This document shows positions 1 to 44,228 of a stretch of 44,228 bases of DNA, one piece after another. How positions within the stretch are numbered: the first letter of the stretch is position 1; each line of letters opens with the position of its first letter. The stretch comes from Escherichia phage BUCT825. The notes under the pieces were generated by a model that worked only from the letters and a program-made list of their open reading frames with translations, had not been told where the DNA came from and ran no database searches. Where the stretch lies: sequence record PV040721.1, one strand, 5' to 3'. The translations under genes and the position numbers were made by a program.

Positions 1-127
1 ATATACGGTACGTTGTACTTTTTAGCCAGACGCGCTGCCACTTTGCATGTAATCACAGCCTCTACCTGAAACGTTGGGTTTTTCTTCCGCTTTGTTTCGA
101 AATGCGCAGCCCCACTAACGGCTAAAT
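1..127. repeat. Left copy of exact 127-bp terminal duplication (identical to 44102-44228)
   Basis: Base-by-base identity of 1-127 with 44102-44228 read directly. Confidence 0.95.
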
Positions 128-356
128 CTGTGCAAGGAGGGAACGCAAAAATAATATCCGGCGCAACCTCGAAGTCGAATTTATTATCAATCCACGCGTT
201 TATATAGTGGATGTTCTCGTGTTCAACTTTTGCACCCAATCGCGCGTAGTCGCCATGGTCAGCGCCGTCGTAGTTGAAACAATAGCAAGTATGGCCTGCT
301 TCCGCCCACGGCTGGGCCATAAGGCCCGAACCGTCAAACAATGACCAGACAATCAT
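1..356 (-). CDS. DNA (cytosine-5)-methyltransferase-like protein, N-terminal part (gene continues at 43774-44228 across the circular junction; ~227 aa total)
   Basis: Minus-strand ATG at 354-356 overlapping upstream stop (ATGA); manual translation MIVWSLFDGSG...FAFPPCTDLAVSGA...ENPV reads open through position 1 into 44228; motifs resemble C5-MTase I (FxGxG), IV (PC), VI (ENV). Confidence 0.6.
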   Translation of the reverse strand, partial: MIVWSLFDGSGLMAQPWAEAGHTCYCFNYDGADHGDYARLGAKVEHENIHYINAWIDNKFDFEVAPDIIFAFPPCTDLAVSGAAHFETKRKKNPTFQVEAVITCKVAARLAKKYNVPY

Positions 357-544
357 TTCAGCACCAGAACTAACTCTTTACGCCCGAACGCCGTAACGTT
401 GCCTGTTACGTCTTCGATAACCAGTTTACCGTTCGACTCGACGTATACCGTATCAACGGCAACAGGACGACGGGTCTTAACGTTAAAAATCATGTCGCCA
501 GGTACGATGTCACGTGCTGGTTTGCGGTCATATTCGTGTTTCAT
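353..544 (-). CDS. hypothetical small protein (63 aa)
   Basis: ORF in operon context, start/stop overlap with downstream gene. Confidence 0.5.
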   Translation of the reverse strand: MKHEYDRKPARDIVPGDMIFNVKTRRPVAVDTVYVESNGKLVIEDVTGNVTAFGRKELVLVLK

Positions 545-574
545 TTCCCAATTCCTTATATTGTTGGTGTACGG

Positions 575-862
575 CTAACTATAATAGTTCGCTATTAGGT
601 CGTCAACCTGTTTAAACGACCCGACGACAAAAACATTCGCACCGCGTTTACGCATACGCGCGTGCTCACGTAACTGATGAGGGTCCGGCTTCGTGTTTTC
701 GTCTTTCTTCACCTCGACAAACCAGACTATGCCGTCTGGGAGAATTACCAGCAGGTCGGGGGCGCCCACTCTATTTTCGTATGACAATTTGCGTACGAGG
801 CCACCGAGGGCCTCGAATCGCTCTTTTGCGTATTTCTGTATTTTGCCCTCAGGCGTACTCAT
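575..862 (-). CDS. VRR-NUC domain nuclease (95 aa)
   Basis: Small protein with GAPDLLV...VEVK motif typical of VRR-NUC/PD-(D/E)XK fold. Confidence 0.65.
   Translation of the reverse strand: MSTPEGKIQKYAKERFEALGGLVRKLSYENRVGAPDLLVILPDGIVWFVEVKKDENTKPDPHQLREHARMRKRGANVFVVGSFKQVDDLIANYYS
578..606 (-). promoter_or_regulatory. sigma70-like promoter, minus strand (-35 TTGACG 601-606, 17-bp spacer, -10 TATAGT 578-583), inside the 3' end of the VRR-NUC gene
   Basis: Reverse complement reads TTGACG-N17-TATAGT; near-identical to elements at 3987-4015 and 7083-7111. Confidence 0.6.
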
Positions 863-947
863 CTACGCACCCTTCTCGTTTCGTATGCTCAACCCCACAG
901 CGAGGACAGATTCGGCAGTCTTCTTCGTAGAACCAGTAAATTTTCAT
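849..947 (-). CDS. putative 32-aa Cys-rich (zinc-ribbon-like) peptide
   Basis: Manual translation MKIYWFYEEDCRICPRCGVEHTKREGCVDEYA; start overlaps stop of upstream micro-ORF (ATGA), 3' end overlaps VRR-NUC start. Confidence 0.25.
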   Translation of the reverse strand: MKIYWFYEEDCRICPRCGVEHTKREGCVDEYA

Positions 948-1075
948 TCCAGCACCCACAGATAAATTGCGATGAACATGATCAATATGGCAACCATCAT
1001 GCCGTATTGACCCTCGTGACAGTAGACACCGGCGGCAAATCCAGCCAGTACCGCGATAATCAGTTTACTTGGCAT
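944..1075 (-). CDS. putative 43-aa hydrophobic membrane peptide
   Basis: Manual translation MPSKLIIAVLAGFAAGVYCHEGQYGMMVAILIMFIAIYLWVLE; start overlaps the polymerase stop. Confidence 0.25.
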   Translation of the reverse strand: MPSKLIIAVLAGFAAGVYCHEGQYGMMVAILIMFIAIYLWVLE

Positions 1076-3245
1076 AACGCTTCATCTCCGCACCTTCTGC
1101 TACAAGAGGGAACCCCTCCGCCCATTCAGGTAATTCGCACATCAACCGCTCAAGCTCTGCGACATTGTATTCTGGTAAATCCGGTGTCTCGCAGATAATT
1201 TCATCGTGAACATGAAGCACAATCGGGTAGCCGTTTGCTTCGACGTTCAGCAGCGCATTAGCCAGCAAATCACGGCACAGCGCCTGTGTGCAGTTTTCCA
1301 CGAGTTTACCGGAATATGTGTACTGGAAGCCCCACTGACGGGTTAACTGATTTTCTCCCTGGTACTTTATGCGCACGTTAGTAGACACCTTCCCATCTTC
1401 GTCTGTCTCTTTCGATACGCTCAACCCTACGCCTGGGTAAGACATAACGCGGCCCGACGGCAACGTCATGCGCAGCCACCAACCGGCGACTTTGTTGCTG
1501 TTGTTGTCTGTCTCTACGTTGCGCGAAAACTTAACTCCCCGCGGCCCCGCGGTGAACTCTTTGCCCGGATTGCGGATAGCCGCCATAGCCGCATCTTCAA
1601 TATCACGCCAGAAAGCTACTGTTTCCGGGTGTGACTCACGCCACATACGCTTGATAGCGTCGCAGGTACGCCACACTTTCTTATCAAGAATATAAGATGG
1701 TCGGTCATCTTTTTCACCAGGACGTGGCGGTCGCTTGGCTTCCTGAATACGCGCCCACTCATATCCACGTGCGGTAGCAGCCCAGATGTGGTCGGGGAAA
1801 GTCCCGTCCATTGTTTTTGCCATATCAACAAGGTCAAGGCCGAGGTTTTTGGCGAACTGTACGAATGCACCGACACCACCCGCGTAGCCAAGTCCCAGTT
1901 CGCAGGCCTTACCAATCTGGCGTAAGTCTTTACGTTCTTTCTTAATGTAATCCGACTCCATGCCAAACATCTTGCCTGCGGTTACGCAGTAAATATCCAG
2001 CCCGGCACGGAACGTATCAAGCGCGGTTTCTTCGCCAGCCAGCCACGCCAAACCGCGGCCTTCAACGTTAGAGTAATCGGCGACGACAAACTTATGCCCG
2101 GCTTCAGGTATAATGCAGCTGCGCACCGTCGATGCCGTTAGTTTGGCTACATCGAAACGGCGGTGCGCACGGCCTTTAAGTAACGCAGAAATGCCTTTAT
2201 CCAGTTCGTCGTCGTGATAGTACCCGCGAGCCAGGTTCTGCGGCTGGAAGCCTTTACCCGCAAATCGTAACGTACGTTTAGCTCCACCATACTGGATGCA
2301 ACCGCGACGGCGGTCGTCAGACGAGCGGCCTAACAGCAGCGGGTTATATTTCGTTGACGCAGTGGATGCCGCCCCGAGGCGCATTTCGATAATCGTGCGG
2401 GCGTCGTCCGGTAAATCATCATCCGCCAACAGGTCATTTAGCGTCGACTTCTGCGCGTTGTGGATTCGGTGCGCTGGCGCAAGTTCACGCAGAATAGGAA
2501 GGAAGTCTTTACCAGTAAGCGAGCCGCCGTATTTACGTTGGGCTTCTTCCTGCAACTGCGCTTTGTGTTTCTCTACCGCTTCAATCGCGGCTTCCGCCAA
2601 CGCAACGTCGACCTTAAACCCGCGGTCGTTGATTAACTGGTCCAGTTCCAGTACACGGTCCTCAAACTCCGAGTTACCCCACCGCGGTAGCTTATGGAAC
2701 ACTTCACGCATCGCGGTGATGTCGCTAACTGCGTACTTGATGAACAGCGCCCACTCGTCAGGGTGCGTTTCGGCGGTATAGCGGCGAATTTTGTAGTTCT
2801 TCGGTGTCGGTTTAGAGAAACGCTGAATCAGCGCCTTACCGCGTTTGTCTTTTGCGTTGTCAGCAGATACGCCCAGCACTTCGCACAGCGCATCGAGCGA
2901 ACCCGGCAGCGCGTGACGAAACGCCCAAATCATCGTATCAATGGTGTTGCTTACCGGAATGTCAAAACCCCAGCAGTGTTTCATGACGAGCCTATCGAAC
3001 ATTGAGCCGTTGTGCCACACCATCTTAACGCGGCTGTTCGGCTTAACCAGGCGGCGTAACGCGCGATACAAATCGCCCGGCATATCGCTGCCGTCGGTGC
3101 AATCCCATACCTGTACAGGCTGGTCGTTAAAAGCATATGTACAGATTAGCACTTCGGTAGTTGGATGTTCGGCGTAAGCGTAGGAACCGACTTTCTTCAA
3201 ATCGGCTTCGGAGAATGTTTCAAAGTCTAAGAACAGGTAACTCAT
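1065..3245 (-). CDS. Family A DNA polymerase with N-terminal 3'-5' exonuclease domain (726 aa)
   Basis: Exo I motif LDFETFS; Pol motif A DYSNVEGR, motif B RQIGKACELGLGYAGG, motif C VLHVHDEI. Confidence 0.9.
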   Translation of the reverse strand: MSYLFLDFETFSEADLKKVGSYAYAEHPTTEVLICTYAFNDQPVQVWDCTDGSDMPGDLYRALRRLVKPNSRVKMVWHNGSMFDRLVMKHCWGFDIPVSNTIDTMIWAFRHALPGSLDALCEVLGVSADNAKDKRGKALIQRFSKPTPKNYKIRRYTAETHPDEWALFIKYAVSDITAMREVFHKLPRWGNSEFEDRVLELDQLINDRGFKVDVALAEAAIEAVEKHKAQLQEEAQRKYGGSLTGKDFLPILRELAPAHRIHNAQKSTLNDLLADDDLPDDARTIIEMRLGAASTASTKYNPLLLGRSSDDRRRGCIQYGGAKRTLRFAGKGFQPQNLARGYYHDDELDKGISALLKGRAHRRFDVAKLTASTVRSCIIPEAGHKFVVADYSNVEGRGLAWLAGEETALDTFRAGLDIYCVTAGKMFGMESDYIKKERKDLRQIGKACELGLGYAGGVGAFVQFAKNLGLDLVDMAKTMDGTFPDHIWAATARGYEWARIQEAKRPPRPGEKDDRPSYILDKKVWRTCDAIKRMWRESHPETVAFWRDIEDAAMAAIRNPGKEFTAGPRGVKFSRNVETDNNSNKVAGWWLRMTLPSGRVMSYPGVGLSVSKETDEDGKVSTNVRIKYQGENQLTRQWGFQYTYSGKLVENCTQALCRDLLANALLNVEANGYPIVLHVHDEIICETPDLPEYNVAELERLMCELPEWAEGFPLVAEGAEMKRYAK

Positions 3246-3265
3246 TATTTTCGACCCTTAGTAAA

Positions 3266-3285
3266 AAGGCCCAATGAAGGGCCTT
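3266..3285 (-). terminator. Intrinsic terminator-like hairpin on minus strand between SSB-like gene and polymerase gene
   Basis: Minus strand reads AAGGCCC-TTCATT-GGGCCTT followed by TTTTACT. Confidence 0.45.
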
Positions 3286-3304
3286 AGTTAAATTGATTCA
3301 GATA

Positions 3305-3931
3305 TTAGCGGCGGCGACGTTCGCGGCGCGGTGCTTCATCTTCTTCGTCGTCTTCCAGGTCATTGACGCTCGCAGCGACTTTAGAACCGCCGAACGCTTT
3401 GCCTTCGCCAACGTATTTAATCGCCAGCAGGTTAACGCCGAGGACTTTGTATTTCTGGCTGAACCAGATTTCAACGCTTACGTTAGCTAAGCATCCGCTG
3501 TAAACCTGTTCACCTTCAATCTGTTCACCGTCTACATTGAAGTCCTGTTCTACCTGAGTCTCACCTTTTTTAGAGGTTACAATCAGCGGCTGCTTCTGTG
3601 CCTTCGCTTTGAAGTAGAAGCCTTCCGGGAAGTCTTCAAACGGATTGTCACGCTCGGCAATGTCTTTAATCGCACATTTATCCATGTGCTTACCTTCGCC
3701 GTAGTTGGACTTCATCCACTTCTCGGCGGCGGCTGCACCTAACGCTTCTTCAACTACAGCGTAAACGGTGTCGTAGAGCGCGTCGATTTGCGCGTGGTCG
3801 GACGGCAGGATAATAGTCGCGCTGTACTGACCTTTAGTGATTGAACCATCATCATTTTCACGGTCTTTTTCGCGTTCGAATACGTTAACCCAAGCAGTGT
3901 TTACTTTACGCAGATTTAATTTCAGTCCCAT
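3305..3931 (-). CDS. putative ssDNA-binding protein (DUF2815-like), 208 aa with acidic/arginine-rich tail
   Basis: Position between nuclease and polymerase, own promoter and terminator, acidic C-terminus DDEEDEAPRRERRRR; family assignment from memory. Confidence 0.45.
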   Translation of the reverse strand: MGLKLNLRKVNTAWVNVFEREKDRENDDGSITKGQYSATIILPSDHAQIDALYDTVYAVVEEALGAAAAEKWMKSNYGEGKHMDKCAIKDIAERDNPFEDFPEGFYFKAKAQKQPLIVTSKKGETQVEQDFNVDGEQIEGEQVYSGCLANVSVEIWFSQKYKVLGVNLLAIKYVGEGKAFGGSKVAASVNDLEDDEEDEAPRRERRRR

Positions 3932-3986
3932 TTCTCGATTCCTCAGTTTTCAGTTTACTCCGGGAGCTGCCCGGCCAGTGATTAGA

Positions 3987-4015
3987 ACTATAATAGCTAA
4001 CTATTCAGGTGTCAA
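3987..4015 (-). promoter_or_regulatory. sigma70-like promoter, minus strand (-35 TTGACA 4010-4015, -10 TATAGT 3987-3992)
   Basis: Reverse complement TTGACA-N17-TATAGT; conserved with 578-606 and 7083-7111. Confidence 0.65.
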
Positions 4016-4019
4016 CACT

Positions 4020-5261
4020 TTATTCTAAATCTTCTTCACTAACCTTATTCCACTCAGGACGTTTGTCGTCCGCTGTTGTGACGCATGGCGCCCCCGGCTT
4101 ACGTGTGATGAAGTCTTTCAGTTCTTCTTCTGGTATTACTTTAACCGCTTCGGTCGGCGTCAGGAGCACTTCTTTAGTCAGCTTGTCGCCGTAGAGTTCT
4201 GCTACTTTCTCTGCGTCTTTCCACGCACGATTACCTGGGCGACCTTCCACCAGCTTGTACCCTGGCACTTTCTTACCGGAATGCAACGCAGCAGCCATAG
4301 CTTTTTCGACCTTATCGATGTGCTGGCGCAACAACGGCAACTTCTCATATTCAGCTACGAGTTGCTCCGGCGTAAGTTCCAGCGCAAAGTCGTCCTCCAG
4401 TTCTTCGGCAAGTACAGAATTAACCGTCTTTGTACGCGCTGCGCACTGTTCAGAGAACCGACACCACTGACAACCGTCGACAGACGGCTTAAAGTCCGAC
4501 GCTTTCAGGTTCTTCTTGCCTCGGAAATACGCATCAAGGGCTAACAGTGCGCGTTTCTGTGCGAACTTAGCGAACAGTTCCAGACCTTCAACCGAGATGT
4601 CCCACTCCGACGCGCCCCCGGCGTACGGCTGGAAGATGACTAGGCGCACTACTGATATGTTATAACGTCTCTTGAGTCGGCGGTAAACACCGAGAGCGTA
4701 GAGCATAAGCTGCTTGTTTTCTTTCGCTTCGACATGATGCCGTCCTGTTTTCAGGTCGCCGATAATGAGCATATGCTCGTCAGTGTTCGCCAGTTCCTGA
4801 ACGGCAACAAGGTCAGCGGTTCCGAACGTCTCAACGCCTTCGTAACCCGGATGCAATACCTCAGTAAGATTTACCCGCATTTCCAGCTTGGCGTAAGTCG
4901 CTACGTCGATAATCGCTTTGCAGTAGTCGGTGTACTTGCGCACCTGCTCAATCATGTCAGCCGTAATCAGTACCGCGCCTTTCATCTGGCTAATTAGCGC
5001 CTTAATCTGGCCTTTACCCTCGTCCAGCACGTAAGCGCCGACTTCACGCTCCAACGGCAACGCAGTGCCGCGTATATAGGCGTTGAGATGGACCTCAGCT
5101 ATGGTGTGCATGGCGGTTCCTGATACAGCGGCTTTACCCGACGTGTTAGGGATATCTTTTTCACACGCCAGCGACGCAGCGCATGACAGCCACTTTTTAG
5201 CGCCTGACGGTGACAGTAAGGCGTGTACATCATTATTGCCGCCTCGTTCTTTTAGTTTCAT
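4020..5261 (-). CDS. PD-(D/E)XK / Cas4-like nuclease (DUF2800-like) with C-terminal Cys cluster; start may be 5282
   Basis: ORF 4020-5282; internal ATG at 5261 has a better SD (GGGAG); C-terminal CQWCRFSEQC motif; N-terminal LSPSGAKKWLSCAAS. Confidence 0.6.
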   Translation of the reverse strand: MKLKERGGNNDVHALLSPSGAKKWLSCAASLACEKDIPNTSGKAAVSGTAMHTIAEVHLNAYIRGTALPLEREVGAYVLDEGKGQIKALISQMKGAVLITADMIEQVRKYTDYCKAIIDVATYAKLEMRVNLTEVLHPGYEGVETFGTADLVAVQELANTDEHMLIIGDLKTGRHHVEAKENKQLMLYALGVYRRLKRRYNISVVRLVIFQPYAGGASEWDISVEGLELFAKFAQKRALLALDAYFRGKKNLKASDFKPSVDGCQWCRFSEQCAARTKTVNSVLAEELEDDFALELTPEQLVAEYEKLPLLRQHIDKVEKAMAAALHSGKKVPGYKLVEGRPGNRAWKDAEKVAELYGDKLTKEVLLTPTEAVKVIPEEELKDFITRKPGAPCVTTADDKRPEWNKVSEEDLE

Positions 5262-5412
5262 GCTCTTAAACTCCCACCCCATTTAACTTTACGCGTTTTG
5301 CGCTTGTAGGCGCACGTGTCACCGCTACGGTTGAATATAATCAGCCAAGTCGAGTTGCTTACTCGAAAAGGCTGGTGACATTTAATAAAGAGAAGTCGCG
5401 CTTTACGGTTCG

Positions 5413-5562
5413 TCATTCTGCAATCTCCACAATACGCGCATTAGTGAAACTGCGTGCGAAGCCGAATGTGTAGAAGATGTACTGGGCTTCGTCCAAACGT
5501 GCGTAGCGGCTGTGTTCCTGGTCTTTACCGTCTATTTCTACAATTATCGCGTACCTTGTCAT
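5413..5562 (-). CDS. putative 49-aa protein
   Basis: Manual translation MTRYAIIVEIDGKDQEHSRYARLDEAQYIFYTFGFARSFTNARIVEIAE; ATGA overlap with upstream ORF stop. Confidence 0.3.
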   Translation of the reverse strand: MTRYAIIVEIDGKDQEHSRYARLDEAQYIFYTFGFARSFTNARIVEIAE

Positions 5563-5831
5563 ACCCTGCTCTCCCACTGGTCGATTAAATGTCGCGTCTT
5601 ATGTTCGCAGTGCATAGCCCACCCATACATCGACTCAAAGACATAAAAGTCTGGCTTGGCGAATGTCGTGCGCTTAATCTGTGACACGTGACGGCCTATA
5701 TCTTTAGGCCGCGGTACTTTGCCTAAGTAAGCCATCTCTTCCATCTGGTGCGCTCCGGACGGCGCACGCAACAGCCATAGTGCCTCTGTGTTGTCCCGCC
5801 TGTCGACGGCGCGGTAGAGTTGGTAAATCAT
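5559..5831 (-). CDS. hypothetical protein (90 aa)
   Basis: ORF in tightly packed minus-strand operon. Confidence 0.5.
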   Translation of the reverse strand: MIYQLYRAVDRRDNTEALWLLRAPSGAHQMEEMAYLGKVPRPKDIGRHVSQIKRTTFAKPDFYVFESMYGWAMHCEHKTRHLIDQWESRV

Positions 5832-6031
5832 TTCCTTACCCTCGCAGAATTAATCCACGTGAAAACATCGTCAATAGAAAAATCGCCGTCGAAAACCTTC
5901 TCAACTTTGCTGGCCTTCTTGACCGTCGTAGGGTGTTTGTTGTCTACCGCCTGAAATACGTAAACCAAATCATTTTCAGCGACAACGCTACCAGAAATCA
6001 TAAGACCACTTTTCTTAGCTAAAATAGCCAT
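5828..6031 (-). CDS. hypothetical protein (67 aa)
   Basis: ORF with overlapping start/stop; conserved SD context CTGAGGGTCG upstream. Confidence 0.5.
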   Translation of the reverse strand: MAILAKKSGLMISGSVVAENDLVYVFQAVDNKHPTTVKKASKVEKVFDGDFSIDDVFTWINSARVRK

Positions 6032-6042
6032 AATTCCGACCC

Positions 6043-6258
6043 TCAGTAGTACGGCGCAAATTCACCTTTAACGGCGGGACGAATTGTATGTACCGCCGTT
6101 TTATCGGTTGGGTACATGTCCGCCCAATATTCGCCAGCGGCATAGTCAAGAGTCCCGCGCCACGCACCATTCAAAACAAAGAATTGCTGACAACCCACAT
6201 ATGAGTCACTTATTTCTACAACTATTTGTTCGTTTATTACTTTGTATACGTTACTCAT
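6043..6258 (-). CDS. hypothetical protein (71 aa)
   Basis: ORF; conserved SD context CTGAGGGTCG upstream. Confidence 0.5.
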   Translation of the reverse strand: MSNVYKVINEQIVVEISDSYVGCQQFFVLNGAWRGTLDYAAGEYWADMYPTDKTAVHTIRPAVKGEFAPYY

Positions 6259-6278
6259 TATTACGACCCTCAGTTAAA

Positions 6279-6294
6279 GCGGCCCGAAGGCCGC
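6279..6294 (-). terminator. GC-rich hairpin (GCGGCC-CGAA-GGCCGC), possible weak terminator on minus strand
   Basis: 6-bp GC stem, 4-nt loop, followed on minus strand by TTTAACT. Confidence 0.3.
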
Positions 6295-6301
6295 CAGATA
6301 A

Positions 6302-6802
6302 TTATTCTTCTTCGAAATACTTGTTCTTGATTGCTGTCAAGCGTTCCAGGTATTCAGCCAGGTCTTCGTCTTTAATCGCTGCAATCTTCATTTTCTTACC
6401 AGTGAACTCTTCCAGCAGTTCATCAGAATCGTCGCACGCGGCATCGCTAGGACCTTCATTAATTGCATCGTCGATGGCCTGAATCTGGTCACGCAGAGAC
6501 TTGTAATCGACTTCTTCTTTCTCTTCTTCCGGTTCTGGCGCAGGTTCCTCTACTTTAGCTTTACGCGGCTTGCGTTTTGGCTTCTCTTCCTCCGCCGGTT
6601 TAGTGTCAACTACGTCTTCACCTTCAACCGGGATTTCTTTTGTTGCTTCTTCAGCGCACTCAGCTACCGCTTCTTTGGTGTACGATACCGTCTCTACTTC
6701 CAGCGGCGTGGCAACCTGAACAACTTGTTTCGCACTGTTCGCGGCAATCAGTTCATGTGCAACTACGAAACGTTCCAGCAATACTAAGAATTTCTCTAAC
6801 AT
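6302..6802 (-). CDS. highly acidic hypothetical protein (166 aa)
   Basis: Long E/D-rich stretches (EEEKPKRKPRKAKVEEPAPEPEEEKEE, DDSDELLEEF). Confidence 0.55.
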   Translation of the reverse strand: MLEKFLVLLERFVVAHELIAANSAKQVVQVATPLEVETVSYTKEAVAECAEEATKEIPVEGEDVVDTKPAEEEKPKRKPRKAKVEEPAPEPEEEKEEVDYKSLRDQIQAIDDAINEGPSDAACDDSDELLEEFTGKKMKIAAIKDEDLAEYLERLTAIKNKYFEEE

Positions 6803-6826
6803 TTGTTTCTCTCCTGTTTGTGTAAG

Positions 6827-7054
6827 TTACTCACCGTCGCCTTCAGTAAGGCTATCGTCTATTAGTTCAAATTTACCGTTTGAGTGTTGAATAGCTTCTT
6901 GCCCGCAATGGTCACAGACAACAAGTTTATCGAACCCATCAAACTCATCCCCTACTACGCAAGAAAGTACAAATTTATGTTTTGTGCACACTTCTTGCGG
7001 AGCGCCGAAAATTGCTCGAAAACCTTTAGCTATGGCCCCAGTGATTGTGTTCAT
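6827..7054 (-). CDS. small Cys-rich (zinc-finger-like) protein (75 aa)
   Basis: Cys pairs CTKHKFVLSC and CDHCGQ; SD GAGAGGGG upstream. Confidence 0.5.
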   Translation of the reverse strand: MNTITGAIAKGFRAIFGAPQEVCTKHKFVLSCVVGDEFDGFDKLVVCDHCGQEAIQHSNGKFELIDDSLTEGDGE

Positions 7055-7082
7055 ATCTGCCCCTCTCGTTTGGTATGGGCTA

Positions 7083-7111
7083 ACTATAATAGCGAACTAT
7101 TCACATGTCAA
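7083..7111 (-). promoter_or_regulatory. sigma70-like promoter, minus strand (-35 TTGACA 7106-7111, -10 TATAGT 7083-7088), divergent from the Cro-like gene
   Basis: Reverse complement TTGACATGTGAATAGTTCGCTATTATAGT. Confidence 0.65.
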
Positions 7112-7175
7112 TGGGCTTTTCTAAAATAATTAATATGGTACTATTCACATATCAACTGACTAAGGAGTAACTGAC

Positions 7176-7391
7176 ATGCAACCATCTGAACTAGGCATCC
7201 GTGTAGAGCAACGCCGTAAAGAACTCGGTATCTCCCAGCGCCGTCTGGCTGTTCTGGCCGGCGTTTCCCAGGGCGCGATTAACCAGCTTGCACTCGGGGT
7301 AACTCAGGACGTACGCCCGGCAACGCTGTTTAAACTGGCGGAAGTGCTGGAAGTAGACGCCAAGTGGCTGGCGCTAGGTGAAGGGGCGTAA
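7176..7391 (+). CDS. XRE/Cro-like helix-turn-helix transcriptional regulator (71 aa)
   Basis: HTH signature ISQRRLAVLAGVSQGAINQL; SD TAAGGAG upstream; only plus-strand gene in a minus-strand module. Confidence 0.75.
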   Translation: MQPSELGIRVEQRRKELGISQRRLAVLAGVSQGAINQLALGVTQDVRPATLFKLAEVLEVDAKWLALGEGA

Positions 7392-7406
7392 CGCCCCTTT
7401 CTTTTT
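7382..7406 (+). terminator. Intrinsic terminator whose loop is the Cro-like stop codon
   Basis: AGGGGCG-TAA-CGCCCCT followed by TTCTTTTT. Confidence 0.6.
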
Positions 7407-7408
7407 AC

Positions 7409-9667
7409 CTATTCCAAATCCTCCTCTGTCACCACCAGCATCTCATTTGGTTCGTATAGTGTCTTCGGCCTTAATCTATCACCTATTCTTTCGGGTATCC
7501 GGTATGTGCCGGGGACAACTTCACCGTTAACATCACATCCGAGCATCAACTCCCCGTCTTTCAGCATCTTCTCGAGATGATGGTTGGTGATGGCGTGGTC
7601 CCCCGAGTTCGCCACTATCTGCCGTTGGGTAAAACCTCGTCCGGTGTCGTCGGACTGTTGCAGGTCTTCCAGCGCGGCGAGTATTGATTCCTTACGCCCT
7701 TCATCCTTCCCGCGTTTTACAGCATTATTTACGTTTTCTTTACCTTCTTTAGTTAACCCTTCTTCCCGCTCCTTCTCCTCGTCAGTTTTGAACGGCTCGA
7801 AGCCCCACGGCATCAGCACAAGCGCCTTGTGCGGCTCAGGCAGATCGAGGTTTACGATTGTGCCGTATTCCTCTGTGCTACCGAGGAACTCAACTGCACG
7901 GTATTCTTTCGGAGGCGGGGCTTCACGGAACTGTACCGACTCCAGAACCATGCCAACCGTTTTCTGTTGAGGCCCATGCTTAAATTTCGAGTGGTATACG
8001 TTTATCTGGCGGTCGGTAGCGCGCTCAATTGTCAGCTCCACATCAACACCGGCATACAGCGCCCCGCTACCACGGGCTTTCTTTCCACCCTTAGGCGTAT
8101 GGTGGACGACACCCACAGCGGCTTTAGTTGCGTCGCGTACTTTTTTAAGGATGGCGATAACTTTACCCATGCCAATTGCAGTTGATGAACTGTTCTCGTC
8201 GAACTTGTCAATTGTCAGGGCCAGCGTCTGGTTGAGGGTATCGAACGCGACCATACCAATAGGCTCGTCCCCTGCAGCTTCACGCATCCTGCGGATTAGC
8301 GCGGGGATTTTTTTATCACCATGCGCAGCGAGCACCTCACCCATATCAATGACATGTACGTAATCTTTACCTTCCTCGCCGTATTTAGCCGCGAGCGCGT
8401 CAATACGTGTGCGTGTAGCTGCGCCTCCCTCACCGTCGATATAGAAATGGTGGCAACGCTGGGTATCCGCCCCGGCAAACCGGTATCCGGCGGCGCTCAG
8501 GTACATCATCCCCAGCGTATAGAACGATTTGTACGTGCCGGATTCCCCAACAATATCCCAGATACAATCTGACGGCATGTACCCCTCAACGACGAAATCA
8601 GCCTTTACCGGTTCCGGTAGCTCGTCCTCTTCTGAGTCATCATCGTCTTCCAGGTCGTCGAGGCTGCATGAAACAGATTCACGCGCACCCCATCCGATAG
8701 CCTCGGCGACTTCACTGAACGGCAGCCCGGTCGCATCACACGCGTATTTCCACACCTCTTTCGGCGACATGCCTTCGGTTGCCGTGATGTCGGTGTCGTG
8801 AATCATCGTTACGTTCGGCGCTTCATATCCCTCGCGCGGGAAGCACAGCAGGAAGTCGTCCGGGCGCGGGGTCGGGTCGCTGTAGTTTTCTGCGTGTTCT
8901 GGCGTAGCTGGCATCTTAAGGCCACGCGGCGTCATGATGCCGCCGTACTCGAATGCCAGTGCTTCAAACGCATCTGTAAACGCGGTGCGCAGTTCTTCCG
9001 GTATCTGGTAATCAGATGCGCTGCTGATGTCAACGGCTGGGACGCCTTCCAGTAACTCATCAGGGTCAATCAGGTCGTTGCGGCGCGACCAGATAACAGT
9101 AGAGCCAACTGGCGGCAGGTACATCGGCTGCGACAGAGTGAACCCGCTGCGGTCCGCGCCCATGCCTTTGAAGAAGTGCTCCAGTAATCCATGGCGAACA
9201 CGGATGATGCCGCCACCTTCAACCGGGCGGGCCAGCGGCATGACGACGCGAAAGCGCGGCGACTCGTCGGTATGTGATGCCGTGGTGTAGAGACACATCG
9301 CCTGGCGGCTGCGCTTAACCAGGCGCACCGCTTCCCGATACTCTTCCGGTGTTGCGCTATCGAAGTCAAGATACGCCAGCGACGATTTGCTTACAGACGC
9401 ATCACAGCGATAGAAGAAGCCTTTACGCGCTTGCTTAAAGTCACCGGTTTCCGGGTCTTTTACGGTGCTGTGTGTGGAGTCGCACGCGGCGGTGATATAA
9501 CCGGGTGCGGTCTTCGGGTTAATTCCGTCACGGACAGCATCAAGCGGCTGGATTAAATCTTTCAGGTCGCCCAGCGTTGCCGTGTGTGTGGTTCTGACGT
9601 TTATATCCTTTTTCTCGGCCCGCGCGTTGCGACGAGACCACGAGTAGGATAAAATTACATCGGACAT
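7409..9667 (-). CDS. Primase-helicase (N-terminal primase/polymerase-like region plus RecA-like P-loop ATPase), 752 aa
   Basis: Walker A GESGTYKS, HHTPKGG motif typical of RepA/AAA_25-type helicases; large N-terminal domain; C-terminal winged-helix-like tail. Confidence 0.75.
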   Translation of the reverse strand: MSDVILSYSWSRRNARAEKKDINVRTTHTATLGDLKDLIQPLDAVRDGINPKTAPGYITAACDSTHSTVKDPETGDFKQARKGFFYRCDASVSKSSLAYLDFDSATPEEYREAVRLVKRSRQAMCLYTTASHTDESPRFRVVMPLARPVEGGGIIRVRHGLLEHFFKGMGADRSGFTLSQPMYLPPVGSTVIWSRRNDLIDPDELLEGVPAVDISSASDYQIPEELRTAFTDAFEALAFEYGGIMTPRGLKMPATPEHAENYSDPTPRPDDFLLCFPREGYEAPNVTMIHDTDITATEGMSPKEVWKYACDATGLPFSEVAEAIGWGARESVSCSLDDLEDDDDSEEDELPEPVKADFVVEGYMPSDCIWDIVGESGTYKSFYTLGMMYLSAAGYRFAGADTQRCHHFYIDGEGGAATRTRIDALAAKYGEEGKDYVHVIDMGEVLAAHGDKKIPALIRRMREAAGDEPIGMVAFDTLNQTLALTIDKFDENSSSTAIGMGKVIAILKKVRDATKAAVGVVHHTPKGGKKARGSGALYAGVDVELTIERATDRQINVYHSKFKHGPQQKTVGMVLESVQFREAPPPKEYRAVEFLGSTEEYGTIVNLDLPEPHKALVLMPWGFEPFKTDEEKEREEGLTKEGKENVNNAVKRGKDEGRKESILAALEDLQQSDDTGRGFTQRQIVANSGDHAITNHHLEKMLKDGELMLGCDVNGEVVPGTYRIPERIGDRLRPKTLYEPNEMLVVTEEDLE

Positions 9668-9725
9668 GTTATATTTCCTTCAGCAAGTAATTTAGCCTCG
9701 GCGTTCACCGCGTCGGGGCTTTCTT

Positions 9726-9959
9726 TTATTCCAGGTCTTCTAAAGTAGCGGTCATTCCGCGAACTTCGGCAACAGCACTATATTTCCCGCCAACATTTTT
9801 CACGACACCAGATTTAACCAGTACCTTCAACGACCCTTCAATAATGGCGGAACTATAGTACCTAAAATAACTACGGCGCAAGTCCATAACGCTGCACGAC
9901 CCTTTTTTACAGGTTAATGAAACGACTGCCGTAAATACGCGGGACTGGAACTCGGTCAT
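9726..9959 (-). CDS. hypothetical protein (77 aa)
   Basis: ORF with stop/start overlap to upstream gene. Confidence 0.5.
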   Translation of the reverse strand: MTEFQSRVFTAVVSLTCKKGSCSVMDLRRSYFRYYSSAIIEGSLKVLVKSGVVKNVGGKYSAVAEVRGMTATLEDLE

Positions 9960-10126
9960 TTTACATTCTCCTTAATCCACGCTTCCACTTTCTCCGGGTT
10001 GAAAGTACCCGGCTGCCGGCGGCCCATAATACGGATACAACAATCCGGGAACTTCCCACTCTTTAACCAGTTATTCAGCGTGCGACGGGTAACCCCAATA
10101 CGCTCGGCTACTTCATTCTGTGTCAT
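9956..10126 (-). CDS. small HTH DNA-binding protein (AlpA/excisionase-like fold), about 56 aa
   Basis: MTQNEVAERIGVTRRTLNNWLKSGKFP; ATG at 10126 with GGGGGT SD; the longer ORF to 10159 would overlap the -10 of its own promoter. Confidence 0.6.
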   Translation of the reverse strand: MTQNEVAERIGVTRRTLNNWLKSGKFPDCCIRIMGRRQPGTFNPEKVEAWIKENVK

Positions 10127-10158
10127 TCTCAAACCCCCATTATCAGTTAACGAAACCA

Positions 10159-10187
10159 AGTATACATTGCGAATAATGGGAAATCAA
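10159..10187 (-). promoter_or_regulatory. sigma70-like promoter, minus strand (-35 TTGATT, 17-bp spacer, -10 TATACT)
   Basis: Reverse complement TTGATT-N17-TATACT directly upstream of the small HTH gene. Confidence 0.55.
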
Positions 10188-10202
10188 ACATAATCGCACC
10201 TA

Positions 10203-10231
10203 TTGACATTAAGAAAATCTTCGTTTAAGGT
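10203..10231 (+). promoter_or_regulatory. candidate promoter, plus strand (-35 TTGACA, 17-bp spacer, -10 TAAGGT)
   Basis: Perfect -35 with correct spacing; weak -10; back-to-back with the minus promoter. Confidence 0.35.
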
Positions 10232-10467
10232 GCTTCTATATCTTAGTTACTTTGATTCCTGTTCACCTTGTAAAACCCGCCGAAAACGAGCGCCCAACGC
10301 GAAGTGTTAGGCGGCAGTTTACTGAACATTCGAATTATCGTAACTTTCCTTCCTAAGTATCTCCGGTTGCCCTGGGCAAGCTCTATTCCCATCGGCGGAA
10401 TATATCTTAAGTATCTGATTTTCTTAAAGTGCCGTAGATTCGCAACCGTAAAAATGTAACGATTATT

Positions 10468-10488
10468 GGGCAGGCTTAGGGCCTGCCC
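10468..10488 (+). terminator. Hairpin GGGCAGGC-TTAGG-GCCTGCCC followed by TTTAGTT (terminator-like) inside the 450-bp noncoding region
   Basis: 8-bp perfect stem read directly. Confidence 0.35.
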
Positions 10489-10570
10489 TTTAGTTACCAA
10501 GTAATAAGAATAAAGGCACAACCCTACCTGAAGAATCACAACGGCAACGTAACCATTTTCAATGAATCTC

Positions 10571-10599
10571 TTGCACACCCCAACATAATAGGTTACTAT
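10571..10599 (+). promoter_or_regulatory. Early-type promoter (-35 TTGCAC, 17-bp spacer, -10 TACTAT followed by TCAC)
   Basis: TTGCACACCCCAACATAATAGGTTACTATTCAC; near-identical copies at 12262-12290 (+) and 32118-32146 (-). Confidence 0.6.
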
Positions 10600-10633
10600 T
10601 CACTTATTGAAACTAGACAGAGGAGTTAGGGTT

Positions 10634-10819
10634 ATGTTTAAGAAGGGTCAGTTGGCTAAAACGAAACGCGGCGGACAGTACGTAATAGTTACCCAGGACG
10701 AAAATGAATACAGTATCGCTGTAGATGTATGGGGTCTTATACGAAAGAAACATGGTTACGCCTTCCGCGATAATTTAAAACTCATCGGCAACAATTTTAA
10801 ATTCAAAGGGGCGAAGTGA
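10634..10819 (+). CDS. hypothetical small protein (61 aa)
   Basis: ATG with SD GAGGAG; first gene after promoter. Confidence 0.5.
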   Translation: MFKKGQLAKTKRGGQYVIVTQDENEYSIAVDVWGLIRKKHGYAFRDNLKLIGNNFKFKGAK

Positions 10820-11064
10820 TGTTTAATCATATAATTAAATACGACTATCGCGATGGGGTTAAACTCGCCAAACATGATATAGAAACATGGTGCGGCTGTA
10901 AGCCTCAATTTAGTGATTGGTTGTTTCAGGACGCACAGCACGCCCTGTTAGTTATGGAGCAGGGAGGGAGAATTATGCCGTGCAAAAGTTGCCTGAAAAA
11001 TATAATCAAAACGGCATCGAATCATGATGCTCGTGCCGACGACTCTGAGGGAGGTTGCCGTTAA
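10819..11064 (+). CDS. hypothetical Cys-rich protein (81 aa)
   Basis: ATG overlaps upstream stop (TGATG); CGC...CKSC motifs. Confidence 0.5.
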   Translation: MFNHIIKYDYRDGVKLAKHDIETWCGCKPQFSDWLFQDAQHALLVMEQGGRIMPCKSCLKNIIKTASNHDARADDSEGGCR

Positions 11065-11255
11065 TGAAAATTCGTATAACTGATGTTGATTATGTTCTTC
11101 CGCCTGGTTATGGCGATCATTCTTTGCGCCACTTTGGTGTTTCAGTAGGTGATGAGTTTGAGGTTACGTCCTGTAACGACTACGGGTGCATAGTCAAACA
11201 TTGCGGGGAGGAACTGTACGTGCGTAGACGTGAGTATGTGATTATTGAGGACTAA
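11064..11255 (+). CDS. hypothetical protein (63 aa), paralog of next gene
   Basis: MKIRITD...FGVSVGD; start overlaps upstream stop. Confidence 0.5.
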   Translation: MKIRITDVDYVLPPGYGDHSLRHFGVSVGDEFEVTSCNDYGCIVKHCGEELYVRRREYVIIED

Positions 11256-11258
11256 GTT

Positions 11259-11414
11259 ATGAGAATCCGTATAACTGACCGCAGGCTTATAGATTTCGGT
11301 ATCTCGGTAGGTGATGTTTTTCTGGCGTTCAGCAGCAACCATTATGGTTTTATGATTGAGTACAAAGGGTCGTTATTGTTCGTGTATCGGGATGAATGCG
11401 AGGTTATGGTATGA
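11259..11414 (+). CDS. hypothetical protein (51 aa), paralog of previous gene
   Basis: Manual translation MRIRITDRRLIDFGISVGDVF... shares MxIRITD and FGxSVGD with upstream gene. Confidence 0.4.
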   Translation: MRIRITDRRLIDFGISVGDVFLAFSSNHYGFMIEYKGSLLFVYRDECEVMV

Positions 11415-11605
11415 GTCCGTATAACGAATTCCGCTTACGCCGTCTGATTGGCGGTCTGCGCGCCGCCGAGTTTGGTGTTGAATGCTGGGAAAAGGCGAAG
11501 TACACCCCGTTGAAGTCGTGGCATTTGGCTCATGCTAAGGAGGTAGCACAGTACCGTGAGTACAAGTTAAACAGTTTTCTTAAGCACCACGGGGTTGAGT
11601 TATGA
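11411..11605 (+). CDS. hypothetical protein (64 aa)
   Basis: ATGA overlap with upstream stop. Confidence 0.45.
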   Translation: MSPYNEFRLRRLIGGLRAAEFGVECWEKAKYTPLKSWHLAHAKEVAQYREYKLNSFLKHHGVEL

Positions 11606-11745
11606 GAGAGGCATTCGAACGGTGGGCCATCGTCGAGGGTCTGCCGGTTAACAAGGGTTCAAAGAAAGAGTACCTGAACGTTAAGACACGTCTCGCGTGG
11701 CGGGCGTGGAAAGCTGGTGTTCAAACTGCGATGAATACGAGGTGA
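11602..11745 (+). CDS. hypothetical protein (47 aa)
   Basis: Manual translation MREAFERWAIVEGLPVNKGSKKEYLNVKTRLAWRAWKAGVQTAMNTR; ATGA overlap. Confidence 0.35.
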   Translation: MREAFERWAIVEGLPVNKGSKKEYLNVKTRLAWRAWKAGVQTAMNTR

Positions 11746-11748
11746 GAT

Positions 11749-11949
11749 ATGGGTGAGTGGATTAAGTGTAGTGAGATGCTGCCGGGCAACGGTAGTGCAG
11801 ATAAAGAATTCCTGGTGTATGAAACGTTAAATAACGCAGTTCAACACGATTATTACATCGTTCCTGATGACGGGAGAAAGCCTTTCTGGAATCACTACGA
11901 TAAGTACGTGACTCACTGGATGCCGTTACCTGAGCCGCCGGAAGTGTGA
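11749..11949 (+). CDS. hypothetical protein (66 aa)
   Basis: ORF with ATG start; W- and P-rich small protein. Confidence 0.45.
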   Translation: MGEWIKCSEMLPGNGSADKEFLVYETLNNAVQHDYYIVPDDGRKPFWNHYDKYVTHWMPLPEPPEV

Positions 11950-11981
11950 TGTTCAATAGTTTGGGATTTTACTGAGTGACT

Positions 11982-12037
11982 TACGCTGCTACACAGCAGC
12001 GTACAACTTTAACTTAGTGTCGTCAAAAGGCGACACT
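11982..12037 (+). other. Two tandem stable hairpins in an intergenic gap (TACGCTGCT-ACAC-AGCAGCGTA and AGTGTCG-TCAAAAGG-CGACACT)
   Basis: Perfect 9-bp and 7-bp stems read directly; no strong U-tract. Confidence 0.4.
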
Positions 12038-12083
12038 TTCACCAAACGCAACAATCGAAGCGACTATTGCAGGAGACGCAACA

Positions 12084-12254
12084 ATGAAACTGAATGACAT
12101 CGTAACCTGGACCGGTAGAAACGGAGAAAAGCGATTCGGGCTTATTGTTGCGTCAGACGGCAACAAGTACCGTGTTATGCGCTGGTGCCAGTGGGCCAGA
12201 CGCCCGAGGTACTACTGGATTCGTGGCGAACGATTATCTTTAAAACACCAATAA
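12084..12254 (+). CDS. hypothetical protein (56 aa)
   Basis: Manual translation MKLNDIVTWTGRNGEKRFGLIVASDGNKYRVMRWCQWARRPRYYWIRGERLSLKHQ; SD AGGAG. Confidence 0.4.
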   Translation: MKLNDIVTWTGRNGEKRFGLIVASDGNKYRVMRWCQWARRPRYYWIRGERLSLKHQ

Positions 12255-12261
12255 AATTTAC

Positions 12262-12290
12262 TTGCACACTAAGATAGAATAGGCTACTAT
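12262..12290 (+). promoter_or_regulatory. Early-type promoter (-35 TTGCAC, 17-bp spacer, -10 TACTAT followed by TCA)
   Basis: TTGCACACTAAGATAGAATAGGCTACTATTCA. Confidence 0.6.
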
Positions 12291-12322
12291 TCATTTACAC
12301 AGACGAGACAGAGGAAAACGAA

Positions 12323-12508
12323 ATGTTAGAAGTTAAAGTTACAAAAAGAGACAGTGAACTGACTAAAGGCATCTTCAAAGTAGGAACCGTTATAGACCTG
12401 GATTTAGATGACATGGTTGTGTACCACGGTGGGATTGAGTGGAACGTGGCGCGGACCGACAACGGCTTCAAGTTACCAGGAAGTGAGACTCACTTTGCAG
12501 CAGTTTGA
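12323..12508 (+). CDS. hypothetical protein (61 aa)
   Basis: ATG with SD GAGGAAAACGAA context. Confidence 0.45.
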   Translation: MLEVKVTKRDSELTKGIFKVGTVIDLDLDDMVVYHGGIEWNVARTDNGFKLPGSETHFAAV

Positions 12509-12683
12509 AATATGGTTCCGGAGCCGGTTTGGGTTCGCCCCGGCCCGGAAAGACAATGGCTACGCTGAACCAGAGGTTCAGCGGATGTGGGTACGGTGGA
12601 AGGAGAAACAGCGTGAACACGAATGGCAATTTTACGGAGTCGGGTTTCCATGTATGTGCATTAAATGTGGGTTAAAGAAATGA
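12408..12683 (+). CDS. hypothetical Cys-containing protein; overlaps previous ORF by 100 nt, true start unresolved
   Basis: Alternative frame open across stop of 12323-12508; C-terminal CMCIKCG. Confidence 0.3.
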   Translation: MTWLCTTVGLSGTWRGPTTASSYQEVRLTLQQFEIWFRSRFGFAPARKDNGYAEPEVQRMWVRWKEKQREHEWQFYGVGFPCMCIKCGLKK

Positions 12684-12883
12684 CCAGCATCTTATTTATC
12701 TGGGTATTGTCGGCGGGCCAGATGCAACTAGCGGCATCGGAAACGTTTTACTCGATGGAGGCGTGCCAGTCAGCGGCACGCGCTGCAGAGAACGCGCACT
12801 TCTTGTTTCAGGGCGACAAGCCTAACGATTCAGAGGTACGCGCTATCTGCTCACCTAAGCGACTTGGTAAACAGGAGAAGTGA
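12680..12883 (+). CDS. small protein with predicted N-terminal signal peptide (67 aa)
   Basis: MTSILFIWVLSAGQMQLAAS hydrophobic leader; ATGA overlap. Confidence 0.45.
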   Translation: MTSILFIWVLSAGQMQLAASETFYSMEACQSAARAAENAHFLFQGDKPNDSEVRAICSPKRLGKQEK

Positions 12884-12885
12884 TT

Positions 12886-13149
12886 ATGGTACAGAGATAT
12901 TTATTACAAGGCGGTTTAATAGGGCCGCACGACGATGGTGACTGGGTTGGTTACGAAGACTACGCGGAACTTGAGCGTAAGTTCAATGAACTCAGGACAT
13001 GGCGTACGCAGATGCTCAATGCCGCTTTCGACTTTTTAGCGTGGGCAGAAAAAGCGGAAGCCGAGTTACAGAAATACAAAGACCAGTTCCCTGATTACGT
13101 CGAGTGCGCGAACTGTGGGTCAGTTACACATGTGGAGGGGGTGGAGTGA
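12886..13149 (+). CDS. hypothetical protein (87 aa)
   Basis: ATG with SD AGGAG. Confidence 0.5.
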   Translation: MVQRYLLQGGLIGPHDDGDWVGYEDYAELERKFNELRTWRTQMLNAAFDFLAWAEKAEAELQKYKDQFPDYVECANCGSVTHVEGVE

Positions 13150-13151
13150 TT

Positions 13152-13367
13152 ATGGTTCGTAAATATGAAGCGCGAGGGACTGAATTAGGCGGGGACGCAT
13201 TCTACGAAGATTGGGTAGAGGTGGTTCGCTACGAAGATTACAAGGCGCTAAAGACCCATGCCGATGCTATGTGCGAGGCCATGTGTTTGTATGATTTGGG
13301 TGAACGTGTTAGTTTCGAGCCATACATAAATTATACTGAATGGCTGTTGAGTGAGGACGATGTATGA
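13152..13367 (+). CDS. hypothetical protein (71 aa)
   Basis: ATG with SD GGAGGGGG. Confidence 0.5.
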   Translation: MVRKYEARGTELGGDAFYEDWVEVVRYEDYKALKTHADAMCEAMCLYDLGERVSFEPYINYTEWLLSEDDV

Positions 13368-13657
13368 GCCTTGCAACTGACATCCTGAAACGCAGCGGCC
13401 TTGCGCCGCTGTCACCGAGAGCGAACACCAGAATACACAAGCGCCGCCGTAATGCGCTGTACCCGGAGATTCAGGACAGACGCAAAGCTGTCCGCGCCTG
13501 TGGATTCCAGAACGGGAAGGCCGTAAATCTCGGTGAGTTTAAAACACAGGAACGCGCAGCAATCGCTAACCGGTTATTTAATTACTGGAAATCGCTGGGG
13601 TACGATGATATTCCGACGAAACCGCAGAGACGACAATACATCTGGAGACACAAATGA
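13364..13657 (+). CDS. small basic protein with AP2-like DNA-binding signature (97 aa)
   Basis: NGKAVNLGEFKTQERAAIANRLF resembles the AP2/HNH-associated DNA-binding motif. Confidence 0.45.
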   Translation: MSLATDILKRSGLAPLSPRANTRIHKRRRNALYPEIQDRRKAVRACGFQNGKAVNLGEFKTQERAAIANRLFNYWKSLGYDDIPTKPQRRQYIWRHK

Positions 13658-14094
13658 CGACTATCGCGTTCGACGGAAAGACAATGGCCTGTGACACACG
13701 TGTTGTGTGCGGGGATAACTACTACAACACAGATACTAAGATATACGAAAACGATACTTATGTTATCGGGGTAGCGGGTGACGCTGGAGTTGGTACTATG
13801 CTTATCGACTGCCCGTATATCCTCCAGGCCAGACATTATGATTTTGATTTCGAGGCCCTAGTGTATGAGAAAGACGCGGAAAAGGTGTATAAAGTCGCGT
13901 TTTATAAATCATGGGATTGTGCACTTAGTTCAGTTATTCCGGTTGCCGATGCGTACGCTGCCGTTGGGTCCGGTTCCCCTTATGCACTGGCGGCTATGGA
14001 ATGTGGGTATTCGGCGCATGGCGGTGTAGCCGTTGCATCGAAGTTTGACACTAACACCGGCGGCAAGATTATTACCAAACAACTATTAGGATAA
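13654..14094 (+). CDS. HslV/proteasome-beta-like Ntn-hydrolase family protein (146 aa)
   Basis: N-terminus MTTIAFDG (Thr directly after Met, as in HslV MTTIV); GVAGDAG and VGSGSPYALAAM resemble HslV GFAGG and IGSGGPYAQAA; alignment done by eye. Confidence 0.5.
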   Translation: MTTIAFDGKTMACDTRVVCGDNYYNTDTKIYENDTYVIGVAGDAGVGTMLIDCPYILQARHYDFDFEALVYEKDAEKVYKVAFYKSWDCALSSVIPVADAYAAVGSGSPYALAAMECGYSAHGGVAVASKFDTNTGGKIITKQLLG

Positions 14095-14108
14095 TTCCTA
14101 ACCGTGCT

Positions 14109-14148
14109 ATCCTCCAGTTACTGCATACTTAACACGCACCTGGAGGAT
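14109..14148 (+). promoter_or_regulatory. RNA hairpin sequestering the holin Shine-Dalgarno (ATCCTCCAG ... CTGGAGGAT)
   Basis: 9-bp perfect inverted repeat; 3' arm contains the GGAGGA SD sitting 6 nt before the TTG start. Confidence 0.5.
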
Positions 14149-14153
14149 TCATC

Positions 14154-14462
14154 TTGGATAAATTTACTGAAACAGTGACGGGGTGGCTTCTCGCTGCCGC
14201 ACTGGTCGGTGGATTGGTCGGACTAAGACAACATAAAAAGTCTATATCCGGGCCGATTGACGGACTGGTATTTCTCCTCACCGGCTTCGCGTGTGCCATT
14301 TTCGGTGCACCTCTTGCTGCTCAATGGTTCGGTATTACCGGTGAGCGCGAGATAGCTGGCCTCGGATTCATCATTGCCATTCTCTGGATGCCTATCTATT
14401 CCCGCCTTTCTGGCATCGTATCGGGCGGCGATATTGCCCACCCAGGAGGACCGCATGACTGA
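14154..14462 (+). CDS. holin (102 aa, about 3 predicted TM segments), TTG start
   Basis: Hydrophobic segments LLAAALVGGLVGL, LVFLLTGFACAIFGAPLAA, LGFIIAILWMPIY; no in-frame ATG before the first TM; strong SD. Confidence 0.6.
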   Translation: MDKFTETVTGWLLAAALVGGLVGLRQHKKSISGPIDGLVFLLTGFACAIFGAPLAAQWFGITGEREIAGLGFIIAILWMPIYSRLSGIVSGGDIAHPGGPHD

Positions 14463-14727
14463 GCTATTCTGGTTTGTCGTAATGCTGGCAATGGGCGCTT
14501 CGTCCCTGTTCAACGTGTATAATGAACGCGTGGACGACGGGATATTCGGTCGGGTGCTCTATATCCTGTCCGCTATTGTCTGCGCCGCCGGATGTATTCA
14601 CCTGTTACAGGGCGGCATGTCACCTACGCTGCCCGAGACATTAATCACATTAGTTGCGCTGCGCCAGATTCGTCAGGCGTGGCTGTCGTACGGAGGGCAT
14701 AAGCGTGTCTCGAAACATTTCAGATAA
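14456..14727 (+). CDS. second small membrane protein (about 90 aa, 2 TM): holin/antiholin-like
   Basis: ATG at 14456 with SD AGGAGG, overlapping holin stop; TM segments FWFVVMLAMGASSLF and LYILSAIVCAAGCIHLL. Confidence 0.5.
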
Positions 14728-15238
14728 TGGACTTACCGCAGATAAGCTGCGCGAGGTTTTACACTACGACCCCGATACCGGAGTTTTTACATGGAAAGCT
14801 ACACGTGTGCACAATGCTCGGGCGGGAAGTGAGGCTGGCGCCAACCATTGTGCAGGCTATCGCTCCATAGCCTTCGGTGGGAAGCGGTACTTGGCGCATC
14901 GTCTCGCTTGGCTATACATGACAGGGGAATGGCCCAACTCCCTAATAGACCACATAAACGGCGATGGTCGTGATAATAGATTCTGTAATTTACGTGAAGC
15001 CAACAAATCCGAAAACGGATGCAACAAAGGGCCAAGAAAGGACAGCAAATCCGGTATTAAGAACGTTATGTGGCAGAAGCAACAAGGAGGATGGTACGTT
15101 CAATTAAAAATACATAAGATTAAGTATTTTTACGGATACTTTGCGGACCTAGAACTAGCCGCGCTAGTTGCCGAAGAAGCTAGAGAGAAGATACACGGGG
15201 TTTTCGCGAACCATAAATTACGGGAAGGTGCTTTATGA
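14654..15238 (+). CDS. HNH homing endonuclease with AP2-like domain (likely start GTG 14705)
   Basis: HRLAWLYMTGEWPNSLIDHINGDGRDNRFCNLREANKSEN (HNH); conserved N-terminal LTADKLREVLHYDPDTGVFTW; stop overlaps endolysin ATG (ATGA). Confidence 0.8.
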   Translation: MRCARFVRRGCRTEGISVSRNISDNGLTADKLREVLHYDPDTGVFTWKATRVHNARAGSEAGANHCAGYRSIAFGGKRYLAHRLAWLYMTGEWPNSLIDHINGDGRDNRFCNLREANKSENGCNKGPRKDSKSGIKNVMWQKQQGGWYVQLKIHKIKYFYGYFADLELAALVAEEAREKIHGVFANHKLREGAL

Positions 15239-15717
15239 GAAACATTAGCAACAATGGCATCAAATTCACCGCAGCGTTTGAGGGGTTCCGCGGAACTGCG
15301 TATCGTGCTACGCCAAATGAGAAGTACCTGACTATTGGGTACGGTCATTATGGGCCAGACGTAACGCCAGGCAAGACCATCACCCCGGGACAAGGCCTCC
15401 TGTTACTGAATCGTGATATGGCTAAGGCCGTAGCTGCGGTTGACGCAGCAGCGCACCATTCACTGACGCAGGCGCAGTTTGATGCTGTTTGCGACCTGGT
15501 CTATAACGCGGGCGCTGGCGTGATTGCTGCTACTACGGGCACGGGTAAGGCGCTGCGTTCTGGTGATATCACGACGCTGCGGGCTAAGCTGGCGCTGTTC
15601 ATCAACCAGAATGGTAAACCGTTACTTGGTCTGCGTCGCCGTACTGCGGGTCGTCTGGCGTTGTTCGACGGTAAACAGTGGCAGGAGGCGGAGGCTATCG
15701 GGAGGGCTGTTAAATGA
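15235..15717 (+). CDS. endolysin, GH24 (T4/lambda-type lysozyme), 160 aa
   Basis: FEGFRGTAYRATPNEKYLTIGYGH catalytic region resembling T4 lysozyme E...D...TIGIGH. Confidence 0.85.
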   Translation: MRNISNNGIKFTAAFEGFRGTAYRATPNEKYLTIGYGHYGPDVTPGKTITPGQGLLLLNRDMAKAVAAVDAAAHHSLTQAQFDAVCDLVYNAGAGVIAATTGTGKALRSGDITTLRAKLALFINQNGKPLLGLRRRTAGRLALFDGKQWQEAEAIGRAVK

Positions 15718-15843
15718 TGGACGAATACGAAGGCGTTTAGTAAACTTACATCACGCTGCTTGTGCTTGCATACTAAGCCCTGGTAAACCTGAAGCAGCAG
15801 CCCAGGCGGTGGAGACTGCGTAGGGTTCAGGGGCTTATGCCCG

Positions 15844-15874
15844 AAACCCGGACCGCGAATCCGGGTTTTATTTT
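15844..15874 (+). terminator. Intrinsic terminator (AAACCCGGA-CCGCGAA-TCCGGGTTT followed by TATTTT)
   Basis: Perfect stem plus U-rich tail downstream of endolysin. Confidence 0.7.
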
Positions 15875-15947
15875 ACCAATTGACACCTAAGACTAATCAG
15901 ACGATACTTAAATCACCTCCTGTTCCATCCCTCTGCTCTCCAGTTTT

Positions 15948-15979
15948 ATCCCGGCCCTGACCCAGCCGGGATTTTTTTT
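15948..15979 (+). terminator. Second intrinsic terminator (ATCCCGGC-CCTGACCCA-GCCGGGAT followed by TTTTTTT)
   Basis: 8-bp stem followed by T8 run. Confidence 0.75.
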
Positions 15980-16001
15980 ATCTGTTTTCTGTAATGACTA
16001 G

Positions 16002-16030
16002 TTGACTATTATCCTCGACCCTATTATATT
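16002..16030 (+). promoter_or_regulatory. sigma70-like promoter (-35 TTGACT, 17-bp spacer, -10 TATATT)
   Basis: TTGACTATTATCCTCGACCCTATTATATT upstream of the 16065 gene block. Confidence 0.55.
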
Positions 16031-16064
16031 TACTTCATCGACAACGAGAACGGAGTAGAGAGAA

Positions 16065-16262
16065 ATGGGCAACGTATCGACGATAGAAATAACCGAAGAA
16101 CTCGAAGTTAAATGTATCGCATCAGTTATAGGGAATGGTTCGGTGGAAAAACTACAGATGAGGGCTGCTGCGGGCTACATACGCAGGGCTAATAGCGCGC
16201 AGACTGATGTTTTACGTAAACGTTACCTCGTGAAAGCGTTAGAAATACTGGAGAATAACTAA
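16065..16262 (+). CDS. hypothetical protein (65 aa)
   Basis: ATG with SD GGAG. Confidence 0.5.
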   Translation: MGNVSTIEITEELEVKCIASVIGNGSVEKLQMRAAAGYIRRANSAQTDVLRKRYLVKALEILENN

Positions 16263-16411
16263 TGAAAATTACAGATATCGAAGCATTCAAAGACGCACAA
16301 CTGATGGCACGCATCGCCGTTAGCAACCTGAGCAACAGCATCCCAGCGGCTGCATTCTGGTTCGCCGCGATGCAGACACTGAAAGCAGCTTATGCAGGAG
16401 AGAAGAAATGA
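16262..16411 (+). CDS. hypothetical protein (49 aa)
   Basis: Manual translation MKITDIEAFKDAQLMARIAVSNLSNSIPAAAFWFAAMQTLKAAYAGEKK; start overlaps upstream stop. Confidence 0.4.
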   Translation: MKITDIEAFKDAQLMARIAVSNLSNSIPAAAFWFAAMQTLKAAYAGEKK

Positions 16412-16617
16412 TCGACGTTATCGTTGGTTGCATCTATAAGAGTAATTACTCGTGGGGTGATGTAGGTGAAGTTAGTTTCATTGTAACTGCGGTTGGGTTG
16501 GACCACGTACTTATCGCCGACTACCCATTGATGAAATTCAATGAATCCTATTCAGAATATTGTGTTGGTAGAAAGGAGTTCGAGGCTAAATTTAAGTTTG
16601 CAGGAGAGAAGAAATGA
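16408..16617 (+). CDS. hypothetical protein (69 aa)
   Basis: ATGA overlap; C-terminus FAGEKK encoded by repeated junction. Confidence 0.5.
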   Translation: MIDVIVGCIYKSNYSWGDVGEVSFIVTAVGLDHVLIADYPLMKFNESYSEYCVGRKEFEAKFKFAGEKK

Positions 16618-16811
16618 AAGTTAAAGCCGCTAAAATTCTCTGGTTAGCCGCCCTTGACTATGTGACAGAGGGTAAAGTGTACGATGTGTACAACCCGACA
16701 GCTACTGGTTTCGGTTATATAGACTCCGACGACGACTGCTATATTTTCATAGACTTTGGTAACGATGAAGGTGATGGCTTCCACGGCGTTAAATGGGAGA
16801 TTGTAGAATGA
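16614..16811 (+). CDS. hypothetical acidic protein (65 aa)
   Basis: ATGA overlap both ends. Confidence 0.5.
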   Translation: MKVKAAKILWLAALDYVTEGKVYDVYNPTATGFGYIDSDDDCYIFIDFGNDEGDGFHGVKWEIVE

Positions 16812-16966
16812 GCGAACAAGGTCAAGTAAGCCAACCATTACGAGTAGGCCGTAAAGTCAGTCACACCTCGTTCCCGACACGAGAGGAGCTTATGAAACGT
16901 AACAGTTTCCCGGGGCCGGACAAGAACAAGTATCTAAATCGCATGTGGGGAGAGCGTAAAGAATGA
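16808..16966 (+). CDS. hypothetical protein (52 aa)
   Basis: Manual translation MSEQGQVSQPLRVGRKVSHTSFPTREELMKRNSFPGPDKNKYLNRMWGERKE; ATGA overlaps. Confidence 0.35.
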   Translation: MSEQGQVSQPLRVGRKVSHTSFPTREELMKRNSFPGPDKNKYLNRMWGERKE

Positions 16967-17160
16967 CTGACCGTGAATATGAAAAGATGATGGTGGAGGC
17001 TGTTAACGGCGGCGTAGACATCAGTCACGTGATGCACGTCCTGAATACTAAAATCGCTGTAGCCGAGCAAATGGTTGAGTCACTTTACGAGACACGTCGT
17101 GAACTGATTAACCGCTTCAACCTGAACAAAGCATCCGGTGATGGGCATGAAAGCGCCTGA
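16963..17160 (+). CDS. hypothetical protein (65 aa)
   Basis: ATGA overlap. Confidence 0.5.
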   Translation: MTDREYEKMMVEAVNGGVDISHVMHVLNTKIAVAEQMVESLYETRRELINRFNLNKASGDGHESA

Positions 17161-17329
17161 ACCAGTAGTGATTGATGGCGTCCTGTGGAAACCATACTCT
17201 GTTAACCATATCGACGCCGACGGGAAGAAGTTTAGCTTCTACATTTTTGCGATTAGCCGTGAGCACGCCGCCTGTGTGGTCGATGATATACGAGAAACGG
17301 CGTGGCTTGGCGATGAGATAGTGGGGTGA
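17138..17329 (+). CDS. hypothetical protein (about 60 aa; start uncertain)
   Basis: ORF overlapping 3' end of previous gene. Confidence 0.4.
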   Translation: MMGMKAPEPVVIDGVLWKPYSVNHIDADGKKFSFYIFAISREHAACVVDDIRETAWLGDEIVG

Positions 17330-17416
17330 GAGTATGAGTCTTGAGGTTGTTATAAGTCTGGTTGGTCTTAGTTACTTCATTGGGCTGTTGGTTGGGTTTC
17401 TGTGGGGTAGGTACTA

Positions 17417-17587
17417 ATGTTCAGTGACATCAACGCGGCAATCGAGGAAGCAATATGGCGTCGTTACAACGGCGAGCAACAACGGCACTTCTGCCTGGTG
17501 CAACGTGGGAACATGATTGCTGTAGTGCAGGACCGCGATAACAAATATCCGAATGCGATGTGGACAACGAGGAATTTCTTAGGATGA
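17417..17587 (+). CDS. hypothetical protein (56 aa)
   Basis: Manual translation MFSDINAAIEEAIWRRYNGEQQRHFCLVQRGNMIAVVQDRDNKYPNAMWTTRNFLG. Confidence 0.35.
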   Translation: MFSDINAAIEEAIWRRYNGEQQRHFCLVQRGNMIAVVQDRDNKYPNAMWTTRNFLG

Positions 17588-17820
17588 TTACCAGCATTCC
17601 TAACCTGATTAAAGAATTTGGCACGATGGCCGAGACGTGCCGACAAACCGGCATCAACGAAATGACGATTGCGAAGTACAGCAAAGACGTGGACTGCGAG
17701 CGCCACGTAATTTATAACAACCGTCTGATGACGCACGTTAAAACAAGCCCGGTGTTATTCACGCGCCGGGGTATCACTAAAACTGAGCAACGTATCGCAC
17801 GAGAGGAGAGCGGGGAATGA
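17584..17820 (+). CDS. small HTH-like protein (78 aa), last gene before the late region
   Basis: ATGA overlap; helix-turn-helix-like segment ETCRQTGINEMTIAKYSKD. Confidence 0.45.
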   Translation: MITSIPNLIKEFGTMAETCRQTGINEMTIAKYSKDVDCERHVIYNNRLMTHVKTSPVLFTRRGITKTEQRIAREESGE

Positions 17821-17922
17821 GACTACTAATCATCCCTAACGCCCGGGCCATTCCCGTAGCTAACGACCATTACGGCGGCGACGGTAAAAGAGCACCACGC
17901 CACGGCCTATACAACTGATACA

Positions 17923-17946
17923 AGCCCTCTACCGAGGGCTTTTCTG
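17923..17946 (+). terminator. Intrinsic terminator (AGCCCTC-TACC-GAGGGCT followed by TTTCTG)
   Basis: 7-bp stem then T-rich tail. Confidence 0.6.
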
Positions 17947-17974
17947 TACATCCCGCCCAATCCCCTTATATAAT
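17946..17974 (+). promoter_or_regulatory. candidate late promoter: extended TTATATAAT -10 with poor -35
   Basis: TATAAT at 17969-17974; no TTGACA-like hexamer at -35; followed by palindrome AGACGCG-TAGGG-CGCGTCT (17981-17999). Confidence 0.3.
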
Positions 17975-18039
17975 CCATTTAGACGCGTAGGGCGCGTCTG
18001 GTGCGCTCTGATGGTCAGACGCATATGCAAGGGGATTCT

Positions 18040-18588
18040 ATGAAGCTGAAACTCAAGCAGCCATCACCAGAGGTGGTGCAAGCTGCACATGAAGAAGCTG
18101 TTAGCGCAAACCGTCGCCGTAAACGACCGCGCGGTAAACAGAGCCTTTATCAATCATCCCGTAATTCCGCCGCGTTGTGGGACCCGGACTATTGTGACGA
18201 ATTGATTCGTTTCTTCGACCGCACGTCGTGGGAGGCTATGCCGACCGGTGCGCACGGAGACTACAAAGCAGTCATTGCGGATAAACCGCCATCACTGGCT
18301 CGCTTCGCCTTACACATCGGTGTCACTATCCCGATTATTAAGCTGTGGCTGCGCGAGATTCCCTCATTTGCAGAAGCCTATGAAACGGCACAGGCGCTGG
18401 AAGAGGCGTATTTCACTGAGAATGGGGCCGCCGGTATCTCTGCTACGTTCGCCGCCGCTAAGCTGGGCCTTAGCAAAGAGAAACCAGTCGAATCCACCGA
18501 AGAAACAGCACCGACCGAGATTATTTTCAGTGTCGCGGAGCCTGTGGGTAAAATCGTAACAACGAATATGGGCGAGGTAGAGGAATGA
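18040..18588 (+). CDS. terminase small subunit (about 182 aa)
   Basis: Immediately upstream of and overlapping TerL; basic N-terminus, HTH-like PSLARFALHIGVTIPIIKLWL, acidic C-terminus; ATG at 18040 with GGGG SD. Confidence 0.6.
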   Translation: MKLKLKQPSPEVVQAAHEEAVSANRRRKRPRGKQSLYQSSRNSAALWDPDYCDELIRFFDRTSWEAMPTGAHGDYKAVIADKPPSLARFALHIGVTIPIIKLWLREIPSFAEAYETAQALEEAYFTENGAAGISATFAAAKLGLSKEKPVESTEETAPTEIIFSVAEPVGKIVTTNMGEVEE

Positions 18589-19835
18589 GTATTCAGCTAT
18601 CCGCACCACAGGCGCTGTTCCTGAATTGCGACAATAAATATAAAGCCTATGTCGGGGGCTTCGGCAGCGGAAAGACATTTGTCGGCTGTCTGGACCTGCT
18701 TACGTTTATGCTCAAGCACCCCGGTACGCGCCTGGGCTACTTCGGCCCGACCTATCCCGCCATCCGTGACATCTTCTACCCAACATTCGAGGAAGCGGCT
18801 AACCTGCTCGGCCTTGATGTGCTGGTTAAATCCGGCGACAAAGAAGTCGTGGTTACTCGCGGTAAGACGGTGCTCGGGACCGTTATCTGCCGCTCTATGG
18901 ATAACCCCGGCTCGATTGTGGGTTTCAAAATCGCCGCAGCATGCGTGGATGAGCTCGATGTATTGAGCCGCGAGAAAGCCGAGCTGGCGTGGAACAAAAT
19001 TGTGGCCCGTATGCGTCTGGTTATCCCGGGTGTAACTAACCACATCTCTGTTACCACGACGCCGGAAGGGTTCAAGTTCGTCTACGCCAAGTTCAAAGAG
19101 AATCCGACGCCAAGTTACTCGATGGTTCAGGCTTCTACACACGAGAACGCGCGATTTCTGCCCCCGGACTACATTAGCTCACTGACCGAGACTTATCCCG
19201 CGCAACTGATTAACGCGTATCTGAACGGTGAGTTCGTCAACCTTACCTCCGGCAGCGTGTACTACGCATACGACCGACGCAAACATCGCAGCAAAGAGAC
19301 AATTCAACCGGGCGACACGCTGTACATCGGCCAGGACTTCAACGTTACGAAGAACGCCAGCGCCGTATATGTGCAGCGTAAAGACGGCTGGCACGCGGTG
19401 GCAGAACTGAAAGGCCTGTTTGATACGCCAGACACCGTGCGTGTAATTACTGAGAAGTGGAAGTCGCAGGACCACCGCATAGTCGTTTACCCGGACGCCA
19501 GCGGCAAGAACCGCAAAACCAACTCGGCATCAATCTCAGATATTGCGTTACTCCAGCAGGCCGGGTTCGATGTTCGCGCTAAATCCGCCAACCCCCCGGT
19601 TAAAGACCGTGTTTTAGCCGTGAATACCGCGCTGGAAAAAGGTAAGCTGTGGGTTAACGACCACTTATGCCCCGAGATAGCGAAGACGCTGGAGCAGCAG
19701 GCATACGACGATAACGGAGAGCCAGCTAAAGACGGCATCATTGACCATATGGCGGATGCTCTCGGCTATCCGGTAGTTTACGAGATGCCGGTGGTTAAAC
19801 CAGTAATCAACATCCCGGTGACTTTCGCACTTTAA
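18585..19835 (+). CDS. terminase large subunit (416 aa)
   Basis: Walker A GGFGSGKT, Walker B AACVDELD, C-terminal nuclease-like region. Confidence 0.85.
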   Translation: MSIQLSAPQALFLNCDNKYKAYVGGFGSGKTFVGCLDLLTFMLKHPGTRLGYFGPTYPAIRDIFYPTFEEAANLLGLDVLVKSGDKEVVVTRGKTVLGTVICRSMDNPGSIVGFKIAAACVDELDVLSREKAELAWNKIVARMRLVIPGVTNHISVTTTPEGFKFVYAKFKENPTPSYSMVQASTHENARFLPPDYISSLTETYPAQLINAYLNGEFVNLTSGSVYYAYDRRKHRSKETIQPGDTLYIGQDFNVTKNASAVYVQRKDGWHAVAELKGLFDTPDTVRVITEKWKSQDHRIVVYPDASGKNRKTNSASISDIALLQQAGFDVRAKSANPPVKDRVLAVNTALEKGKLWVNDHLCPEIAKTLEQQAYDDNGEPAKDGIIDHMADALGYPVVYEMPVVKPVINIPVTFAL

Positions 19836-19847
19836 GAGGATTATTCA

Positions 19848-21329
19848 ATGTTAACTATGAACGGTCAGAATCAGGGTGTTAAGACTAAACACCGGGAATG
19901 GCTGCATCACTTCGATAAATGGCAGAAGGTACGCCACGCGCTGGAAGGCGACCTTATTCGCTACCTGCGCAACGTCGGGAAGAACGAACCCGACCCGACG
20001 TACGCTGCGCAGCGCCAGGAAGAATACGAGAACGGCGCTATCTGCTACAACTTCACCAAGCGCACCCTGGCTGGGATGGTCGGCAGTGTCATGCGCAAAG
20101 ACCCTGAACAGATTATTCCGCCTGAACTGGAGTACCTGTTACGTAACGCGGATGGTTCTGGTGTTGGGCTGTGGCAGCACGCGCAAGACACTTTGATGGA
20201 GATTGACTCAGTGGGTCGAGGTGGGTTGCTGGTGGACGCCCCGGAGACCGCCGCGGCAACGGCGGCAGAGCAGAACGCGGGGTTATTAAACCCGGTCATC
20301 GCTTTCTATACCGCAGAGAACATCATCAACTGGCGACTGACCCGCGTCGGTTCTGTTAACCGTGTGACAATGGTCGTGTTGCGTGAAGTGTGGGAATACT
20401 CAGAACCTGGAGCAGAGTTCGAAACTAAGTTCGGTGAACAGTACCGCGTCCTTGACCTGATTGATGGTCGCTACCGCCAGCGCATTTACCGTTTCGACGC
20501 CGAGGGCGGCGCTCAGGGCGAAGTAATCGAAATCTTCCCGGAACTCGGCGAACAGTTACGCGGCAAAATCCCGTTCACGTTCATTGGTGCAAGCAACAAC
20601 GATGCAACCATTGACGATGCACCTTTGCTGCCGTTGGCTGAGCTTAATATTGGGCATTTCCGCAACAGTGCAGACAATGAGGAGTCCAGCTTCGTCGTAG
20701 GCCAGCCTACTCTGTTCATCGCCCCCGGTGAGAACATGAGCATGGAACAATGGAAAGAAGCCAACCCGCACGGAGTGCGCATGGGGTCTCGTTCAGGCCA
20801 TAACATCGGGTACGGCGGCAACGCGTTTCTGGTTCAGGCAGGGGAGAACAACCTCGCCAAACAGAATATGCTGGATAAAGAGAATCAGGCCATTCAGATT
20901 GGCGCGCAGCTTATCACCCCGACGCAGCAAATCACCGCCGAATCCGCCCGCCTGCAACGCGGCGCCGATACGTCAGTCATGGCAACAATCGCGCGTAACG
21001 TAAGCATGGCGTACACCGATGCATTGCGCTGGGTGGCTGCCATGCTTGGGCTTAGTGATGGTACTGAGATTGAGTTCAAACTTAATATGGAATTCTTCCT
21101 GCAACCGATGACCGCTCCCGAACGAGCGCAGTGGACGGCGGATATTAACGCTGGCCTGCTACCCGCTACTGCTTATTACGCGGCATTGCGCAAGGCCGGT
21201 GTAACTGACTGGACAGACGAAGATATTCGGAACGCTATCGATGATGCGCCGCTGCCGTTGGGTACTGTTACTCAGGTAGAGGGAGAGATTCCGCAGTCGG
21301 CGCAGCAACAAGACGCCACTCAGCCGTAA
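19848..21329 (+). CDS. portal protein (493 aa)
   Basis: Size and position directly after TerL, followed by terminator and head morphogenesis gene. Confidence 0.7.
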   Translation: MLTMNGQNQGVKTKHREWLHHFDKWQKVRHALEGDLIRYLRNVGKNEPDPTYAAQRQEEYENGAICYNFTKRTLAGMVGSVMRKDPEQIIPPELEYLLRNADGSGVGLWQHAQDTLMEIDSVGRGGLLVDAPETAAATAAEQNAGLLNPVIAFYTAENIINWRLTRVGSVNRVTMVVLREVWEYSEPGAEFETKFGEQYRVLDLIDGRYRQRIYRFDAEGGAQGEVIEIFPELGEQLRGKIPFTFIGASNNDATIDDAPLLPLAELNIGHFRNSADNEESSFVVGQPTLFIAPGENMSMEQWKEANPHGVRMGSRSGHNIGYGGNAFLVQAGENNLAKQNMLDKENQAIQIGAQLITPTQQITAESARLQRGADTSVMATIARNVSMAYTDALRWVAAMLGLSDGTEIEFKLNMEFFLQPMTAPERAQWTADINAGLLPATAYYAALRKAGVTDWTDEDIRNAIDDAPLPLGTVTQVEGEIPQSAQQQDATQP

Positions 21330-21339
21330 GTTCACCTAT

Positions 21340-21360
21340 AGCCCCGAAAGGGGCTTTCTT
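21340..21360 (+). terminator. Intrinsic terminator (AGCCCC-GAAA-GGGGCT followed by TTCTT)
   Basis: GNRA-type loop hairpin after portal gene. Confidence 0.65.
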
Positions 21361-21365
21361 ACAGT

Positions 21366-22442
21366 ATGCTATTAACTTTAGCGCCACAGGGTTTATCTAT
21401 GAGCTTACTTACATCTCTAATTAGCCACCAGATATGGCTGCAACGTACTGCATCCGGTGAGGTGAAAGACCTAGCACCGTTCATTCAGGAGATGCGGGAC
21501 GAAATCAAACGGCAGGTGCTGTTATTCGGCGATGATGGCCGCAGCACCGCCCGGCTGAATAAACTGTTACGCGACCTTGAAGAAGCACTGGCTGGACTTA
21601 CAGTTGACTGGCAAACAAAGCTGACAGAAGACCTTAAGGAACTGGCGGCATATGAGGCTGAGTGGAACGTAAAGACACTTACCACCAACGTTAACGCGGA
21701 ATTTGTTACACCTACCGCCGAGCAGGTGTGGGCCGCTGCCGAGTTTCAACCTCTGTCGCTAAGTGACAAGCCCGTTGACTTCACCAAGCTGATGTCAGGC
21801 TGGGGTGAAGCGGAGGTCGCGCGCCTTGTAACTGGCGTTAAGATGGGCTTTGTGCAAGGCCAAACCACACGGCAGATTGTTAAAGAAGTAGTTGGTAAAG
21901 GCGGCCTGGCTGACGTATCAGAGAAACACGCTGCTACAGTAATCCGCACCGCGCTGTCCCACGTGTCCAACGAAGCCCGTAATGAGACGTACCGCCAGAA
22001 CGACGACATTATCGAGAAATATGAGTGGGTGTCTACTCTTGATTCTAGGACCTCAGCCGTTTGCAAGGCCAGAGATGGGATGACGTGGGAAATCGGTAAA
22101 GGGCCGATGCCCCCCGCCCATCCGAACTGCCGGTCGTGCACGGCTCCGGTAATCAGTTCGGAGTTCGACTTCCTGGATAAAGGCGCAAAACGCGCGGCTA
22201 AGGGTGCGGACGGAGGTACTCAGGTAAGCGCAGACACCACTTACTACGAGTTCCTGAAACAACAACCGGCATGGTTTCAGGACCAGGCTCTAGGCCCGGT
22301 GCGGGGTAAGATTTTCCGTAACAGCGGTATATCGCCGGAAGAGTTTCGCGTAATATCTGTAGATGGTTTCGGGAATCCGCTCACGCTTAAGCAGATGGCG
22401 GAACTCGATAAACGTGTTGCTGATTATCTGAAAGGGGAATAA
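21366..22442 (+). CDS. head morphogenesis protein (SPP1 gp7 / Mu F-like)
   Basis: C-terminal LDSRTSAVCKARDGMTWEIGKGPMPPAHPNCRSC signature. Confidence 0.65.
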   Translation: MLLTLAPQGLSMSLLTSLISHQIWLQRTASGEVKDLAPFIQEMRDEIKRQVLLFGDDGRSTARLNKLLRDLEEALAGLTVDWQTKLTEDLKELAAYEAEWNVKTLTTNVNAEFVTPTAEQVWAAAEFQPLSLSDKPVDFTKLMSGWGEAEVARLVTGVKMGFVQGQTTRQIVKEVVGKGGLADVSEKHAATVIRTALSHVSNEARNETYRQNDDIIEKYEWVSTLDSRTSAVCKARDGMTWEIGKGPMPPAHPNCRSCTAPVISSEFDFLDKGAKRAAKGADGGTQVSADTTYYEFLKQQPAWFQDQALGPVRGKIFRNSGISPEEFRVISVDGFGNPLTLKQMAELDKRVADYLKGE

Positions 22443-22903
22443 TGATGGGCTTTTTCAAAGTAACTGATGTACCGTCGCGTCGCGTAGTCCAGTACGCCCG
22501 TGTGCCTGGCTCCGGCGAGAACGTGGTATTTATTGAAGATGAAAGTGTACTGGGTGCGCCCGTAGACGATATGCCGTTTGCAGATAAAACCGGTATTGCG
22601 CTACCGGCGGCGGGCATGCTTTATGAGATTCAGTACCTGGCGGATGCTGGTGATGTGTATTTCTCCGTACAACCGCAGGACGCTGAACTGGCAGACGGCA
22701 GCGCAAATATCGCTGTCGAAGTTAAGGCGGGCAAAGCACCATATGCGCTGACCTGGTACAAAGACGGGAAGGAAGTGGTTAACGCCCCGGAAGAGGCTTT
22801 GTCTCTGACGGTTAATTCTGTTGGGGAATACTTCGTTAAAGTTACTGATGCCGATGGTGTAGAGGCCGTCAGTAAAGCGGCGAAGGTCACTAAGCCAGAA
22901 TAA
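22442..22903 (+). CDS. Ig-like domain protein (153 aa), possible capsid decoration/accessory protein
   Basis: C-terminal Ig-like pattern PYALTWYKDGKEV...VGEYFVKVTDADG. Confidence 0.55.
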   Translation: MMGFFKVTDVPSRRVVQYARVPGSGENVVFIEDESVLGAPVDDMPFADKTGIALPAAGMLYEIQYLADAGDVYFSVQPQDAELADGSANIAVEVKAGKAPYALTWYKDGKEVVNAPEEALSLTVNSVGEYFVKVTDADGVEAVSKAAKVTKPE

Positions 22904-22908
22904 ACTGA

Positions 22909-22929
22909 AGCCCCGAAAGGGGCTTTTTA
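22909..22929 (+). terminator. Intrinsic terminator (AGCCCC-GAAA-GGGGCT followed by TTTTAG)
   Basis: Same hairpin as at 21340. Confidence 0.65.
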
Positions 22930-22978
22930 GTGCCTGTGATTATTCCAGTTATTCCACTCAATTGTAAATGTTGGAATA

Positions 22979-22994
22979 AACTATTCGAATAGTT
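22979..22994. promoter_or_regulatory. Perfect 16-bp palindrome AACTATTCGAATAGTT (candidate operator) overlapping a -35 hexamer
   Basis: Self-complementary sequence read directly; half-site ACTATTC recurs in several promoters. Confidence 0.5.
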
Positions 22995-23021
22995 GACTTT
23001 TCACTTAAAATGTGCTAAGCT
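22993..23021 (+). promoter_or_regulatory. candidate promoter (-35 TTGACT, 17-bp spacer, -10 TAAGCT)
   Basis: Hexamers and spacing read directly; weak -10. Confidence 0.35.
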
Positions 23022-23201
23022 CCACCTGAGCTTGTGAAGTATGAACAAGCGACCGCGGCGCGGGCAGGTAACGGAGCGGGGCGTTAGCCCTGAGTGTAGT
23101 TACGCTGACGCGTTCGGAAGGGCCATACTCTATTGCTTGTGTAAAAAGTAACTGGTTTACTGAGATTACGCCGTTTCTATGTTTAAATGATAAGGACTAG
23201 C

Positions 23202-23226
23202 GCCCCGCTTTATGGCGGGGCTTTAC
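23202..23226 (+). terminator. Intrinsic terminator/attenuator (GCCCCGC-TTTATG-GCGGGGC followed by TTTACTTAT) immediately upstream of the Rz RBS
   Basis: 7-bp GC stem plus U-rich tail. Confidence 0.55.
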
Positions 23227-23245
23227 TTATCGAGAAAGGAGAAAC

Positions 23246-23632
23246 ATGAATATTAAAGCAACTGTCGTAGCAGGAGCATGTTACATCATCCTGTTATACA
23301 CGCACGGCTACTATCAATACCGCAGCGGCTGGAACGGAGGCAGGGCTAATCTAGTTTCGCAGCAACAGCAGAAAGCACAGGCTGAGTTAGCGAAGAAAAC
23401 ACAACGGCAGCAGCAGGACGAATCAAAGGCCGCCGCCGCTGACAACGAAGGCAAGACGAAATCAGAGGTGATTACCCGTGAAGTCGTTAAGTACATTAAA
23501 ACGCCTGGCCGCAGCGTGTGCACTTTCGACGATGCTCGCGTCCTGCTCAAGTCCCGCGCCGTCGCAAACGCCAATTCCATCCCCGGATACGACGATGATG
23601 CAGCCGCCATGCAAACTGGCCGCGCCAAGTAG
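23246..23632 (+). CDS. Rz: i-spanin (Rz-like), 128 aa
   Basis: N-terminal TM anchor VVAGACYIILLY, Gln-rich coiled-coil region, overlapping out-of-frame lipoprotein gene. Confidence 0.7.
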   Translation: MNIKATVVAGACYIILLYTHGYYQYRSGWNGGRANLVSQQQQKAQAELAKKTQRQQQDESKAAAADNEGKTKSEVITREVVKYIKTPGRSVCTFDDARVLLKSRAVANANSIPGYDDDAAAMQTGRAK

Positions 23633-23741
23633 CGATGCCGATGAGGATTTAGCCATTGACGTTCAGAACACAGAATGTGTACGGCAACTGCGTCTGAAAG
23701 TGTTCATGTTGCAGGATTACGTGAGGAATATTCTGGAATAG
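23478..23741 (+). CDS. Rz1: o-spanin (Rz1-like lipoprotein), 87 aa, GTG start, overlapping Rz in another frame
   Basis: Signal peptide with lipobox LASC, Pro-rich mature part SSPAPSQTPIPSPD; SD AGAGGTG before GTG. Confidence 0.65.
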   Translation: MKSLSTLKRLAAACALSTMLASCSSPAPSQTPIPSPDTTMMQPPCKLAAPSSDADEDLAIDVQNTECVRQLRLKVFMLQDYVRNILE

Positions 23742-23823
23742 TTGCCTTGCATGTTGGAATAATTTATTCTTGACATGTAAATCCGGGTGGCCCGGGTTCC
23801 AACGTCCAGGGGACATACTGACT

Positions 23824-24525
23824 ATGAATCGTTTTTTACGTTATCCGTTCCAGGAAGAAGCTGGGGCAGAAGATAAAGCTGGTGGCGGTGACGCGCCAAA
23901 AATGTTCACCGCTGAAGAAGTTCAGGCGCTGATTGAGAAAGAAGTAGCCGGGCTTAAGGCCAATCAGGAAGTGTTGCTGGCGGAGAAGAAAGAAGCCGCT
24001 CGTAAAGCAAAAGAGGCCGAAGAAGAACGGCAGCGTGCCCACCAGGAGGCGTTAAAAGCCGCTGGTAAGATGGACGAGTTCGAAAAGACGATTCGTAGCC
24101 AGTATGACCCGGTGTTAGCTGAGAAAGATGGTCGCATCTCCAAAATGGCAGAGCGCATCCTCGGCAGCGAACGTAAAGCGGTGTTAGGCTCTTTCGCGGG
24201 CGACTTTATCACCCCTGAAGCAGTAGACATTCTTGCACCGTTCGTTAAGACTGAGTTCGAAGGCGATGATGTGGTTACTAAGTTTGTCGGCGCAGATGGC
24301 AATGTAATCACAACTGACCCGGAACAGTTCCGTAAATATTTGCGTGAACACAAAGCGTTTTCGCATTTGATTAAAGCAAATGCAGCTTCCGGCGGCGGGG
24401 CTTCCGGTGGCAAAGGCGGCGGGGCCGCACCAGCGTTTAAAGACATGAGTGAAGCAGAGCGTTTAGCCCTGTATAAATCGAACCCTGCCGAATTTGAACG
24501 GCAACTTAAAGCCCTGAGGAAATAA
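23824..24525 (+). CDS. scaffolding protein (about 233 aa)
   Basis: Charged coiled-coil protein immediately upstream of major capsid gene; Gly-rich ASGGGASGGKGGGAA segment. Confidence 0.6.
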   Translation: MNRFLRYPFQEEAGAEDKAGGGDAPKMFTAEEVQALIEKEVAGLKANQEVLLAEKKEAARKAKEAEEERQRAHQEALKAAGKMDEFEKTIRSQYDPVLAEKDGRISKMAERILGSERKAVLGSFAGDFITPEAVDILAPFVKTEFEGDDVVTKFVGADGNVITTDPEQFRKYLREHKAFSHLIKANAASGGGASGGKGGGAAPAFKDMSEAERLALYKSNPAEFERQLKALRK

Positions 24526-24527
24526 TA

Positions 24528-25577
24528 ATGGCAATTACTACTATCGGCGATATCGTAACTGGCAACATCCCGGTCCTGGCGTCTTATATGACCGAGGACC
24601 CGGTAGAAAAAACCGCGTTCTTCCAGTCTGGTATTCTGACCCCGACCCCATACGCTGCCGAGATTGCCCGCGGCCCGTCCAACATCGCTAATATTCCTTT
24701 CTGGAAAGCGATTGATACCTCTATCGAGCCAAACTACTCGAACGACGTATACCAGGATATCGCTACCCCGCGTAACGTGCGGACCGGTGAGATGATGGCA
24801 CGCGTTGCATACCTGAACGAAGGTTTCGGCCAGGCGGACCTGACTGTCGAACTGACCAGCCAGAACCCGCTGCAATCAGTAGCTTCTCGCCTGGATAACT
24901 TCTGGCAGCGCCAGGCACAACGCCGTCTGATTGCCACCGCGCTCGGTCTGTACAATGACAACGTGGCCGCTACCGACGCATACCACGAGCAGAACGACAT
25001 GGTGATCGACGTGTCCGCTACTAAAGGCTTCGACGCGGGCGCGTTCATCGACGCTACCCAGACTATGGGTGATGCGCTGATGGGCAACGGCGGTGAAGTG
25101 CTGGGCGCTATCGCAATGCACAGCTTCGTTTATGCGCAGGCCCGTAAGCAGCAGCTTATTGACTTCATCAAAAACGCTGACAACGATACCCTGTTCGCCA
25201 CCTACCAGGGCTACCGCGTGATTGTTGATGACAGCATGACGGTAGTTGGTACAGGCCCGAGCCGTAAGTTCATCTCCATCATCTTCGGCAACGGCGCTAT
25301 CGGTTACGGCGAAGGTAACCCGAAAAATCCGCTGGCATATGAGCGCGAAGAGTCCCGCGGCAATGGTGGCGGTGTCGAAACCTTGTGGACCCGTAAGACC
25401 TGGTTACTGCACCCACTGGGCTACAGCTTCACCAGCGCGGTAATCACCGGTAACGGCACCGAGACTATCGCACGTTCTGCTTCCTGGCAGGACCTGGCGA
25501 ACGCCTCCAACTGGAACCGTGTGGTTGAACGTAAGCACGTACCGATTGCCTTCCTGGTGACTGGTGCAGGTGCTTAA
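24528..25577 (+). CDS. major capsid protein (349 aa)
   Basis: Position after scaffold, strong terminator downstream, size typical of HK97-fold coat proteins. Confidence 0.75.
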   Translation: MAITTIGDIVTGNIPVLASYMTEDPVEKTAFFQSGILTPTPYAAEIARGPSNIANIPFWKAIDTSIEPNYSNDVYQDIATPRNVRTGEMMARVAYLNEGFGQADLTVELTSQNPLQSVASRLDNFWQRQAQRRLIATALGLYNDNVAATDAYHEQNDMVIDVSATKGFDAGAFIDATQTMGDALMGNGGEVLGAIAMHSFVYAQARKQQLIDFIKNADNDTLFATYQGYRVIVDDSMTVVGTGPSRKFISIIFGNGAIGYGEGNPKNPLAYEREESRGNGGGVETLWTRKTWLLHPLGYSFTSAVITGNGTETIARSASWQDLANASNWNRVVERKHVPIAFLVTGAGA

Positions 25578-25593
25578 GGTTAAGCTATAATCG

Positions 25594-25620
25594 AGAGGGA
25601 CTTCGGTCCCTCTTTTCATT
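25594..25620 (+). terminator. Intrinsic terminator (AGAGGGAC-TTCG-GTCCCTCT followed by TTTCATTT)
   Basis: 8-bp stem, UUCG loop, U-rich tail. Confidence 0.7.
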
Positions 25621-25638
25621 TACTAAGAGGATTCCTAA

Positions 25639-25980
25639 ATGGCAGACGTATTGAAGCGACGCATCACCGGCGTCTCCGCTGACACCCCGGGTGCTAAGAT
25701 TGACATGGCGACTATTTCTCCTGCGTCTTTCTCTTCCGCGCTGGCGGCTACTACCGCAGTGACCACAGGTGAAACTATGACGCTGACCGTAACGGTAGCC
25801 GGCGGTCTGGAGCCATATTATTACCAGTGGTATAAGAATAACAACGCTATCGCCGGGGCAAACGCTGCTTCCTATGCGAAGGCGTCCACTACTACCGCAG
25901 ATTCAGGCACGTATAAAGTGGTTGTTCACGATGTGTATGGTAATATTATCTCCAGCAGCACTGTAGCAACTGTGTCTTAA
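25639..25980 (+). CDS. Ig-like (I-set-like) domain protein, 113 aa
   Basis: EPYYYQWYKNNNAI...DSGTYKVVVHDVYG Ig-like signature. Confidence 0.6.
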   Translation: MADVLKRRITGVSADTPGAKIDMATISPASFSSALAATTAVTTGETMTLTVTVAGGLEPYYYQWYKNNNAIAGANAASYAKASTTTADSGTYKVVVHDVYGNIISSSTVATVS

Positions 25981-26016
25981 TACAACGGCCCTTCGGGGCC
26001 GTAATAGGGAAAGGTC

Positions 26017-26196
26017 ATGGCAGATAATTATGTAATCCGCGAAAAATACACCCACGTTGACATTGTTGACGGCCAGGTGATGCCTGTTCGCGGTGCTGTA
26101 GAAGCGGATGAACTGGTTGAGACTCAACCAGACAACGAAGAAGCGCACAACAACGGTGGTGGTACTAAGCGTCGTCGCCGTAAGTCGGAGGAATAA
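26017..26196 (+). CDS. small protein with basic C-terminus (59 aa)
   Basis: Manual translation MADNYVIREKYTHVDIVDGQVMPVRGAVEADELVETQPDNEEAHNNGGGTKRRRRKSEE; SD GGGAAAGG. Confidence 0.4.
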   Translation: MADNYVIREKYTHVDIVDGQVMPVRGAVEADELVETQPDNEEAHNNGGGTKRRRRKSEE

Positions 26197-26199
26197 TTC

Positions 26200-26712
26200 A
26201 TGCCGCTAATCGTGGAAACTGGGGCAATCGTCCCGAATGCCGACAGTTACATTAGTCTGGCTGACGCCCGCGCGTTAGCGGCTAATTACGGTCTTGAGTT
26301 ACCCGCCGATGACATTGATGCTGAAGTTGCCTTACGCAACGGCGCTACCTATGTCGGGCTTGCAGAGCCGCAGATGTGTGGTCGTCGAGTATCTGCCGAA
26401 CAGTCTCTTGCGTACCCGCGCACCGGTGTTACGTTGAATGGTTTCCCTGTAGCGAACAATGTCATCCCGAAGCAGGTTATTCTTGCGCAGGTAATCGCCG
26501 CGGTCACCTATGGTGCAGGTACTGAAGTACGGGCTAACTCAGATGGTCGCGCCGTGCAGACGGAGCGTGTTGAGGGTGCAGTGACAGTGACGTACTTCAA
26601 CAACGGCAACAGTGGAGCTACGACCACGATTACCGCAGCGGACGACGCCTTACGCCCGTTACTGTGTGGCGGTCTTAACAATGGCTTCTCGTTTAACGTG
26701 TACCGGGGTTAA
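26200..26712 (+). CDS. head-tail connector/adaptor protein (gp6-like), 170 aa
   Basis: N-terminal SYISLADARALAANYGLELPADD resembles head-tail connector family signature; strong SD GGAGGAA. Confidence 0.5.
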   Translation: MPLIVETGAIVPNADSYISLADARALAANYGLELPADDIDAEVALRNGATYVGLAEPQMCGRRVSAEQSLAYPRTGVTLNGFPVANNVIPKQVILAQVIAAVTYGAGTEVRANSDGRAVQTERVEGAVTVTYFNNGNSGATTTITAADDALRPLLCGGLNNGFSFNVYRG

Positions 26713-26714
26713 AA

Positions 26715-27329
26715 ATGGCGAAGACTAAAACAGAGATGTTTACCCTTATCGGTGCAAATCTTCCCGATAACACCACCGGACTTATTACCCCCGCCGCATT
26801 GCGCGAGGTAATGACTCAGATGGCTGACTCGCCTATTTACGCAACTCCTGGAGTGAAAGAGGTTGAAGTTCTTCGCGCCGCGTCTACTGTAACCCAAGCT
26901 CCTACCGCGGTAAATACAGCACTGCAGTTAACTTTCGGCTCTGCTCAGGGTAGCGCATCCGACCCTGTAATGATTAATGCTGCGGGGCTGGTTACGTTCA
27001 ACACCGCTTGGAACTATGCCGTTCGCATCAAGTTACAGGCCGGGCGCACTGGTGCTAGTGGGACATCCATCCTGCTATCACGTATTTTAGTAAACGGTGC
27101 TCAGTACGGCTCGCCCGCCGCCACGAAACTAGTCAGCGCCGACACAACAATTCCTATTGAATCACGCGTCGTTATTAACCCGACCGCTGGCCAGACGTTT
27201 GCCGTTCAGATTATGCGGGATAGCGCCGGAAGCAACTTCGGCGGCGTGTACCCGCAAGCGGCTACCGTAACTGCATGGGGTACAGCACCGTCAGCATTAC
27301 TGGTTATCTCGAGACTGGAGGCCGCCTGA
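26715..27329 (+). CDS. virion structural protein (204 aa)
   Basis: Position in head-tail joining region; overlapping start/stop. Confidence 0.45.
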   Translation: MAKTKTEMFTLIGANLPDNTTGLITPAALREVMTQMADSPIYATPGVKEVEVLRAASTVTQAPTAVNTALQLTFGSAQGSASDPVMINAAGLVTFNTAWNYAVRIKLQAGRTGASGTSILLSRILVNGAQYGSPAATKLVSADTTIPIESRVVINPTAGQTFAVQIMRDSAGSNFGGVYPQAATVTAWGTAPSALLVISRLEAA

Positions 27330-27688
27330 TGAGCACCGCTTTCAGTAAGCGTATGCAAGGCGTGGGTACGCGCCTGCTAACTAAATTCGGTAGCACGGTA
27401 TCTCTGATTCGCGCTGGCTCAAAAGTGTGGGATGAAGTTCTCGGTGAATATGTCTGGTCTGACGATGAAGTGTTGCCGTTGAAGGCCGTTCCAGTTCCGG
27501 TAAACGCAGGACTGGTGAACGGTACGACTATTCAGGCAGGCGACATGATTGTTAAAGCGGATTGCAGCGTCGTTCCGAAGATGGAAGACAAGGTGCAATT
27601 CGGCGGCGAGCAATGGTCTGTCGTAGCCATTGAGAAGAAGATGGTTAACGATGATGTCGTGGCCTACTTTATCCAGGTGAGAAAATGA
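27329..27688 (+). CDS. head-tail joining protein (about 120 aa)
   Basis: ATGA overlap at 27329; position. Confidence 0.45.
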   Translation: MSTAFSKRMQGVGTRLLTKFGSTVSLIRAGSKVWDEVLGEYVWSDDEVLPLKAVPVPVNAGLVNGTTIQAGDMIVKADCSVVPKMEDKVQFGGEQWSVVAIEKKMVNDDVVAYFIQVRK

Positions 27689-28080
27689 GTTTCGCGCTCG
27701 ATGTCTCTAAGTTCGTGGAAAAGGCGAAGAAGAACCCCGAGAAGGTGATGCGTCAGGTGTCTATCAAGTTGTTTTCCGCTATTATAAAGGCGAGTCCGGT
27801 AGATACTGGCCGCTTTCGTATGAACTGGATGGCGTCTGGCGGTATTCCTGCTTCTGGAGTTACAGATGCTACCGATAAATCAGGAAACACGGCAACCGGA
27901 AACGCCACGAGTTTCGTACTGAAAGCCGCCGACTGGCGCGAGTTCACGCTGACAAATAATCTGCCGTATGCACAACGGCTGGAGTATGGCTGGTCGCAAC
28001 AGGCACCCGCCGGGGTGGTCAGGACTAACGTGTCCCGCTTCCAGCAACTCATTAACGAAGAAGCCAACAAGGTGAAATGA
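27685..28080 (+). CDS. tail completion/neck protein (HK97 gp10-like), 131 aa
   Basis: PVDTGRFRMNW motif. Confidence 0.5.
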   Translation: MSFALDVSKFVEKAKKNPEKVMRQVSIKLFSAIIKASPVDTGRFRMNWMASGGIPASGVTDATDKSGNTATGNATSFVLKAADWREFTLTNNLPYAQRLEYGWSQQAPAGVVRTNVSRFQQLINEEANKVK

Positions 28081-28493
28081 TGGGCTACTTTGAGGACTTA
28101 ACAAAAGCGTTTGATGTGCCGCTGGTAGCCTTCGGAACCGCCAACGGCATCAAAGTCGCGCTTGAAAATATCGGCGCACCGACGTCAACCGATACACCAT
28201 ATCTGGCAAGTTACATGTTGCTGGCGGATACGGAACAGGCGGATTTGTTCTTCACGGAACAACGCGCTGGCGTCTATCAGGTAGATATTAACTACGCATC
28301 GGTGAAAGGTAGCGCGCCAATCAATAAAATGGCAGACTTACTTAACACGGCGTTTAAAGCAGGTAAGTCATTTTCACGTAACGACATCTGCGCCGAGGTT
28401 CAATCGGTTAGCCTGGGGCCGCTGATTGTAGAAAACGGATGGGCCAAACGACCATTGTCAATTAACTTTATTGCATTCACCAAGAGGCTGTGA
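28077..28493 (+). CDS. tail terminator-like protein (138 aa)
   Basis: Position immediately upstream of major tail gene. Confidence 0.45.
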   Translation: MMGYFEDLTKAFDVPLVAFGTANGIKVALENIGAPTSTDTPYLASYMLLADTEQADLFFTEQRAGVYQVDINYASVKGSAPINKMADLLNTAFKAGKSFSRNDICAEVQSVSLGPLIVENGWAKRPLSINFIAFTKRL

Positions 28494-29662
28494 ATATGGC
28501 TACAACTCCTTTTAAGGGCGCGAATACTGCGCAATTCTATGTGGCAGAAACTATCCCCGGCGTAACACCAAGTAACCCGGTCTGGTCGCCATTGCGCAAT
28601 ACGGGCGGCGTTCCCGCCATTACCCGCGACACGCTGACCTCCAACGAACTGGACGGCAGCCGTGAAACTACGTCCATCCGCACCGGTAACAAACAGGTTA
28701 GCGGGGAATACGCCATCGAGCTTAGCTCGAAAAGCCAGGACGACTGGTTAGCTGGGGCTTTAGGTTCTACGTGGCAATCCGGTGTTTCTCTGTCCGGTCT
28801 GTCTATTACCGTCGCCCCGGCGGGAAAGACGTTCACCCGTGCTGATGGCAGCTTTATTACCGACGGCGTTGAAGTGGGTGACCTGATTGCGTTTACCGAC
28901 TTAACGGGTGATAACGCCAAACCGTTTATTGTTACTGCAGTAACGGCTACGGTTGTTACTGGTGCGGGCATCCAACACACCCTGACCACCGAGACAAAAA
29001 CTAGTAAGGCTAAAACTGGCGACACGTTGGAAACCGGTAACGCGTGTAAGACGTTCTCTATCCTTACCTGGTACAAAGGCCAGTGCGGCGGTACTGACGC
29101 GTACACGTTAACCAAAGGCGTGGAAGTTTCTGGTTTTACCATCGAACAGGCTGTTAACGCGATGGTAACTGGCAGCTTCCCATTCATCGGTCGCAGTCAG
29201 GAGATTCTCACTACGCCGCCGACCGGTTCCAACTTCTCATCTGTTACTTTTGGTGATGAGCCGTTCTCTTCGGTTGACGTTTCCGTGTTCGACGGCTCTA
29301 CGCCGTTGCGTTGCGACAGTCTGACTATCACCAACGATAACAGCGCGTCCGCGCAGTTCGAACTTGGTAACACTAACGTAGCGTTTGTGGAGCGTAGCCG
29401 TGCAGCTAACACCTTCTCCATCTCCGGTAAGCTGTATGACATGGCGATGATTCAGAAGTTTATCAACGAGCAGCAGGTAGAGATTAACTCCATTCTGGCG
29501 GGGGTAAACGGGGCTATGTCTTTCAGTTTGAAACGTGCAGAGCTTACGGCGGTCACACCTGAGATTGGTGGCCCTGAGTCAATCACTCAGTCTATTGAAG
29601 GCCAGGCCACCGGCAACCAGTACCAGTCGTCTATCGTAATTCAACGTATTAGTTACGCGTAA
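28490..29662 (+). CDS. major tail (tube) protein, 390 aa
   Basis: Large Thr/Ser/Gly-rich protein followed by strong terminator; position before chaperone/TMP block. Confidence 0.55.
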   Translation: MNMATTPFKGANTAQFYVAETIPGVTPSNPVWSPLRNTGGVPAITRDTLTSNELDGSRETTSIRTGNKQVSGEYAIELSSKSQDDWLAGALGSTWQSGVSLSGLSITVAPAGKTFTRADGSFITDGVEVGDLIAFTDLTGDNAKPFIVTAVTATVVTGAGIQHTLTTETKTSKAKTGDTLETGNACKTFSILTWYKGQCGGTDAYTLTKGVEVSGFTIEQAVNAMVTGSFPFIGRSQEILTTPPTGSNFSSVTFGDEPFSSVDVSVFDGSTPLRCDSLTITNDNSASAQFELGNTNVAFVERSRAANTFSISGKLYDMAMIQKFINEQQVEINSILAGVNGAMSFSLKRAELTAVTPEIGGPESITQSIEGQATGNQYQSSIVIQRISYA

Positions 29663-29666
29663 AACT

Positions 29667-29690
29667 AAGGCCCCGAAAGGGGCCTTTTCC
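29667..29690. terminator. Bidirectional intrinsic terminator (AAGGCCCC-GAAA-GGGGCCTT) between convergent tail-tube and kinase genes
   Basis: 8-bp stem flanked by A-run upstream and T-run downstream; near-identical copy at 42199-42222. Confidence 0.7.
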
Positions 29691-30245
29691 CTACAAACCT
29701 AATTTTAAAGCAATGTCTATAACGTTCGATTTAACGTCACCTGGTATGATGTAGGTGTCGTAATCTTTTACACCATCAACGCCATACAGATAGCCACGGC
29801 TGTCCCCTTCAAACGTATAGCCGTCTCTGTGCAAGCGAACAATTCTTACGTCATGCCCAGCGGCGACGATAGGGACCACTTCACTGGCGAATCCACCGTC
29901 GGACACTACAAAAACTTCGTCGCCGTCAGGCAAGTTTTCAGCGAGATATTTACCGAAATAATCGCTGCCGAGGGCCGGTTTAATGAATTGTTCAGAGATA
30001 GCAATCATGAACCGACGGCGCGACAACCCATTAAGGAAACCTTCTGGCTTTTCTTTCCTGGCCCGGTCGTCGTAGCCGTCGAGAAACTCGTGGTAAGCAT
30101 CCGGGCCTAACGCAGCCATAGCGATATTGAACATCGGATTCTTGAAACTGGTAGTTCCTTTCGCAAAGCCCATTTCTACCAGTGCCATAGCAAGCGTGTC
30201 TTTCCCGCAACCCGCAGGGCCATTAAGAATAATTACCTTAGCCAT
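29691..30245 (-). CDS. P-loop nucleotide kinase, T4 Dnk-like (dNMP kinase family), 184 aa
   Basis: Walker A ILNGPAGCGKDT resembles T4 Dnk LSGVKRSGKDT; start overlaps HAD stop by 1 nt. Confidence 0.7.
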   Translation of the reverse strand: MAKVIILNGPAGCGKDTLAMALVEMGFAKGTTSFKNPMFNIAMAALGPDAYHEFLDGYDDRARKEKPEGFLNGLSRRRFMIAISEQFIKPALGSDYFGKYLAENLPDGDEVFVVSDGGFASEVVPIVAAGHDVRIVRLHRDGYTFEGDSRGYLYGVDGVKDYDTYIIPGDVKSNVIDIALKLGL

Positions 30246-30730
30246 TATTTATCGCTCCCATGTGGTTTTAAGTGTGTAGAGTTCCCGTTACAGTCGTATT
30301 CAGTAACCGCGTGAGTGGTTATGCCGAGTTCGCGGAAATGCTTTATTACCGCTGGCGAGTCGTCGAATGCACACAAGATTCTTTCCAGCCCAATAGCACG
30401 CAACACCTCTTCTTTAATTACGATGTCTTTTCTGTTGTCGTGTTTGCTGCGCATGATTAGCTGATAAAATTCGACGCGGTGGCGCTGCAACCACATTCTG
30501 GTTTCTTTTTCTGCATCATCACTACGGCCCGTTAAAATGATAACGGCATAGCGACGATTGAGGGCGTTACACAGTTCTATGTTATCTCTAATTGGTTCAT
30601 CATCTTTGCACGCCATGTTAAAGGGCTTCCACGCCCATGTTTCGTTGTAGTTATCTTTCGGCAGCAGGTGCAAACGATGTGTCCCATCCGCCAATGTCCC
30701 GTCTAAATCGAAAATTACAATATCTTTCAT
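30245..30730 (-). CDS. HAD-family phosphatase resembling the T4 Pnkp 3'-phosphatase domain, 161 aa
   Basis: Motif I IFDLDGTLA; ILTGR; KDIVIKEEV; FDDSP pattern parallels T4 Pnkp IFDVDGTLA / VVVSGR / KDDVVKEEI / IDDR. Confidence 0.7.
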   Translation of the reverse strand: MKDIVIFDLDGTLADGTHRLHLLPKDNYNETWAWKPFNMACKDDEPIRDNIELCNALNRRYAVIILTGRSDDAEKETRMWLQRHRVEFYQLIMRSKHDNRKDIVIKEEVLRAIGLERILCAFDDSPAVIKHFRELGITTHAVTEYDCNGNSTHLKPHGSDK

Positions 30731-31857
30731 CCCAGCATCTCCGGTGAAATAGTTAAACGTGCGACCTCGCCAAATTCGGCGCTATAAGTAATTACATTTG
30801 CACTACGGCCCGACATCCAACCTCCGCGGGAGGCGTAGGCGTCTTTAGCCGCTAAGGTGCGGTGTTGCTCAACAATCATGTTACGGCTTTCTACAATCTT
30901 CTGGTGGTGCAGATGGCCTACGTGGGCGTAGCTGTAAACACTCTCGCCGAACGCTTTACGGAACTTGGCAATCATAACAGGTTCAATAGCGTCGAATCGT
31001 GCTTTATGCCCGTGATGGAAGAACAGCGTCGTTTTGCCGTGTTGCACCATCTTGTAAACATCCGGTGACGTATCGACGAACACACGCGGCTCATTGTCAT
31101 ACAGCGTACTGAACATCTCAGCCAACCAAATCATGCCACTTTCGTCGTGATTCCCTTGCACGATAAGCAAGCGAACATTTTTATGCTTAACCAGCGCCAT
31201 ATCGACAACACGGCGGACCATGCGAATCATGTAGCGGACAAGTTTCTGGTAACGGGTGTCGGCGTCAAGGGCGTGACCGCTTGCAGGTGTAACGGCAACC
31301 AGACTATCGAAGTGCGCGAAGTCGCCCAGCAGGTTAATAACCCCAGTCCCCGCATCCGGTGCTTTCTGGAATGCCGCATCGAACCAACGGGAGAACAGGT
31401 CTTCTGCAATCTTCATATCCCAGTCGTCGCCACTCTCGTCGGCCCAGGCCAGCATACCGAGATGGAAATCAGACACAGTGTAAAGGTTGAGTAGCTTGTC
31501 GTCCCGTTTGGCGCGAACGGCTTTAACAGGAGCAACGGGGGTAATCTCCGACTTCATGCCCTCGATTATGGCTTTCATCAACTCGACCTGACGTTCGGCA
31601 TCGGTGTCGGTCTTAACCCATTGCAGTTTAGTGTTGCCTAACTCATCAACCAGAGACGATGTACCCTTAATCTTGTAGCCGTCCGGCACAAGGTGGCTAA
31701 CGTCACGCCCGTGGCCTACGCCTTTCTTCGCTAGTTTCGCTTTACGGATACGAATAACGCGGTCTGAGATGCCGTATTTACGAGCAATGTCGATATTCTT
31801 CATCCCAGCGTTCAATTCTTCCTGTAACTGTTCGTCGGTTATTTTCTTCTGGGCCAT
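30727..31857 (-). CDS. Calcineurin-like metallophosphoesterase with N-terminal sigma-region-4-like HTH (about 376 aa; longer ORF to 31962 less likely)
   Basis: Motifs DFH, GDFAHFD, VQGNHDE, FHHGH, HVGHLHH; N-terminal NIDIARKYGISDRVIRIRKAKL; ATG 31857 with SD GAGGAA. Confidence 0.7.
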   Translation of the reverse strand: MAQKKITDEQLQEELNAGMKNIDIARKYGISDRVIRIRKAKLAKKGVGHGRDVSHLVPDGYKIKGTSSLVDELGNTKLQWVKTDTDAERQVELMKAIIEGMKSEITPVAPVKAVRAKRDDKLLNLYTVSDFHLGMLAWADESGDDWDMKIAEDLFSRWFDAAFQKAPDAGTGVINLLGDFAHFDSLVAVTPASGHALDADTRYQKLVRYMIRMVRRVVDMALVKHKNVRLLIVQGNHDESGMIWLAEMFSTLYDNEPRVFVDTSPDVYKMVQHGKTTLFFHHGHKARFDAIEPVMIAKFRKAFGESVYSYAHVGHLHHQKIVESRNMIVEQHRTLAAKDAYASRGGWMSGRSANVITYSAEFGEVARLTISPEMLG

Positions 31858-31895
31858 GCCTATTTCCTCGTGTTTAGGATTTGTCTTATAGTAGC

Positions 31896-32087
31896 CTACT
31901 TCTCTTTCACGTTCGAGTTGCAAGCCCAGATTAAAATAAATACCCACGGCAGCAGAACCCAACCAAGAAACAGATTAGCCATGAATATCGCTAACTTCGC
32001 TTTATGGTTACGGAAGTACGCAACCAGGAAAGGCGCGAAATAAGCGAGCAGTGCAAACAGAATTAAGGAAACTGGTAAACTGGACAT
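31896..32087 (-). CDS. small 2-TM membrane protein (about 63 aa), first gene of antisense cassette
   Basis: Hydrophobic segments LPVSLILFALLAYFAPFLVAYF and LFLGWVLLPWVFILIWA; SD GAAGGGG. Confidence 0.5.
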   Translation of the reverse strand: MSSLPVSLILFALLAYFAPFLVAYFRNHKAKLAIFMANLFLGWVLLPWVFILIWACNSNVKEK

Positions 32088-32117
32088 TTTAAACCCCTTC
32101 ATTGTTGGTGTAAGTGA

Positions 32118-32146
32118 ATAGTACCCTATTATATTGGGGTACGCAA
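32118..32146 (-). promoter_or_regulatory. Early-type promoter on minus strand (-35 TTGCGT, 17-bp spacer, -10 TACTAT followed by TCAC) driving the antisense cassette
   Basis: Reverse complement TTGCGTACCCCAATATAATAGGGTACTATTCAC, nearly identical to the promoter at 10571-10599. Confidence 0.6.
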
Positions 32147-32253
32147 GTAGTGTGTTAGAATAAGTTTGCGCCTAGTGTCGCACACGAAAAGCGGGTGGTT
32201 CCCGTCTGGCGCGTCAACCTTAACCTGTAACCTCTTAACCAAAGGATTAAAGA

Positions 32254-32673
32254 ATGAAACTTTCTGATTTTTATTTCGAAGAGAAAGCACTGGTGGGCAA
32301 GAAGATGCCGATTCTCCTGCCGAATGGTGAAGACTCAGGGGAGTGGCTTAACGTTGTAAGCCCTGATGCGGATGCCGCCGTTAAAGCGGGGCGTGCGTTC
32401 ATTATTGCGTACCGTAGAGGGTTGGCACGTTTCGAAGAACTGGAAAAAGCCGCCAAAGACTCCGGCGACTATACTGAATATAACCTGGCAGTTAACGAAC
32501 TGGCGGAAGACCTCAACAGGCAACTTGCGGCAGAAGTCGTAAACGGCTGGAGCTTTGACGACGAGCCTTTCTCTAAGGAAGCGTTCAACAAATTGCTCGA
32601 CCAGTTCAAAGGTCTTGGAACCCAGGTTGCGGCGTTCCATAACGCCGAGCGCAAAGCATTACAGGAAAAGTAG
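32254..32673 (+). CDS. tail assembly chaperone (gpG-like position), 139 aa
   Basis: Acidic helical protein immediately upstream of tape measure region. Confidence 0.55.
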   Translation: MKLSDFYFEEKALVGKKMPILLPNGEDSGEWLNVVSPDADAAVKAGRAFIIAYRRGLARFEELEKAAKDSGDYTEYNLAVNELAEDLNRQLAAEVVNGWSFDDEPFSKEAFNKLLDQFKGLGTQVAAFHNAERKALQEK

Positions 32674-32705
32674 ACGCGCTGTACAGGTTCGCCACCTACG
32701 AGTTT

Positions 32706-33038
32706 GTGGATAAGCATAAAATCAGAGAGTTCGATTCTATAGCTGACGGGCACGAACAGGCGCTTATCGCGATGGGTGTAATCGATAAGAAAAAACGTGC
32801 AGCGCGAAGGGGTGGGCCAGAATGCCCGCCCCTTTTTATATCCACCTTTGAGACGTACTGTGATATTAAGTTTACGCGACACGTGCGCGAGGACGCTGTA
32901 GTATTGTTCGCAAGAGAATCCGTTACGTGGCAAGACCTGAAAGCCTATCTCGATGTTACGCAAAAACAGCTTAGCCTGTTCGAGATAGACATTATCATGG
33001 GCTTAGAAGCAATCTTTGAAGGTAGAAATCATGGCTGA
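32706..33038 (+). CDS. possible tail assembly chaperone extension (gpT-like position); start uncertain
   Basis: ORF in the -1 frame relative to the chaperone gene, overlapping TMP start; no canonical slippery heptamer found. Confidence 0.3.
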   Translation: MDKHKIREFDSIADGHEQALIAMGVIDKKKRAARRGGPECPPLFISTFETYCDIKFTRHVREDAVVLFARESVTWQDLKAYLDVTQKQLSLFEIDIIMGLEAIFEGRNHG

Positions 33039-35304
33039 TACCGCTAGCTTGATAGTACGAGTATCATCGACCGGCGTCGATAAAACAACATCACAACTGA
33101 ACGGGCTTACTAAAGCCGCAGGCGCTGCGGCTGCCGCCGTTGTCAGCCTGGAAACCGCTAAGCAGGTGTTCAGTGCACTGGTGGACTCCCAGCGCAACTT
33201 CGATAAGCTGAACTCCGGCCTCATCACAATGACCGGGAGCGCCGAGAACGCGGCTAAGGCTTTCAGCGTACTGCAGCAATTCGCAAAAGAAACCCCGTAC
33301 GGCCTCAATCAGGCGGTCGAGGGCTTCACTAAACTCGTAGCTCTTGGGCTAAACCCCGGCAAAGAGGCATTAATCTCCTACGGCAACACCGCGGCTGCTA
33401 TGGGTAAAGACCTTAATCAGATGATTGAGGCAGTTGCCGACGCCAGTACCTTTGAGTTTGAGCGACTAAAAGAGTTCGGCATCAAGTCGTCGCAACAGGC
33501 GGATACAGTTTCGTTCACGTTCCGCGGCGTAACGACCACGGTTAAAAAGAACTCCGAAGAGATTCAGAAATACCTGTTAAACATCGGCAACACCGATTTT
33601 GCCGGAGCGATGGAGACACGCTCTAAGACGCTAGACGGTCAGTTATCGAGCCTCGCCGACTCCTTCGATGGTCTTGTTCTTGCGGTAGCGCAATCCGGTT
33701 TTGGTGACGCGGTAGGCGAACAAGCGGCAACAGCGGAAGATGCTATTACAGCGCTCACCGACGCTATAGCGTCTAATGAGATAGCCGCCACGCTCCAGGA
33801 CTGGACGACACTGTTCAATGAGTCGTTCAAGTTTATTTCTGACGCCTTGAACGACCTGGCATATGACACCGAGGACAAATCCTCGGATATGTCCGACTCG
33901 CTGGGTACTATACCGGATGCTATCCGTGAGTGGCTGCCCGACATCCAGCAGACATTCCACGAGGTTATTGCGTGGTTCCAGCGCATTGACGATTACGCCG
34001 TAGCGTTAGGACAGACCCTTGCCGACGTGTTTGACCCGAGCAAAACGGCGGCGCTCACATTTAAAAACCTGACCGCAGAGGCCGACGCCGCATACGCCGC
34101 CAGCATAAAACGCGCAGAGGCGGAATCACAGGCCATTACAGACAGGTCTAAGCAGCGTAAGAAAGAAATTGAGGAACAGCGCAAGCAGTACGACGAGCGC
34201 AAGAAGCAAGAAATTGACTTAGCCCGCCTTGTTAATAAAAAGGGTGGAACTGGCAGCACCGGAAACGCCGACGATAAAGCAGCAAAAGCCGCCGCCAAGA
34301 AAGCAGAACAATTGCGGAATCAGGCGCAAGATTACCTCGACACTTTGGCCCGCCAGAACAACGATGAGTTAAAGGCTATCGACGCGCAGGAACAGCAGAA
34401 ACTGGCTAAGGCAAAAGAGTTCTACAGCCAGGGCGCGCTGTCACTGAAAGAATACGAGCAAGCAAAAACGGCTATTGTCCTAGAAGCAGGGCAAAAACGA
34501 CAAGATGAACTGGATAAACGCCAGAAAGAAGCCCAGGAAAAGCAACAGAAAGGTGACGACTTCATGGCTCAGATTATGGGCCAGAACGCTACTGAGCTTG
34601 AGCTTCTCGACATCCAGGAACAGCAGAAACTGGCGGTAGCGGATAAGTACCGCGAGCAGGGTTTGATTAGCGAGAAGCAGTATCAGGCCGCTCTTAACGC
34701 CATCAACGAGCAATACGCAACCAAGCGTGCCGATGCAACGGCAACGGCCTTTGGTAACATGGCCTCAAACATCGGGTCTGCGTTGGGTGAGGCTTCTGGC
34801 GCGTACAAGGCATTTGCTATCGTACAGGCCACCATAGCCACGTACACCGCGGCTATCGAGGCGTACAAGTCCACGGCGGCTATCCCCGTAGTTGGCCCGT
34901 TCCTGGCCCCTGTAGCCGCTGCCGCTGCCGTTGGTGCAGGTATGGCGCAGGTTTCCGCTATCCGGTCCGCGCGTGAACAGGGCGGACAGTTATCCGCAGG
35001 GCAGGCTTCCACCATCGCAGAACGCGGTAAACCGGAAGTTATCATGCCAGCGGGGGCATCGCGTGTTCGCACCGCACAGCAGATGAAAGAAATTATGGGG
35101 CAAAACGGGTCTTCTTCCGGCCCGTCTAATGTTACTATCGTAAACAACACGAGTTCTCAAATCGGCAACGTATCCACCGAGCAAGATGATGAAGGCCGTT
35201 TGCGTATCATCATCGAGGAGCAAGTTGCCGCATCTTTGCAGAACAGCAACAGTAAGATTAGCAAGGCCAGAAAGGCCACAAGAAACGCGCCGGGGTTTAA
35301 ATAA
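33031..35304 (+). CDS. tail tape measure protein (about 757 aa)
   Basis: Long Ala/Gln/Lys-rich coiled-coil protein with internal repeats and Gly-rich C-terminal region; ATG 33031 with SD GAAGGTAG. Confidence 0.8.
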   Translation: MADTASLIVRVSSTGVDKTTSQLNGLTKAAGAAAAAVVSLETAKQVFSALVDSQRNFDKLNSGLITMTGSAENAAKAFSVLQQFAKETPYGLNQAVEGFTKLVALGLNPGKEALISYGNTAAAMGKDLNQMIEAVADASTFEFERLKEFGIKSSQQADTVSFTFRGVTTTVKKNSEEIQKYLLNIGNTDFAGAMETRSKTLDGQLSSLADSFDGLVLAVAQSGFGDAVGEQAATAEDAITALTDAIASNEIAATLQDWTTLFNESFKFISDALNDLAYDTEDKSSDMSDSLGTIPDAIREWLPDIQQTFHEVIAWFQRIDDYAVALGQTLADVFDPSKTAALTFKNLTAEADAAYAASIKRAEAESQAITDRSKQRKKEIEEQRKQYDERKKQEIDLARLVNKKGGTGSTGNADDKAAKAAAKKAEQLRNQAQDYLDTLARQNNDELKAIDAQEQQKLAKAKEFYSQGALSLKEYEQAKTAIVLEAGQKRQDELDKRQKEAQEKQQKGDDFMAQIMGQNATELELLDIQEQQKLAVADKYREQGLISEKQYQAALNAINEQYATKRADATATAFGNMASNIGSALGEASGAYKAFAIVQATIATYTAAIEAYKSTAAIPVVGPFLAPVAAAAAVGAGMAQVSAIRSAREQGGQLSAGQASTIAERGKPEVIMPAGASRVRTAQQMKEIMGQNGSSSGPSNVTIVNNTSSQIGNVSTEQDDEGRLRIIIEEQVAASLQNSNSKISKARKATRNAPGFK
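34387..34634 (+). repeat. In-frame direct repeat in TMP gene: 20-bp exact copies CAGGAACAGCAGAAACTGGC at 34387-34406 and 34615-34634
   Basis: Copies 228 bp (76 codons) apart; encode repeated QEQQKLA peptide. Confidence 0.8.
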
Positions 35305-35807
35305 TGACCGACTTATATTTCCCACGTAGCCTTAAGCCAATTGTATCGAAAGGCTACTCGATGACCAGACGTAACAACATCTGGAGCGTTGATTTAGCTG
35401 GTGGCGGTGTACGTCAGGGGCGCGACACGTATTACGACGTGTTCCCTGTTAGCGTAACCCTGATTACATCCGCAATGGGGCGACAGGCGTTTCTGTCGTT
35501 CCTCGAAAAAGTAGACGGCGGTGCGTCAAGTTTCTGGATGGCGCACGACTTCGGCATGGGCATCGAAGATTATCAGGTAACCATTACGTCCACTATCGCT
35601 GAGTCCACCGAAGACGGGATTAACTGGACAATTACCTTCACGGCAACCGCGGAGAAATCACCGTTCCAGGACCTTGAGAACCAGTGCCTGATTAACAATC
35701 TGCCAGATTTGTATGGTTGCTACGGCGACGGGCTGGGATGTTTCCTTAAAGCCTATGGAACCGCACAATCAACGTTTCCACGAATTTGGGACCCTATGCA
35801 ATCATGA
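35304..35807 (+). CDS. minor tail protein (distal tail, gpM-like position), 167 aa
   Basis: Position after TMP; ATGA overlap. Confidence 0.45.
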   Translation: MTDLYFPRSLKPIVSKGYSMTRRNNIWSVDLAGGGVRQGRDTYYDVFPVSVTLITSAMGRQAFLSFLEKVDGGASSFWMAHDFGMGIEDYQVTITSTIAESTEDGINWTITFTATAEKSPFQDLENQCLINNLPDLYGCYGDGLGCFLKAYGTAQSTFPRIWDPMQS

Positions 35808-36319
35808 GCCAGGAATCAGTAGAAGCAGCCTATCGCCGTAAGCTGGCCTCAAACCCCGACGGCGAGATGGACTATATCACGTTGCAAATCAGCCACCAGT
35901 TGCTGTCAAAGACGTATTATCTTGTGCGCGGGCTGCAGGAACTTACGGCAACACTGGAGACGGGCGAAACTATCACGTTCGAACCTACCCCGATGGAAGC
36001 GTCGGGGGCCGCCAACAACAGTGACATGGACCAGACGACGACGTTTACTTTACCGGATATTCTCAATCAACTTGATGATGAGATGGATAAAATCCCGATG
36101 AGTAACACCGAGTTGCCGAAGTTCGTCTTCCGCCGTTACGTCAGCACCGACCTGTCTTATCCGGCTGACGGCCCGGTCGTGTACGAGTTACAGGCCATCA
36201 ATCAGGAGAAGGGCGAGTTCTCCGCGGATGTCGGCACACCTATGCTGAACCAACGAAGCACTGGTATACTGATGACACCTAAAGAGATACCGTTATTACG
36301 CGGCCTGTTGACCACATGA
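35804..36319 (+). CDS. minor tail protein (gpL-like position), about 171 aa
   Basis: ATG 35804 overlapping upstream stop. Confidence 0.45.
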   Translation: MSQESVEAAYRRKLASNPDGEMDYITLQISHQLLSKTYYLVRGLQELTATLETGETITFEPTPMEASGAANNSDMDQTTTFTLPDILNQLDDEMDKIPMSNTELPKFVFRRYVSTDLSYPADGPVVYELQAINQEKGEFSADVGTPMLNQRSTGILMTPKEIPLLRGLLTT

Positions 36320-36681
36320 ATATTAACGACTACACGGGAATACCTTACGACTTTCGCAAACGCAATTGCTGGCATCACGTGCGCATTGTACGTGCGGACG
36401 CCGGGTTAGAAACCCCTGCATTCGACGTTACAAGCCCGACGGCAATTAACGACGCGTTTGACGAAGGGCATCGCAACACGAAGGGGCTTACAAAAATTGA
36501 TAAGCCTGAAAACTTCTGTGCGGTGCTTATGGGGTATCGCCGTGGTGGTCGTATCGTGTGGCACGCAGGAGTATACTTCGACGGGATGGTTAGCCATTGC
36601 GAGCTTGCTTCTCGTCAGGTACGGCTTGACAGGCTGGCGGACCTCAGAGACACGTACACGGAGATTGAATTTTGGCGATAA
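36316..36681 (+). CDS. tail protein with NlpC/P60-like Cys-His signature (gpK-like position), 121 aa
   Basis: NCWHH and WHAGVY segments; position. Confidence 0.45.
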   Translation: MNINDYTGIPYDFRKRNCWHHVRIVRADAGLETPAFDVTSPTAINDAFDEGHRNTKGLTKIDKPENFCAVLMGYRRGGRIVWHAGVYFDGMVSHCELASRQVRLDRLADLRDTYTEIEFWR

Positions 36682-39227
36682 TCCTGCACTACACGCGAAA
36701 CGCTGATGGCGCTTTCGACCGTACAAAACACGTCGGGATGCCGATGGAGTTTGTCGTTAACCATATCCCTGACGGCGTGCCTGTGCGCGTCTACATCGGT
36801 GAGATTGGTGCTGATACGGATGTAACCGACGACTTCGATGCGCTTAAAGACGAAGACGCCGTGTACCACATTATTGAGGGCGCAGGTAGCGGGGCGCTTG
36901 GTGCTGTTAGTAAGGTGTTTGGTTTTATCCTTAAGCCAATCGCTAAGTTGTTCGGCCTGAACATGTCTGCAAACGCCAACTACACGGCGACTAATAACCA
37001 GACAACATCACCAAATAACAGCCTCACAGACCGCTCAAACAAGCCGCGTCCTTACGAGCGCTCTTATGACATCTGCGGGACCGTGCAGACAATCCCTAAT
37101 GACCTGATGCAGACGTATAAAGCGTTCGACAGTACCGGTAACTTGCTGGAGTACTCCTTTTATGACGCAGGGCGCGGACATCTGCATATTGCGGCGGATG
37201 GCGTCACAGAAGGCGACACCCTGATAAGCGATATCACAGGTTCCTCTGTTGCCGTGTATGCGCCGTATACGTCACCGAACAACACCACATCTCCGCAACT
37301 ACAAATCGGCGACGTCATTGCCCAGAAACTCTATGTGACATACTCCAACGACGACGTTGACGGTATTGTACTGAAAGCGCCAAACGACATTGGGGCCAAC
37401 CCAAGCTCCGGTGGAACCGCCAAACGTATTTCGACCACCGGCTACCTATATGACCCGTCGGGTGACTCTGCTTTTTCTGAGTTTCTTAGTGTTGGTGATG
37501 TCGCAGTGTTGAGCAATTTCGACGTTAAGGACGTCACTAACCTAAACGGCTCGTTTGAAGTTTTATACGTCGACGACTTTGAGGTTCGGTTGTACGTCGG
37601 GGATATAGGTAACTGGGGTAACCTTAATAACGGAGAGACTTACGCACTTACAGAGCGTTCGGATACGTTTATAGGCCCAAGCAACACCTATGACGTATCT
37701 CTTACGGACTGGTATTACATGGTGCGCGGAGAAGTCGACCGGGTTCTCGCTAACGTTGCCGGGCAGAACGGCCTCTACAAATACGACGGCGGCTATAACC
37801 GCACCAGCGTAACCGTAGAACTCCAGTACCAGATGATTGATTCTCAGCGCAACCCATTGAGCGATATCTACACGGTACAGGCTACGATTACTGGTAATAG
37901 CACGGATTACGTCGGTACGTCCATTTATGGGCAGTTGCCTACCGCATCGCGTTTCCGTGCCCGTATGCGCCGTGTAACGAATTTCGATAAAGACTACGAC
38001 GGCACGGTAAGCGACGAGATAACCTTCATCAACCTGTATGGGCAGTCTCTGGACACAACCCCGCACTACGGCAACCGGACGACAGTACATTGCGCCCGTA
38101 AACAGACACCGCGGGCCGCTAGTATTGACAACCCTGAACTGCGCATGATTGCGACTGAGATGTGTTACAAATACCTCGGAAATGGGGTATTCGATACTGT
38201 AATGACTCCGAACACGCAGGCCGTGCAATCTCTAATCCGACTGGCGCGCGACCCCGCGGTGGGTAATCTGGAGCTGACAACGGCAAATATGGATAAGTTA
38301 CTCGCTGTGCAGGAAGAAATTGAGTCCTATTTTGGTAGCGAATTAGCCGGACAATTCTGCTACACGTTCGACGACTACGACACCACGATGCAGGACATTG
38401 TTCAGACCATAGCGGAAGCCGTTTTCTGTACTGCGTACCGTAAAGGTGCGGATATTATGTTGCGATTCGACCGTCCGGTTGCTGGGCCTGAAATGGTGTT
38501 CACCCACCGCAGCAAAACTACCGGTACAGAGAAATGGACCCGCACGTTCAGCGATTCGACAACCTACGATAGCCTGTCGTTCTCGTACATCGACCCGGAT
38601 ACTAACGTACAGGAGACGATTTATATCCCGGAGGAACTCGGCGCAAATACCGAGGAATACGAATCGAAGGGCGTGCGCAACTACCAGCAGGCGTACTGGC
38701 TTGCGTGGCGTCGATATCAGCGCAATGCGTTAAGTAAAGTTGTCGTAGAGTTTGAAGCTACCGAAGAAGGTGCGCTCGCTACCCCAGGCGGTGTAATCAG
38801 CGTAGTTAAAGGCTCGCGTATTGCGCCACAGGACGGCTATGTTGCTGCCGTTAATGGGCTTACGCTGACACTGTCACAGCCGGTTGCGTTTACTCCGGGT
38901 GATGACCACTCCATCATCCTCAAGAAGCGCGATGGCTCTGTACAGAGTATCTCCGTTATCAAAGGAAGCCACGACCGCGAAGTGATTATGCTCTCCGCGC
39001 CGGAGGAAGCAATATACACGGGGAATAGCGCACTAAAAACTGAGTTTTCATTCGGCAACGAAGCAAGGCATAATGCACAGAAGATAGTTGTTTCTTCAAT
39101 CGACCCGGGCGACGACCGCACGGTCAAGATTACAGGCTACAACTATGATGAAGGTTTCTATAAATACGACGGCGTCGCGCCATACGGCAGCGGTTTCTCC
39201 GACGGATTCAGCAATGGTTTTAATTAA
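36672..39227 (+). CDS. tail tip / host-specificity-like protein (gpI/gpJ-like), 851 aa, TTG start in track
   Basis: Large protein after gpK-like gene; N-terminal IEGAGSGALGAVSKVFGFIL resembles tail assembly protein I motif. Confidence 0.55.
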   Translation: MAIILHYTRNADGAFDRTKHVGMPMEFVVNHIPDGVPVRVYIGEIGADTDVTDDFDALKDEDAVYHIIEGAGSGALGAVSKVFGFILKPIAKLFGLNMSANANYTATNNQTTSPNNSLTDRSNKPRPYERSYDICGTVQTIPNDLMQTYKAFDSTGNLLEYSFYDAGRGHLHIAADGVTEGDTLISDITGSSVAVYAPYTSPNNTTSPQLQIGDVIAQKLYVTYSNDDVDGIVLKAPNDIGANPSSGGTAKRISTTGYLYDPSGDSAFSEFLSVGDVAVLSNFDVKDVTNLNGSFEVLYVDDFEVRLYVGDIGNWGNLNNGETYALTERSDTFIGPSNTYDVSLTDWYYMVRGEVDRVLANVAGQNGLYKYDGGYNRTSVTVELQYQMIDSQRNPLSDIYTVQATITGNSTDYVGTSIYGQLPTASRFRARMRRVTNFDKDYDGTVSDEITFINLYGQSLDTTPHYGNRTTVHCARKQTPRAASIDNPELRMIATEMCYKYLGNGVFDTVMTPNTQAVQSLIRLARDPAVGNLELTTANMDKLLAVQEEIESYFGSELAGQFCYTFDDYDTTMQDIVQTIAEAVFCTAYRKGADIMLRFDRPVAGPEMVFTHRSKTTGTEKWTRTFSDSTTYDSLSFSYIDPDTNVQETIYIPEELGANTEEYESKGVRNYQQAYWLAWRRYQRNALSKVVVEFEATEEGALATPGGVISVVKGSRIAPQDGYVAAVNGLTLTLSQPVAFTPGDDHSIILKKRDGSVQSISVIKGSHDREVIMLSAPEEAIYTGNSALKTEFSFGNEARHNAQKIVVSSIDPGDDRTVKITGYNYDEGFYKYDGVAPYGSGFSDGFSNGFN

Positions 39228-39239
39228 AGAGGACTCTAT

Positions 39240-42194
39240 ATGTCAAGCGGATGCGGTGACGTTTTAAGCTTGGCGGATTTACAAACCGCCAAGAAACACC
39301 AGATTTTCGAAGCTGAGGTTATTACCGGTAAATCCGGCGGTGTTGCTACTGGTGCTGATATTGATTACGCGACCAACGCAGTTACAGGGCAGACACAGAA
39401 GACACTGCCGGCTGTGTTGCGTGACGCAGGTTTTAAACTGGCAGATTTTGATTTCACGTCAGGCGGTACACTATCCGCTAACGACCGAAACACCGCAGTT
39501 TTGTGGCCGTCGTCCTCTGGCGGTGACGGGGATTGGTACTATTGGTTGGGTGCTCTGCCAAAAATTATCCCAGCGTCATCTTCTCCGCAGTCCACCGGTG
39601 GCGTGGCAGATGGGGCGTGGCAACCCGTCGGGTCGGTCGTACTGAGGCAGCAAATATCTAATGTAAACGGTGCAACTCTGTACCCAGATTTACATATGGC
39701 GCGATGGAAGGACGAATACGACCTACGCGCATGGGGCGCCGTGGGCGACGGTGTAACTGATGATACTCAATCTATTTTTAATGTATTAGCAGCTTCTCCC
39801 AACAATTGGATTATAGACGGCAGGGGTTTGACTTATAAAGTTTCCCAATTACCGGACATTAGTAAATTTAAGAATGCTGCATTCGTTTACGAGCGCGTAG
39901 CCGGGCAACCGCTTACTTATGTAGCTGATGGCTTCTTTAACAGCTCACTAACTAAGGTGACGGATACCCCGTTCTACAACGCATGGACGCAGGATAAAAC
40001 TTTCGTCTACGACCATGTTATTTACGCCCCGTTTATGGCGGGCGAACGACATGGCGTTCAAAACTTACATGTAGCTTGGGTTCGCTCTGGTGACGACGGG
40101 CAGACTTGGTCAATGCCTGAGTGGTTGACTCCAATCCATGCCGACTATAATGCCAGTGTTTCTGCAGACAGAGTTAACTACCACTGCATGAGCATGGGTA
40201 CGTGCGGCAACCGATTATATGCAGTTATAGAAACCCGCTACTTGTCTAATATGCGGATGAAGAAGGCAGAACTTTGGTCACGCCCGATGCCGTATTTTAG
40301 ACACCCAACCGGCGGAATAACTATTAGTTCTGGCTCCACTACTGCTACCATTGTTATAGAAAATCATGGCCTAAAAGCAGGAGATGCGGTTAACTTCTCT
40401 AATACATCGGCAACTGGCGTATCGGGTAATATGACGGTTGCGTCTATAATTAACCGAAATACGTTCACTGTTACGCTCTCAAGCCCTGCGGGTTCCACCA
40501 TAAACAATGCGGGGGTTACCTGGAACTTCGCAACGCGATTCTGGGACAGCCCGTGGGAAATTACCGAATTGCCGGGGGTGGCATACTCCACTAACGCTGA
40601 TTTGTGTGTCACGGAGACACATAGTTTTGCGGTTATAGATGATACTAACTACACTATCGCTGTCGGCTACCACAACGGCGATGTGTCCCCTCGTCGTCTT
40701 GGCGTCTTGTATTTTAGTAACGTTTATGACAACCCAGGCGTATTCGTTCGTCGCACTGTCGCTCAGGCATACGCTGATAACGCTTCTGAACCGTGCGTGA
40801 AAAGTTATGGAGGTGTGCTCTACCTTACCACACGCGGCACATTACCTACTTCCCCTGGCTCTACACTGGCGATGAGCACCGATTCTGGGCAAAACTGGAG
40901 CTACTTGCGATTTCCGAACAATGTACATCACTCCAATCTTCCGTTCGCTAAAGTAGGTGACTATCTCTACATCTTTGGTACAGAACGTGCCTTTGGCGAG
41001 TGGGAAGGGGGTGCGCCGGACAGCCGCTATGAAGGTTCGTATCCACGGACCTTTATGTGCAAAGTTAATGTGTCGTCATGGCCTTCATCTTTAGATGATG
41101 TTCAGTGGTTTAATATTACCGACCAAATATACCAGGGCCATATCGTTAACTCTGCAGTCGGCGTCGGCTCTGTCTGTGTTAAAGATGGCTGGTTGTACTA
41201 TATCTTTGGAGGGGAAGACTTCTTCTCTCCCTGGAGCATAGGGGATAACAGTGCGAAGTTATGGTACAAACATGATGGGCACCCGGCTGACTTATATAGC
41301 TACCGGATAAAGATTGAAGACCACCCGTATGTGTCACGTGATTTCAAATACGGAGCAACTCCTAACCGTACACTACCTGTCGCAATGGGTGTAGATGGTG
41401 TCCGTCATGTAGAAGCACCTTTGACGTTTGACAATGATGTAAGCGTGTACTCCCTGCGTGTAACGGGGTTGGAATACGACGGCACACAACAGTCTGCCGT
41501 GCGTGCGCGGTTTGATGGTGATTACGGGCTGATTTCAAAAACAGTCCCGACTAAAACTCCATCTGCTCAACGACTGATTGTTAGTGGCGGTGATGGCGCA
41601 TCCAGTTCCGACGGTGCATTGCTGCAGCTGTACGGGTCGAACCATGCAACGCCTAACAGGGCTATTATGTATGCGTCAGGAGGCTTCTACTCATACGCCA
41701 ATTTCCTTCCTTACTTAGACTCGCAAGTGTCTTTAGGTTCGGCAAGTAATAGGTGGACTACGGTGTACGCGACCACCGGTACGATAAACACGTCTGACGG
41801 TACACTTAAGACGAACAAAGAGGAAATTGAGGAACAACTCCTTACCGCGTGGGAAGATATACATGTAATATCTTTTAAGTGGCTTGAAAGCCTAGCAACC
41901 AAAGGTGACACTGCAAGGATACACTTCGGTGTGATAGCCCAAGATGTGCGAGACATATTGGTCAAACATGGGCTTATGGAGAAAGATTCTACCGATTGTA
42001 AATATGCTTTCTTGTGCTACGACTCAATTGAAGCTGCGTATGATATTGATGAAGATGGACGGACTGTACAAGTATCCCCTCCCGGCGGCAGATGGGGGGT
42101 TAGGGCGGACCAGATGTTCTTCATAGAGATTGCGTATCAGCGTAAGAAGATGCGCGAGTTCGAGAAGAGGCTGGCAGCACTAGAAGATAAATAA
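39240..42194 (+). CDS. tailspike: endosialidase-like (sialidase Asp-boxes) with C-terminal intramolecular chaperone (peptidase S74-like) domain, 984 aa
   Basis: Asp-boxes SGDDGQTW and STDSGQNW; C-terminal NTSDGTLKTNKEEIEE auto-cleavage-type motif (Ser codon 41793-41795); SD AGAGGA. Confidence 0.75.
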   Translation: MSSGCGDVLSLADLQTAKKHQIFEAEVITGKSGGVATGADIDYATNAVTGQTQKTLPAVLRDAGFKLADFDFTSGGTLSANDRNTAVLWPSSSGGDGDWYYWLGALPKIIPASSSPQSTGGVADGAWQPVGSVVLRQQISNVNGATLYPDLHMARWKDEYDLRAWGAVGDGVTDDTQSIFNVLAASPNNWIIDGRGLTYKVSQLPDISKFKNAAFVYERVAGQPLTYVADGFFNSSLTKVTDTPFYNAWTQDKTFVYDHVIYAPFMAGERHGVQNLHVAWVRSGDDGQTWSMPEWLTPIHADYNASVSADRVNYHCMSMGTCGNRLYAVIETRYLSNMRMKKAELWSRPMPYFRHPTGGITISSGSTTATIVIENHGLKAGDAVNFSNTSATGVSGNMTVASIINRNTFTVTLSSPAGSTINNAGVTWNFATRFWDSPWEITELPGVAYSTNADLCVTETHSFAVIDDTNYTIAVGYHNGDVSPRRLGVLYFSNVYDNPGVFVRRTVAQAYADNASEPCVKSYGGVLYLTTRGTLPTSPGSTLAMSTDSGQNWSYLRFPNNVHHSNLPFAKVGDYLYIFGTERAFGEWEGGAPDSRYEGSYPRTFMCKVNVSSWPSSLDDVQWFNITDQIYQGHIVNSAVGVGSVCVKDGWLYYIFGGEDFFSPWSIGDNSAKLWYKHDGHPADLYSYRIKIEDHPYVSRDFKYGATPNRTLPVAMGVDGVRHVEAPLTFDNDVSVYSLRVTGLEYDGTQQSAVRARFDGDYGLISKTVPTKTPSAQRLIVSGGDGASSSDGALLQLYGSNHATPNRAIMYASGGFYSYANFLPYLDSQVSLGSASNRWTTVYATTGTINTSDGTLKTNKEEIEEQLLTAWEDIHVISFKWLESLATKGDTARIHFGVIAQDVRDILVKHGLMEKDSTDCKYAFLCYDSIEAAYDIDEDGRTVQVSPPGGRWGVRADQMFFIEIAYQRKKMREFEKRLAALEDK

Positions 42195-42198
42195 AACT

Positions 42199-42222
42199 AA
42201 GGCCCCAAACGGGGCCTTTTCT
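42199..42222. terminator. Bidirectional intrinsic terminator (AAGGCCCC-AAAC-GGGGCCTT), repeat of 29667-29690
   Basis: Same stem and flanks as 29667 with different loop. Confidence 0.7.
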
Positions 42223-42360
42223 CTACTCTTCCGATAACTTCTCCAGTACAAACGCCAGTTGCGCATTAGCGGCGTCTCTCTGTTGCCGTAGTCGCAGAAC
42301 CTCCTCTTCGAGTTCCTTGATACGTTTTTGCAATGCCGGAATCGGGGCTATGATGTTCAT
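42220..42360 (-). CDS. putative 46-aa coiled-coil peptide downstream of SNF2 helicase
   Basis: Manual translation MNIIAPIPALQKRIKELEEEVLRLRQQRDAANAQLAFVLEKLSEE; ATGA overlap with SNF2 stop. Confidence 0.3.
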
Positions 42361-43781
42361 TTCTTACCTCGTCTCTTCATGTAATTAAGCAACTCTTCCT
42401 GTACCGACTTCTTCTCATCAGTGCGCGCGGCAACAACTTCGTCCAGTGTGTCTTTAGCAACGATGTGATACAGAAACACCGGGCGTTCGTGCCCCGCCTG
42501 TTTCTGGCGAACTGGACCTATACGCTCCACAACCTGCAAATAGTGCTCAAGGTTCCAGCCTTGCGAGATGAATGCCAGATGATGTCCGCCGTCCTGTAAA
42601 TTCAAACCATGCCCGGCTGACGCAGGATGCACGCATAAGATTTCGATTTCCCCACGGTTCCACGCTTCCATCTGCTTATTACCCTTAGCGCCTTTTGCAA
42701 ACGCATGAGCCTGCGGGAATCGCTTAAGGATTCGTTCCAGTTCATGCTTGAACTGATAGGCCACCAGTAACGGCGCCCCCTGTAACTCCTCGACAATGGA
42801 CTCCAGCGCATCCAGTTTCGTGTCGTGCACTTTCTCCCAGTCTTTCGTTGCTTCTCCGTCTGGCCCCGACACATATACGGCACCGGATGCAATCTGCAAA
42901 CACTTCGACGTCTTCGCCGCGGCGTTAGCCGCTTCAACCTCTCCGCTTTCCAGTTCCGCGAATAACTTTTCCTCCATATCTATGTATGCCTGACGCGCTT
43001 TCTTCGGCAGGTCGATTTCAACCGGTACGATAATAGGCGCTTCACAACCGAACCACTCGGCAGCGTCAATCGTTAGACTAATGTCCTTCATCTTCTGATG
43101 AATCTCATTGTCCGCGCCAGGGCGCGCGTGATATTCACGGGCCATCGCTGACTTACCTTTCTGTACCGAGTTAAACCAGCGGTCCGTGAACGCCGTGTAT
43201 GAAGAACCGAGGCGCTCGCCTGCGTCGATAAACCAGTTCTGCCCCCACAAGTCCTTGAGGCCGTTTGGCGACGGGGTGCCAGTAAGGTTGATGAAGCGCT
43301 TAACCTTACCGAACGCCACTTTACTAAGCGCCTTTGCCCGCTTGCTTCCGCCAGAACGGCTGCGGAATGATTTCAGCTTCGTGCTTTCATCGGCAACGAT
43401 AACCGTAAAAGGCCAGTCGTCTTTGCCGTAGTAGTCAATCAGCCACTCGATAACTTCGTAGTTGGTGCATACCACGTTAGCATCTGACTCCAGCGCAGCT
43501 ATGCGGCGCTTCTCTGGACCTGTCGCATCGACTACACTCAGGCAAGGAAAGTTCCATTTCTCTTGTTCTGCGGGCCATGTGCCGGATGCAACACGTAACG
43601 GGGCTAGGATTAACACGCGGTCCTCTTCCGTAAGCTGCCCGTTGCGGAACAAGCGGTTTAAAGTCCATAGGACGCTGCCCGTCTTCCCGGCACCCATGCT
43701 TGCCCATATGTTGCAGCGATGATGCCGCAGCATGAACGAGGTCATGAGCTTCTGGTACTCTCGACGGATAAATTTAGACAT
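42357..43781 (-). CDS. SNF2-family DEAD/DEAH-box helicase, 474 aa
   Basis: Walker A SMGAGKTG, motif II VADESTKLK, motif III LTGTPSPN. Confidence 0.85.
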   Translation of the reverse strand: MSKFIRREYQKLMTSFMLRHHRCNIWASMGAGKTGSVLWTLNRLFRNGQLTEEDRVLILAPLRVASGTWPAEQEKWNFPCLSVVDATGPEKRRIAALESDANVVCTNYEVIEWLIDYYGKDDWPFTVIVADESTKLKSFRSRSGGSKRAKALSKVAFGKVKRFINLTGTPSPNGLKDLWGQNWFIDAGERLGSSYTAFTDRWFNSVQKGKSAMAREYHARPGADNEIHQKMKDISLTIDAAEWFGCEAPIIVPVEIDLPKKARQAYIDMEEKLFAELESGEVEAANAAAKTSKCLQIASGAVYVSGPDGEATKDWEKVHDTKLDALESIVEELQGAPLLVAYQFKHELERILKRFPQAHAFAKGAKGNKQMEAWNRGEIEILCVHPASAGHGLNLQDGGHHLAFISQGWNLEHYLQVVERIGPVRQKQAGHERPVFLYHIVAKDTLDEVVAARTDEKKSVQEELLNYMKRRGKK

Positions 43782-44228
43782 GATTAGCCTCGTAAACTGC
43801 TTTTGCGAAACCCCTCGGAGTAAGGCTACGGATTGTTTTTGTCCGCACTGATTTACCGCCTAATTTATTGTGTTGGTCAGAGTAACCGTCAGCCACGGCG
43901 ACACATGATTTAACAGGCATCACAAAACCGTTACCCGCCCAAATACATGTCTTCTTAGGGTACGCGTCCCGTGGTTTTATGTATTCAGAGAACATTGGGT
44001 GCGTGTCGTTTTCCGGTAGATAACCGCCGTATTCGTAGGGATTGAACACATAGTCGGGCCTACGCCATAAAGACGAAAGAACGCTAACAGGGTTCTCAAT
44101 CATATACGGTACGTTGTACTTTTTAGCCAGACGCGCTGCCACTTTGCATGTAATCACAGCCTCTACCTGAAACGTTGGGTTTTTCTTCCGCTTTGTTTCG
44201 AAATGCGCAGCCCCACTAACGGCTAAAT
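43774..44228 (-). CDS. DNA (cytosine-5)-methyltransferase-like protein, C-terminal part (N-terminal part at 1-356 across circular junction)
   Basis: Track ORF 43774-44157 is open upstream to the window edge; frame continues into 128-356; contains ENPV and GNGFVMPV motifs. Confidence 0.6.
   Translation of the reverse strand, partial: LAVSGAAHFETKRKKNPTFQVEAVITCKVAARLAKKYNVPYMIENPVSVLSSLWRRPDYVFNPYEYGGYLPENDTHPMFSEYIKPRDAYPKKTCIWAGNGFVMPVKSCVAVADGYSDQHNKLGGKSVRTKTIRSLTPRGFAKAVYEANHV
44102..44228. repeat. Right copy of exact 127-bp terminal duplication
   Basis: Identical to 1-127; implies circularised/permuted assembly or direct terminal repeat. Confidence 0.95.

Follow-up and report, generated by a model that had tools for sequence, protein, structure and literature searches.

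The gap at positions 22904-23245 of Escherichia phage BUCT825, 342 nt between a Hoc-like decoration gene with an Ig domain and the gene for the Rz i-spanin, contains a unit of about 200 nt that, on comparative sequence evidence, is a conserved, structured non-coding RNA element. The RNA family it represents is previously undescribed, is real, and is carried by a large and practically important group of phages. The window, that is, the entire 44,228-nt stretch of DNA analyzed here (PV040721.1), derives from a Kagunavirus (Guernseyvirinae; K1G-like siphophages of E. coli and Salmonella); approximately 180 Kagunavirus genomes match the region of the unit at 94-98% identity, and one stretch of the window is identical to vB_EcoS_XY1. 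A first-pass annotation of this DNA had delimited the unit by a promoter, TTGACT-N17-TAAGCT, which is present as described at 22993-23021, and by a hairpin resembling an intrinsic terminator, which was likewise found (stem 23202-23221, tail to 23231), with no larger ORF between them; only a 36-aa frame lies in the gap. Unseen in that annotation were a structured module at the 5' end of the RNA, a set of operator-like repeats, and the recurrence of the module at another operon. The features of the locus are as follows.

22442-22903: Hoc-like decoration gene (Ig-domain), followed by a hairpin AGCCCC-GAAA-GGGGCU and UUUUU
22941-22992 (+): operator-like TATTC/GAATA repeats, comprising TTATTCC twice, GGAATAAACTATTC, and a palindrome TATTCGAATA abutting the -35 element
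22993-23021 (+): predicted sigma-70-type promoter, with -35 TTGACT at 22993-22998, a 17-nt spacer, and TAAGCT at 23016-23021
23022-23137 (+): 5' RNA module (P1, P2-P3, unpaired AAGGGCC, linker, CUAUUG), defined by covariance model and pair counts
23030-35/23045-50 (+): P1, hairpin GCUUGU/ACAAGC at the extreme 5' end, with 99% of cells paired
23053-23117 (+): long irregular hairpin of four helical segments, P2a, P2b, P2c and P3
23053-55/23115-17 (+): P2a
23057-61/23110-14 (+): P2b
23065-72/23099-23107 (+): P2c
23076-82/23087-95 (+): P3, with double changes at all four P3 pairs
23118-23135 (+): unpaired AAGGGCC, a 6-7-nt linker (free in sequence, fixed in length) and CUAUUG, conserved
23138-23200 (+): 3' half of the RNA, with a tentative P4, the block GAUUACGCCGU at 23164-74, and an AU-rich stretch
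23147-51/23157-61 (+): tentative P4 hairpin, showing wobble-compatible changes only and no double changes
23189-23231 (+): terminator-like hairpin, with a GC stem at 23202-09/23214-21 of 8 pairs (7 G-C) and loop UUAU
23236-41 (+): Rz ribosome-binding site AAGGAG, 5 nt past the hairpin tail
23246-23632 (+): Rz i-spanin, its ATG 14 nt past the hairpin tail
23478-23741 (+): Rz1 o-spanin, embedded in the Rz region

Given the 14 nt between the hairpin tail and the Rz start codon, transcription of Rz/Rz1 has to cross the hairpin, as the first-pass annotation had reasoned; by sequence inspection, the space between hairpin and Rz is too short for any promoter. Behind the leader, Rz/Rz1 are followed by the scaffold, capsid, and tail genes, and another plus-strand terminator-like site is located 3' of the capsid gene (25593-25614). 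The spanins are the only lysis genes directly downstream, the holins and endolysin being encoded in the preceding operon. The unit holds its position regardless of which genes lie upstream of it.

The sole ORF of at least 25 amino acids on either strand of 22904-23245 is a 36-aa frame at 23041-23151 (+), which had been given as 38 codons ending at 23157; it overlaps the RNA module and starts in the P1 loop region, and no Shine-Dalgarno sequence precedes its start, where the first-pass annotation had seen no convincing one. That this frame codes for a small protein is a reading to which we attach almost no credence. It is intact and of equal length in 28 of 37 Kagunavirus loci, and Shashou and other GenBank records carry it as a hypothetical protein, both of which would suit a gene. 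Within the sample used for the coding test (37 Kagunavirus loci from IMG/VR plus the window), however, single-nucleotide indels, hence not multiples of three, break the frame in six haplotypes (seven loci), among them L003, L004, L011/12, L016, and L023, while L027 lacks the start codon and L009 and L033 lack the stop. Codon positions 1, 2, and 3 contribute 13, 15, and 10 variable columns, respectively, without third-position bias, so that the search for protein-like substitution came out against coding and upheld the earlier view of the unit as non-coding. Moreover, the ORF is missing from Jerseyvirus, Cornellvirus-type, and second-copy loci, though the RNA structure persists in each. Comparison of the relatives thus indicates that the 36-aa ORF is not a gene. 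The frame is listed as a hypothetical protein at L001:1692-1802 (Shashou, CPT_Shashou_007) and in several Kagunavirus and Jerseyvirus genomes; such entries are probably mis-annotated RNA.

Conservation of the unit is three to five times that of the flanking Rz and scaffold genes. Specifically, among Kagunavirus loci, nucleotide diversity is 0.02-0.05 across 22990-23245, whereas the values for Rz and the scaffold gene are 0.10-0.20 and 0.13-0.27, respectively, and the homologous unit is 90-100% identical among 269 Jerseyvirus records. The sequences within the 5' module vary in a manner that preserves pairing. P1, which begins 2-3 nt past the inferred transcription start, is replaced at the same position by hairpins formed from other sequences in Jersey-type (ACGCU-UUC-AGCGU) and Cornellvirus-type (CGUUC-UAC-GAACG) leaders, and the long hairpin is recovered in every lineage by single-sequence folding as well as by alignment folding. 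When 19 sequences were aligned with plain MAFFT, standard pairs filled 97.4% of pair cells, and 17 cells carried double changes, as compared to 3.7 in shuffled alignments, none of 500 of which reaches 17. A covariance model built from this alignment, designated R1, matches every first copy of the module at 123-147 bits, the second copies at 71-130 bits, and the Jersey-type copies at 42-48 bits. Covariation among homologues, which the first-pass annotation had proposed looking for, is evident once 33 distinct sequences are aligned with R1: pairing holds in 98.3% of cells, compensatory double changes occur in 16 of the 28 pairs, the covariation score is 0.318 versus 0.121 in shuffles, and pairing falls to 27-42% when partners are slid by 1-3 columns as a control. 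Because the R1 alignment is fitted to the structure, independent support for the fold is provided by the minimum free energy (MFE) folds and the MAFFT counts. Individual pairs illustrate the pattern; 23059:23112 is C-G in 20, U-A in 12, and A-U in 1 of the distinct sequences, with zero mismatches, while 23069:23102 is found as U-A, A-U, or G-C. The tandem G-U pairs of P2b would read C-A on the opposite strand, which assigns the fold to the plus-strand transcript.

The segment 23116-23135 contains an invariant GGAAGGG and an invariant UAUUG, and resembles a Shine-Dalgarno sequence with a UUG or AUU start; the frames that follow are 1-10 codons in length and not conserved, and three second copies read UUG-UAA. 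At 23053-63, a local hairpin CCGC-GGY-GCGG excludes P2a/P2b, and vice versa. The second copy in ST20 carries two changes that restore only this local hairpin, and Cornellvirus-type leaders have CGCC-GCAA-GGCG at its position; the local hairpin may be a folding intermediate or a switch. Several further candidates were considered and set aside: a pseudoknot joining AGUAUG in the P1 loop to CAUACU in the linker, which appears in some MFE folds, involves a linker that varies freely and a loop that is constant; pairing of a repeated GCUUGUG (23135-41) with the 3' arm of P1 is absent in the second copy and broken in L035; and a leader mini-ORF from AUU at 23132 to UAG at 23198 is put out of frame in L009 by one inserted nucleotide and in L027 by a deletion. 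Inspection of the aligned leaders yielded no conserved match to boxA, ops, or sigma-dependent pause motifs, and the initially transcribed region contains no -10-like element conserved across lineages.

The promoter is marked by an extended -10 'TG' at 23013-14 (TGcTAAGCT), a feature overlooked in the first-pass annotation, and transcription is inferred to start at about 23027-23029. A consensus scanner passed over this promoter because TAAGCT fits TATAAT at just 3 of 6 positions. Nevertheless, among 32 sequences from three genera the -35 positions T.GA.T, the 17-nt spacing, and TG.TA..CT are invariant while the sequence of the spacer varies, and the same promoter stands before the second copies of the module. 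The TATTC/GAATA repeats upstream are kept in Kagunavirus, Jerseyvirus, and Cornellvirus-type loci, and similar half-sites occur at 23729-23769 (TATTCTGGAATA, GGAATAATTTATTC), upstream of a TTGACA that precedes the scaffold gene. These half-sites look like an operator set for one phage DNA-binding regulator. An internal promoter candidate, cTGAgA-N17-TGtTTAAAT at 23160-23188, was rejected, as it is not conserved in Jersey-type loci.

With a nucleotide diversity of 0.016-0.037, the mostly unpaired 3' half of the RNA is conserved like the module but is nearly devoid of compensatory change; Kagunavirus and Jerseyvirus have in common the blocks GAUU(A)CGCCGU and AUGUUUA. The terminator-like hairpin that follows is extended beyond its GC stem by pairing of 23198-200 with 23223-25 and of GAUAAG with CUUAUC (23189-94/23226-31). 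The stem covaries, one pair being seen as C-G, G-C, A-U, and U-A, and where Kagunavirus has GAUAAG/CUUAUC, Jersey-type stems are flanked by AUACG/CGUAU; as these flanks differ by genus yet stay complementary, the tail appears to be constrained by pairing rather than by U content. In Kagunavirus, the tail is UUUACUUAUC, the sequence TTTACTTATC runs to 23231, and the U-tract is interrupted, while no proper U-tract follows the hairpin in the other genera (Jersey CUUAGCGUAUA, Cornellvirus-type CACUGUUACG). A long uninterrupted U-tail was found in none of the three, the Jersey and Cornellvirus-type tails being UUAGCGUAUA and ACUGUUACG, respectively. A cleanly terminated sRNA is therefore not a conserved property of the family. 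The hairpin at 23202-23221 is one of the two best plus-strand terminator-like sites in 10000-29900. With 12 terminator-like sites found versus 5.5 expected, and a fold z-score of -1.68, the promoter and terminator motifs by themselves do not exceed chance, and their reality rests on comparison, namely the invariant promoter positions and the covarying stem. Of the attenuation raised in the first-pass annotation, the classical route through alternative pairing found no support in this comparison: 23075-23091 is complementary to the 5' arm of the terminator (23193-23209) at 15 of 17 positions, but this candidate antiterminator does not covary and was rejected. In L001, L003, and L004, changes in P3 and in the terminator stem occur without regard to each other, and stem changes in L001 and L020 are likewise unmatched.

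Partial second copies of the element were first detected by nhmmer in some Kagunavirus contigs, and are present in approximately 54 of 180 Kagunavirus records (about 30%), where they consist of the promoter and the 5' module without the 3' half. These copies were located as follows.

L175:3001-3257, in fFiEco02
L123:11806-11923 (-)
L117:21-138
L126:1777-1894 (-)
L176-L178

In the second copies, P2c and P3 are strongly diverged and the fold is kept, and each copy is followed by its own GC hairpin and UUUA. The second copy heads the early plus-strand operon, divergent from the HTH and helicase-primase genes, an operon that comprises small early genes, holins, endolysin, terminase, portal, and head-morphogenesis genes. 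There, the copy replaces the 5' part of the early leader, with the junction at a common CUAUU motif, an arrangement that suggests modular exchange of leader cassettes. A search of the window that included R1 found a single copy of the module, so that duplication is not a general property. The early leader of the window itself (10195-10634) comprises about 400 untranslated nucleotides behind a promoter TTGACA-N17-TAAGGT, with a fold z-score of -3.46, and includes a hairpin at 10468-10488 followed by TTTAGTTACC, which is the other of the two best plus-strand terminator-like sites in the 20 kb considered; the 3' two-thirds of this leader is 85-89% identical in more than 300 Jerseyvirus records. 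As judged from the second copies and from the early leader of the window, both long rightward operons open with a promoter, an untranslated structured leader, and a terminator-like hairpin. A 26-nt motif, CCCCAAYATAATAGGKTACTATTCAC, was also observed at 10578-10603 (+) and 32114-32139 (-), where chance would predict 0 occurrences; in both cases an operon's first gene begins a short distance downstream, and a third copy is found just before the operator of the leader in those Kagunaviruses that have a minus-strand gene there (e.g., L002).

In total, the element is carried by approximately 450 deposited genomes, comprising about 180 Kagunavirus and 269 Jerseyvirus genomes, the latter with one copy each. 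Cornellvirus-type phages (GRNsp27, FSL SP-031, phiEap-2), to which R1 is blind, have a diverged leader at the same position, with the same operator and promoter layout, a P1-like hairpin, the sequence ...CGGAAGGGYCG, and a long hairpin in which a G-C pair is compensated as A-U. The leader of VLCpiS11a (L050), a Klebsiella member, is a different one and gives no R1 match. Comparison with Rfam 15 gave no match at the gathering threshold across the whole window, and a search of 22850-23900 up to E 10 gave four matches only (E = 1.9-4.5), all far under threshold; ARAGORN found no tRNA or tmRNA, and no relative of the unit was found in E. coli genomes. A loose pattern retrieved 120 stretches from IMG/VR, among which nhmmer scored Guernseyvirinae contigs only and R1 matched none of the 96 others. 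A stricter pattern applied to 185,579 GTDB genomes returned 77 chance matches and one 738-bp Jersey-like contig. That contig (L255, NZ_JACVEL010000048.1), part of a Taishania pollutisoli assembly, contains the RNA in its Jersey-type form, scoring 42 bits with R1, and is most likely phage contamination of the assembly. In the literature, nothing relevant was found on RNAs of these genera, nor any transcript, termination, or read-through data for the group.

Taken together, these features are read here, tentatively and with somewhat less than even confidence, as those of a cis-acting leader that would govern read-through into Rz/Rz1 and later genes. The unit would form the leader of the operon that opens with Rz/Rz1 and also comprises the scaffold, capsid, and tail genes. 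Unless acted upon, RNA polymerase would halt at the hairpin and release an RNA of about 200 nt; the 5' module would act in cis on the transcribing polymerase, either directly, in the manner of HK022 put, or via a recruited phage or host factor, in the manner of nut; and a polymerase so modified would pass both the hairpin at 23202 and terminators farther on, among them the one that follows the capsid gene. The terminated product of about 200 nt may additionally have a role of its own, as does lambda 6S RNA. Such a leader is favored by the observation that the unit is non-coding and under strong selection (diversity of 0.02-0.05 versus 0.10-0.27 in Rz and scaffold). It is further suggested by the covarying fold, with P1 2-3 nt from the inferred start and no room for a separate Rz promoter, by the apparent reuse of the module at the head of the early operon within the same promoter-leader-hairpin design, and by the predicted plus-strand terminator downstream at 25593-25614. 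No Q- or N-type antiterminator was recognized with Pfam and PHROGs in 10 early ORFs, and none is named in the careful annotation of the relative fFiEco02. Precedents exist in put (PMC9378689) and in lambda 6S/Q (bioRxiv 10.1101/2024.10.31.621285). On the other side, neither R1 nor alignment indicates significant likeness to put, the U-tract is poor in Jersey and Cornellvirus-type loci, such that there may be little termination and hence little to antiterminate, initiation may be the main point of control, to judge from the operator-like repeats, and duplication is not general, the window having one copy.

A more specific form of the cis-acting leader, which we consider doubtful, holds that the 5' module is by itself a sufficient put-like antiterminator RNA, unrelated to put in sequence, that would bind the RNA polymerase of E. 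coli or Salmonella and confer terminator resistance over many kilobases, thereby constituting a portable promoter-plus-RNA cassette at the head of the rightward operons of virulent Guernseyvirinae. If this were true, RNA-only processive antitermination would not be just a curiosity of HK022-like temperate phages. A put-like model requires the 5' module alone, yet the 3' half is at least as conserved, which points to an added or different, sequence-specific role.

Alternatively, the unit may be a free-standing, trans-acting sRNA of about 200 nt, with its own promoter and a hairpin end, that pairs with or sequesters host or phage RNAs or proteins, possibly in association with Hfq. This reading appears unlikely to us, if not negligibly so. 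The unit running from promoter to hairpin is of sRNA size, its position is constant whatever lies upstream, and all 210 nt, with the AU-rich, unpaired 3' half among them, are very conserved without compensation, as would befit a seed or protein-binding sequence, candidate seed blocks that are conserved and unpaired being found at 23118-23124, 23130-38, and 23164-74; in addition, its positional analogue, lambda 6S RNA, binds Hfq and has targets (bioRxiv 10.1101/2024.10.31.621285). An sRNA fits poorly, however, with a U-tail that is interrupted in Kagunavirus (UUUACUUAUC) and near absent in Jersey and Cornellvirus-type loci, with an extended hairpin that pairs the tail with upstream sequence, and with a second copy that is limited to the 5' module and continues into genes, nor has the unit any similarity to E. 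coli DNA. The reuse of the 5' module in front of different hairpins, as seen behind copies 1 and 2, recalls the pattern of an aptamer and expression platform, and together with the covarying 5' domain and its invariant internal-loop and junction nucleotides would suit a riboswitch-like or factor-dependent attenuator, in which the module serves as an aptamer for a metabolite, ion, or protein that sets hairpin formation. The two exclusive pairings of 23053-63, of which the second copy in ST20 compensates only the local one, and the complementarity in the window between 23075-23091 and the 5' arm of the terminator would also fit. We regard a switch of this kind as quite improbable, given that the antiterminator pairing is without covariation (changes in the stem in L001 and L020, and in P3 in L003 and L004, are unmatched), that no overlap of the hairpin with the 3' end of the module was found, and that no Rfam riboswitch matches even up to E 10. 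Furthermore, a simple hairpin plus a long hairpin without a multi-helix junction is an unusual architecture for a metabolite aptamer, and this is the architecture of the module.

In three genera, P1 lies 2-3 nt from the inferred 5' end although the sequences differ. This would fit a further explanation, namely that the unit is a 5'-UTR element of stability or processing, in which P1 shields the mRNA from 5'-end-dependent decay and the extended hairpin of 16-17 bp acts as an RNase III-type site at which the leader is trimmed, thereby setting translation of Rz. The hairpin is lengthened by genus-specific complementary flanks (GAUAAG/CUUAUC versus AUACG/CGUAU) and lies 5 nt from the Rz ribosome-binding site, and a module at the 5' end of two operons would suit a generic stabilizer. 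For a stabilizer, however, the 65 nt of long hairpin with invariant loop nucleotides and the conserved 3' half would be superfluous, continuous pairing in the extended hairpin, which is interrupted by large internal loops, stays below 20 bp, and the recurrent design of hairpin and UUUA is left unexplained; we accord this explanation a small likelihood. None of the sRNA, switch, and stability readings excludes a leader role.

Kagunavirus and Jerseyvirus rank with the most commonly isolated phages of E. coli and Salmonella, and are used in therapy and biocontrol cocktails. In the approximately 450 deposited genomes that carry it, the element either has no annotation or is wrongly entered as a hypothetical protein of 36 aa. 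No RNA polymerase of their own is annotated in these phages, and no account was found in the literature of how they time their lysis and structural genes. The two cassettes, one before Rz/Rz1 and the capsid genes and the other before the early-lysis-packaging operon, offer a concrete control point. Should the module act directly on RNA polymerase, antiterminator RNAs would have a second family, independent of the first, and synthetic biology would gain a compact part; should the unit be an sRNA, a widespread sRNA of virulent phages would join a very short list.

Among known systems, transcriptional riboswitches and leader attenuators resemble the unit in having a structured 5' domain and a terminator-like hairpin, and in the reuse of the domain with other hairpins; unlike these, the unit belongs to no Rfam family, has no known ligand, and offers no terminator/antiterminator alternative that comparison supports. 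A positional parallel is provided by the late leader of phage lambda, pR'-6S-tR', in which a host-type promoter, a 194-nt RNA, and a terminator precede the lysis genes and then the head and tail genes, and from which 6S RNA arises as a stable, Hfq-bound species (bioRxiv 10.1101/2024.10.31.621285). In like fashion, the unit has its promoter at 22993-23021, a hairpin at 23202-23221 with a tail, a predicted RNA of about 200 nt, and Rz at 23246, and downstream expression needs read-through. The two differ in that no Q homologue or Q-binding element was recognized here (10 early ORFs, fFiEco02 annotation), that the spanins alone lie directly downstream while the holins and endolysin belong to the operon before, and that the phage RNA studied here contains a covarying structured domain. 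To our knowledge, nothing comparable to this domain has been described for lambda 6S; no sequence similarity to 6S was seen, in searches that were not specific to lambda.

The put RNA of phage HK022 has a consensus of about 70 nt, comprising a stem I with a triplex and a stem II, and promotes read-through in cis without protein factors via the beta' zinc-binding domain. It is formed by promoter-proximal nascent RNA as two irregular stem-loops at two operon heads, with terminators behind and no dedicated antiterminator protein (PMC9378689). The putL and putR elements were located at L174:636-712 (-) and L174:1878-1919 (+), respectively, and Rfam has no put model. The best local alignment of putL/putR with the module scores 18, a value equalled by 9.6% of shuffles, and R1 gave no match in the HK022 put region; membership in the put family is not supported on these grounds. 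The module is also longer, at about 95-115 nt versus about 70 nt, its conserved 3' half is without a put counterpart, and in the window it occurs once and before the late rather than the early operon. Despite these differences, the module, like put, consists of two stems, follows closely on a promoter where a long operon with terminator-like hairpins (23202, 25593) begins, and, in about 30% of Kagunaviruses, is present in two copies at two operon heads.

Follow-up and report, generated by a model that had tools for sequence, protein, structure and literature searches.

In phage T5, the predicted metallophosphatase A1 is necessary and sufficient for digestion of the host DNA, and the same operon encodes the DNA-binding protein A2 and the dNMP phosphatase Dmp (bioRxiv 10.64898/2026.04.02.716235). 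The gene order of this pre-early operon is A2 - 005 - A1 - 003 - 002 - dmp. The early metallophosphoesterase (MPE) Gp48 of mycobacteriophage A10ZJ24 similarly disrupts host DNA (PMC12287305), and stands with the Mre11/SbcD nucleases among the closest known systems. The Pnkp of Clostridium thermocellum (CthPnkp) is reported to join a kinase with a metallophosphoesterase (PMC2190708). Here we describe an island of Escherichia phage BUCT825 (PV040721.1; "the window" is the whole stretch analysed, 44,228 nucleotides), which is best explained as a separately transcribed, non-structural block built around one conserved gene. Its enzymes are tentatively read as acting in DNA degradation or end processing together with dNMP handling.

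As listed in Table 1, four minus-strand ORFs were found between the tail tube and tail-assembly-chaperone genes, where an earlier note on this DNA had placed four antisense genes inside the virion region. The identities it had given them (Dnk-like kinase, Pnkp-type HAD phosphatase, complete calcineurin-like MPE and membrane peptide) were borne out by Pfam, PHROG and motif evidence. The genome is that of a Kagunavirus, 96.5% identical to PQ417132, and the island has the orientation of the replication genes. Translational coupling had been claimed for all four genes, but only the last three overlap, at the MPE/HAD and HAD/kinase junctions; the Imm-like gene lies 38 nt upstream of the MPE gene. 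No tRNA genes were found in the window.

Table 1. Features of the BUCT825 island and its flanks (window positions)
Feature	Position	Strand	Remarks
Tail tube gene	28490-29662		convergent with island; PF18906
Hairpin terminator	29667-29688	both	common to convergent tail tube gene and island
gp1-like P-loop (d)NMP-kinase-fold protein (predicted)	29691-30245	-	184 aa; start overlaps HAD stop (TAATG)
Pnkp/Dmp-type HAD phosphatase, stand-alone (predicted)	30245-30730	-	161 aa; start overlaps MPE stop (ATGA)
HTH-metallophosphoesterase (predicted)	30727-31857	-	376 aa; constant gene of island
Metallophosphoesterase domain	30730-31503	-	residues 119-376
HTH	31726-31836	-	residues 8-44, within metallophosphoesterase
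Leader of metallophosphoesterase gene	31858-31895	-	-10-like hexamer (TACTAT here); RBS GAGGAA
Imm-like two-helix membrane peptide (predicted)	31896-32087	-	63 aa; second ATG, behind GAAGGGG; variable accessory slot
Promoter-like element	32118-32146	-	TTGCGT-N17-TACTAT, overlapping TATAAT
Tail assembly chaperone	32254-32673 + 32706-33038		opposite flank of island
Tape measure gene	33016-35304		beyond tail assembly chaperone

The promoter and terminator were located by reading the sequence, folding and pattern search; a consensus promoter/terminator scan missed both candidates at its thresholds. The promoter-like element has two near-identical counterparts elsewhere in the genome (10571-10599 and 12262-12290, both on the + strand), and the pattern search returned 3 matches against 0.48 expected. 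The three copies are alike over 29 nt and in a downstream TTCAyTTA, and relatives keep the element both where Imm comes first and where an unrelated 108-aa gene takes that place. At the other end, the convergent stop codons are 28 nt apart, and between them lies a hairpin with an 8-bp G+C stem at 29667-29686 (-18 kcal/mol, z -3.7 on the + strand; -19.4 kcal/mol on the - strand). T runs follow it in both directions (+ strand, UUUU; - strand, UUAGUUUU). The promoter of its own and the bidirectional terminator that had been proposed for the island were borne out, as a promoter-like element and a strong hairpin. The leader ATAGGACAAATCCTAAACAcGAGGAA is conserved ahead of the MPE gene regardless of the gene upstream, with a TAnnAT-like hexamer at a fixed position. 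An internal promoter before the MPE gene (TCGAAC-N17-TACTAT) was considered and rejected as conserved only in part. Expression of the island is probably early. A Kagunavirus RNA-seq series with coarse time classes groups the Imm gene, by its peak, with the DNA polymerase and methylase genes (PMC12645636).

The constant gene of the island encodes the HTH-metallophosphoesterase. Its longest ORF runs from a TTG (30727-31962), and the conserved start is the ATG at 31857 behind GAGGAA; homologues are 376 aa long. All five metallophosphoesterase motifs were found, with no variation within the family (D130xH132, G178D179xxH182, G235N236H237, H281H282 and G314H315xH317), and together with the alpha/beta sandwich fold they place the protein in the calcineurin-like superfamily, although Pfam Metallophos scores fall below the gathering cut-offs. 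Because the first homologue search gave only sequences more than 96% identical, diverse alignments from IMG/VR loci were used for modelling instead. The fold neighbours, Mre11, MJ0936, DP1 and SbcD, are led by the nucleases Mre11, DP1 and SbcD. The MPE is a complete but divergent enzyme by its motifs, nearest to Mre11, SbcD and small phosphodiesterases, and the structure check also bore out its N-terminal HTH; this predicted DNA-binding element is conserved across the whole family. The hallmarks of Mre11/SbcD, a capping domain and a Rad50/SbcC ATPase partner, were not found. A lambda-phosphatase or CthPnkp type was rejected, there being neither the GDxxDRG form of motif II nor a PPP-like fold.

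Searches of PDB sequences with the MPE and the kinase, as single sequences and as profiles, returned only P-loop or chance matches, and a viral structure library gave only uncharacterised relatives and generic metallophosphoesterases; an NCBIfam search yielded nothing informative. Over 2000 sequenced phages carry a member of the family, which falls into about 1600 clusters at 50% identity, and the literature found on it in Drexlerviridae or Guernseyvirinae consists of genome reports only. The database label of the protein, "DNA repair exonuclease", is putative.

The HAD phosphatase matched Pfam HAD_PNKP at 1.5e-19 (71 bits, cut-off 27.6) and phrog_415 at 5.1e-66, and its matches among PDB sequences were Pnkp1 (4xrp) and T4 Pnkp (1ltq/5uj0). 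Conservation is full or almost full at positions D8, D10, T67, K106, D123 and D124, which match catalytic roles described for T4 Pnkp (PMC3592404). Judged by sequence, it belongs to the DxDxT 3'-phosphatase domains of the Pnkp subfamily. By hhalign it is nearer to the end-healing phosphatase of T4 (PseT; 97.8%, E 7.8e-13, the DxRKDxxxKEE segment included) than to T5 Dmp (68.8%, over the N-terminal 68 columns only; direct BLASTP E 0.002), although Dmp falls in the same phrog_415 (3.6e-57). The database label of this protein, "polynucleotide kinase", is likewise putative.

The kinase carries the P-loop NGPAGCGKDT and matched phrog_139 at 6.6e-44, the PHROG in which T4 gp1 is found at 1.8e-65. 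Its AlphaFold2 model (pLDDT 94.2) gave the T4 gp1 dNMP kinase 1DEK as the best solved match in Foldseek (E 1.2e-5, TM 0.67), followed by archaeal adenylate kinases and phosphomevalonate kinases. By hhalign, gp1 was aligned at 80.6% over 74 columns, while T4 Pnkp was aligned over only 25 P-loop columns and was not among the model's top 50 Foldseek matches. On model and alignment, the protein therefore appears closest to T4 gp1 rather than to a polynucleotide kinase, in line with the Dnk-like identity first given to it, and its candidacy as a Pnkp-type 5'-OH polynucleotide kinase domain was rejected. Pfam DNMK gave no match at E<0.01. Since DGG stands where gp1-type kinases have DxR (compared by eye, with no formal alignment), the acceptor of this kinase may differ from that of gp1.

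The Imm-like peptide has two hydrophobic helices and passed the threshold of Pfam PF14373 Imm_superinfect (9.3e-13; 48.3 bits against a cut-off of 27.9), and it matched phrog_1039 "immunity to superinfection" at 4.7e-23. In five related loci its slot is filled by unrelated secreted proteins.

Comparison with close relatives in the Guernseyvirinae showed that the MPE is constant while the slots on both sides vary, holding unrelated genes such as an HNH endonuclease, an Ant-like antirepressor or small unknown genes. Hence what had been taken for a fixed four-gene cassette is a mosaic around one constant gene. The phosphatase-kinase pair occurs in about 8 of 16 related contigs and in about 18% of published relatives; both genes are dispensable, because many relatives lack both. 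A reverse-oriented block of this kind, with the conserved DNA-binding MPE and swappable accessory genes on either side, is typical of Kagunavirus. Annotations of its genes already exist for K1G and for dozens of published Kagunavirus genomes, and the block is ordinary for the genus. The order MPE-HAD-kinase, overlapping junctions included, is nevertheless shared by three virus groups at identities of just 41-57% and is seen in Webervirus and in Era103-like podoviruses; the trio lies at the end of the replication module in KLPN1, and between endonuclease VII and DNA ligase in Era103. The earlier description of the island as no textbook module was thus overstated.

The best reading of the island, with a probability a little under one half (about 0.48), is DNA degradation or end processing combined with dNMP handling, similar to T5 A2/A1/Dmp and T4 gp46/47-gp1. 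Host RNA polymerase would start at the phage-specific sigma-70-like promoter and stop at the hairpin behind the kinase gene. The Imm-like peptide, an exchangeable add-on, would enter the inner membrane and exclude superinfecting phage DNA. The MPE would bind DNA through its N-terminal HTH, and its binuclear centre would have phosphodiesterase or nuclease activity, with host DNA or DNA ends as the most likely substrate, in a role parallel to those of T5 A2 plus A1 and of Gp48. The HAD enzyme may take off terminal or mononucleotide phosphates, namely 3'-phosphates on ends, 3'-dNMPs or selected 5'-dNMPs. The gp1-like kinase would turn 5'-dNMPs into dNDPs, from which host NDP kinase would make dNTPs for phage replication. 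The MPE would accordingly be the core function, and the phosphatase-kinase pair an optional booster in a minority of relatives.

Among three functions offered by the earlier note, nucleotide-pool remodelling fared best, in view of the kinase fold and phrog_139 membership shared with gp1, the phrog_415 membership shared with Dmp, and the recurrence of nucleotide-metabolism genes near the MPE in unrelated prophage-like loci. In 76 prophage-like bacterial loci, the neighbours of the MPE included DNMK kinases (7), dATP/dGTP diphosphohydrolase (7), DUF1937 (4) and a YfbR-like protein (4, a weak Pfam match below the cut-off). Against DNA degradation with dNMP handling, a 5'-dNMP phosphatase beside a dNMP kinase would be futile unless their specificities differ. 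It should also be pointed out that the likeness to T5 A1 is at motif level only and that the HAD protein appears closer to T4 Pnkp than to Dmp; moreover, the kinase is under the Pfam DNMK threshold with DGG instead of DxR, and the pair is dispensable.

Alternatively, the enzymes may have no joint function. The site beside the MPE would then be a hot spot for unrelated genes, and the MPE itself would have a non-nucleotide role, such as recombination or replication restart, packaging, or regulation of the promoter family through its HTH. The variety of genes in the slots of close relatives fits this account, as do the occurrence of the MPE alone in SLUR29, Vibrio and Rhodobacter phages and its position beside lysis or terminase genes in other lineages. 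The Era103 record, which likens the MPE to T1 p16 and the kinase to T1 p62, similarly suggests that both genes are unlinked in T1. However, the overlapping trio persists across three divergent virus groups, and the MPE repeatedly has nucleotide genes from several unrelated families in its vicinity; we consider this account rather unlikely.

Clearly improbable is end-healing, in which the HAD enzyme would clear 3'-phosphates or 2',3'-cyclic phosphates, the kinase would phosphorylate 5'-OH ends as the second half of a split Pnkp, the MPE would serve as a phosphodiesterase as in Clostridium thermocellum Pnkp, and a host or phage ligase would seal tRNA or DNA cut by host nucleases. This proposal of the earlier note stands for the HAD protein only, a bona fide Pnkp-type phosphatase by its Pfam, PDB and hhalign matches. 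The overlap and joint travel of the HAD and kinase genes and the reported CthPnkp precedent also speak for it. Yet the kinase resembles T4 Pnkp in the P-loop alone, its best fold is that of a dNMP kinase, and the other close folds, phosphomevalonate and adenylate kinases, phosphorylate a phosphate group rather than a hydroxyl. An ATP-dependent DNA ligase does directly follow the trio in Era103-like phages, and about 10 of 64 distant loci have a ligase right beside the kinase, but T7-like phages put ligase and nucleotide kinase close together anyway, and the kinase stands alone in 45 of the 64. The annotation of K1G, a close relative, lists no ligase, and tRNA genes are likewise absent from the window.

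Least probable is counter-defence, whereby the MPE and HAD enzymes would hydrolyse cyclic or linear signal nucleotides, or else dNMPs and dinucleotides that are released as host DNA is broken down and are sensed by some defence systems, while the kinase would help to clear or rebuild pools. Recent preprints describe a dNTP-depleting calcineurin-HAD defence triggered by m6-dAMP from phage-induced chromosome degradation. Similarly, ApeA is activated by 5'-phosphorylated deoxydinucleotides; Guernseyvirinae, however, are still sensitive to ApeA (Ec2ApeA). The family-wide N-terminal HTH points to a DNA substrate more than to a small molecule, a PADLOC search gave no matches, and the literature searched reports no genetic or biochemical link to nucleotide immune signals. 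Degradation of second messengers, as once suggested, thus finds no specific support in the Mre11/MJ0936/DP1/SbcD-like fold, the HTH or the PADLOC result. Both it and pure end-healing are less supported than DNA degradation or end processing with dNMP handling. DNA hypermodification was rejected, as K1G has no annotated thymidylate-synthase-like or deazaguanine genes and, because Kagunaviruses are highly sensitive to restriction-modification systems, the enzymes presumably do not serve it.

The main use of the island is that it exposes a widespread HTH-metallophosphoesterase family, which often travels with nucleotide-handling enzymes. If this family were a T5 A1-like host-DNA nuclease, it would explain precursor supply and host shutdown in many small siphoviruses and some podoviruses, and natural variants that have or lack the phosphatase-kinase pair would be ready test material for the way in which phages manage dNMP pools, which now appear to be monitored by bacterial immunity. 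It is also conceivable, if unlikely, that the HTH-metallophosphoesterase is a fused and very widespread counterpart of T5 A2 plus A1, a DNA-guided nuclease dismantling the host chromosome early in infection, and that the optional pair processes the mononucleotides, feeding replication and erasing dNMP-type alarms (m6-dAMP, phosphorylated dinucleotides). In that case the bacterial calcineurin-HAD defence, which depletes dNTPs, would have its mirror image on the phage side in the phosphatase-kinase pair.

Compared with the phosphatase domain of T4 Pnkp, the window protein is a DxDxT HAD enzyme that shares the catalytic set and the DxRKDxxxKEE segment, but it stands alone at 161 aa, without an attached Pnkp-type kinase domain or an RNA ligase partner. 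A bifunctional Pnkp with a ligase partner was rejected, the genes here being two and separate. With T4 gp1 (1DEK; DNMK PF21448), its best structural match, the kinase shares a PHROG and the GKDT P-loop, and the similarity reaches into the NMP-binding region; T4 gene 1 likewise lies among virion genes. The two differ in that their identity is about 18%, the window kinase has 184 aa against 241 aa in gp1, and it stays below the Pfam DNMK threshold. Like T4 Imm, the window peptide is small with two hydrophobic helices; this putative exclusion peptide differs in having 63 aa and in being exchanged for unrelated secreted proteins in relatives.

The T5 operon likewise brings together a DNA-binding protein, a two-helix membrane peptide, a host-DNA-degrading metallophosphatase and a HAD-type nucleotide phosphatase. 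A1 has metallophosphoesterase motifs in its C-terminal half, and the comparison with the window MPE stays at that level (hhalign 15%, just an NHD...WL segment; PHROGs 704 and 1745); hhalign found no sequence similarity to A2. The two-TM peptide gave a weak 21-residue local match to its T5 counterpart (48% identity, single-comparison E 6e-04). A2 and A1 are separate proteins, whereas HTH and metallophosphoesterase form one polypeptide in BUCT825. T5 has a two-step DNA transfer that BUCT825 does not share, and T5 discards nucleotides while BUCT825 adds a dNMP-kinase-like enzyme.

The DNA is about one genome in length. The region shares 96.5% identity with Escherichia phage vB_VIPECOTH07 and roughly 91% with K1G and relatives of that phage, which belong to the genus Kagunavirus in the subfamily Guernseyvirinae. 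The four minus-strand ORFs reported earlier as a membrane peptide (here Imm-like), an HTH-metallophosphoesterase (MPE), a HAD phosphatase and a kinase are real and were correctly identified. They form the sole minus-strand stretch within the plus-strand virion region, flanked by the tail tube gene and the frameshift-bearing tail assembly chaperone genes. The two chaperone ORFs match what the K1G annotation gives as one joined, frameshifted CDS, and the frameshift is the usual programmed type ahead of the tape measure gene. Translational coupling of all four genes had been proposed; the MPE/HAD (ATGA) and HAD/kinase (TAATG) junctions overlap, but Imm is separated from the MPE gene by 38 nt. The MPE ORF is extendable to a TTG at 31962; its ATG at 31857 is preceded by GAGGAA, and homologues are 376 aa long.

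Coordinates of the block, its surroundings and the compared loci
Feature	Location	Strand
Replication genes	roughly 1-10.6 kb and 42.3-44.2 kb	minus
Lysis, head, tail genes	between the two replication stretches	plus
Kinase gene	29691-30245	minus
HAD phosphatase gene	30245-30730	minus
HTH-metallophosphoesterase gene	30727-31857	minus
MPE-gene leader	31858-31895	minus
Imm-like peptide gene	31896-32087	minus
Promoter-like 29-nt element, three near-identical copies	10571-10599; 12262-12290	plus
	32118-32146	minus
Leader of tail assembly chaperone gene	32147-32253	plus
Extended -10-like sequence in that leader	about 32150-32160	plus
GCGCC...GGCGC-flanked segment in that leader	about 32172-32210	
Tail assembly chaperone ORFs	32254-32673; 32706-33038	plus
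Imm-slot replacements (relatives)	L005:4610-4936; L007:4609-4935; L016:4609-4938; L017:1752-2114	
Downstream-slot genes (relatives lacking the HAD-kinase pair)	L015:6137-6610; L016:6559-7170; L024:6471-7142; L007:6128-6358	
MPE-HAD-kinase, contiguous, KLPN1 (Klebsiella T1-like phage)	L248 1844-4082	
MPE-HAD-kinase, contiguous, Era103 (SP6-like podovirus)	L249 2303-5505	
T4 gene 1 (dNMP kinase)	L165 4650-5375	
T5 Dmp and A1 entry	L246 124-858 and 1706-3376	

The terminator said to bound the cassette was found between the convergent stops: an 8-bp G+C hairpin (-18 kcal/mol), with runs of T on each strand, occupies the 28-nt space between the tube and kinase stops. Upstream of Imm, a 29-nt element, TTGCGT-N17-TACTAT, was located. 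Its three copies share TTGCrYAC...AATAGGnTACTAT and are each followed by TTCAyTTA, and a loose pattern of the element gave 3 matches in the window versus 0.48 expected. Both plus-strand copies precede small genes adjoining the replication module, and the element is kept in relatives even with a different first gene. Because the copies are near-identical and conserved irrespective of the first gene, a candidate phage-specific promoter class is plausible; the conserved spacer suggests either such a class or a regulator binding site. The early-type promoter of the earlier note is retained as a conserved promoter-like element, while its early timing is only presumed.

Back-to-back with this element lies the chaperone-gene leader, which carries an extended -10-like TGTGTTAGAAT followed by a segment flanked by GCGCC...GGCGC. 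The entire intergenic region is about 87% conserved among relatives, and its fold was no more stable than that of shuffled sequence (z -0.2 to -0.8). Beyond the terminator, it may act as the promoter at which tail-gene transcription restarts, and as the leader of those genes. The MPE-gene leader, ATAGGACAAATCCTAAACAcGAGGAA, includes the small inverted repeat AGGA-CAAA-TCCT. In relatives, a leader of some 40 nt accompanies the MPE gene, whichever gene lies upstream, with a -10-like hexamer at a fixed position (TACTAT, TAGTAT, TAGAAT or TTAAAT).

The picture of a fixed four-gene cassette gave way to a mosaic when 16 Guernseyvirinae contigs from IMG/VR were compared. MPE occupies this site in all 16, while the flanking slots vary. 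Upstream stands Imm, a 108-aa secreted protein (phrog_14165) or a 120-aa secreted protein without PHROG match; these replacements are unrelated, with signal-peptide-like N-termini, and may be alternative exclusion or surface factors. Downstream, the HAD-kinase pair is found in half of the contigs (8/16), and otherwise a 76-aa protein, an HNH endonuclease, an Ant-like antirepressor or nothing; since such genes replace the pair, the site is an insertion hot spot. At 80% identity or more, MPE occurs in about 291 published phage records and the kinase in only about 52. Outside Guernseyvirinae MPE often stands alone, as in Warwickvirus SLUR29, a Vibrio phage and Rhodobacter RcSalem. The order MPE-HAD-kinase is nonetheless seen again, with identities of only 41-57%, in Klebsiella Webervirus KLPN1 and in Era103-like Autographiviridae, where the trio has endonuclease VII on one side and an ATP-dependent DNA ligase directly after it. 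In the notes of the Era103 record, the MPE is matched to T1 p16 and the kinase to T1 p62, suggesting that the counterpart genes are unlinked in T1. At distant kinase loci, HAD lies upstream in 19/64, directly adjacent in 14 of those 19. Although described earlier as not a textbook module, the block is typical of Kagunavirus, and public records already carry its annotation.

The MPE family is large, with 1599 clusters at 50% identity (E<=1e-30); its members are of uniform length and have all five motifs invariant. They are found in over 2000 phage records as well as in numerous proteobacterial genomes, there apparently within prophages. The structure model (pLDDT 80.5) comprises an N-terminal LuxR/resolvase-like HTH, a beta-hairpin plus helix and the catalytic domain. 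Its structural list is led by Mre11 (11.3), followed by MJ0936 (10.7), PolD DP1 (10.1), SbcD (9.8) and Rv0805 (8.8), and has no entry for lambda-phosphatase or CthPnkp. Two family-specific invariant loops, TPASGHxLDxDTR and DAYASRGGW, were modeled with low confidence. The neighbours at 76 bacterial MPE loci are diverse, including endolysins and terminases, and nucleotide genes recur: DNMK kinase (7), dATP/dGTP diphosphohydrolase (7), DUF1937 (4) and a YfbR-like protein (4; weak Pfam match, below cut-off).

The HAD phosphatase scores above the Pfam HAD_PNKP cut-off. Solved structures that it matches include Pnkp1 and T4 Pnkp, and its alignment with the phosphatase of T4 PseT has a probability of 97.8%. 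The residues assigned as nucleophile, general acid, phosphate contacts and Mg ligand in PMC3592404 are all conserved or nearly so. It also shares a PHROG with T5 Dmp, though their direct similarity is weak. Given both kinds of match, the family would include end-healing as well as mononucleotide phosphatases, and sequence alone fits either substrate class. T5 Dmp scores 3.6e-57 on phrog_415, labelled 'polynucleotide kinase'; because Dmp is a dNMP phosphatase, this label misleads in at least one case.

When solved structures were searched with the kinase sequence, the matches were limited to the P-loop. The best structural match of its model (pLDDT 94.2) was T4 dNMP kinase 1DEK, followed by archaeal adenylate kinases and phosphomevalonate kinases; T4 Pnkp was absent from the top 50. 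The kinase and T4 gp1 have a common PHROG, and their profile comparison extends past the start over 74 columns, whereas that with T4 Pnkp stops at 25 P-loop columns. As the closest folds all move phosphate onto a phosphate group, we infer NMP-kinase chemistry. Family invariants are K35, R61, K64, R77, S84-E85, K89, R140 and D148-S149-R150-Y152, together with G118-F119 inside a near-invariant DGGF motif. The protein scores below the cut-off of Pfam DNMK, and its acceptor may therefore differ from a standard dNMP.

Most likely, the block couples the breakdown of DNA, or the processing of its ends, to dNMP handling. It is probably transcribed separately from the virion genes and is led by the gene of an exchangeable, putative exclusion peptide. 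The end-healing module proposed earlier is possible for the phosphatase in view of its PseT likeness, but the kinase, resembling Pnkp only over the P-loop, argues against it. A DNA-modification role is argued against by the high sensitivity of Kagunaviruses to restriction-modification systems. Degradation of second messengers, also suggested earlier, found no specific support. The wider interest of the block lies in the biochemistry of the widespread HTH-metallophosphoesterase family.

Among known systems, the T5 pre-early operon, in the order A2 (DNA-binding), two-helix membrane peptide, A1, two small genes and dmp, is the nearest functional parallel. According to a recent preprint, A1, a predicted metallophosphatase, is both required and sufficient to digest the chromosome, and Dmp raises virulence (bioRxiv 10.64898/2026.04.02.716235). 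In its C-terminal half, A1 shows GDIH, NHD, HGH and GHTH, which are metallophosphoesterase motifs; a Pfam search of A1 gave no match, and its homology with the block MPE was not demonstrable by comparison. The mycobacteriophage metallophosphoesterase Gp48 is likewise early and harms host DNA (PMC12287305). T4 gene 1 is embedded among the virion genes 57A, 3, 2 and 4, and is thus a classical precedent for a nucleotide kinase inside a structural region. T4 also has a recycling counterpart, made up of the gp46/47 nuclease and the gp1 kinase.

Follow-up and report, generated by a model that had tools for sequence, protein, structure and literature searches.

Bacteriophage T4 Pnkp, also known as PseT, in which a kinase is combined with a phosphatase of the HAD type, acts on polynucleotide 3' ends. 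Mammalian PNKP is also a single polypeptide; it carries an FHA domain and places the HAD domain first, and its kinase is a 5'-OH DNA kinase of the Pnk rather than the Dnk type. Roles in the T4 phosphatase domain have been assigned to D165 (nucleophile), D167 (acid-base) and D278 (Mg ligand), and also to S211 and K258 (PMC3592404). Besides T4, whose gp1 (Dnk) is a deoxynucleoside monophosphate (dNMP) kinase, T5 also encodes a kinase of the Dnk family, and a T4-Dnk-like group is found on phages and genomic islands, among them Pseudomonas putida PP_1964 dNMPK, which displays thymidylate kinase activity in vivo (PMC10653934). Hundreds of GenBank phage genomes contain annotated pairs of a HAD phosphatase gene and such a kinase gene. 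For Drexlerviridae, a 2026 paper (PMC13164509) described the recurrence of the pair after a 'DNA repair exonuclease' gene, together with a nucleotide-supply hypothesis. Our literature searches turned up no other comment on the pairing, and no biochemical work on either the HAD or the kinase clade.

The window analysed here, a stretch of 44,228 nt from Escherichia phage BUCT825 (PV040721.1), carries one such pair within an antisense gene block that is flanked by the tail-tube and tail-chaperone genes (Table 1). Over the 3 kb compared (positions 29000-32000), it shows 98.6% identity with vB_VIPECOTH07, an Escherichia phage of the genus Kagunavirus (Guernseyvirinae; PQ417132, 44,205 bp), and ~90% identity with the K1G/K1-ind group. 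The PQ417132 record already labels the HAD protein 'polynucleotide kinase' (phrog_415) and the kinase 'deoxynucleoside monophosphate kinase' (phrog_139). The preliminary description of this DNA placed the HAD gene first and the kinase gene second with an overlap of one nucleotide, which is borne out by the ORF list and the sequence, and the motifs it quoted (IFDLDGTLA, ILTGR and KDIVIKEEV in the HAD protein, GCGKDT in the kinase) were all found there. Its statement that the kinase precedes the HAD domain in T4 Pnkp agrees with our alignment A2; since the kinase domain comes first in T4 Pnkp, the order in BUCT825 is the reverse.

Table 1. Features of the antisense block and its borders in the BUCT825 window.
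Feature	Position	Strand	Remarks
GC-rich hairpin, AAGGCCCC-4 nt-GGGGCCTT	29668-29687	both	between the convergent tail-tube and kinase genes
P-loop kinase, T4 gp1 (Dnk) dNMP kinase family (predicted)	29691-30245	minus	184 aa
TAATG junction, HAD stop/kinase start	30243-30247	minus	one base in common; read from sequence
HAD (DxDxT) phosphatase, Pnkp / T5-Dmp type	30245-30730	minus	161 aa; without kinase domain
Metallophosphoesterase (MPE), binuclear, N-terminal HTH	30727-31857	minus	376 aa; annotated 'DNA repair exonuclease'
Membrane-like small ORF	31896-32102	minus	68 aa; heads the antisense block; 'superinfection immunity protein' in PQ417132, phrog_1039

At the junction GATAAATAATGGCT, a single A belongs both to the TAA that ends the HAD gene and to the ATG that starts the kinase gene, and this shared base suggests that translation of the two genes is coupled. 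A GGGAG Shine-Dalgarno-like motif lies ~10 nt 5' of the kinase ATG. The HAD start in turn overlaps the MPE stop by 4 nt (ATGA), the length of the MPE being counted from an ATG with GAGGAA before it. Era103 and Webervirus-like loci show the same HAD/kinase overlap of 1-4 nt. The small ORF at the head of the block is probably co-transcribed with the MPE, HAD and kinase genes. At the opposite end, the hairpin folds with -19.4 kcal/mol on the minus strand (z -2.05) and -18.0 kcal/mol on the plus strand (z -3.74); a consensus terminator scan gave no call there, and the hairpin is likely a bidirectional terminator that closes the MPE-HAD-kinase transcript.

Both the HAD and the kinase gene are under strong purifying selection: against Kagunavirus relatives of ~90% DNA identity, dN/dS was 0.03-0.06 for HAD and 0.07-0.15 for the kinase (0.02-0.07 for the MPE). 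These low values and the Pfam and PHROG matches given below indicate that the two are functional genes and not chance ORFs. An NCBIfam search returned nothing above threshold, its sub-threshold matches being generic HAD and P-loop models. PQ417132, which shares 98.6% identity with BUCT825 across the compared 3 kb, has 75 annotated CDS; a ligase is not among them, and neither is any nucleotide-metabolism gene other than this pair. A role as a 5-hmdU DNA kinase, or in hypermodification, was considered and rejected, as the genome holds no hydroxymethylase or other modification genes.

The kinase protein begins MAKVIILNGPAGCGKDTLA / MAKVIILNGPAGCGKDT, and its P-loop, read from the sequence as GPAGCGKDT, fits the GxxxxGKD(T) pattern of the phrog_139 type. 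Indeed, both the kinase (E 6.6e-44) and T4 gp1 (E 1.8e-65) match phrog_139 in PHROGs. Pfam yielded a P-loop match alone and PDB sequence searches AAA+ P-loops alone. An alignment of 38 sequences (A1) was employed as input for AlphaFold2 and hhalign, and the resulting model (mean pLDDT 95) has the fold of 1DEK, with a P-loop core and a helical dNMP-binding domain. Foldseek ranked 1DEK first among its PDB matches to this model, and the top 50 contained no polynucleotide kinase. The hhalign comparison of A1 with T4 gp1 extends over 136 columns (E 3e-5), as opposed to 27 columns, those of the P-loop alone, with T4 Pnkp; the module of a Pnk-type 5'-OH polynucleotide kinase (GxGKS/T P-loop, catalytic Asp after strand 2, lid Arg) was not found in the kinase.

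Contact residues of T4 Dnk were taken from the 1DEK list in PMC10653934. G13, K14, D15, T16, R68, R132, M135, D175, E181 and R197 are identical in the BUCT825 kinase, K37 and R177 being replaced by F39 and G118, respectively. The kinase family has other invariant basic residues (K35, K64, K89, R137 and R150), which might compensate for the loss of K37 and R177. The family is very large, with 6594 clusters at 50% identity and 1534 phage records, and its members outside these siphophages adjoin genes for RNR, thymidylate synthase, dCMP deaminase and nucleoside-2-deoxyribosyltransferase-like (DUF4406) proteins. The prediction that the protein is a dNMP kinase of the T4 gp1 family can be regarded as settled as far as computation allows.

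The HAD protein contains the motifs MKDIVIFDLDGTLADG, FDLDGTLADG, IILTGRSD and RKDIVIKEEVL and matches Pfam HAD_PNKP (E 1.5e-19) and phrog_415 (E 5e-66). In the PDB, its sequence matches were Capnocytophaga Pnkp1 (4xrp, E 1e-6) and T4 Pnkp (5uj0/1ltq). The profile of its family aligns by hhalign with the whole phosphatase domain of T4 Pnkp (97.5% probability, E 5e-12), and in alignment A2 the T4 residues D165, D167, R176, S211, R213, D254, K258, D277 and D278 correspond to D8, D10, R19, T67, R69, D102, K106, D123 and D124 of the HAD protein. The label 'polynucleotide kinase' is therefore a misnomer for a protein that has no kinase domain.

Other features recall T5 Dmp, a deoxynucleoside-5'-monophosphatase defined by experiment. 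This protein also falls into phrog_415 (E 3.6e-57), T4 Pnkp itself belonging to phrog_505, although PHROGs are broad remote-homology clusters and a common phrog_415 is a weak sign of the same function. The stand-alone HAD family carries, right after motif I, a 15-residue insertion (HRLHLLP...W..FN) that is present in T5 Dmp and absent in T4 Pnkp, as well as a conserved C-terminal SHGxDK tail. The position after motif I is the usual site, in HAD enzymes, of cap elements that limit substrate size. By hhalign, however, the HAD family aligns with T5 Dmp over the N-terminal 71 columns alone (E 6e-5), and BLASTP of the HAD protein gave a weak match (E 0.002) that was likewise confined to the N-terminus. 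Since this match is weak and the likeness otherwise consists of the common PHROG and the insertion, orthology with T5 Dmp is not claimed. Pfam PF26880, the family of the T5 Dmp type, has a weak precomputed match on Webervirus-like homologues and none reported for the HAD protein itself. Judged by sequence, the family is nearer to the phosphatase domain of T4 Pnkp than to T5 Dmp, and the predicted protein is a Pnkp-derived, capped-looking phosphomonoesterase. Because the Pnkp core and the T5 Dmp features coexist, the catalytic residues cannot separate a polynucleotide from a mononucleotide phosphatase. The HAD protein and the kinase are both small, with high-confidence prediction or clear homology, and their biochemistry should be tractable.

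The neighbouring MPE matches phrog_704 (E 1e-165), its Pfam Metallophos matches being weak and under the curated cut-offs. The motifs DxH (130-132), GD (178-179), GNHD (235-238), H282/H284 and GHxH (314-317) show no variation in alignment A3. Searches of the PDB with the MPE, by sequence and by profile, returned an HTH match alone, and its AlphaFold2 model, built from an alignment whose members share at least 96% identity, reached a mean pLDDT of 43.9. A close homologue is called 'Nuclease MPE' in one source.

The most informative evidence on function is the genomic context of neighbouring genes. The HAD is present in roughly 2600 phage records; we examined its 80 closest loci in IMG/VR, which were scanned with local HMMs, and the 80 closest kinase loci. 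In all 80 HAD loci, the downstream gene on the same strand encodes a mononucleotide enzyme: a Dnk-like kinase in 64 and, in the other 16, all from KP34-like podophages, a MazZ-like dNTP pyrophosphohydrolase (Pfam PF18909, dATP/dGTP pyrophosphohydrolase). The MPE lies immediately 5' of HAD in 36 of the 64 HAD-kinase loci. Seen from the kinase, a HAD gene is located upstream in 54 of 80 loci and downstream in none; in the remainder, the kinase is either partnerless or directly preceded by another MPE (phrog_221). From this constant link of HAD to consumers (the kinase) or producers (MazZ-like) of dNMPs, we argue that free deoxynucleotides are its substrates.

The order MPE-HAD-kinase recurs in Kagunavirus, in Webervirus-like phages, in the SP6-like phage Era103, where a DNA ligase gene follows, and in a further contig (L012), so that the MPE is linked to the pair in several lineages. 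In T1, the pair lies in the early region, split by an HNH endonuclease gene alone, 35 kb from the T1 MPE. A 74-kb contig (L007) contains genes for a dCMP deaminase, an MPE, a DUF4406/NDT-like protein, the kinase, one more protein and a DNA ligase; here the DUF4406/NDT-like nucleotide hydrolase takes the slot of HAD. In Salmonella phage Jersey, which belongs to the sister genus Jerseyvirus, the antisense island and the MPE are likewise present, with an anti-repressor gene and a small ORF in place of HAD and kinase. As its island contains the MPE with neither of them, the two genes were gained or lost together.

A natural fusion of the two proteins, P0482, is encoded on three contigs. It comprises 403 aa, with HAD at 3-142, a linker and the kinase at 210-394, and the gene after it encodes an MPE with 68% identity to that of BUCT825. 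Serine is found in its HAD part where the BUCT825 protein has K101 and D102. It was the one HAD-kinase fusion among ten long proteins checked from the 150 best of the 6594 representative clusters, and such fusions are real but rare.

We lean towards the view that the pair is an accessory deoxynucleotide-pool cassette of lytic phages and not a split Pnkp. During infection, dNMPs would be freed from host DNA, plausibly by the upstream MPE nuclease; the kinase would use ATP to convert these to dNDPs, and host Ndk would provide dNTPs from the dNDPs for the phage polymerase. The HAD phosphatase would also operate at the dNMP node: with D8 forming an aspartyl-phosphate intermediate, it would dephosphorylate mononucleotides that are unsuited to the kinase route or not yet able to enter it. 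Its substrates may be 5'-dNMPs, as for T5 Dmp, or the 3'-phosphates of dNp/pdNp, as for the T4 3'-phosphatase. A nucleotide-supply role was proposed independently in the KanT1 paper (PMC13164509).

The preliminary description had offered two readings of the locus, a polynucleotide phosphatase paired with a mononucleotide kinase or a divergent, split end-healing enzyme, and had judged the kinase Dnk-like rather than Pnk-like. The latter judgement is upheld by phrog_139, by the top rank of 1DEK in Foldseek and by hhalign, and the mononucleotide-type kinase stands; a split Pnkp is unlikely, and the neighbouring genes point to a HAD enzyme concerned with free deoxynucleotides rather than with polynucleotides. 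Several observations count against the deoxynucleotide-pool reading. HAD is nearer to T4 Pnkp, an enzyme that takes polynucleotide 3' ends, and a 5'-dNMPase beside a dNMP kinase would compete for substrate unless the specificities of the two differ. The frequent nuclease-type MPE neighbour, and the DNA ligase nearby in Era103 and L007, would fit DNA-end processing as well. Finally, K37 and R177 of T4 Dnk are not kept in the kinase, and P0482 has serine at the equivalents of K101 and D102. A more far-reaching version, in which the HAD-Dnk pair and its fusion would form a bifunctional mononucleotide enzyme system, the mononucleotide counterpart of Pnkp, seems rather unlikely to us. In a linear salvage form of this version, the MPE would free 3'-phosphorylated or 3',5'-bisphosphorylated deoxynucleotides, from which HAD would strip the 3'-phosphate before the kinase makes the dNDP. 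In a gatekeeper form, HAD would destroy unwanted dNMPs from host DNA (methylated, non-canonical) and the kinase would pass the rest, the equivalent slot being filled in other phages by a DNPH1/NDT-like hydrolase or a MazZ-like pyrophosphatase.

The alternative that survives best is a mixed module, which is possible, if doubtful: HAD would be a DNA-end 3'-phosphatase cleaning termini left by the MPE or by host nucleases, the cleaned 3' ends would let exonucleases, polymerase or ligase act, and the kinase would be an ordinary dNMP recycler. The tested T4 Pnkp residues retained in HAD, the full-domain hhalign match, the recurrent MPE-HAD-kinase order and the ligase gene beside the trio in Era103 all suit this reading, as do the name 'Nuclease MPE' and a related bacterial MPE nuclease that yields mixed 3'-PO4 and 3'-OH ends (PMC7826289). 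The phage MPE is, however, a putative nuclease, and the HAD-kinase pair of T1 and of many Drexlerviridae is far from any MPE. Furthermore, KP34-like podophages pair the same HAD with a dNTP pyrophosphohydrolase, and the T5 Dmp-like insertion occupies the site at which caps generally restrict HAD enzymes to small substrates.

It is unlikely that the two genes encode a split, order-swapped end-healing enzyme, in which HAD would act on 3'-phosphate or 2',3'-cyclic phosphate ends and the kinase on 5'-OH polynucleotide ends, mending the breaks that host defence nucleases make in tRNA or DNA and leaving their sealing to a host ligase. A HAD of the Pnkp type, coupled genes that are fused in P0482, the HAD-then-kinase order shared with mammalian PNKP, a nuclease-like MPE nearby and, in some phages, a nearby DNA ligase would all be in keeping with such an enzyme; against it stand the Dnk-type kinase and the mononucleotide enzymes that accompany HAD. 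A counter-defence cassette, in which the MPE and the HAD-kinase pair would break down or alter immune signalling nucleotides or offset dNTP-depleting defences, is very improbable: the block is an accessory antisense island within the tail genes, beside a superinfection-immunity-like gene, validated defence systems include MPP and MPP+HAD gene sets (DefensePredictor, PMC13092281) and added dNMP kinase activity could in principle counter nucleotide depletion, but a PADLOC scan of the four block proteins found no homology to known defence or anti-defence proteins, T1, Era103 and other phages carry the genes in ordinary regions of early or DNA-metabolism genes, and nothing ties the enzymes to cyclic or signalling nucleotides.

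The main practical value of the deoxynucleotide-pool reading, and of the analysis as a whole, lies in the correction of annotations. Thousands of phage genomes call a HAD-only protein of 160-180 aa 'polynucleotide kinase' or 'kinase/phosphatase', labels that wrongly imply RNA or DNA end-healing, and the evidence points to a phosphatase working with mononucleotide enzymes. Should the pair prove to be a dedicated dNMP-node module, it would provide small lytic phages that have no other nucleotide-metabolism genes with compact, two-gene recycling of host DNA, and the Pnkp phosphatase fold would have been joined to a different kinase family. This systematic mis-annotation and the possible bifunctional mononucleotide phosphatase/kinase lend the locus a modest interest.

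The closest known systems compare with the BUCT825 pair as follows. PP_1964 dNMPK, likened here from its published description, is a longer protein than the kinase, and a HAD partner is not reported for it. T4 gp1 (PDB 1DEK/1DEL) shares ~17-20% identity with the kinase, which lacks the helical-domain insertion of ~55 residues found in T4 and does not keep K37 and R177. T5 Dmp belongs to the same PHROG as HAD and has the same DLDGT...HR motif and post-motif I insertion; it is a 244-aa pre-early protein encoded apart from T5 dnk, whereas the BUCT825 HAD gene is coupled to the kinase gene. KP34-like Autographiviridae (PPWS1, Buco) carry the same HAD clade (~60% identity), with an MPE gene before it and an overlap with the downstream gene, but their MPE is from phrog_221 and the partner is an all-alpha dNTP pyrophosphohydrolase, not a dNMP kinase. 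The phosphatase domain of T4 Pnkp has the same DxDxT HAD core and tested catalytic residues, whereas the BUCT825 HAD is a stand-alone protein of 161 aa without the Pnk kinase domain and with the 15-residue insertion and SHGxDK tail. Its partner kinase is from another family and is encoded downstream, not upstream, with no Rnl partner. Finally, Pnkp of the T4 type is one polypeptide with the kinase at its N-terminus, in contrast to the two ORFs of BUCT825, in which HAD comes first, as it does in the fusion P0482.

The block of genes read antisense between the tail genes of BUCT825 comprises the metallophosphoesterase (MPE), HAD phosphatase and kinase genes, with a small hydrophobic ORF at its head (see the table). 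In Salmonella phage Jersey, of the sister genus Jerseyvirus, locus comparison revealed the same island with the same MPE, in which the HAD and kinase genes of the window give way to a gene for an anti-repressor plus one small ORF. Since Jersey keeps the island and its MPE with other genes in the place of the HAD/kinase pair, the site between the tail-tube and tail-chaperone genes acts as a place where accessory genes are exchanged.

Coordinates of the features in the window and in the loci compared with it
Feature	Sequence	Position	Strand	Remark
Hydrophobic ORF, 68 aa	window	31896-32102	minus	head of the antisense block
MPE/HAD/kinase island	window	29691-32102	minus	between tail-tube gene and tail-assembly-chaperone genes
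MPE ORF, mechanical call	window	30727-31962	minus	extends to TTG at 31962
HAD C-terminal tail (residues ~145-161)	window	30245-30300		
Hairpin, perfect 8-bp, GC-rich	window	29668-29687		common to convergent tail-tube and kinase genes
Jersey island	L015	14352-16913		
Phage T1 HAD gp64, HNH homing-endonuclease gp63, kinase gp62	L103	4948-6534		gp63 exactly between HAD and kinase
HAD-kinase fusion P0482	L012	6001-7212		
HAD and PF18909 gene, PPWS1	L013	4001-5007		KP34-like podophage
HAD and PF18909 gene, Buco	L014	4001-4953		KP34-like podophage

Within the antisense block, comparison across Kagunavirus shows the MPE to be the most highly conserved gene, with 97-98% amino-acid identity and a dN/dS of ~0.02. 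Its ATG at 31857 is furnished with a GAGGAA ribosome-binding site, in contrast to the TTG of the mechanical ORF. The N-terminus of the protein (residues ~8-45) is a LuxR/FixJ-like HTH, while the middle region of ~80 residues returned no match. The 68-aa ORF, which the annotation of the near-identical phage vB_VIPECOTH07 assigns to phrog_1039 and calls a 'superinfection immunity protein', matched nothing in either NCBIfam or PADLOC. At the other end of the block, the hairpin is likely a bidirectional terminator; it was not flagged by the consensus terminator scan because its T-run is short.

Many Drexlerviridae loci carry gaps of 0.6-2 kb in the same place as gp63 of T1, which suggests that the HAD/kinase junction has been hit by repeated insertions. 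In the natural fusion P0482, Ser occupies both positions equivalent to K101 and D102 (T4 K253 and D254) and motif II is TSR rather than TGR; the predicted phosphatase of this fusion may have altered or reduced activity. In PPWS1 and Buco, the HAD gene overlaps a downstream PF18909 gene (dATP/dGTP diphosphohydrolase, MazZ-like), and the RNA polymerase gene follows the HAD gene at a short distance; here a predicted phosphatase is paired with a pyrophosphatase in phages whose DNA is ordinary.

Proteins of 160-180 aa that contain only the HAD phosphatase commonly carry the label 'polynucleotide kinase' or '3'-phosphatase, 5'-polynucleotide kinase' (phrog_415; GenBank annotations) despite possessing no kinase domain, the label being propagated from the C-terminal domain of T4 Pnkp. 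Some longer homologues (P0219 and P0225, 236-264 aa) are extended at the C-terminus, where they have a CxxC...CxxC motif and another domain of ~60 residues. The HAD family to which the window's protein belongs possesses a conserved C-terminal tail (Y145 ... S-H157-G158-x-D-K), retained whether the partner is a kinase or a MazZ-like enzyme, whereas T4 Pnkp is devoid of this tail.

Follow-up and report, generated by a model that had tools for sequence, protein, structure and literature searches.

What might a phage gain from joining a helix-turn-helix (HTH) to a metallophosphoesterase (MPE) in a single protein? This question is raised by one gene of the Kagunavirus BUCT825, which we examined in the 44,228-nucleotide stretch of DNA (Escherichia phage BUCT825, PV040721.1) that is referred to here as the window. 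The original prediction had offered two readings of the fusion, a DNA-targeted nuclease resembling Mre11/SbcD or a regulator whose activity is coupled to a phosphoester substrate. The gene is as follows.

30727..31857, minus strand: coding sequence of an HTH-metallophosphoesterase (HTH-MPE) of PHROG 704 (open reading frame; GAGGAA Shine-Dalgarno sequence; phrog_704 match, E=8.4e-166; PQ417132 orthologue)

This reading frame encodes 376 amino acids plus a stop codon. The longest open reading frame listed at this site is instead TTG-started and yields 411 amino acids (30727..31962, minus strand). We retain the ATG at 31857, as had been preferred from the start, because a GAGGAA Shine-Dalgarno sequence lies 8 nucleotides upstream, because the annotated orthologue of phage vB_VIPECOTH07 (TH07; PQ417132; 99.5% identical protein) begins at the same position, and because the TTG extension lacks any SD-like sequence and runs 67 nucleotides into the upstream Imm-like gene. 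Homologues that are 40-50% identical also have N-termini (MKIKEEVL.., MKQKITDEQF.., MAESKITDEQL..) that start at this point. Three parts can be distinguished within the protein.

31726..31836, minus strand: predicted tri-helical HTH, residues 8-44, LuxR/GerE-like (AlphaFold2 helices, GerE Pfam match, hhalign, dN/dS)
31546..31683, minus strand: predicted beta-hairpin (residues 61-85, KGTSxL...QWVKT) followed by a helix at residues 87-104 (AlphaFold2, conservation)
30730..31503, minus strand: binuclear metallophosphoesterase domain, residues 119-376, motifs I-V

The motifs of the MPE domain read D130-x-H132, G178-D179-x-x-H182, G235-N236-H237-D238, H281-H282-G283-H284 and G314-H315-x-H317, and the second of them (GDFxH) resembles the GDLFH of Mre11. 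Among 138 aligned sequences that share 33-50% identity, residues D130, H132, G178, D179, N236, H237, H282, G314 and H317 are invariant, whereas H315 and H182 are each retained by 90% or more of the family. Six of the seven metal ligands (D130, H132, D179, N236, H282 and H317) are thus invariant, with H315 as the seventh, and the active site is intact. The claim that a complete set of calcineurin-like phosphoesterase motifs is present is confirmed by this alignment, in which every motif is either invariant or at least 90% conserved. An AlphaFold2 model built with the same alignment (mean pLDDT 92.8), which was used in place of an unusable single-sequence model (pLDDT 39), contains the beta-sandwich MPE fold. 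The Pfam models Metallophos (18.9 bits versus a cut-off of 21.5) and Metallophos_2 (21.4 versus 27) both score under their gathering thresholds because the family is too diverged for them. Motifs and fold therefore decide the matter, and the protein is a member of the calcineurin-like binuclear metallophosphoesterase superfamily.

The Foldseek ranking of folds is not decisive, since LpxH, MJ0936, YfcE, GpdQ and Rv0805, a cNMP phosphodiesterase, trail by only a small margin. A phmmer search of PDB sequences with the protein gave only spurious matches to the STIV B204 ATPase, and structure matches in BFVD are to uncharacterised proteins only.

The N-terminal domain was evaluated by structure prediction and by profile comparisons. 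AlphaFold2 places helices at residues 8-16, 21-28 and 32-44, with pLDDT values of 79-95 across the block; the peptide on which the original prediction had based its HTH corresponds to residues 21-46. Pfam GerE (PF00196) matches the whole protein with E=0.009 and the isolated N-terminus with E=0.0016, although these scores (16.1-18.5 bits) fall below the cut-off of 23.5. When a profile of the family N-termini is aligned with hhalign, probabilities of 94% for GerE (P=1.5e-7), 96.6% for a C-terminal fragment of RhlR and 92.5% for Fis are obtained, versus at most 2.9% for ten shuffled controls. A profile made without the BUCT825 protein recovers its N-terminus at E ~1e-6. At the level of sequence profiles, this similarity to HTH domains is well beyond chance. 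Cross-validation extends the match to 125 of 135 held-out relatives, which indicates an HTH that is ancestral to the family. The domain predicted by the earlier reading therefore stands on both of the points that might have overturned it, since neither a structure prediction at odds with an HTH nor a set of homologues devoid of one was encountered.

The type of HTH is a separate matter. Of the two kinds named originally, the LuxR assignment is upheld by Pfam, by hhalign and by a search of PDB sequences with the whole-family profile (top matches GerE, RhlR and DesR), whereas the case for sigma-70 region 4 is weaker. Against the family N-terminal profile, region 4 of E. coli RpoD reaches an hhalign probability of 1%, while 14 of 123 family members match Sigma70_r4_2 (best 1.5e-9) and three match Sigma70_r4; GerE is matched by eight (best 2.4e-8). 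The domain appears to be of LuxR/GerE-like type; since members also match HTH_1, HTH_50, HTH_8 and Sigma70_r4_2, it is secure only as a generic tri-helical HTH. The C-terminal domains of GerE, RhlR, DesR and FixJ are its best sequence and profile matches, and domains of the GerE type carry a fourth, dimerisation helix, whereas only three helices are predicted in the BUCT825 protein.

The HTH is also the least conserved part of the protein (mean identity 19%). Between Kagunavirus and Jerseyvirus copies, dN is ~0.39 for the HTH versus ~0.03 for the MPE domain; apart from the HTH, only one linker has diverged strongly. Within Kagunavirus, both domains are under purifying selection (dN/dS 0-0.10 in the HTH, 0.02-0.08 in the MPE domain). 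The beta-hairpin module (residues 59-104) comprises predicted strands at 61-70 and 76-85 followed by the helix. It is the second most conserved segment (mean identity 0.38), with G74 and W80 conserved in 90% or more of the family, and neither Pfam nor PDB-profile searches match it to a known domain.

The fusion had been presented as unusual, but this view does not hold, since the architecture is family-wide and is in part already named as such in public phage annotations. Residues 3-375 align with positions 1-389 of the 390-position phrog_704 profile. PHROG 704 (VOG4570) is a computationally defined phage family called 'DNA repair exonuclease', a name that is itself a prediction, and 2004 of 50,697 phage records (~4%) contain it. 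The family comprises 4620 clusters at 50% identity and spans Guernseyvirinae, Drexlerviridae (T1-like), Dhillonvirus and phages of Vibrio, Rhodobacter and Campylobacter. Individual records carry the labels 'winged HTH', 'sigma-70 region 4 domain-containing protein' or 'transcriptional regulator', and one names a 98%-identical protein after a Pseudomonas putida MPE. The diverged sequences were drawn from a library of 50% representatives, a preceding search for homologues having yielded nothing below 96% identity. A scan of genome contigs for the family gave one locus. A literature search covering phosphoesterases of Kagunavirus, Drexlerviridae, Jerseyvirus, T1-like and SECphi phages turned up no biochemical, genetic or other functional study of the family. 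The BUCT825 gene is thus an ordinary, recognisable orthologue in an uncharacterised family.

In BUCT825, the gene resides in a cassette that is inverted inside the tail module and that consists of a putative promoter, four genes and a likely terminator. The other elements of this transcription unit are listed below.

32118..32146, minus strand: putative sigma-70-type promoter with the phage motif AATAGNNNNCTATTCA: TTGCGT (32146-32141), 17-nucleotide spacer, TACTAT (32123-32118)
31896..32087, minus strand: small membrane protein (Imm-like), first cassette gene (Pfam Imm_superinfect PF14373, E=9.3e-13)
30245..30730, minus strand: Pnkp-type HAD 3'-phosphatase (PF25109 HAD_PNKP, E=1.5e-19)
29691..30245, minus strand: P-loop kinase of PHROG 139 'deoxynucleoside monophosphate kinase', last cassette gene (orthologue annotation)
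29663..29690, no strand assigned: GC-rich hairpin GGCCCC-GAAA-GGGGCC with T-runs on both strands (repeat family, RNA fold)

The promoter was read directly from the sequence; a consensus scan left the site unlisted. Both hexamers are kept in TH07 and in Jerseyvirus LDW16, and the phage motif occurs nine times versus 0.04 expected. Furthermore, a 37-nucleotide segment around the site (32111-32147) shows 89% complementarity to the promoter at 10570-10606, which heads the small-gene cluster. A 22-bp palindrome (GTACCC-N10-GGGTAC) that overlaps the -10 element was considered as a candidate operator; although unique in the window, it is not conserved in the closest relative and was rejected.

The Imm-like gene, whose 63-amino-acid start was taken from the TH07 annotation, is called 'superinfection immunity protein' in both TH07 and LDW16. 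The ATG of the phosphatase gene overlaps the HTH-MPE stop codon (ATGA). Searches of PDB sequences match the phosphatase to Pnkp1 (1.1e-6) and to the phosphatase domain of T4 PNK, whereas Pfam P-loop matches of the kinase are weak. These two genes are present or absent together among Kagunavirus genomes. The hairpin, which sits between the cassette and the convergent major-tail gene and belongs to a four-copy repeat family, folds with an 8-bp central stem as part of a structure of -20.7 kcal/mol (z=-2.2). A terminator scan left it unlisted, and it is likely a bidirectional terminator. PADLOC found no matches to the four cassette proteins.

Based on these features, we propose that HTH-MPE is a Mn-dependent nuclease that is tethered to DNA and serves phage DNA metabolism or the degradation of host DNA, a reading to which we assign a probability of about 50%. 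The protein would be a catalytically active phosphodiesterase that depends on Mn2+ or another divalent metal, would be held on DNA by its own LuxR/GerE-like HTH, possibly with added tethering by the conserved beta-hairpin, and would most likely work as a stand-alone DNA nuclease. The cassette would be transcribed from a phage promoter of the class found in the control and small-gene region. Because the promoter is of this class and the unit is self-contained, expression with non-structural genes is indicated; promoter similarity is what suggests an early timing. We infer that the substrate is DNA, as we do the timing of expression and the physiological role. Host DNA might be degraded or nicked and the nucleotides so released recycled with the help of the kinase, or DNA ends might be trimmed during phage replication, recombination or repair. 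The first of these tasks may already be covered, since the phage also encodes another exonuclease and an endonuclease.

Gene neighbourhoods elsewhere in the family are consistent with a role in DNA metabolism. Upstream neighbours among 30 dereplicated lineages include exonucleases, endonuclease VII, NinG/Rap, primase, polymerase and helicase, and in Drexlerviridae the HTH-MPE gene is the last of an operon with helicase, VRR-NUC and Dam. These replication and recombination neighbours, together with the conserved metal ligands, the confident AlphaFold2 model, the Mre11-like motif II, the near-universal HTH, the purifying selection on both domains, the phosphatase, kinase and ligase genes that follow in some lineages, the promoter likeness and the experimental precedent of the mycobacteriophage protein gp48, speak for a nuclease. 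Against this proposal, the gene lies just upstream of terminase in ~10 of ~26 lineages, which would fit a late or packaging role; the indecisive fold ranking and the merely superfamily-level kinship with gp48 also count against it.

A more specific version of the nuclease proposal, which we regard as speculative and improbable, is that the HTH provides sequence or host specificity. The enzyme would then target the host chromosome, competing phages or defence loci, and rapid changes in the recognition helix would retarget it. The HTH has diverged between Kagunavirus and Jerseyvirus yet is under purifying selection within each lineage, and this pattern supports a targeting function.

An unlikely alternative to a DNA-tethered nuclease is nucleic-acid end-healing, wherein the MPE removes 2',3'-cyclic, 3'-phosphate or otherwise blocked termini. 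Together with the neighbouring phosphatase and kinase, plus a ligase in genomes that have one, it might mend phage DNA, or host tRNA or other RNA, cut by defence nucleases, by analogy with T4 Pnkp/Rnl and Clostridium thermocellum Pnkp. The translational coupling of the MPE, HAD_PNKP and kinase genes in BUCT825 favours such a role, as do the matches of the HAD protein noted above. Pnkp-type phosphatase and kinase genes also lie downstream of HTH-MPE in several separate lineages; the trio recurs in Klebsiella phage Smiley and at loci L049 and L051, L064 carries phosphatase and ligase, and an ATP-dependent DNA ligase is downstream in L049 and L064. However, the phosphatase/kinase pair cannot define the function of HTH-MPE because many Kagunavirus genomes and most lineages lack it.

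It is quite unlikely that the protein is a transcription factor whose HTH binds phage promoters, for example in an early-to-late switch, and whose MPE domain detects a phosphoester ligand or uses it up. The regulator envisaged in the original prediction is accordingly the less likely of its two alternatives. The HTH is of the LuxR/GerE/Fis/ECF-sigma-r4 kind that transcription factors employ, the protein has a weak match (E=0.0025) to PHROG 836 'late transcriptional activator', the gene is often directly upstream of lysis or terminase genes, and some of the record labels already quoted imply regulation. However, it is the catalytic residues that are invariant and the HTH that is least conserved, the Microvirga locus L093 has a separate PHROG 836 late activator of its own, and the gene does not adjoin late promoters in BUCT825. 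In addition, Jerseyvirus retains the promoter motif AATAG-N4-CTATT even though the recognition helix there is strongly different.

We consider it very unlikely that the protein is a terminase accessory comparable to the HNH proteins of HK97-like phages, whose task would be to cut or trim concatemers or branched DNA during packaging or ahead of it. At the Microvirga locus, HTH-MPE is flanked by TerS and TerL, and the stop and start codons of these genes overlap; the order in Dhillonvirus is lysis genes, HTH-MPE, TerS and TerL. TerL Pfam domains are found within 5 kb downstream in ~10 of ~26 dereplicated lineages, and the genes most often found right beside HTH-MPE are HNH genes. However, BUCT825 and all Guernseyvirinae carry the gene within the tail module but on the opposite strand, a long way from terminase, the Drexlerviridae gene is in the helicase/Dam operon, and terminase proximity may simply reflect a place at the end of the replication module.

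Least probable of all is a small-molecule phosphodiesterase of counter-defence or host takeover that acts on cyclic (oligo)nucleotide signals, cAMP or dinucleoside polyphosphates and uses its HTH only for localisation or oligomerisation, even though Rv0805 is among the top Foldseek matches, GpdQ and an Ap4A hydrolase score well, and a MazG-like dNTP diphosphohydrolase, a dNMP kinase and thymidylate synthase are frequent neighbours.

Deciding between a nuclease and an end-healing enzyme would give a function to a common phage gene. If targeting by the HTH is true, the family would represent an unrecognised class of HTH-guided, Rad50-independent, Mre11-like nucleases that ~4% of sequenced phages carry and that serve host takeover or counter-defence. 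Many of the phages that carry the family are in therapeutic collections, and recent work on a phage MPE from another family showed that it shreds host DNA and weakens host defences.

How, then, does HTH-MPE compare with known nucleases? Sequence similarity to Mre11/SbcD is marginal (profile E ~0.6-1). Mre11/SbcD has 3'-5' exonuclease and ssDNA endonuclease activity, a capping domain and a C-terminal Rad50-binding region, whereas HTH-MPE has no Rad50-binding region and, as it ends only ~58 residues after motif V, with the last core strands of the model, no capping domain; it adds an N-terminal HTH and hairpin instead. Rad50/SbcC was found neither among the 75 annotated genes of an orthologous genome nor among the top 25 neighbour families of 30 lineages. 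DP1, the small subunit of archaeal PolD and a 3'-5' proofreading exonuclease, is 12% identical and works only within the DP1-DP2 polymerase; DP2 is not annotated in the phage, whose polymerase belongs to PHROG 17 'DNA polymerase', which we take to be family A. The N-terminal module of DP1 is an OB fold and differs from the predicted HTH, two-stranded hairpin and helix of HTH-MPE.

The closest relatives in architecture are members of PHROG 704 itself, such as XLJ73898.1 (Escherichia phage vB_VIPECOTH07) and YP_009824285.1 (swan01), which have the same three-part organisation. Kagunavirus and Jerseyvirus orthologues occupy the same genomic slot and show no structural difference from the family.

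Phage-encoded, stand-alone MPEs that likewise lack a Rad50 partner are known from cluster A mycobacteriophages, where the gene sits among replication genes. These include A10ZJ24 gp48 and Bxb1 gp47, the latter of which is also the Bxb1 recombination directionality factor. Proteins of this family are ~255 amino acids long with motif I at residue 10, and hence are without an N-terminal HTH or hairpin. Membership of HTH-MPE in the Bxb1 gp47 family was rejected (hhalign 6%, with only motifs III-V aligned), which leaves kinship at the superfamily level. A10ZJ24 gp48 is an early-expressed DNase that digests linear, plasmid and genomic DNA in vitro and host DNA in vivo (PMC12287305). A Pseudomonas putida MPE (PDB 6NVO) is described as an ssDNA endonuclease of an Lhr-MPE-Exo-ligase repair operon; by that account it is similar in being a stand-alone, Mn-dependent MPE DNA nuclease encoded beside end-processing and ligase genes (PMC7826289).

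The 1131-nt gene for HTH-MPE, a 376-residue protein that joins an N-terminal helix-turn-helix (HTH) and a hairpin module to a metallophosphoesterase (MPE) domain, matched 289 phage records by megablast, with the best matches in Kagunavirus (Guernseyvirinae). Its orthologue in Escherichia phage vB_VIPECOTH07 (PQ417132; hereafter TH07), annotated as 'DNA repair exonuclease, phrog_704', is 98.3% identical in nucleotide sequence and 99.5% in protein sequence. The longest ORF (30727..31962, minus strand) uses a TTG start, and its extension upstream of 31857 overlaps the preceding Imm-like gene. The ATG at 31857, which the original prediction preferred, is upheld by a Shine-Dalgarno sequence (GAGGAA) 8 nt upstream, by the same start in the TH07 annotation, and by homologues with 40-50% identity that begin where the product of this ATG begins. 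The few 406-residue database entries are over-extended gene calls.

All five calcineurin-like motifs expected from the first reading were located in the product: DFH (130-132), GDFAH (178-182), GNHD (235-238), HHGH (281-284) and GHLHH (314-318). In an alignment of 138 family representatives with 33-50% identity, D130, H132, G178, D179, N236, H237, H282, G314 and H317 are invariant, and H315, H182, D238 and H284 are each kept in at least 90%. With these motifs present and their key residues invariant, the catalytic site is intact and under selection for catalysis. Pfam Metallophos models score slightly under threshold for this protein, which reflects divergence rather than decay.

An AlphaFold2 model built with the 138-sequence alignment (mean pLDDT 92.8, pTM 0.79) places three HTH helices at residues 8-16, 21-28 and 32-44, followed by a low-confidence linker (pLDDT <50 at residues 51-54). 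Pfam GerE matches residues 14-45 with E=0.009 (0.0016 when the N-terminus is scanned by itself), NCBIfam FixJ aligns by way of its C-terminal HTH, and the best PDB sequence matches of the whole-family profile are GerE, RhlR and DesR. When compared by hhalign, the family N-terminus profile yields probabilities of 94% to GerE (P=1.5e-7), 96.6% to a C-terminal fragment of RhlR and 92.5% to the Fis HTH, versus at most 2.9% for ten shuffled controls. Five-fold cross-validation of the N-terminal profile recovers 125 of 135 held-out representatives, and a profile made without the window protein still detects it (E about 1e-6). Therefore, the HTH is real, is of the simple tri-helical LuxR/GerE-like type, and is ancestral to the family. 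Neither outcome that would have told against the first reading was seen: the predicted structure does show an HTH, and homologues do not uniformly lack it. The LuxR half of the initial 'sigma-region-4/LuxR-type' label is thus favored by Pfam, PDB profile and hhalign evidence. The sigma half fares poorly against E. coli RpoD region 4 (hhalign 1%), yet individual Pfam scans of 123 members, which besides Metallophos found HTH families only, include Sigma70_r4_2 in 14 (best 1.5e-9), alongside HTH_1 in 28, HTH_50 in 18, HTH_8 in 16, HTH_23 in 12 and GerE in 8 (best 2.4e-8).

Between the two domains, the model predicts a beta-hairpin (strands 61-70 and 76-85), a helix (87-104) and a second linker, with the MPE domain beginning at residue 119. 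The hairpin segment KGTSxL...QWVKT ranks second in conservation within the protein, and its G74 and W80 are nearly invariant in the 138-representative alignment. No Pfam or PDB entry matched this module, which might serve as a ribbon that contacts DNA or as a dimer interface. In seven members (P0126, P0130, P0151, P0155, P0173, P0175 and P0211), the N-terminal 90-100 residues include two tandem copies (xGFxIKxxS...G...) between HTH and MPE.

Comparison with Kagunavirus relatives (protein identity 92-96%) gives dN/dS ratios of 0-0.10 in the HTH and 0.02-0.08 in the MPE domain. Against Jerseyvirus (loci L030 and L035), dN is about 0.39 for the HTH and about 1.0 for the 105-118 linker versus about 0.03 for the MPE domain, and nucleotide identity dips only at nt 1-120 (0.52-0.67) and nt 301-360 (about 0.53). 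The HTH changes are concentrated in helices 2 and 3. By these measures the HTH is under constraint inside each lineage and differs from one lineage to another. The two diverged segments suggest that modules were exchanged or that DNA-binding specificity diversified; for the HTH itself, retargeting, module exchange or weaker constraint could each account for the divergence.

The fusion is a family trait and not the local oddity that the original prediction might imply. Family clusters in a 50%-identity library number 4620 at E<=1e-3 and 1149 at E<=1e-30, and by tblastn 2004 of 50,697 phage records contain the gene, including Guernseyvirinae, Drexlerviridae, Dhillonvirus and Casjensviridae, with hosts such as Escherichia, Klebsiella, Salmonella, Vibrio, Campylobacter and Rhodobacter. 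Records name it 'DNA repair exonuclease', 'metallophosphoesterase', 'calcineurin-like phosphoesterase' or 'DNA polymerase II small subunit', and elsewhere 'transcriptional regulator', 'winged helix-turn-helix domain-containing protein' or 'sigma-70 region 4 domain-containing protein'; thus annotators had already noticed each half. Literature searches found no functional study of the family, of which the window gene is an ordinary orthologue: the family is very common and already catalogued.

Four co-oriented genes, of which HTH-MPE comes second, lie inverted between the tail-assembly-chaperone gene and the gene at 28490..29662 (+), which is named 'minor tail protein' in TH07 and is taken here to be the major tail protein gene.

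Features of the cassette and its repeated elements
Gene 1 (-): small Imm_superinfect membrane protein (PF14373, E=9e-13)
Gene 2, 30727..31857 (-): HTH-MPE
Gene 3 (-): Pnkp-type HAD phosphatase (PF25109, E=1.5e-19)
Gene 4 (-): P-loop kinase, PHROG 139 (dNMP kinase)
Upstream of cassette: promoter as read from sequence, TTGCGT-N17-TACTAT
3992-4007, 7088-7103, 7132-7147, 10587-10602, 12278-12293 (+); 32115-32130 (-): copies of AATAGNNNNCTATTCA
29663-29690: hairpin GGCCCC-GAAA-GGGGCC with T-runs on both sides, separating cassette from convergent tail gene
29660-29694, 42192-42226, 21331-21365, 22900-22934: four-copy GC-rich hairpin family, GGCCCCGAAAGGGGCC with flanking T-runs

The phosphatase, whose ATG overlaps the MPE stop codon, also matches PDB entries for Pnkp1 and the T4 PNK phosphatase domain. 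Around the cassette promoter, 37 nt are 89% identical to 10570-10606, which heads a plus-strand cluster of small genes. Within these 37 nt lies AATAGNNNNCTATTCA, present in nine copies in the window with at most one mismatch versus 0.04 expected. This element contains an inverted repeat (AATAG/CTATT) that is kept in Jerseyvirus. It overlaps the -10 region in promoters of sigma-70-like type and resembles a promoter or operator class of the phage's own. The four-copy hairpins look like intrinsic terminators, and the one at 29663-29690, between convergent genes, could act bidirectionally. With this promoter and the downstream hairpin, the cassette is an autonomous transcription unit on the phage's own promoter class, from which early expression may be inferred.

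One AATAGNNNNCTATTCA copy precedes a 71-aa ORF (7176-7391, +), tentatively the 71-aa 'transcriptional regulator' (phrog_5823) of TH07. A palindrome over the promoter -10 (GTACCC-N10-GGGTAC, 32121-32142, perfect 6-bp arms) is unique in the window and probably incidental, because it is not conserved in the 98%-identical TH07. Between the cassette and the tail-assembly-chaperone gene (32186-32213), GCGCCAGACGGGAACCACCCGCTTTTCG (minus-strand sequence) hardly varies from Kagunavirus to Jerseyvirus, in contrast to the intergenic DNA on either side; it might form a small stem-loop or act as a regulatory element of the tail-chaperone/tape-measure operon. The window ends carry an identical 127-nt direct repeat (1-127 and 44102-44228), as would be expected if the genome were terminally redundant, or if it were circularly permuted and its assembly had overlapping ends.

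The best-supported reading is that HTH-MPE is a DNA-tethered, metal-dependent nuclease in phage DNA metabolism, which would act in host DNA breakdown or in the processing of DNA ends. Upstream neighbors in 30 dereplicated lineages are mainly replication and recombination genes; downstream neighbors vary (HNH, Pnkp-type phosphatase, endolysin and MazG-like genes). In Drexlerviridae the gene comes last in a helicase, VRR-NUC and Dam operon, ahead of the lysis cassette, and in Dhillonvirus it sits between lysis genes and TerS/TerL. The consistent picture is of the last gene of a DNA-metabolism block.

Each of four rivals is less likely and fits fewer observations. An end-healing enzyme partnering the phosphatase and kinase would suit the window, and the pair also lies 3′ of MPE in Klebsiella phage Smiley, L049 and L051, with the phosphatase in L064. 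Two viral-contig lineages go further: at L049 (7001-10252) HTH-MPE is followed in order by phosphatase, P-loop kinase and a small ATP-dependent DNA ligase, and at L064 (7001-10564) HTH-MPE and phosphatase are followed by such a ligase, with an HNH gene and a dGTP diphosphohydrolase gene between; both are apparent end-processing and sealing sets. Comparison with loci L014, L017, L021, L022 and L024-L031 shows nonetheless that the pair (29691-30730) is polymorphic, present in some and absent from other Kagunavirus genomes that are nearly identical elsewhere; some have small unrelated ORFs instead. In Jerseyvirus the Imm-like gene and HTH-MPE occupy this slot too, with an HNH gene and others replacing the pair, and neighbor censuses of dereplicated lineages revealed no obligate partner. 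A transcription factor would bind phage promoters through the HTH, but it is the catalytic residues that are invariant in the family. A packaging accessory nuclease would suit L093 (8417-12107; Microvirga alba, NZ_JADQDO010000016.1), where the member is flanked by the TerS and TerL genes, sharing 4-nt stop/start overlaps with each, and where a PHROG 836 late activator, encoded separately, and a PAPS-reductase-like gene are found upstream; TerL lies within 5 kb downstream in ~10 of ~26 lineages. A small-molecule phosphodiesterase would be in keeping with Rv0805, a cNMP phosphodiesterase that ties with Mre11 and PolD DP1 in Foldseek (E about 1e-8).

The initial observation is confirmed and its interpretation supported in part. 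We consider that the family, rather than the window gene alone, would repay study; the significance for the window is moderate to low.

In comparison with known systems, the predicted MPE fold leans, not decisively, to the nuclease clade, given the Foldseek tie and a structure ranking whose lower matches include LpxH (13.7), MJ0936 (13.6), further Mre11 structures, YfcE and Vps29. Its mode of action may resemble that of Mre11/DP1-type nucleases, although the protein belongs to neither family. The proposed Mre11/SbcD-like nuclease agrees with this leaning of the fold; against membership, the model lacks an Mre11-type capping domain, because only ~58 residues follow motif V, and no Rad50/SbcC is annotated among the 75 genes of the orthologous genome or listed in the top-25 families of the neighbor censuses. 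The nearest experimental analogue is gp48 of mycobacteriophage A10ZJ24, a stand-alone MPE that is expressed early, acts as a phosphodiesterase and DNase, and silences host defense genes by degrading host DNA (PMC12287305). Its homologue, Bxb1 gp47, is related to the HTH-MPE family at the superfamily level only, so the likeness to gp48 is one of analogy, not orthology.

Follow-up and report, generated by a model that had tools for sequence, protein, structure and literature searches.

The closest relatives of the tailspike described here have been studied in several phages. ORF40 of phage JSSK01 (WFD55387.1; OQ442786), produced as a recombinant protein, removes the K1 capsule, forms a dose-dependent halo and agglutinates K1 cells, and it has been immunolocalised to the tail ends (PMC11641727). 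The recombinant protein had a mass of about 113 kDa with its tags, which equals the unprocessed predicted size; cleavage was not discussed in that work (PMC11641727). The enzyme of phage K1H was 93 kDa after proteolysis and degraded purified K1 capsule in vitro (PMC5696595). The endo-N-acetylneuraminidase of phage 63D (BAA32990.1; AB015437; Machida et al. 2000) is described as a tetramer, not a trimer, as relayed in a review that cites Machida et al. Among more distant systems, phi92 gp143 (PDB 4HIZ) has a solved crystal structure and is reported to hydrolyse polysialic acid of both the K1 and the K92 type (phi92 record; 2026 paper). The mechanistic reference is endoNF of phage K1F (gp17; PDB 1V0E, 3GVL, 3GW6), whose self-cleavage is described as requiring R897 and the Ser911/Lys916 dyad (PMC8326128).

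Here we describe the tailspike gene of Escherichia phage BUCT825 (PV040721.1). The 44,228 nucleotides analysed, hereafter the window, are a complete Kagunavirus genome and are 89–95% identical to Escherichia Kagunaviruses over their whole length. The product is almost certainly an endo-α-2,8-sialidase (GH58) of the 63D/K1G/K1H/JSSK01 type, serving as the receptor-destroying tailspike of a Kagunavirus (siphovirus, Guernseyvirinae) that depends on the K1 capsule. The gene is already known to the databases and is not a mere prediction.

Gene context and domain architecture

In the ORF reading of the window, the tailspike is encoded by a single frame running from ATG to TAA (Table 1). It is preceded by the Shine-Dalgarno-like element AAAGAGGA, and the 63D record AB015437 carries an annotated ribosome-binding site at the equivalent position. 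The gene closes the tail operon; before it come the genes for the tape measure, a DUF1833 protein and the large J-like tail-tip protein, and the same gene order surrounds the tailspike in JSSK01 and other Kagunaviruses. The 851-aa tail protein encoded upstream gave no Pfam match and is named from the annotations 'tip attachment protein J' and 'tail protein' in Schulenburg and JSSK01. Between the + strand tail genes and the converging minus-strand replication genes lies an intrinsic-terminator hairpin, and phage Schulenburg has terminators annotated on both strands at this spot. The hairpin is also a member of a repeated hairpin family (D2). Neither tRNAs nor Rfam families were found when the entire window was scanned.

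Table 1. Features of the BUCT825 tailspike locus (positions in the window)
Feature	Position	Strand	Details
Ribosome-binding site AAAGAGGA, Shine-Dalgarno-like	39227..39234	+	5 nt 5' of ATG; read from sequence
Endosialidase tailspike precursor gene	39240..42194	+	984 aa, 108.1 kDa; stop codon included
N-terminal tail-attachment module	39240..39659	+	aa 1–140; Tail_spike_N (PF18668) match aa 97–131
Linker, attachment module to endosialidase module	39660..39734	+	aa 141–165
Endosialidase N-terminal extension, PF12218 (End_N_terminal)	39738..39938	+	aa 167–233, E = 3.6e-38
Catalytic six-bladed β-propeller, PF12217 (End_beta_propel)	39939..41318	+	aa 234–693, E = 4e-224
Asp-box 1, SGDDGQTW	40086..40109	+	aa 283–290; aligned to K1F endoNF Asp-box, residue 362
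β-barrel (lectin-like) domain, PF12195 (End_beta_barrel)	40290..40538	+	aa 351–433, E = 1.3e-41; nested in PF12217
Asp-box 2, STDSGQNW	40875..40898	+	aa 546–553; aligned to K1F endoNF Asp-box, residue 610
Stalk / triple-β-helix domain, PF12219 (End_tail_spike)	41319..41792	+	aa 694–851, E = 3.7e-75
C-terminal intramolecular chaperone domain, Peptidase_S74	41793..42191	+	aa 852–984, 133 aa, 15.3 kDa
Ser852 codon TCT, predicted nucleophile, first residue of released domain	41793..41795	+	aligned with endoNF Ser911
Lys857, predicted partner of Ser852	41808–41810	+	aligned with endoNF Lys916
Bidirectional intrinsic-terminator hairpin AAGGCCCC-AAAC-GGGGCCTT	42199..42218		T-rich runs on both strands

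A Pfam search of the protein matched four of four endosialidase domains (PF12218, PF12217, PF12195 and PF12219) together with Peptidase_S74, in the canonical order. The PF12217 match spans the full profile (1–367), and PF13884 (Peptidase_S74) matches aa 852–912 (E = 1.4e-13) directly after PF12219. Among solved structures, the phi92 endosialidase (4hiz, an entry with three chains) aligns with residues 166–851 at E = 0, its chain ending at the residue aligned with T851. K1F endoNF (1v0e and 3gvl) matches at E ~ 1e-231, and the endoNF stalk and chaperone domain (3gw6) matches residues 756–984. With values of 4e-224 for End_beta_propel and 0 for 4hiz, the endosialidase match lies far beyond chance. 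The preliminary description had deduced a sialidase β-propeller from two Asp-boxes; both are present at the sites given there and align with endoNF Asp-boxes, and the four Pfam domains and the matches to 4hiz, 1v0e and 3gvl bear out the fold. The protein thus combines sequence features that mark the endosialidase family: an Asp-box propeller, an inserted β-barrel followed by a stalk, and equivalents of the endoNF active site. The exosialidase FRIP motif is not discriminating here, because it is absent from the BUCT825 tailspike and from K1F alike.

The N-terminal 140 residues share 66–80% amino acid identity with the tailspikes of Schulenburg, K-01 and GZMU_E2010, and beyond aa 140 there is no similarity to these proteins. 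At the nucleotide level, megablast matches to these non-K1 Kagunaviruses are confined to nt 1–393 of the gene. Residues 1–140 are therefore a genus-wide tail-attachment module, common to Kagunavirus tailspikes with other enzymatic domains. Both this conserved module and the position as last tail-operon gene after a J-like protein are those of a Kagunavirus tailspike. We also considered a different N-terminus for XY1 and G AB-2017, where megablast covered only nt 406–2955 and 1–2159 of the gene, respectively. This was rejected: the partial matches abut the record ends, so the gene probably spans those ends.

Catalytic residues and predicted cleavage site

The active-site equivalents of endoNF E581, R596 and R647 are E517, R532 and R583, which are kept in two independent alignments. 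We take Glu581, Arg596 and Arg647 of endoNF to be the functionally critical set of its active site. Further equivalents are Y246 and H271, corresponding to endoNF Y325 and H350. In the stalk, R838 corresponds to endoNF R897, and the stalk-site residues R778 and S789 are present. Leu794 stands in place of the endoNF stalk binding-site residue Q853, and a Leu is also found at this position in 63D and phi92.

The chaperone domain directly follows the triple-β-helix stalk, as expected of a Peptidase_S74 domain, and a Ser-x4-Lys dyad and the stalk Arg accompany it. Ser852 and Lys857 align with Ser911 and Lys916 of endoNF, and 3gw6 matches this part of the protein, which supports a C-terminal chaperone domain of the self-cleaving type, as had been proposed. 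The codon that the preliminary description had singled out for the cleavage Ser indeed encodes residue 852. Its estimate of about 130 C-terminal residues also held, with 133 aa counted from S852; the leading 'NT' of the motif it quoted as the start of the domain, in contrast, is part of the mature spike, NTSDGTLKTNKEEIEE beginning at aa 850 (nt 41787). The mat_peptide boundaries of K1F (T910|S911) and phi92 (T756|S757) in GenBank align with T851|S852. A cut at T851-S852 is thus predicted to yield an 851-aa, 92.8-kDa mature spike, where about 850 aa had been expected, and a 15.3-kDa chaperone. The computed mature mass compares with 93 kDa for the K1H product (PMC5696595). Besides 3gw6, the chaperone domain matches a phage neck appendage protein (3gud), the T5 L-shaped tail fibre (4uw8) and 7y5s, in agreement with the suggested likeness to some long tail fibres.

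Comparison with related endosialidases

JSSK01 ORF40 is likewise 984 aa long and is 99.5% identical in amino acid and 99.4% in nucleotide sequence, with an equal domain set and the same genome position, after the J-like tail protein and before converging helicase genes. The five substitutions between the two (A592E, L712I, A820D, S836G and A933V) all fall outside the mapped catalytic, binding and cleavage positions. The flanking JSSK01 genome is only about 90–97% identical to the BUCT825 window, and downstream it has a further 516-bp ORF, a TOPRIM 'primase', with no counterpart in the window. The 63D enzyme (984 aa, 98.1% amino acid identity) differs by 19 substitutions, none at a mapped functional residue. 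K1G and K1H ('tailspike 63D sialidase'; 95–96%) and about 15 other K1 Kagunaviruses show 95–97% nucleotide identity, and enzymes of the 63D/K1G/K1H type have an architecture and a cleavage motif identical to those of the BUCT825 tailspike. Over the catalytic part, the K1H enzyme is 97.4% identical.

These relationships fit the host and the substrate named in the preliminary description. The closest relatives, JSSK01, K1G, K1H and the Smith-Huggins O18:K1 phages, were isolated on E. coli K1, and the endosialidase domains together with the activity of the 99.5%-identical JSSK01 ORF40 (PMC11641727) argue for the predicted K1 capsule depolymerase. K1 capsule removal, halo formation, a tail-tip site, 93-kDa processing and in vitro polysialic acid degradation have all been demonstrated by others on proteins that are 97–99.5% identical. 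The capsule, halo and processing experiments proposed earlier are already published for the near-identical JSSK01 and K1H proteins (PMC11641727, PMC5696595).

After the Kagunavirus enzymes, the nearest catalytic module is that of the phi92/phAPEC8 group. phi92 gp143 has the same fold, 79% identity over aa 166–851 and 83% over the propeller, and an identical cleavage site (T|SDGTLKT). Its N-terminal anchor is of a different, myovirus baseplate type, with similarity starting at BUCT825 aa 133, and its chaperone domain is 29 aa longer than the 133 aa found here. K1F endoNF, with 48–51% identity overall, shares the domain order, the E/R/R set, both Asp-boxes, the R897 equivalent, the Ser-Lys dyad and a homologous boundary between mature and C-terminal parts. 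Unlike the BUCT825 protein, it carries a T7-type N-terminal anchor, and its chaperone domain measures 154 aa versus 133 aa. The gap in the chaperone domain relative to K1F and phi92 (about 21–29 residues) falls in the region of the long, stalk-contacting tentacle of endoNF. If this gap corresponds to a missing tentacle, triple-β-helix folding would not fully require the tentacle.

Alternative interpretations

The substrate could be broader or shifted, such that the enzyme cuts the alternating α-2,8/α-2,9 polysialic acid of E. coli K92 besides K1, as in phi92, and the hosts are not limited to K1 alone. We consider this possible, if rather doubtful. It draws on the closeness of the catalytic module to phi92/phAPEC8 described above, on the hydrolysis of both polymers described for phi92 gp143, and on the stalk-site Leu, which is shared with phi92 where endoNF has Gln. 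However, K1 strains were the isolation hosts of all phages that supply the near-identical enzymes, and the literature examined yielded no report of K92 activity for 63D-type enzymes. Moreover, the JSSK01 authors suggest that resistant, non-agglutinated kps-PCR-positive strains may be K92 or K24 and not true K1. Dual activity refines the K1 endosialidase reading and does not contradict it; were it present, capsules of the K92 type would be open to attack by K1 Kagunaviruses too.

Laboratory mutants of endosialidases are known that have lost activity but retain polysialic acid binding. The tailspike could likewise lack catalysis and serve for binding only, or be a fibre from which the C-terminal domain is not removed; it would then have the fold without depolymerase activity or without processing. 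The grounds for such a protein are generic, apart from the full-length-size band of JSSK01 (PMC11641727), and we judge it very improbable: the mapped catalytic residues, the Ser-Lys dyad and R838 are all intact, the 99.5%-identical JSSK01 protein strips capsule and makes halos (PMC11641727), and the K1H enzyme is both processed to 93 kDa and active in vitro (PMC5696595). A further reading places the target on another bacterium with a polysialic acid capsule, such as Mannheimia haemolytica A2 or Neisseria meningitidis group B, instead of on E. coli. The capsule of M. haemolytica A2 is chemically the same α-2,8 polymer, and endosialidase homologues of about 36% identity occur in M. haemolytica A2 phages. 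Such a host is nevertheless scarcely credible, as the whole window is 89–95% identical to Escherichia Kagunaviruses, the N-terminal anchor is of the Kagunavirus type and every match above 95% identity is to an E. coli phage. An inactive enzyme, a protein that is not processed and a host outside E. coli were thus all rejected on the intact residues, the active near-identical proteins and the Escherichia Kagunavirus genome. Nothing in the sequence speaks against the K1 endosialidase reading.

Proposed mechanism and significance

By homology to endoNF, we infer a trimeric state, a Ser-Lys mechanism and a chaperone role for the BUCT825 tailspike. The C-terminal intramolecular chaperone domain would bring three 984-aa precursors together. 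Once the stalk has folded, Ser852, activated by Lys857 and helped by the stalk residue Arg838, would cut T851-S852, freeing the 15-kDa chaperone and leaving a very stable trimer of 92.8-kDa chains. The N-terminal 140 residues would dock this trimer on the tail tip. There, the β-propeller (E517, R532, R583) would cleave the capsular polysialic acid of E. coli K1, the polymer being gripped by the β-barrel and stalk sites, and capsule cleavage would let the phage tunnel to the outer membrane.

There is no new biology in this locus: the enzyme family, its structure, the self-cleaving chaperone and the 63D subtype are all described and tested in earlier publications. The case illustrates that motif reading alone, from Asp-boxes and an S-x4-K cleavage motif, can call substrate and processing site correctly. 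The practical value is small. The genome joins the candidates for therapy with K1 phages or depolymerases and for the typing of K1 strains. For the phage itself, the gene settles the host, E. coli K1 with its polysialic acid capsule, which includes neonatal meningitis, UPEC and APEC lineages.

Domain architecture of the tailspike

The tailspike gene is one uninterrupted ORF whose product carries the full endosialidase domain set in canonical order. Among solved structures, the phi92 endosialidase 4hiz is the top match (E = 0, aa 166-851), its chain ending in ...GTINT with the last residue aligned to T851. It is followed by structures of endoNF, the endosialidase of phage K1F (1v0e and 3gvl, E ~ 1e-231), while the endoNF stalk and chaperone structure 3gw6 matches aa 756-984. 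The protein shows every defining feature that can be judged from sequence, whether of phage endosialidases as a family (GH58), the Peptidase S74 chaperone domain or a Kagunavirus tailspike.

The preliminary description had proposed two Asp-boxes, and both were found, in the same alignment columns as the two Asp-boxes of endoNF. It had also placed a Ser codon in a motif opening a C-terminal piece of about 130 residues; codon and piece are where it put them. The likeness it saw to long tail fibres holds as well, since matches to the chaperone part include the T5 L-shaped tail fibre (4uw8) and the neck appendage protein of a phage (3gud). Its observation is thus confirmed in all details, and its reasoning was correct.

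Features of the tailspike and the surrounding genome
Feature	Window (nt)	Tailspike (aa)	Strand	Remarks
Shine-Dalgarno-like AAAGAGGA	5 nt upstream of ATG		+	read from sequence
Tailspike ORF	39240-42194	1-984	+	984 codons, ATG start, TAA stop
End_N_terminal		167-233		Pfam E = 3.6e-38
End_beta_propel		234-693		Pfam E = 4e-224, full-length profile match
Asp-box 1, SGDDGQTW	40086-40109	283-290	+	aligned to K1F residue 362
End_beta_barrel		351-433		Pfam E = 1.3e-41, nested in propeller
Asp-box 2, STDSGQNW	40875-40898	546-553	+	aligned to K1F residue 610
End_tail_spike		694-851		Pfam E = 3.7e-75
NTSDGTLKTNKEEIEE		from 850		contains S852
S852 codon, TCT	41793-41795	852
Peptidase_S74, 'Chaperone of endosialidase'		852-912		Pfam E = 1.4e-13
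C-terminal piece	41793-42191	852-984		133 aa
TTGACA-N17-TATAGT	578-606, 3987-4015, 7083-7111		-	near-consensus sigma-70 family
Related promoter motif	7131, 10586, 12277, 15994, 22987, 32114
Hairpin family	21331-21365, 22900-22934, 29660-29694, 42192-42226			last copy directly after tailspike gene
Missing TOPRIM ORF, junction	42357-42360			beside helicase gene
Methyltransferase-equivalent ORF	43774-44157 and beyond		-	upstream of helicase
Direct repeat, 127 nt	1-127, 44102-44228			exact

Catalysis and predicted self-cleavage

Residue mapping showed that the catalytic set is wholly conserved, endoNF E581, R596 and R647 corresponding to E517, R532 and R583, and Y325 and H350 to Y246 and H271. In the stalk binding site, R837 and S848 of endoNF correspond to R778 and S789, and Q853 to L794, a Leu also found in 63D and phi92. 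The cleavage residues are intact: T910|S911 maps to T851|S852, the stalk arginine R897 to R838 and K916 to K857, S911 and K916 being described as the indispensable Ser-Lys dyad of endoNF (PMC8326128). In the curated mat_peptide features of K1F (AM084414) and phi92 (FR775895), the C-terminal domain begins exactly at the Ser aligned to S852. The computed mass of the precursor is 108.1 kDa, with a predicted mature chain of 92.8 kDa and a predicted released domain of 15.3 kDa.

The chaperone domain comprises 133 aa here and in 63D, compared with 154 aa in K1F and 162 aa in phi92. The difference appears as an alignment gap of about 21-29 residues in mid-domain, after about aa 935, a region in which endoNF has a long stalk-contacting tentacle; the position of the gap is taken from the alignment. 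As the K1H enzyme is processed, the shorter domain is probably still functional. It would drive trimerisation and stalk folding, followed by self-cleavage between T851 and S852. The trimer would then dock on the tail tip through its N-terminal module, and the propeller would depolymerise polysialic acid held by the lectin-like barrel and the stalk.

Activity and substrate range

Laboratory evidence exists for near-identical proteins. ORF40 of phage JSSK01 shares 979 of 984 residues with the tailspike (99.5%), and the 63D endoN 965 of 984. Recombinant ORF40 removed the capsule of a K1 strain, as seen by TEM, gave dose-dependent halos and specifically agglutinated K1 strains, and antibodies located ORF40 at the distal tail ends; the tagged protein was shown at its full predicted size of about 113 kDa, with processing left undiscussed (PMC11641727). 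The K1H enzyme ran at 93 kDa 'after proteolysis'; in vitro it broke down purified K1 capsule, and it also rescued mice (PMC5696595). In essence, the tests suggested in the preliminary description have therefore already been performed on these proteins, with the predicted outcomes. For the 63D enzyme, a review cites a report of a tetramer; homologous crystal structures are trimers.

Essentially nothing supports a dead enzyme or a host other than E. coli. Activity on the K92 polymer in addition to K1 is possible, because phi92 gp143, the nearest relative of the catalytic module outside the Kagunaviruses, is reported to cut both polymers. However, the JSSK01 authors suggested that some JSSK01-resistant strains may be K92 or K24 and not true K1, and we regard K92 activity as unlikely.

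Tail attachment and genome setting

Residues 1-140 share 66-80% identity with the N-termini of three Kagunavirus tailspikes, although the rest of those proteins is unrelated. They therefore constitute the genus-specific tail-attachment module, and the endosialidase follows it as an exchangeable cassette. Likeness to phi92 gp143 begins only at aa 133. Outside the tailspike gene, the remaining 41 kb shares 89-95% identity with Kagunavirus genomes. Genes for tape measure, DUF1833, J-like tail-tip protein and tailspike are followed by converging replication genes, and the local order is the same in JSSK01, Schulenburg, K-01 and GZMU_E2010. Such an end repeat usually marks a circular contig written with k-mer overlap, indicating a complete phage genome of 44,101 unique bp; the copy at the terminus stems from the assembly and is no biological terminal repeat.

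Between nt 33240 and 44228 of the window, the tailspike gene is 99.4% identical to JSSK01. The tail genes upstream of it are 92-98% identical to that phage in most 500-nt segments, a figure that drops to about 90% across the region of the methyltransferase and the helicase that neighbours the tailspike. Nucleotides 1-25000 best match another phage, XY1 (95%). Judged by these identities, the genome is a mosaic, as would fit a receptor-binding cassette that was recently exchanged or is under strong selection.

JSSK01 has a 516-bp ORF annotated 'DNA primase' (TOPRIM; L001 9118-9633 in the compared JSSK01 sequence) between a 45-aa ORF and the SNF2-type helicase. This ORF is precisely missing here, and Schulenburg has an HNH endonuclease in its place; the site appears to be a slot of variable content, perhaps for mobile genes. 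The ORF equivalent to the JSSK01 gene annotated DNA cytosine methyltransferase extends into the terminal repeat and wraps the circular junction; its listed 127-aa fragment had no Pfam match.

The three TTGACA-N17-TATAGT sites are the best promoter-like matches within the first 13 kb, and their spacers contain the palindrome AATAG-N4-CTATT. Nine copies of the motif TAATAGNNNACTATTCAC were counted against 0.9 expected. Most of the sites checked fall between listed ORFs, and the family may represent early promoters that incorporate an operator for a dimeric regulator. The GC-rich hairpins, (A/G)GCCCC-GAAA-GGGGC(C/T) with flanking T runs, look like intrinsic terminators. The copy after the tailspike gene is 91% alike to that at 29660 over 35 nt, and both look bidirectional.

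Relatives of the tailspike gene

By megablast, 20 GenBank phage records match at least 80% of the tailspike gene. They include JSSK01 (99.4%; host E. coli K1; annotated endo-N-acetylneuraminidase), the original 63D gene AB015437 (96.6%), K1G and K1H (95-96%; 'tailspike 63D sialidase'), the Smith-Huggins O18:K1 phages and several further Kagunavirus isolates. Remoter endosialidases fall into discrete identity bands: 79% for phAPEC8 and phi92, 68% for one podovirus, 50-52% for the K1F, K1E and K1-5 types and about 36% for Mannheimia phages. The gene is already known and brings nothing new: the first cloning of this gene, of which the window carries an allele, dates from around 2000, and a protein with which its product shares 99.5% identity was characterised in 2024.
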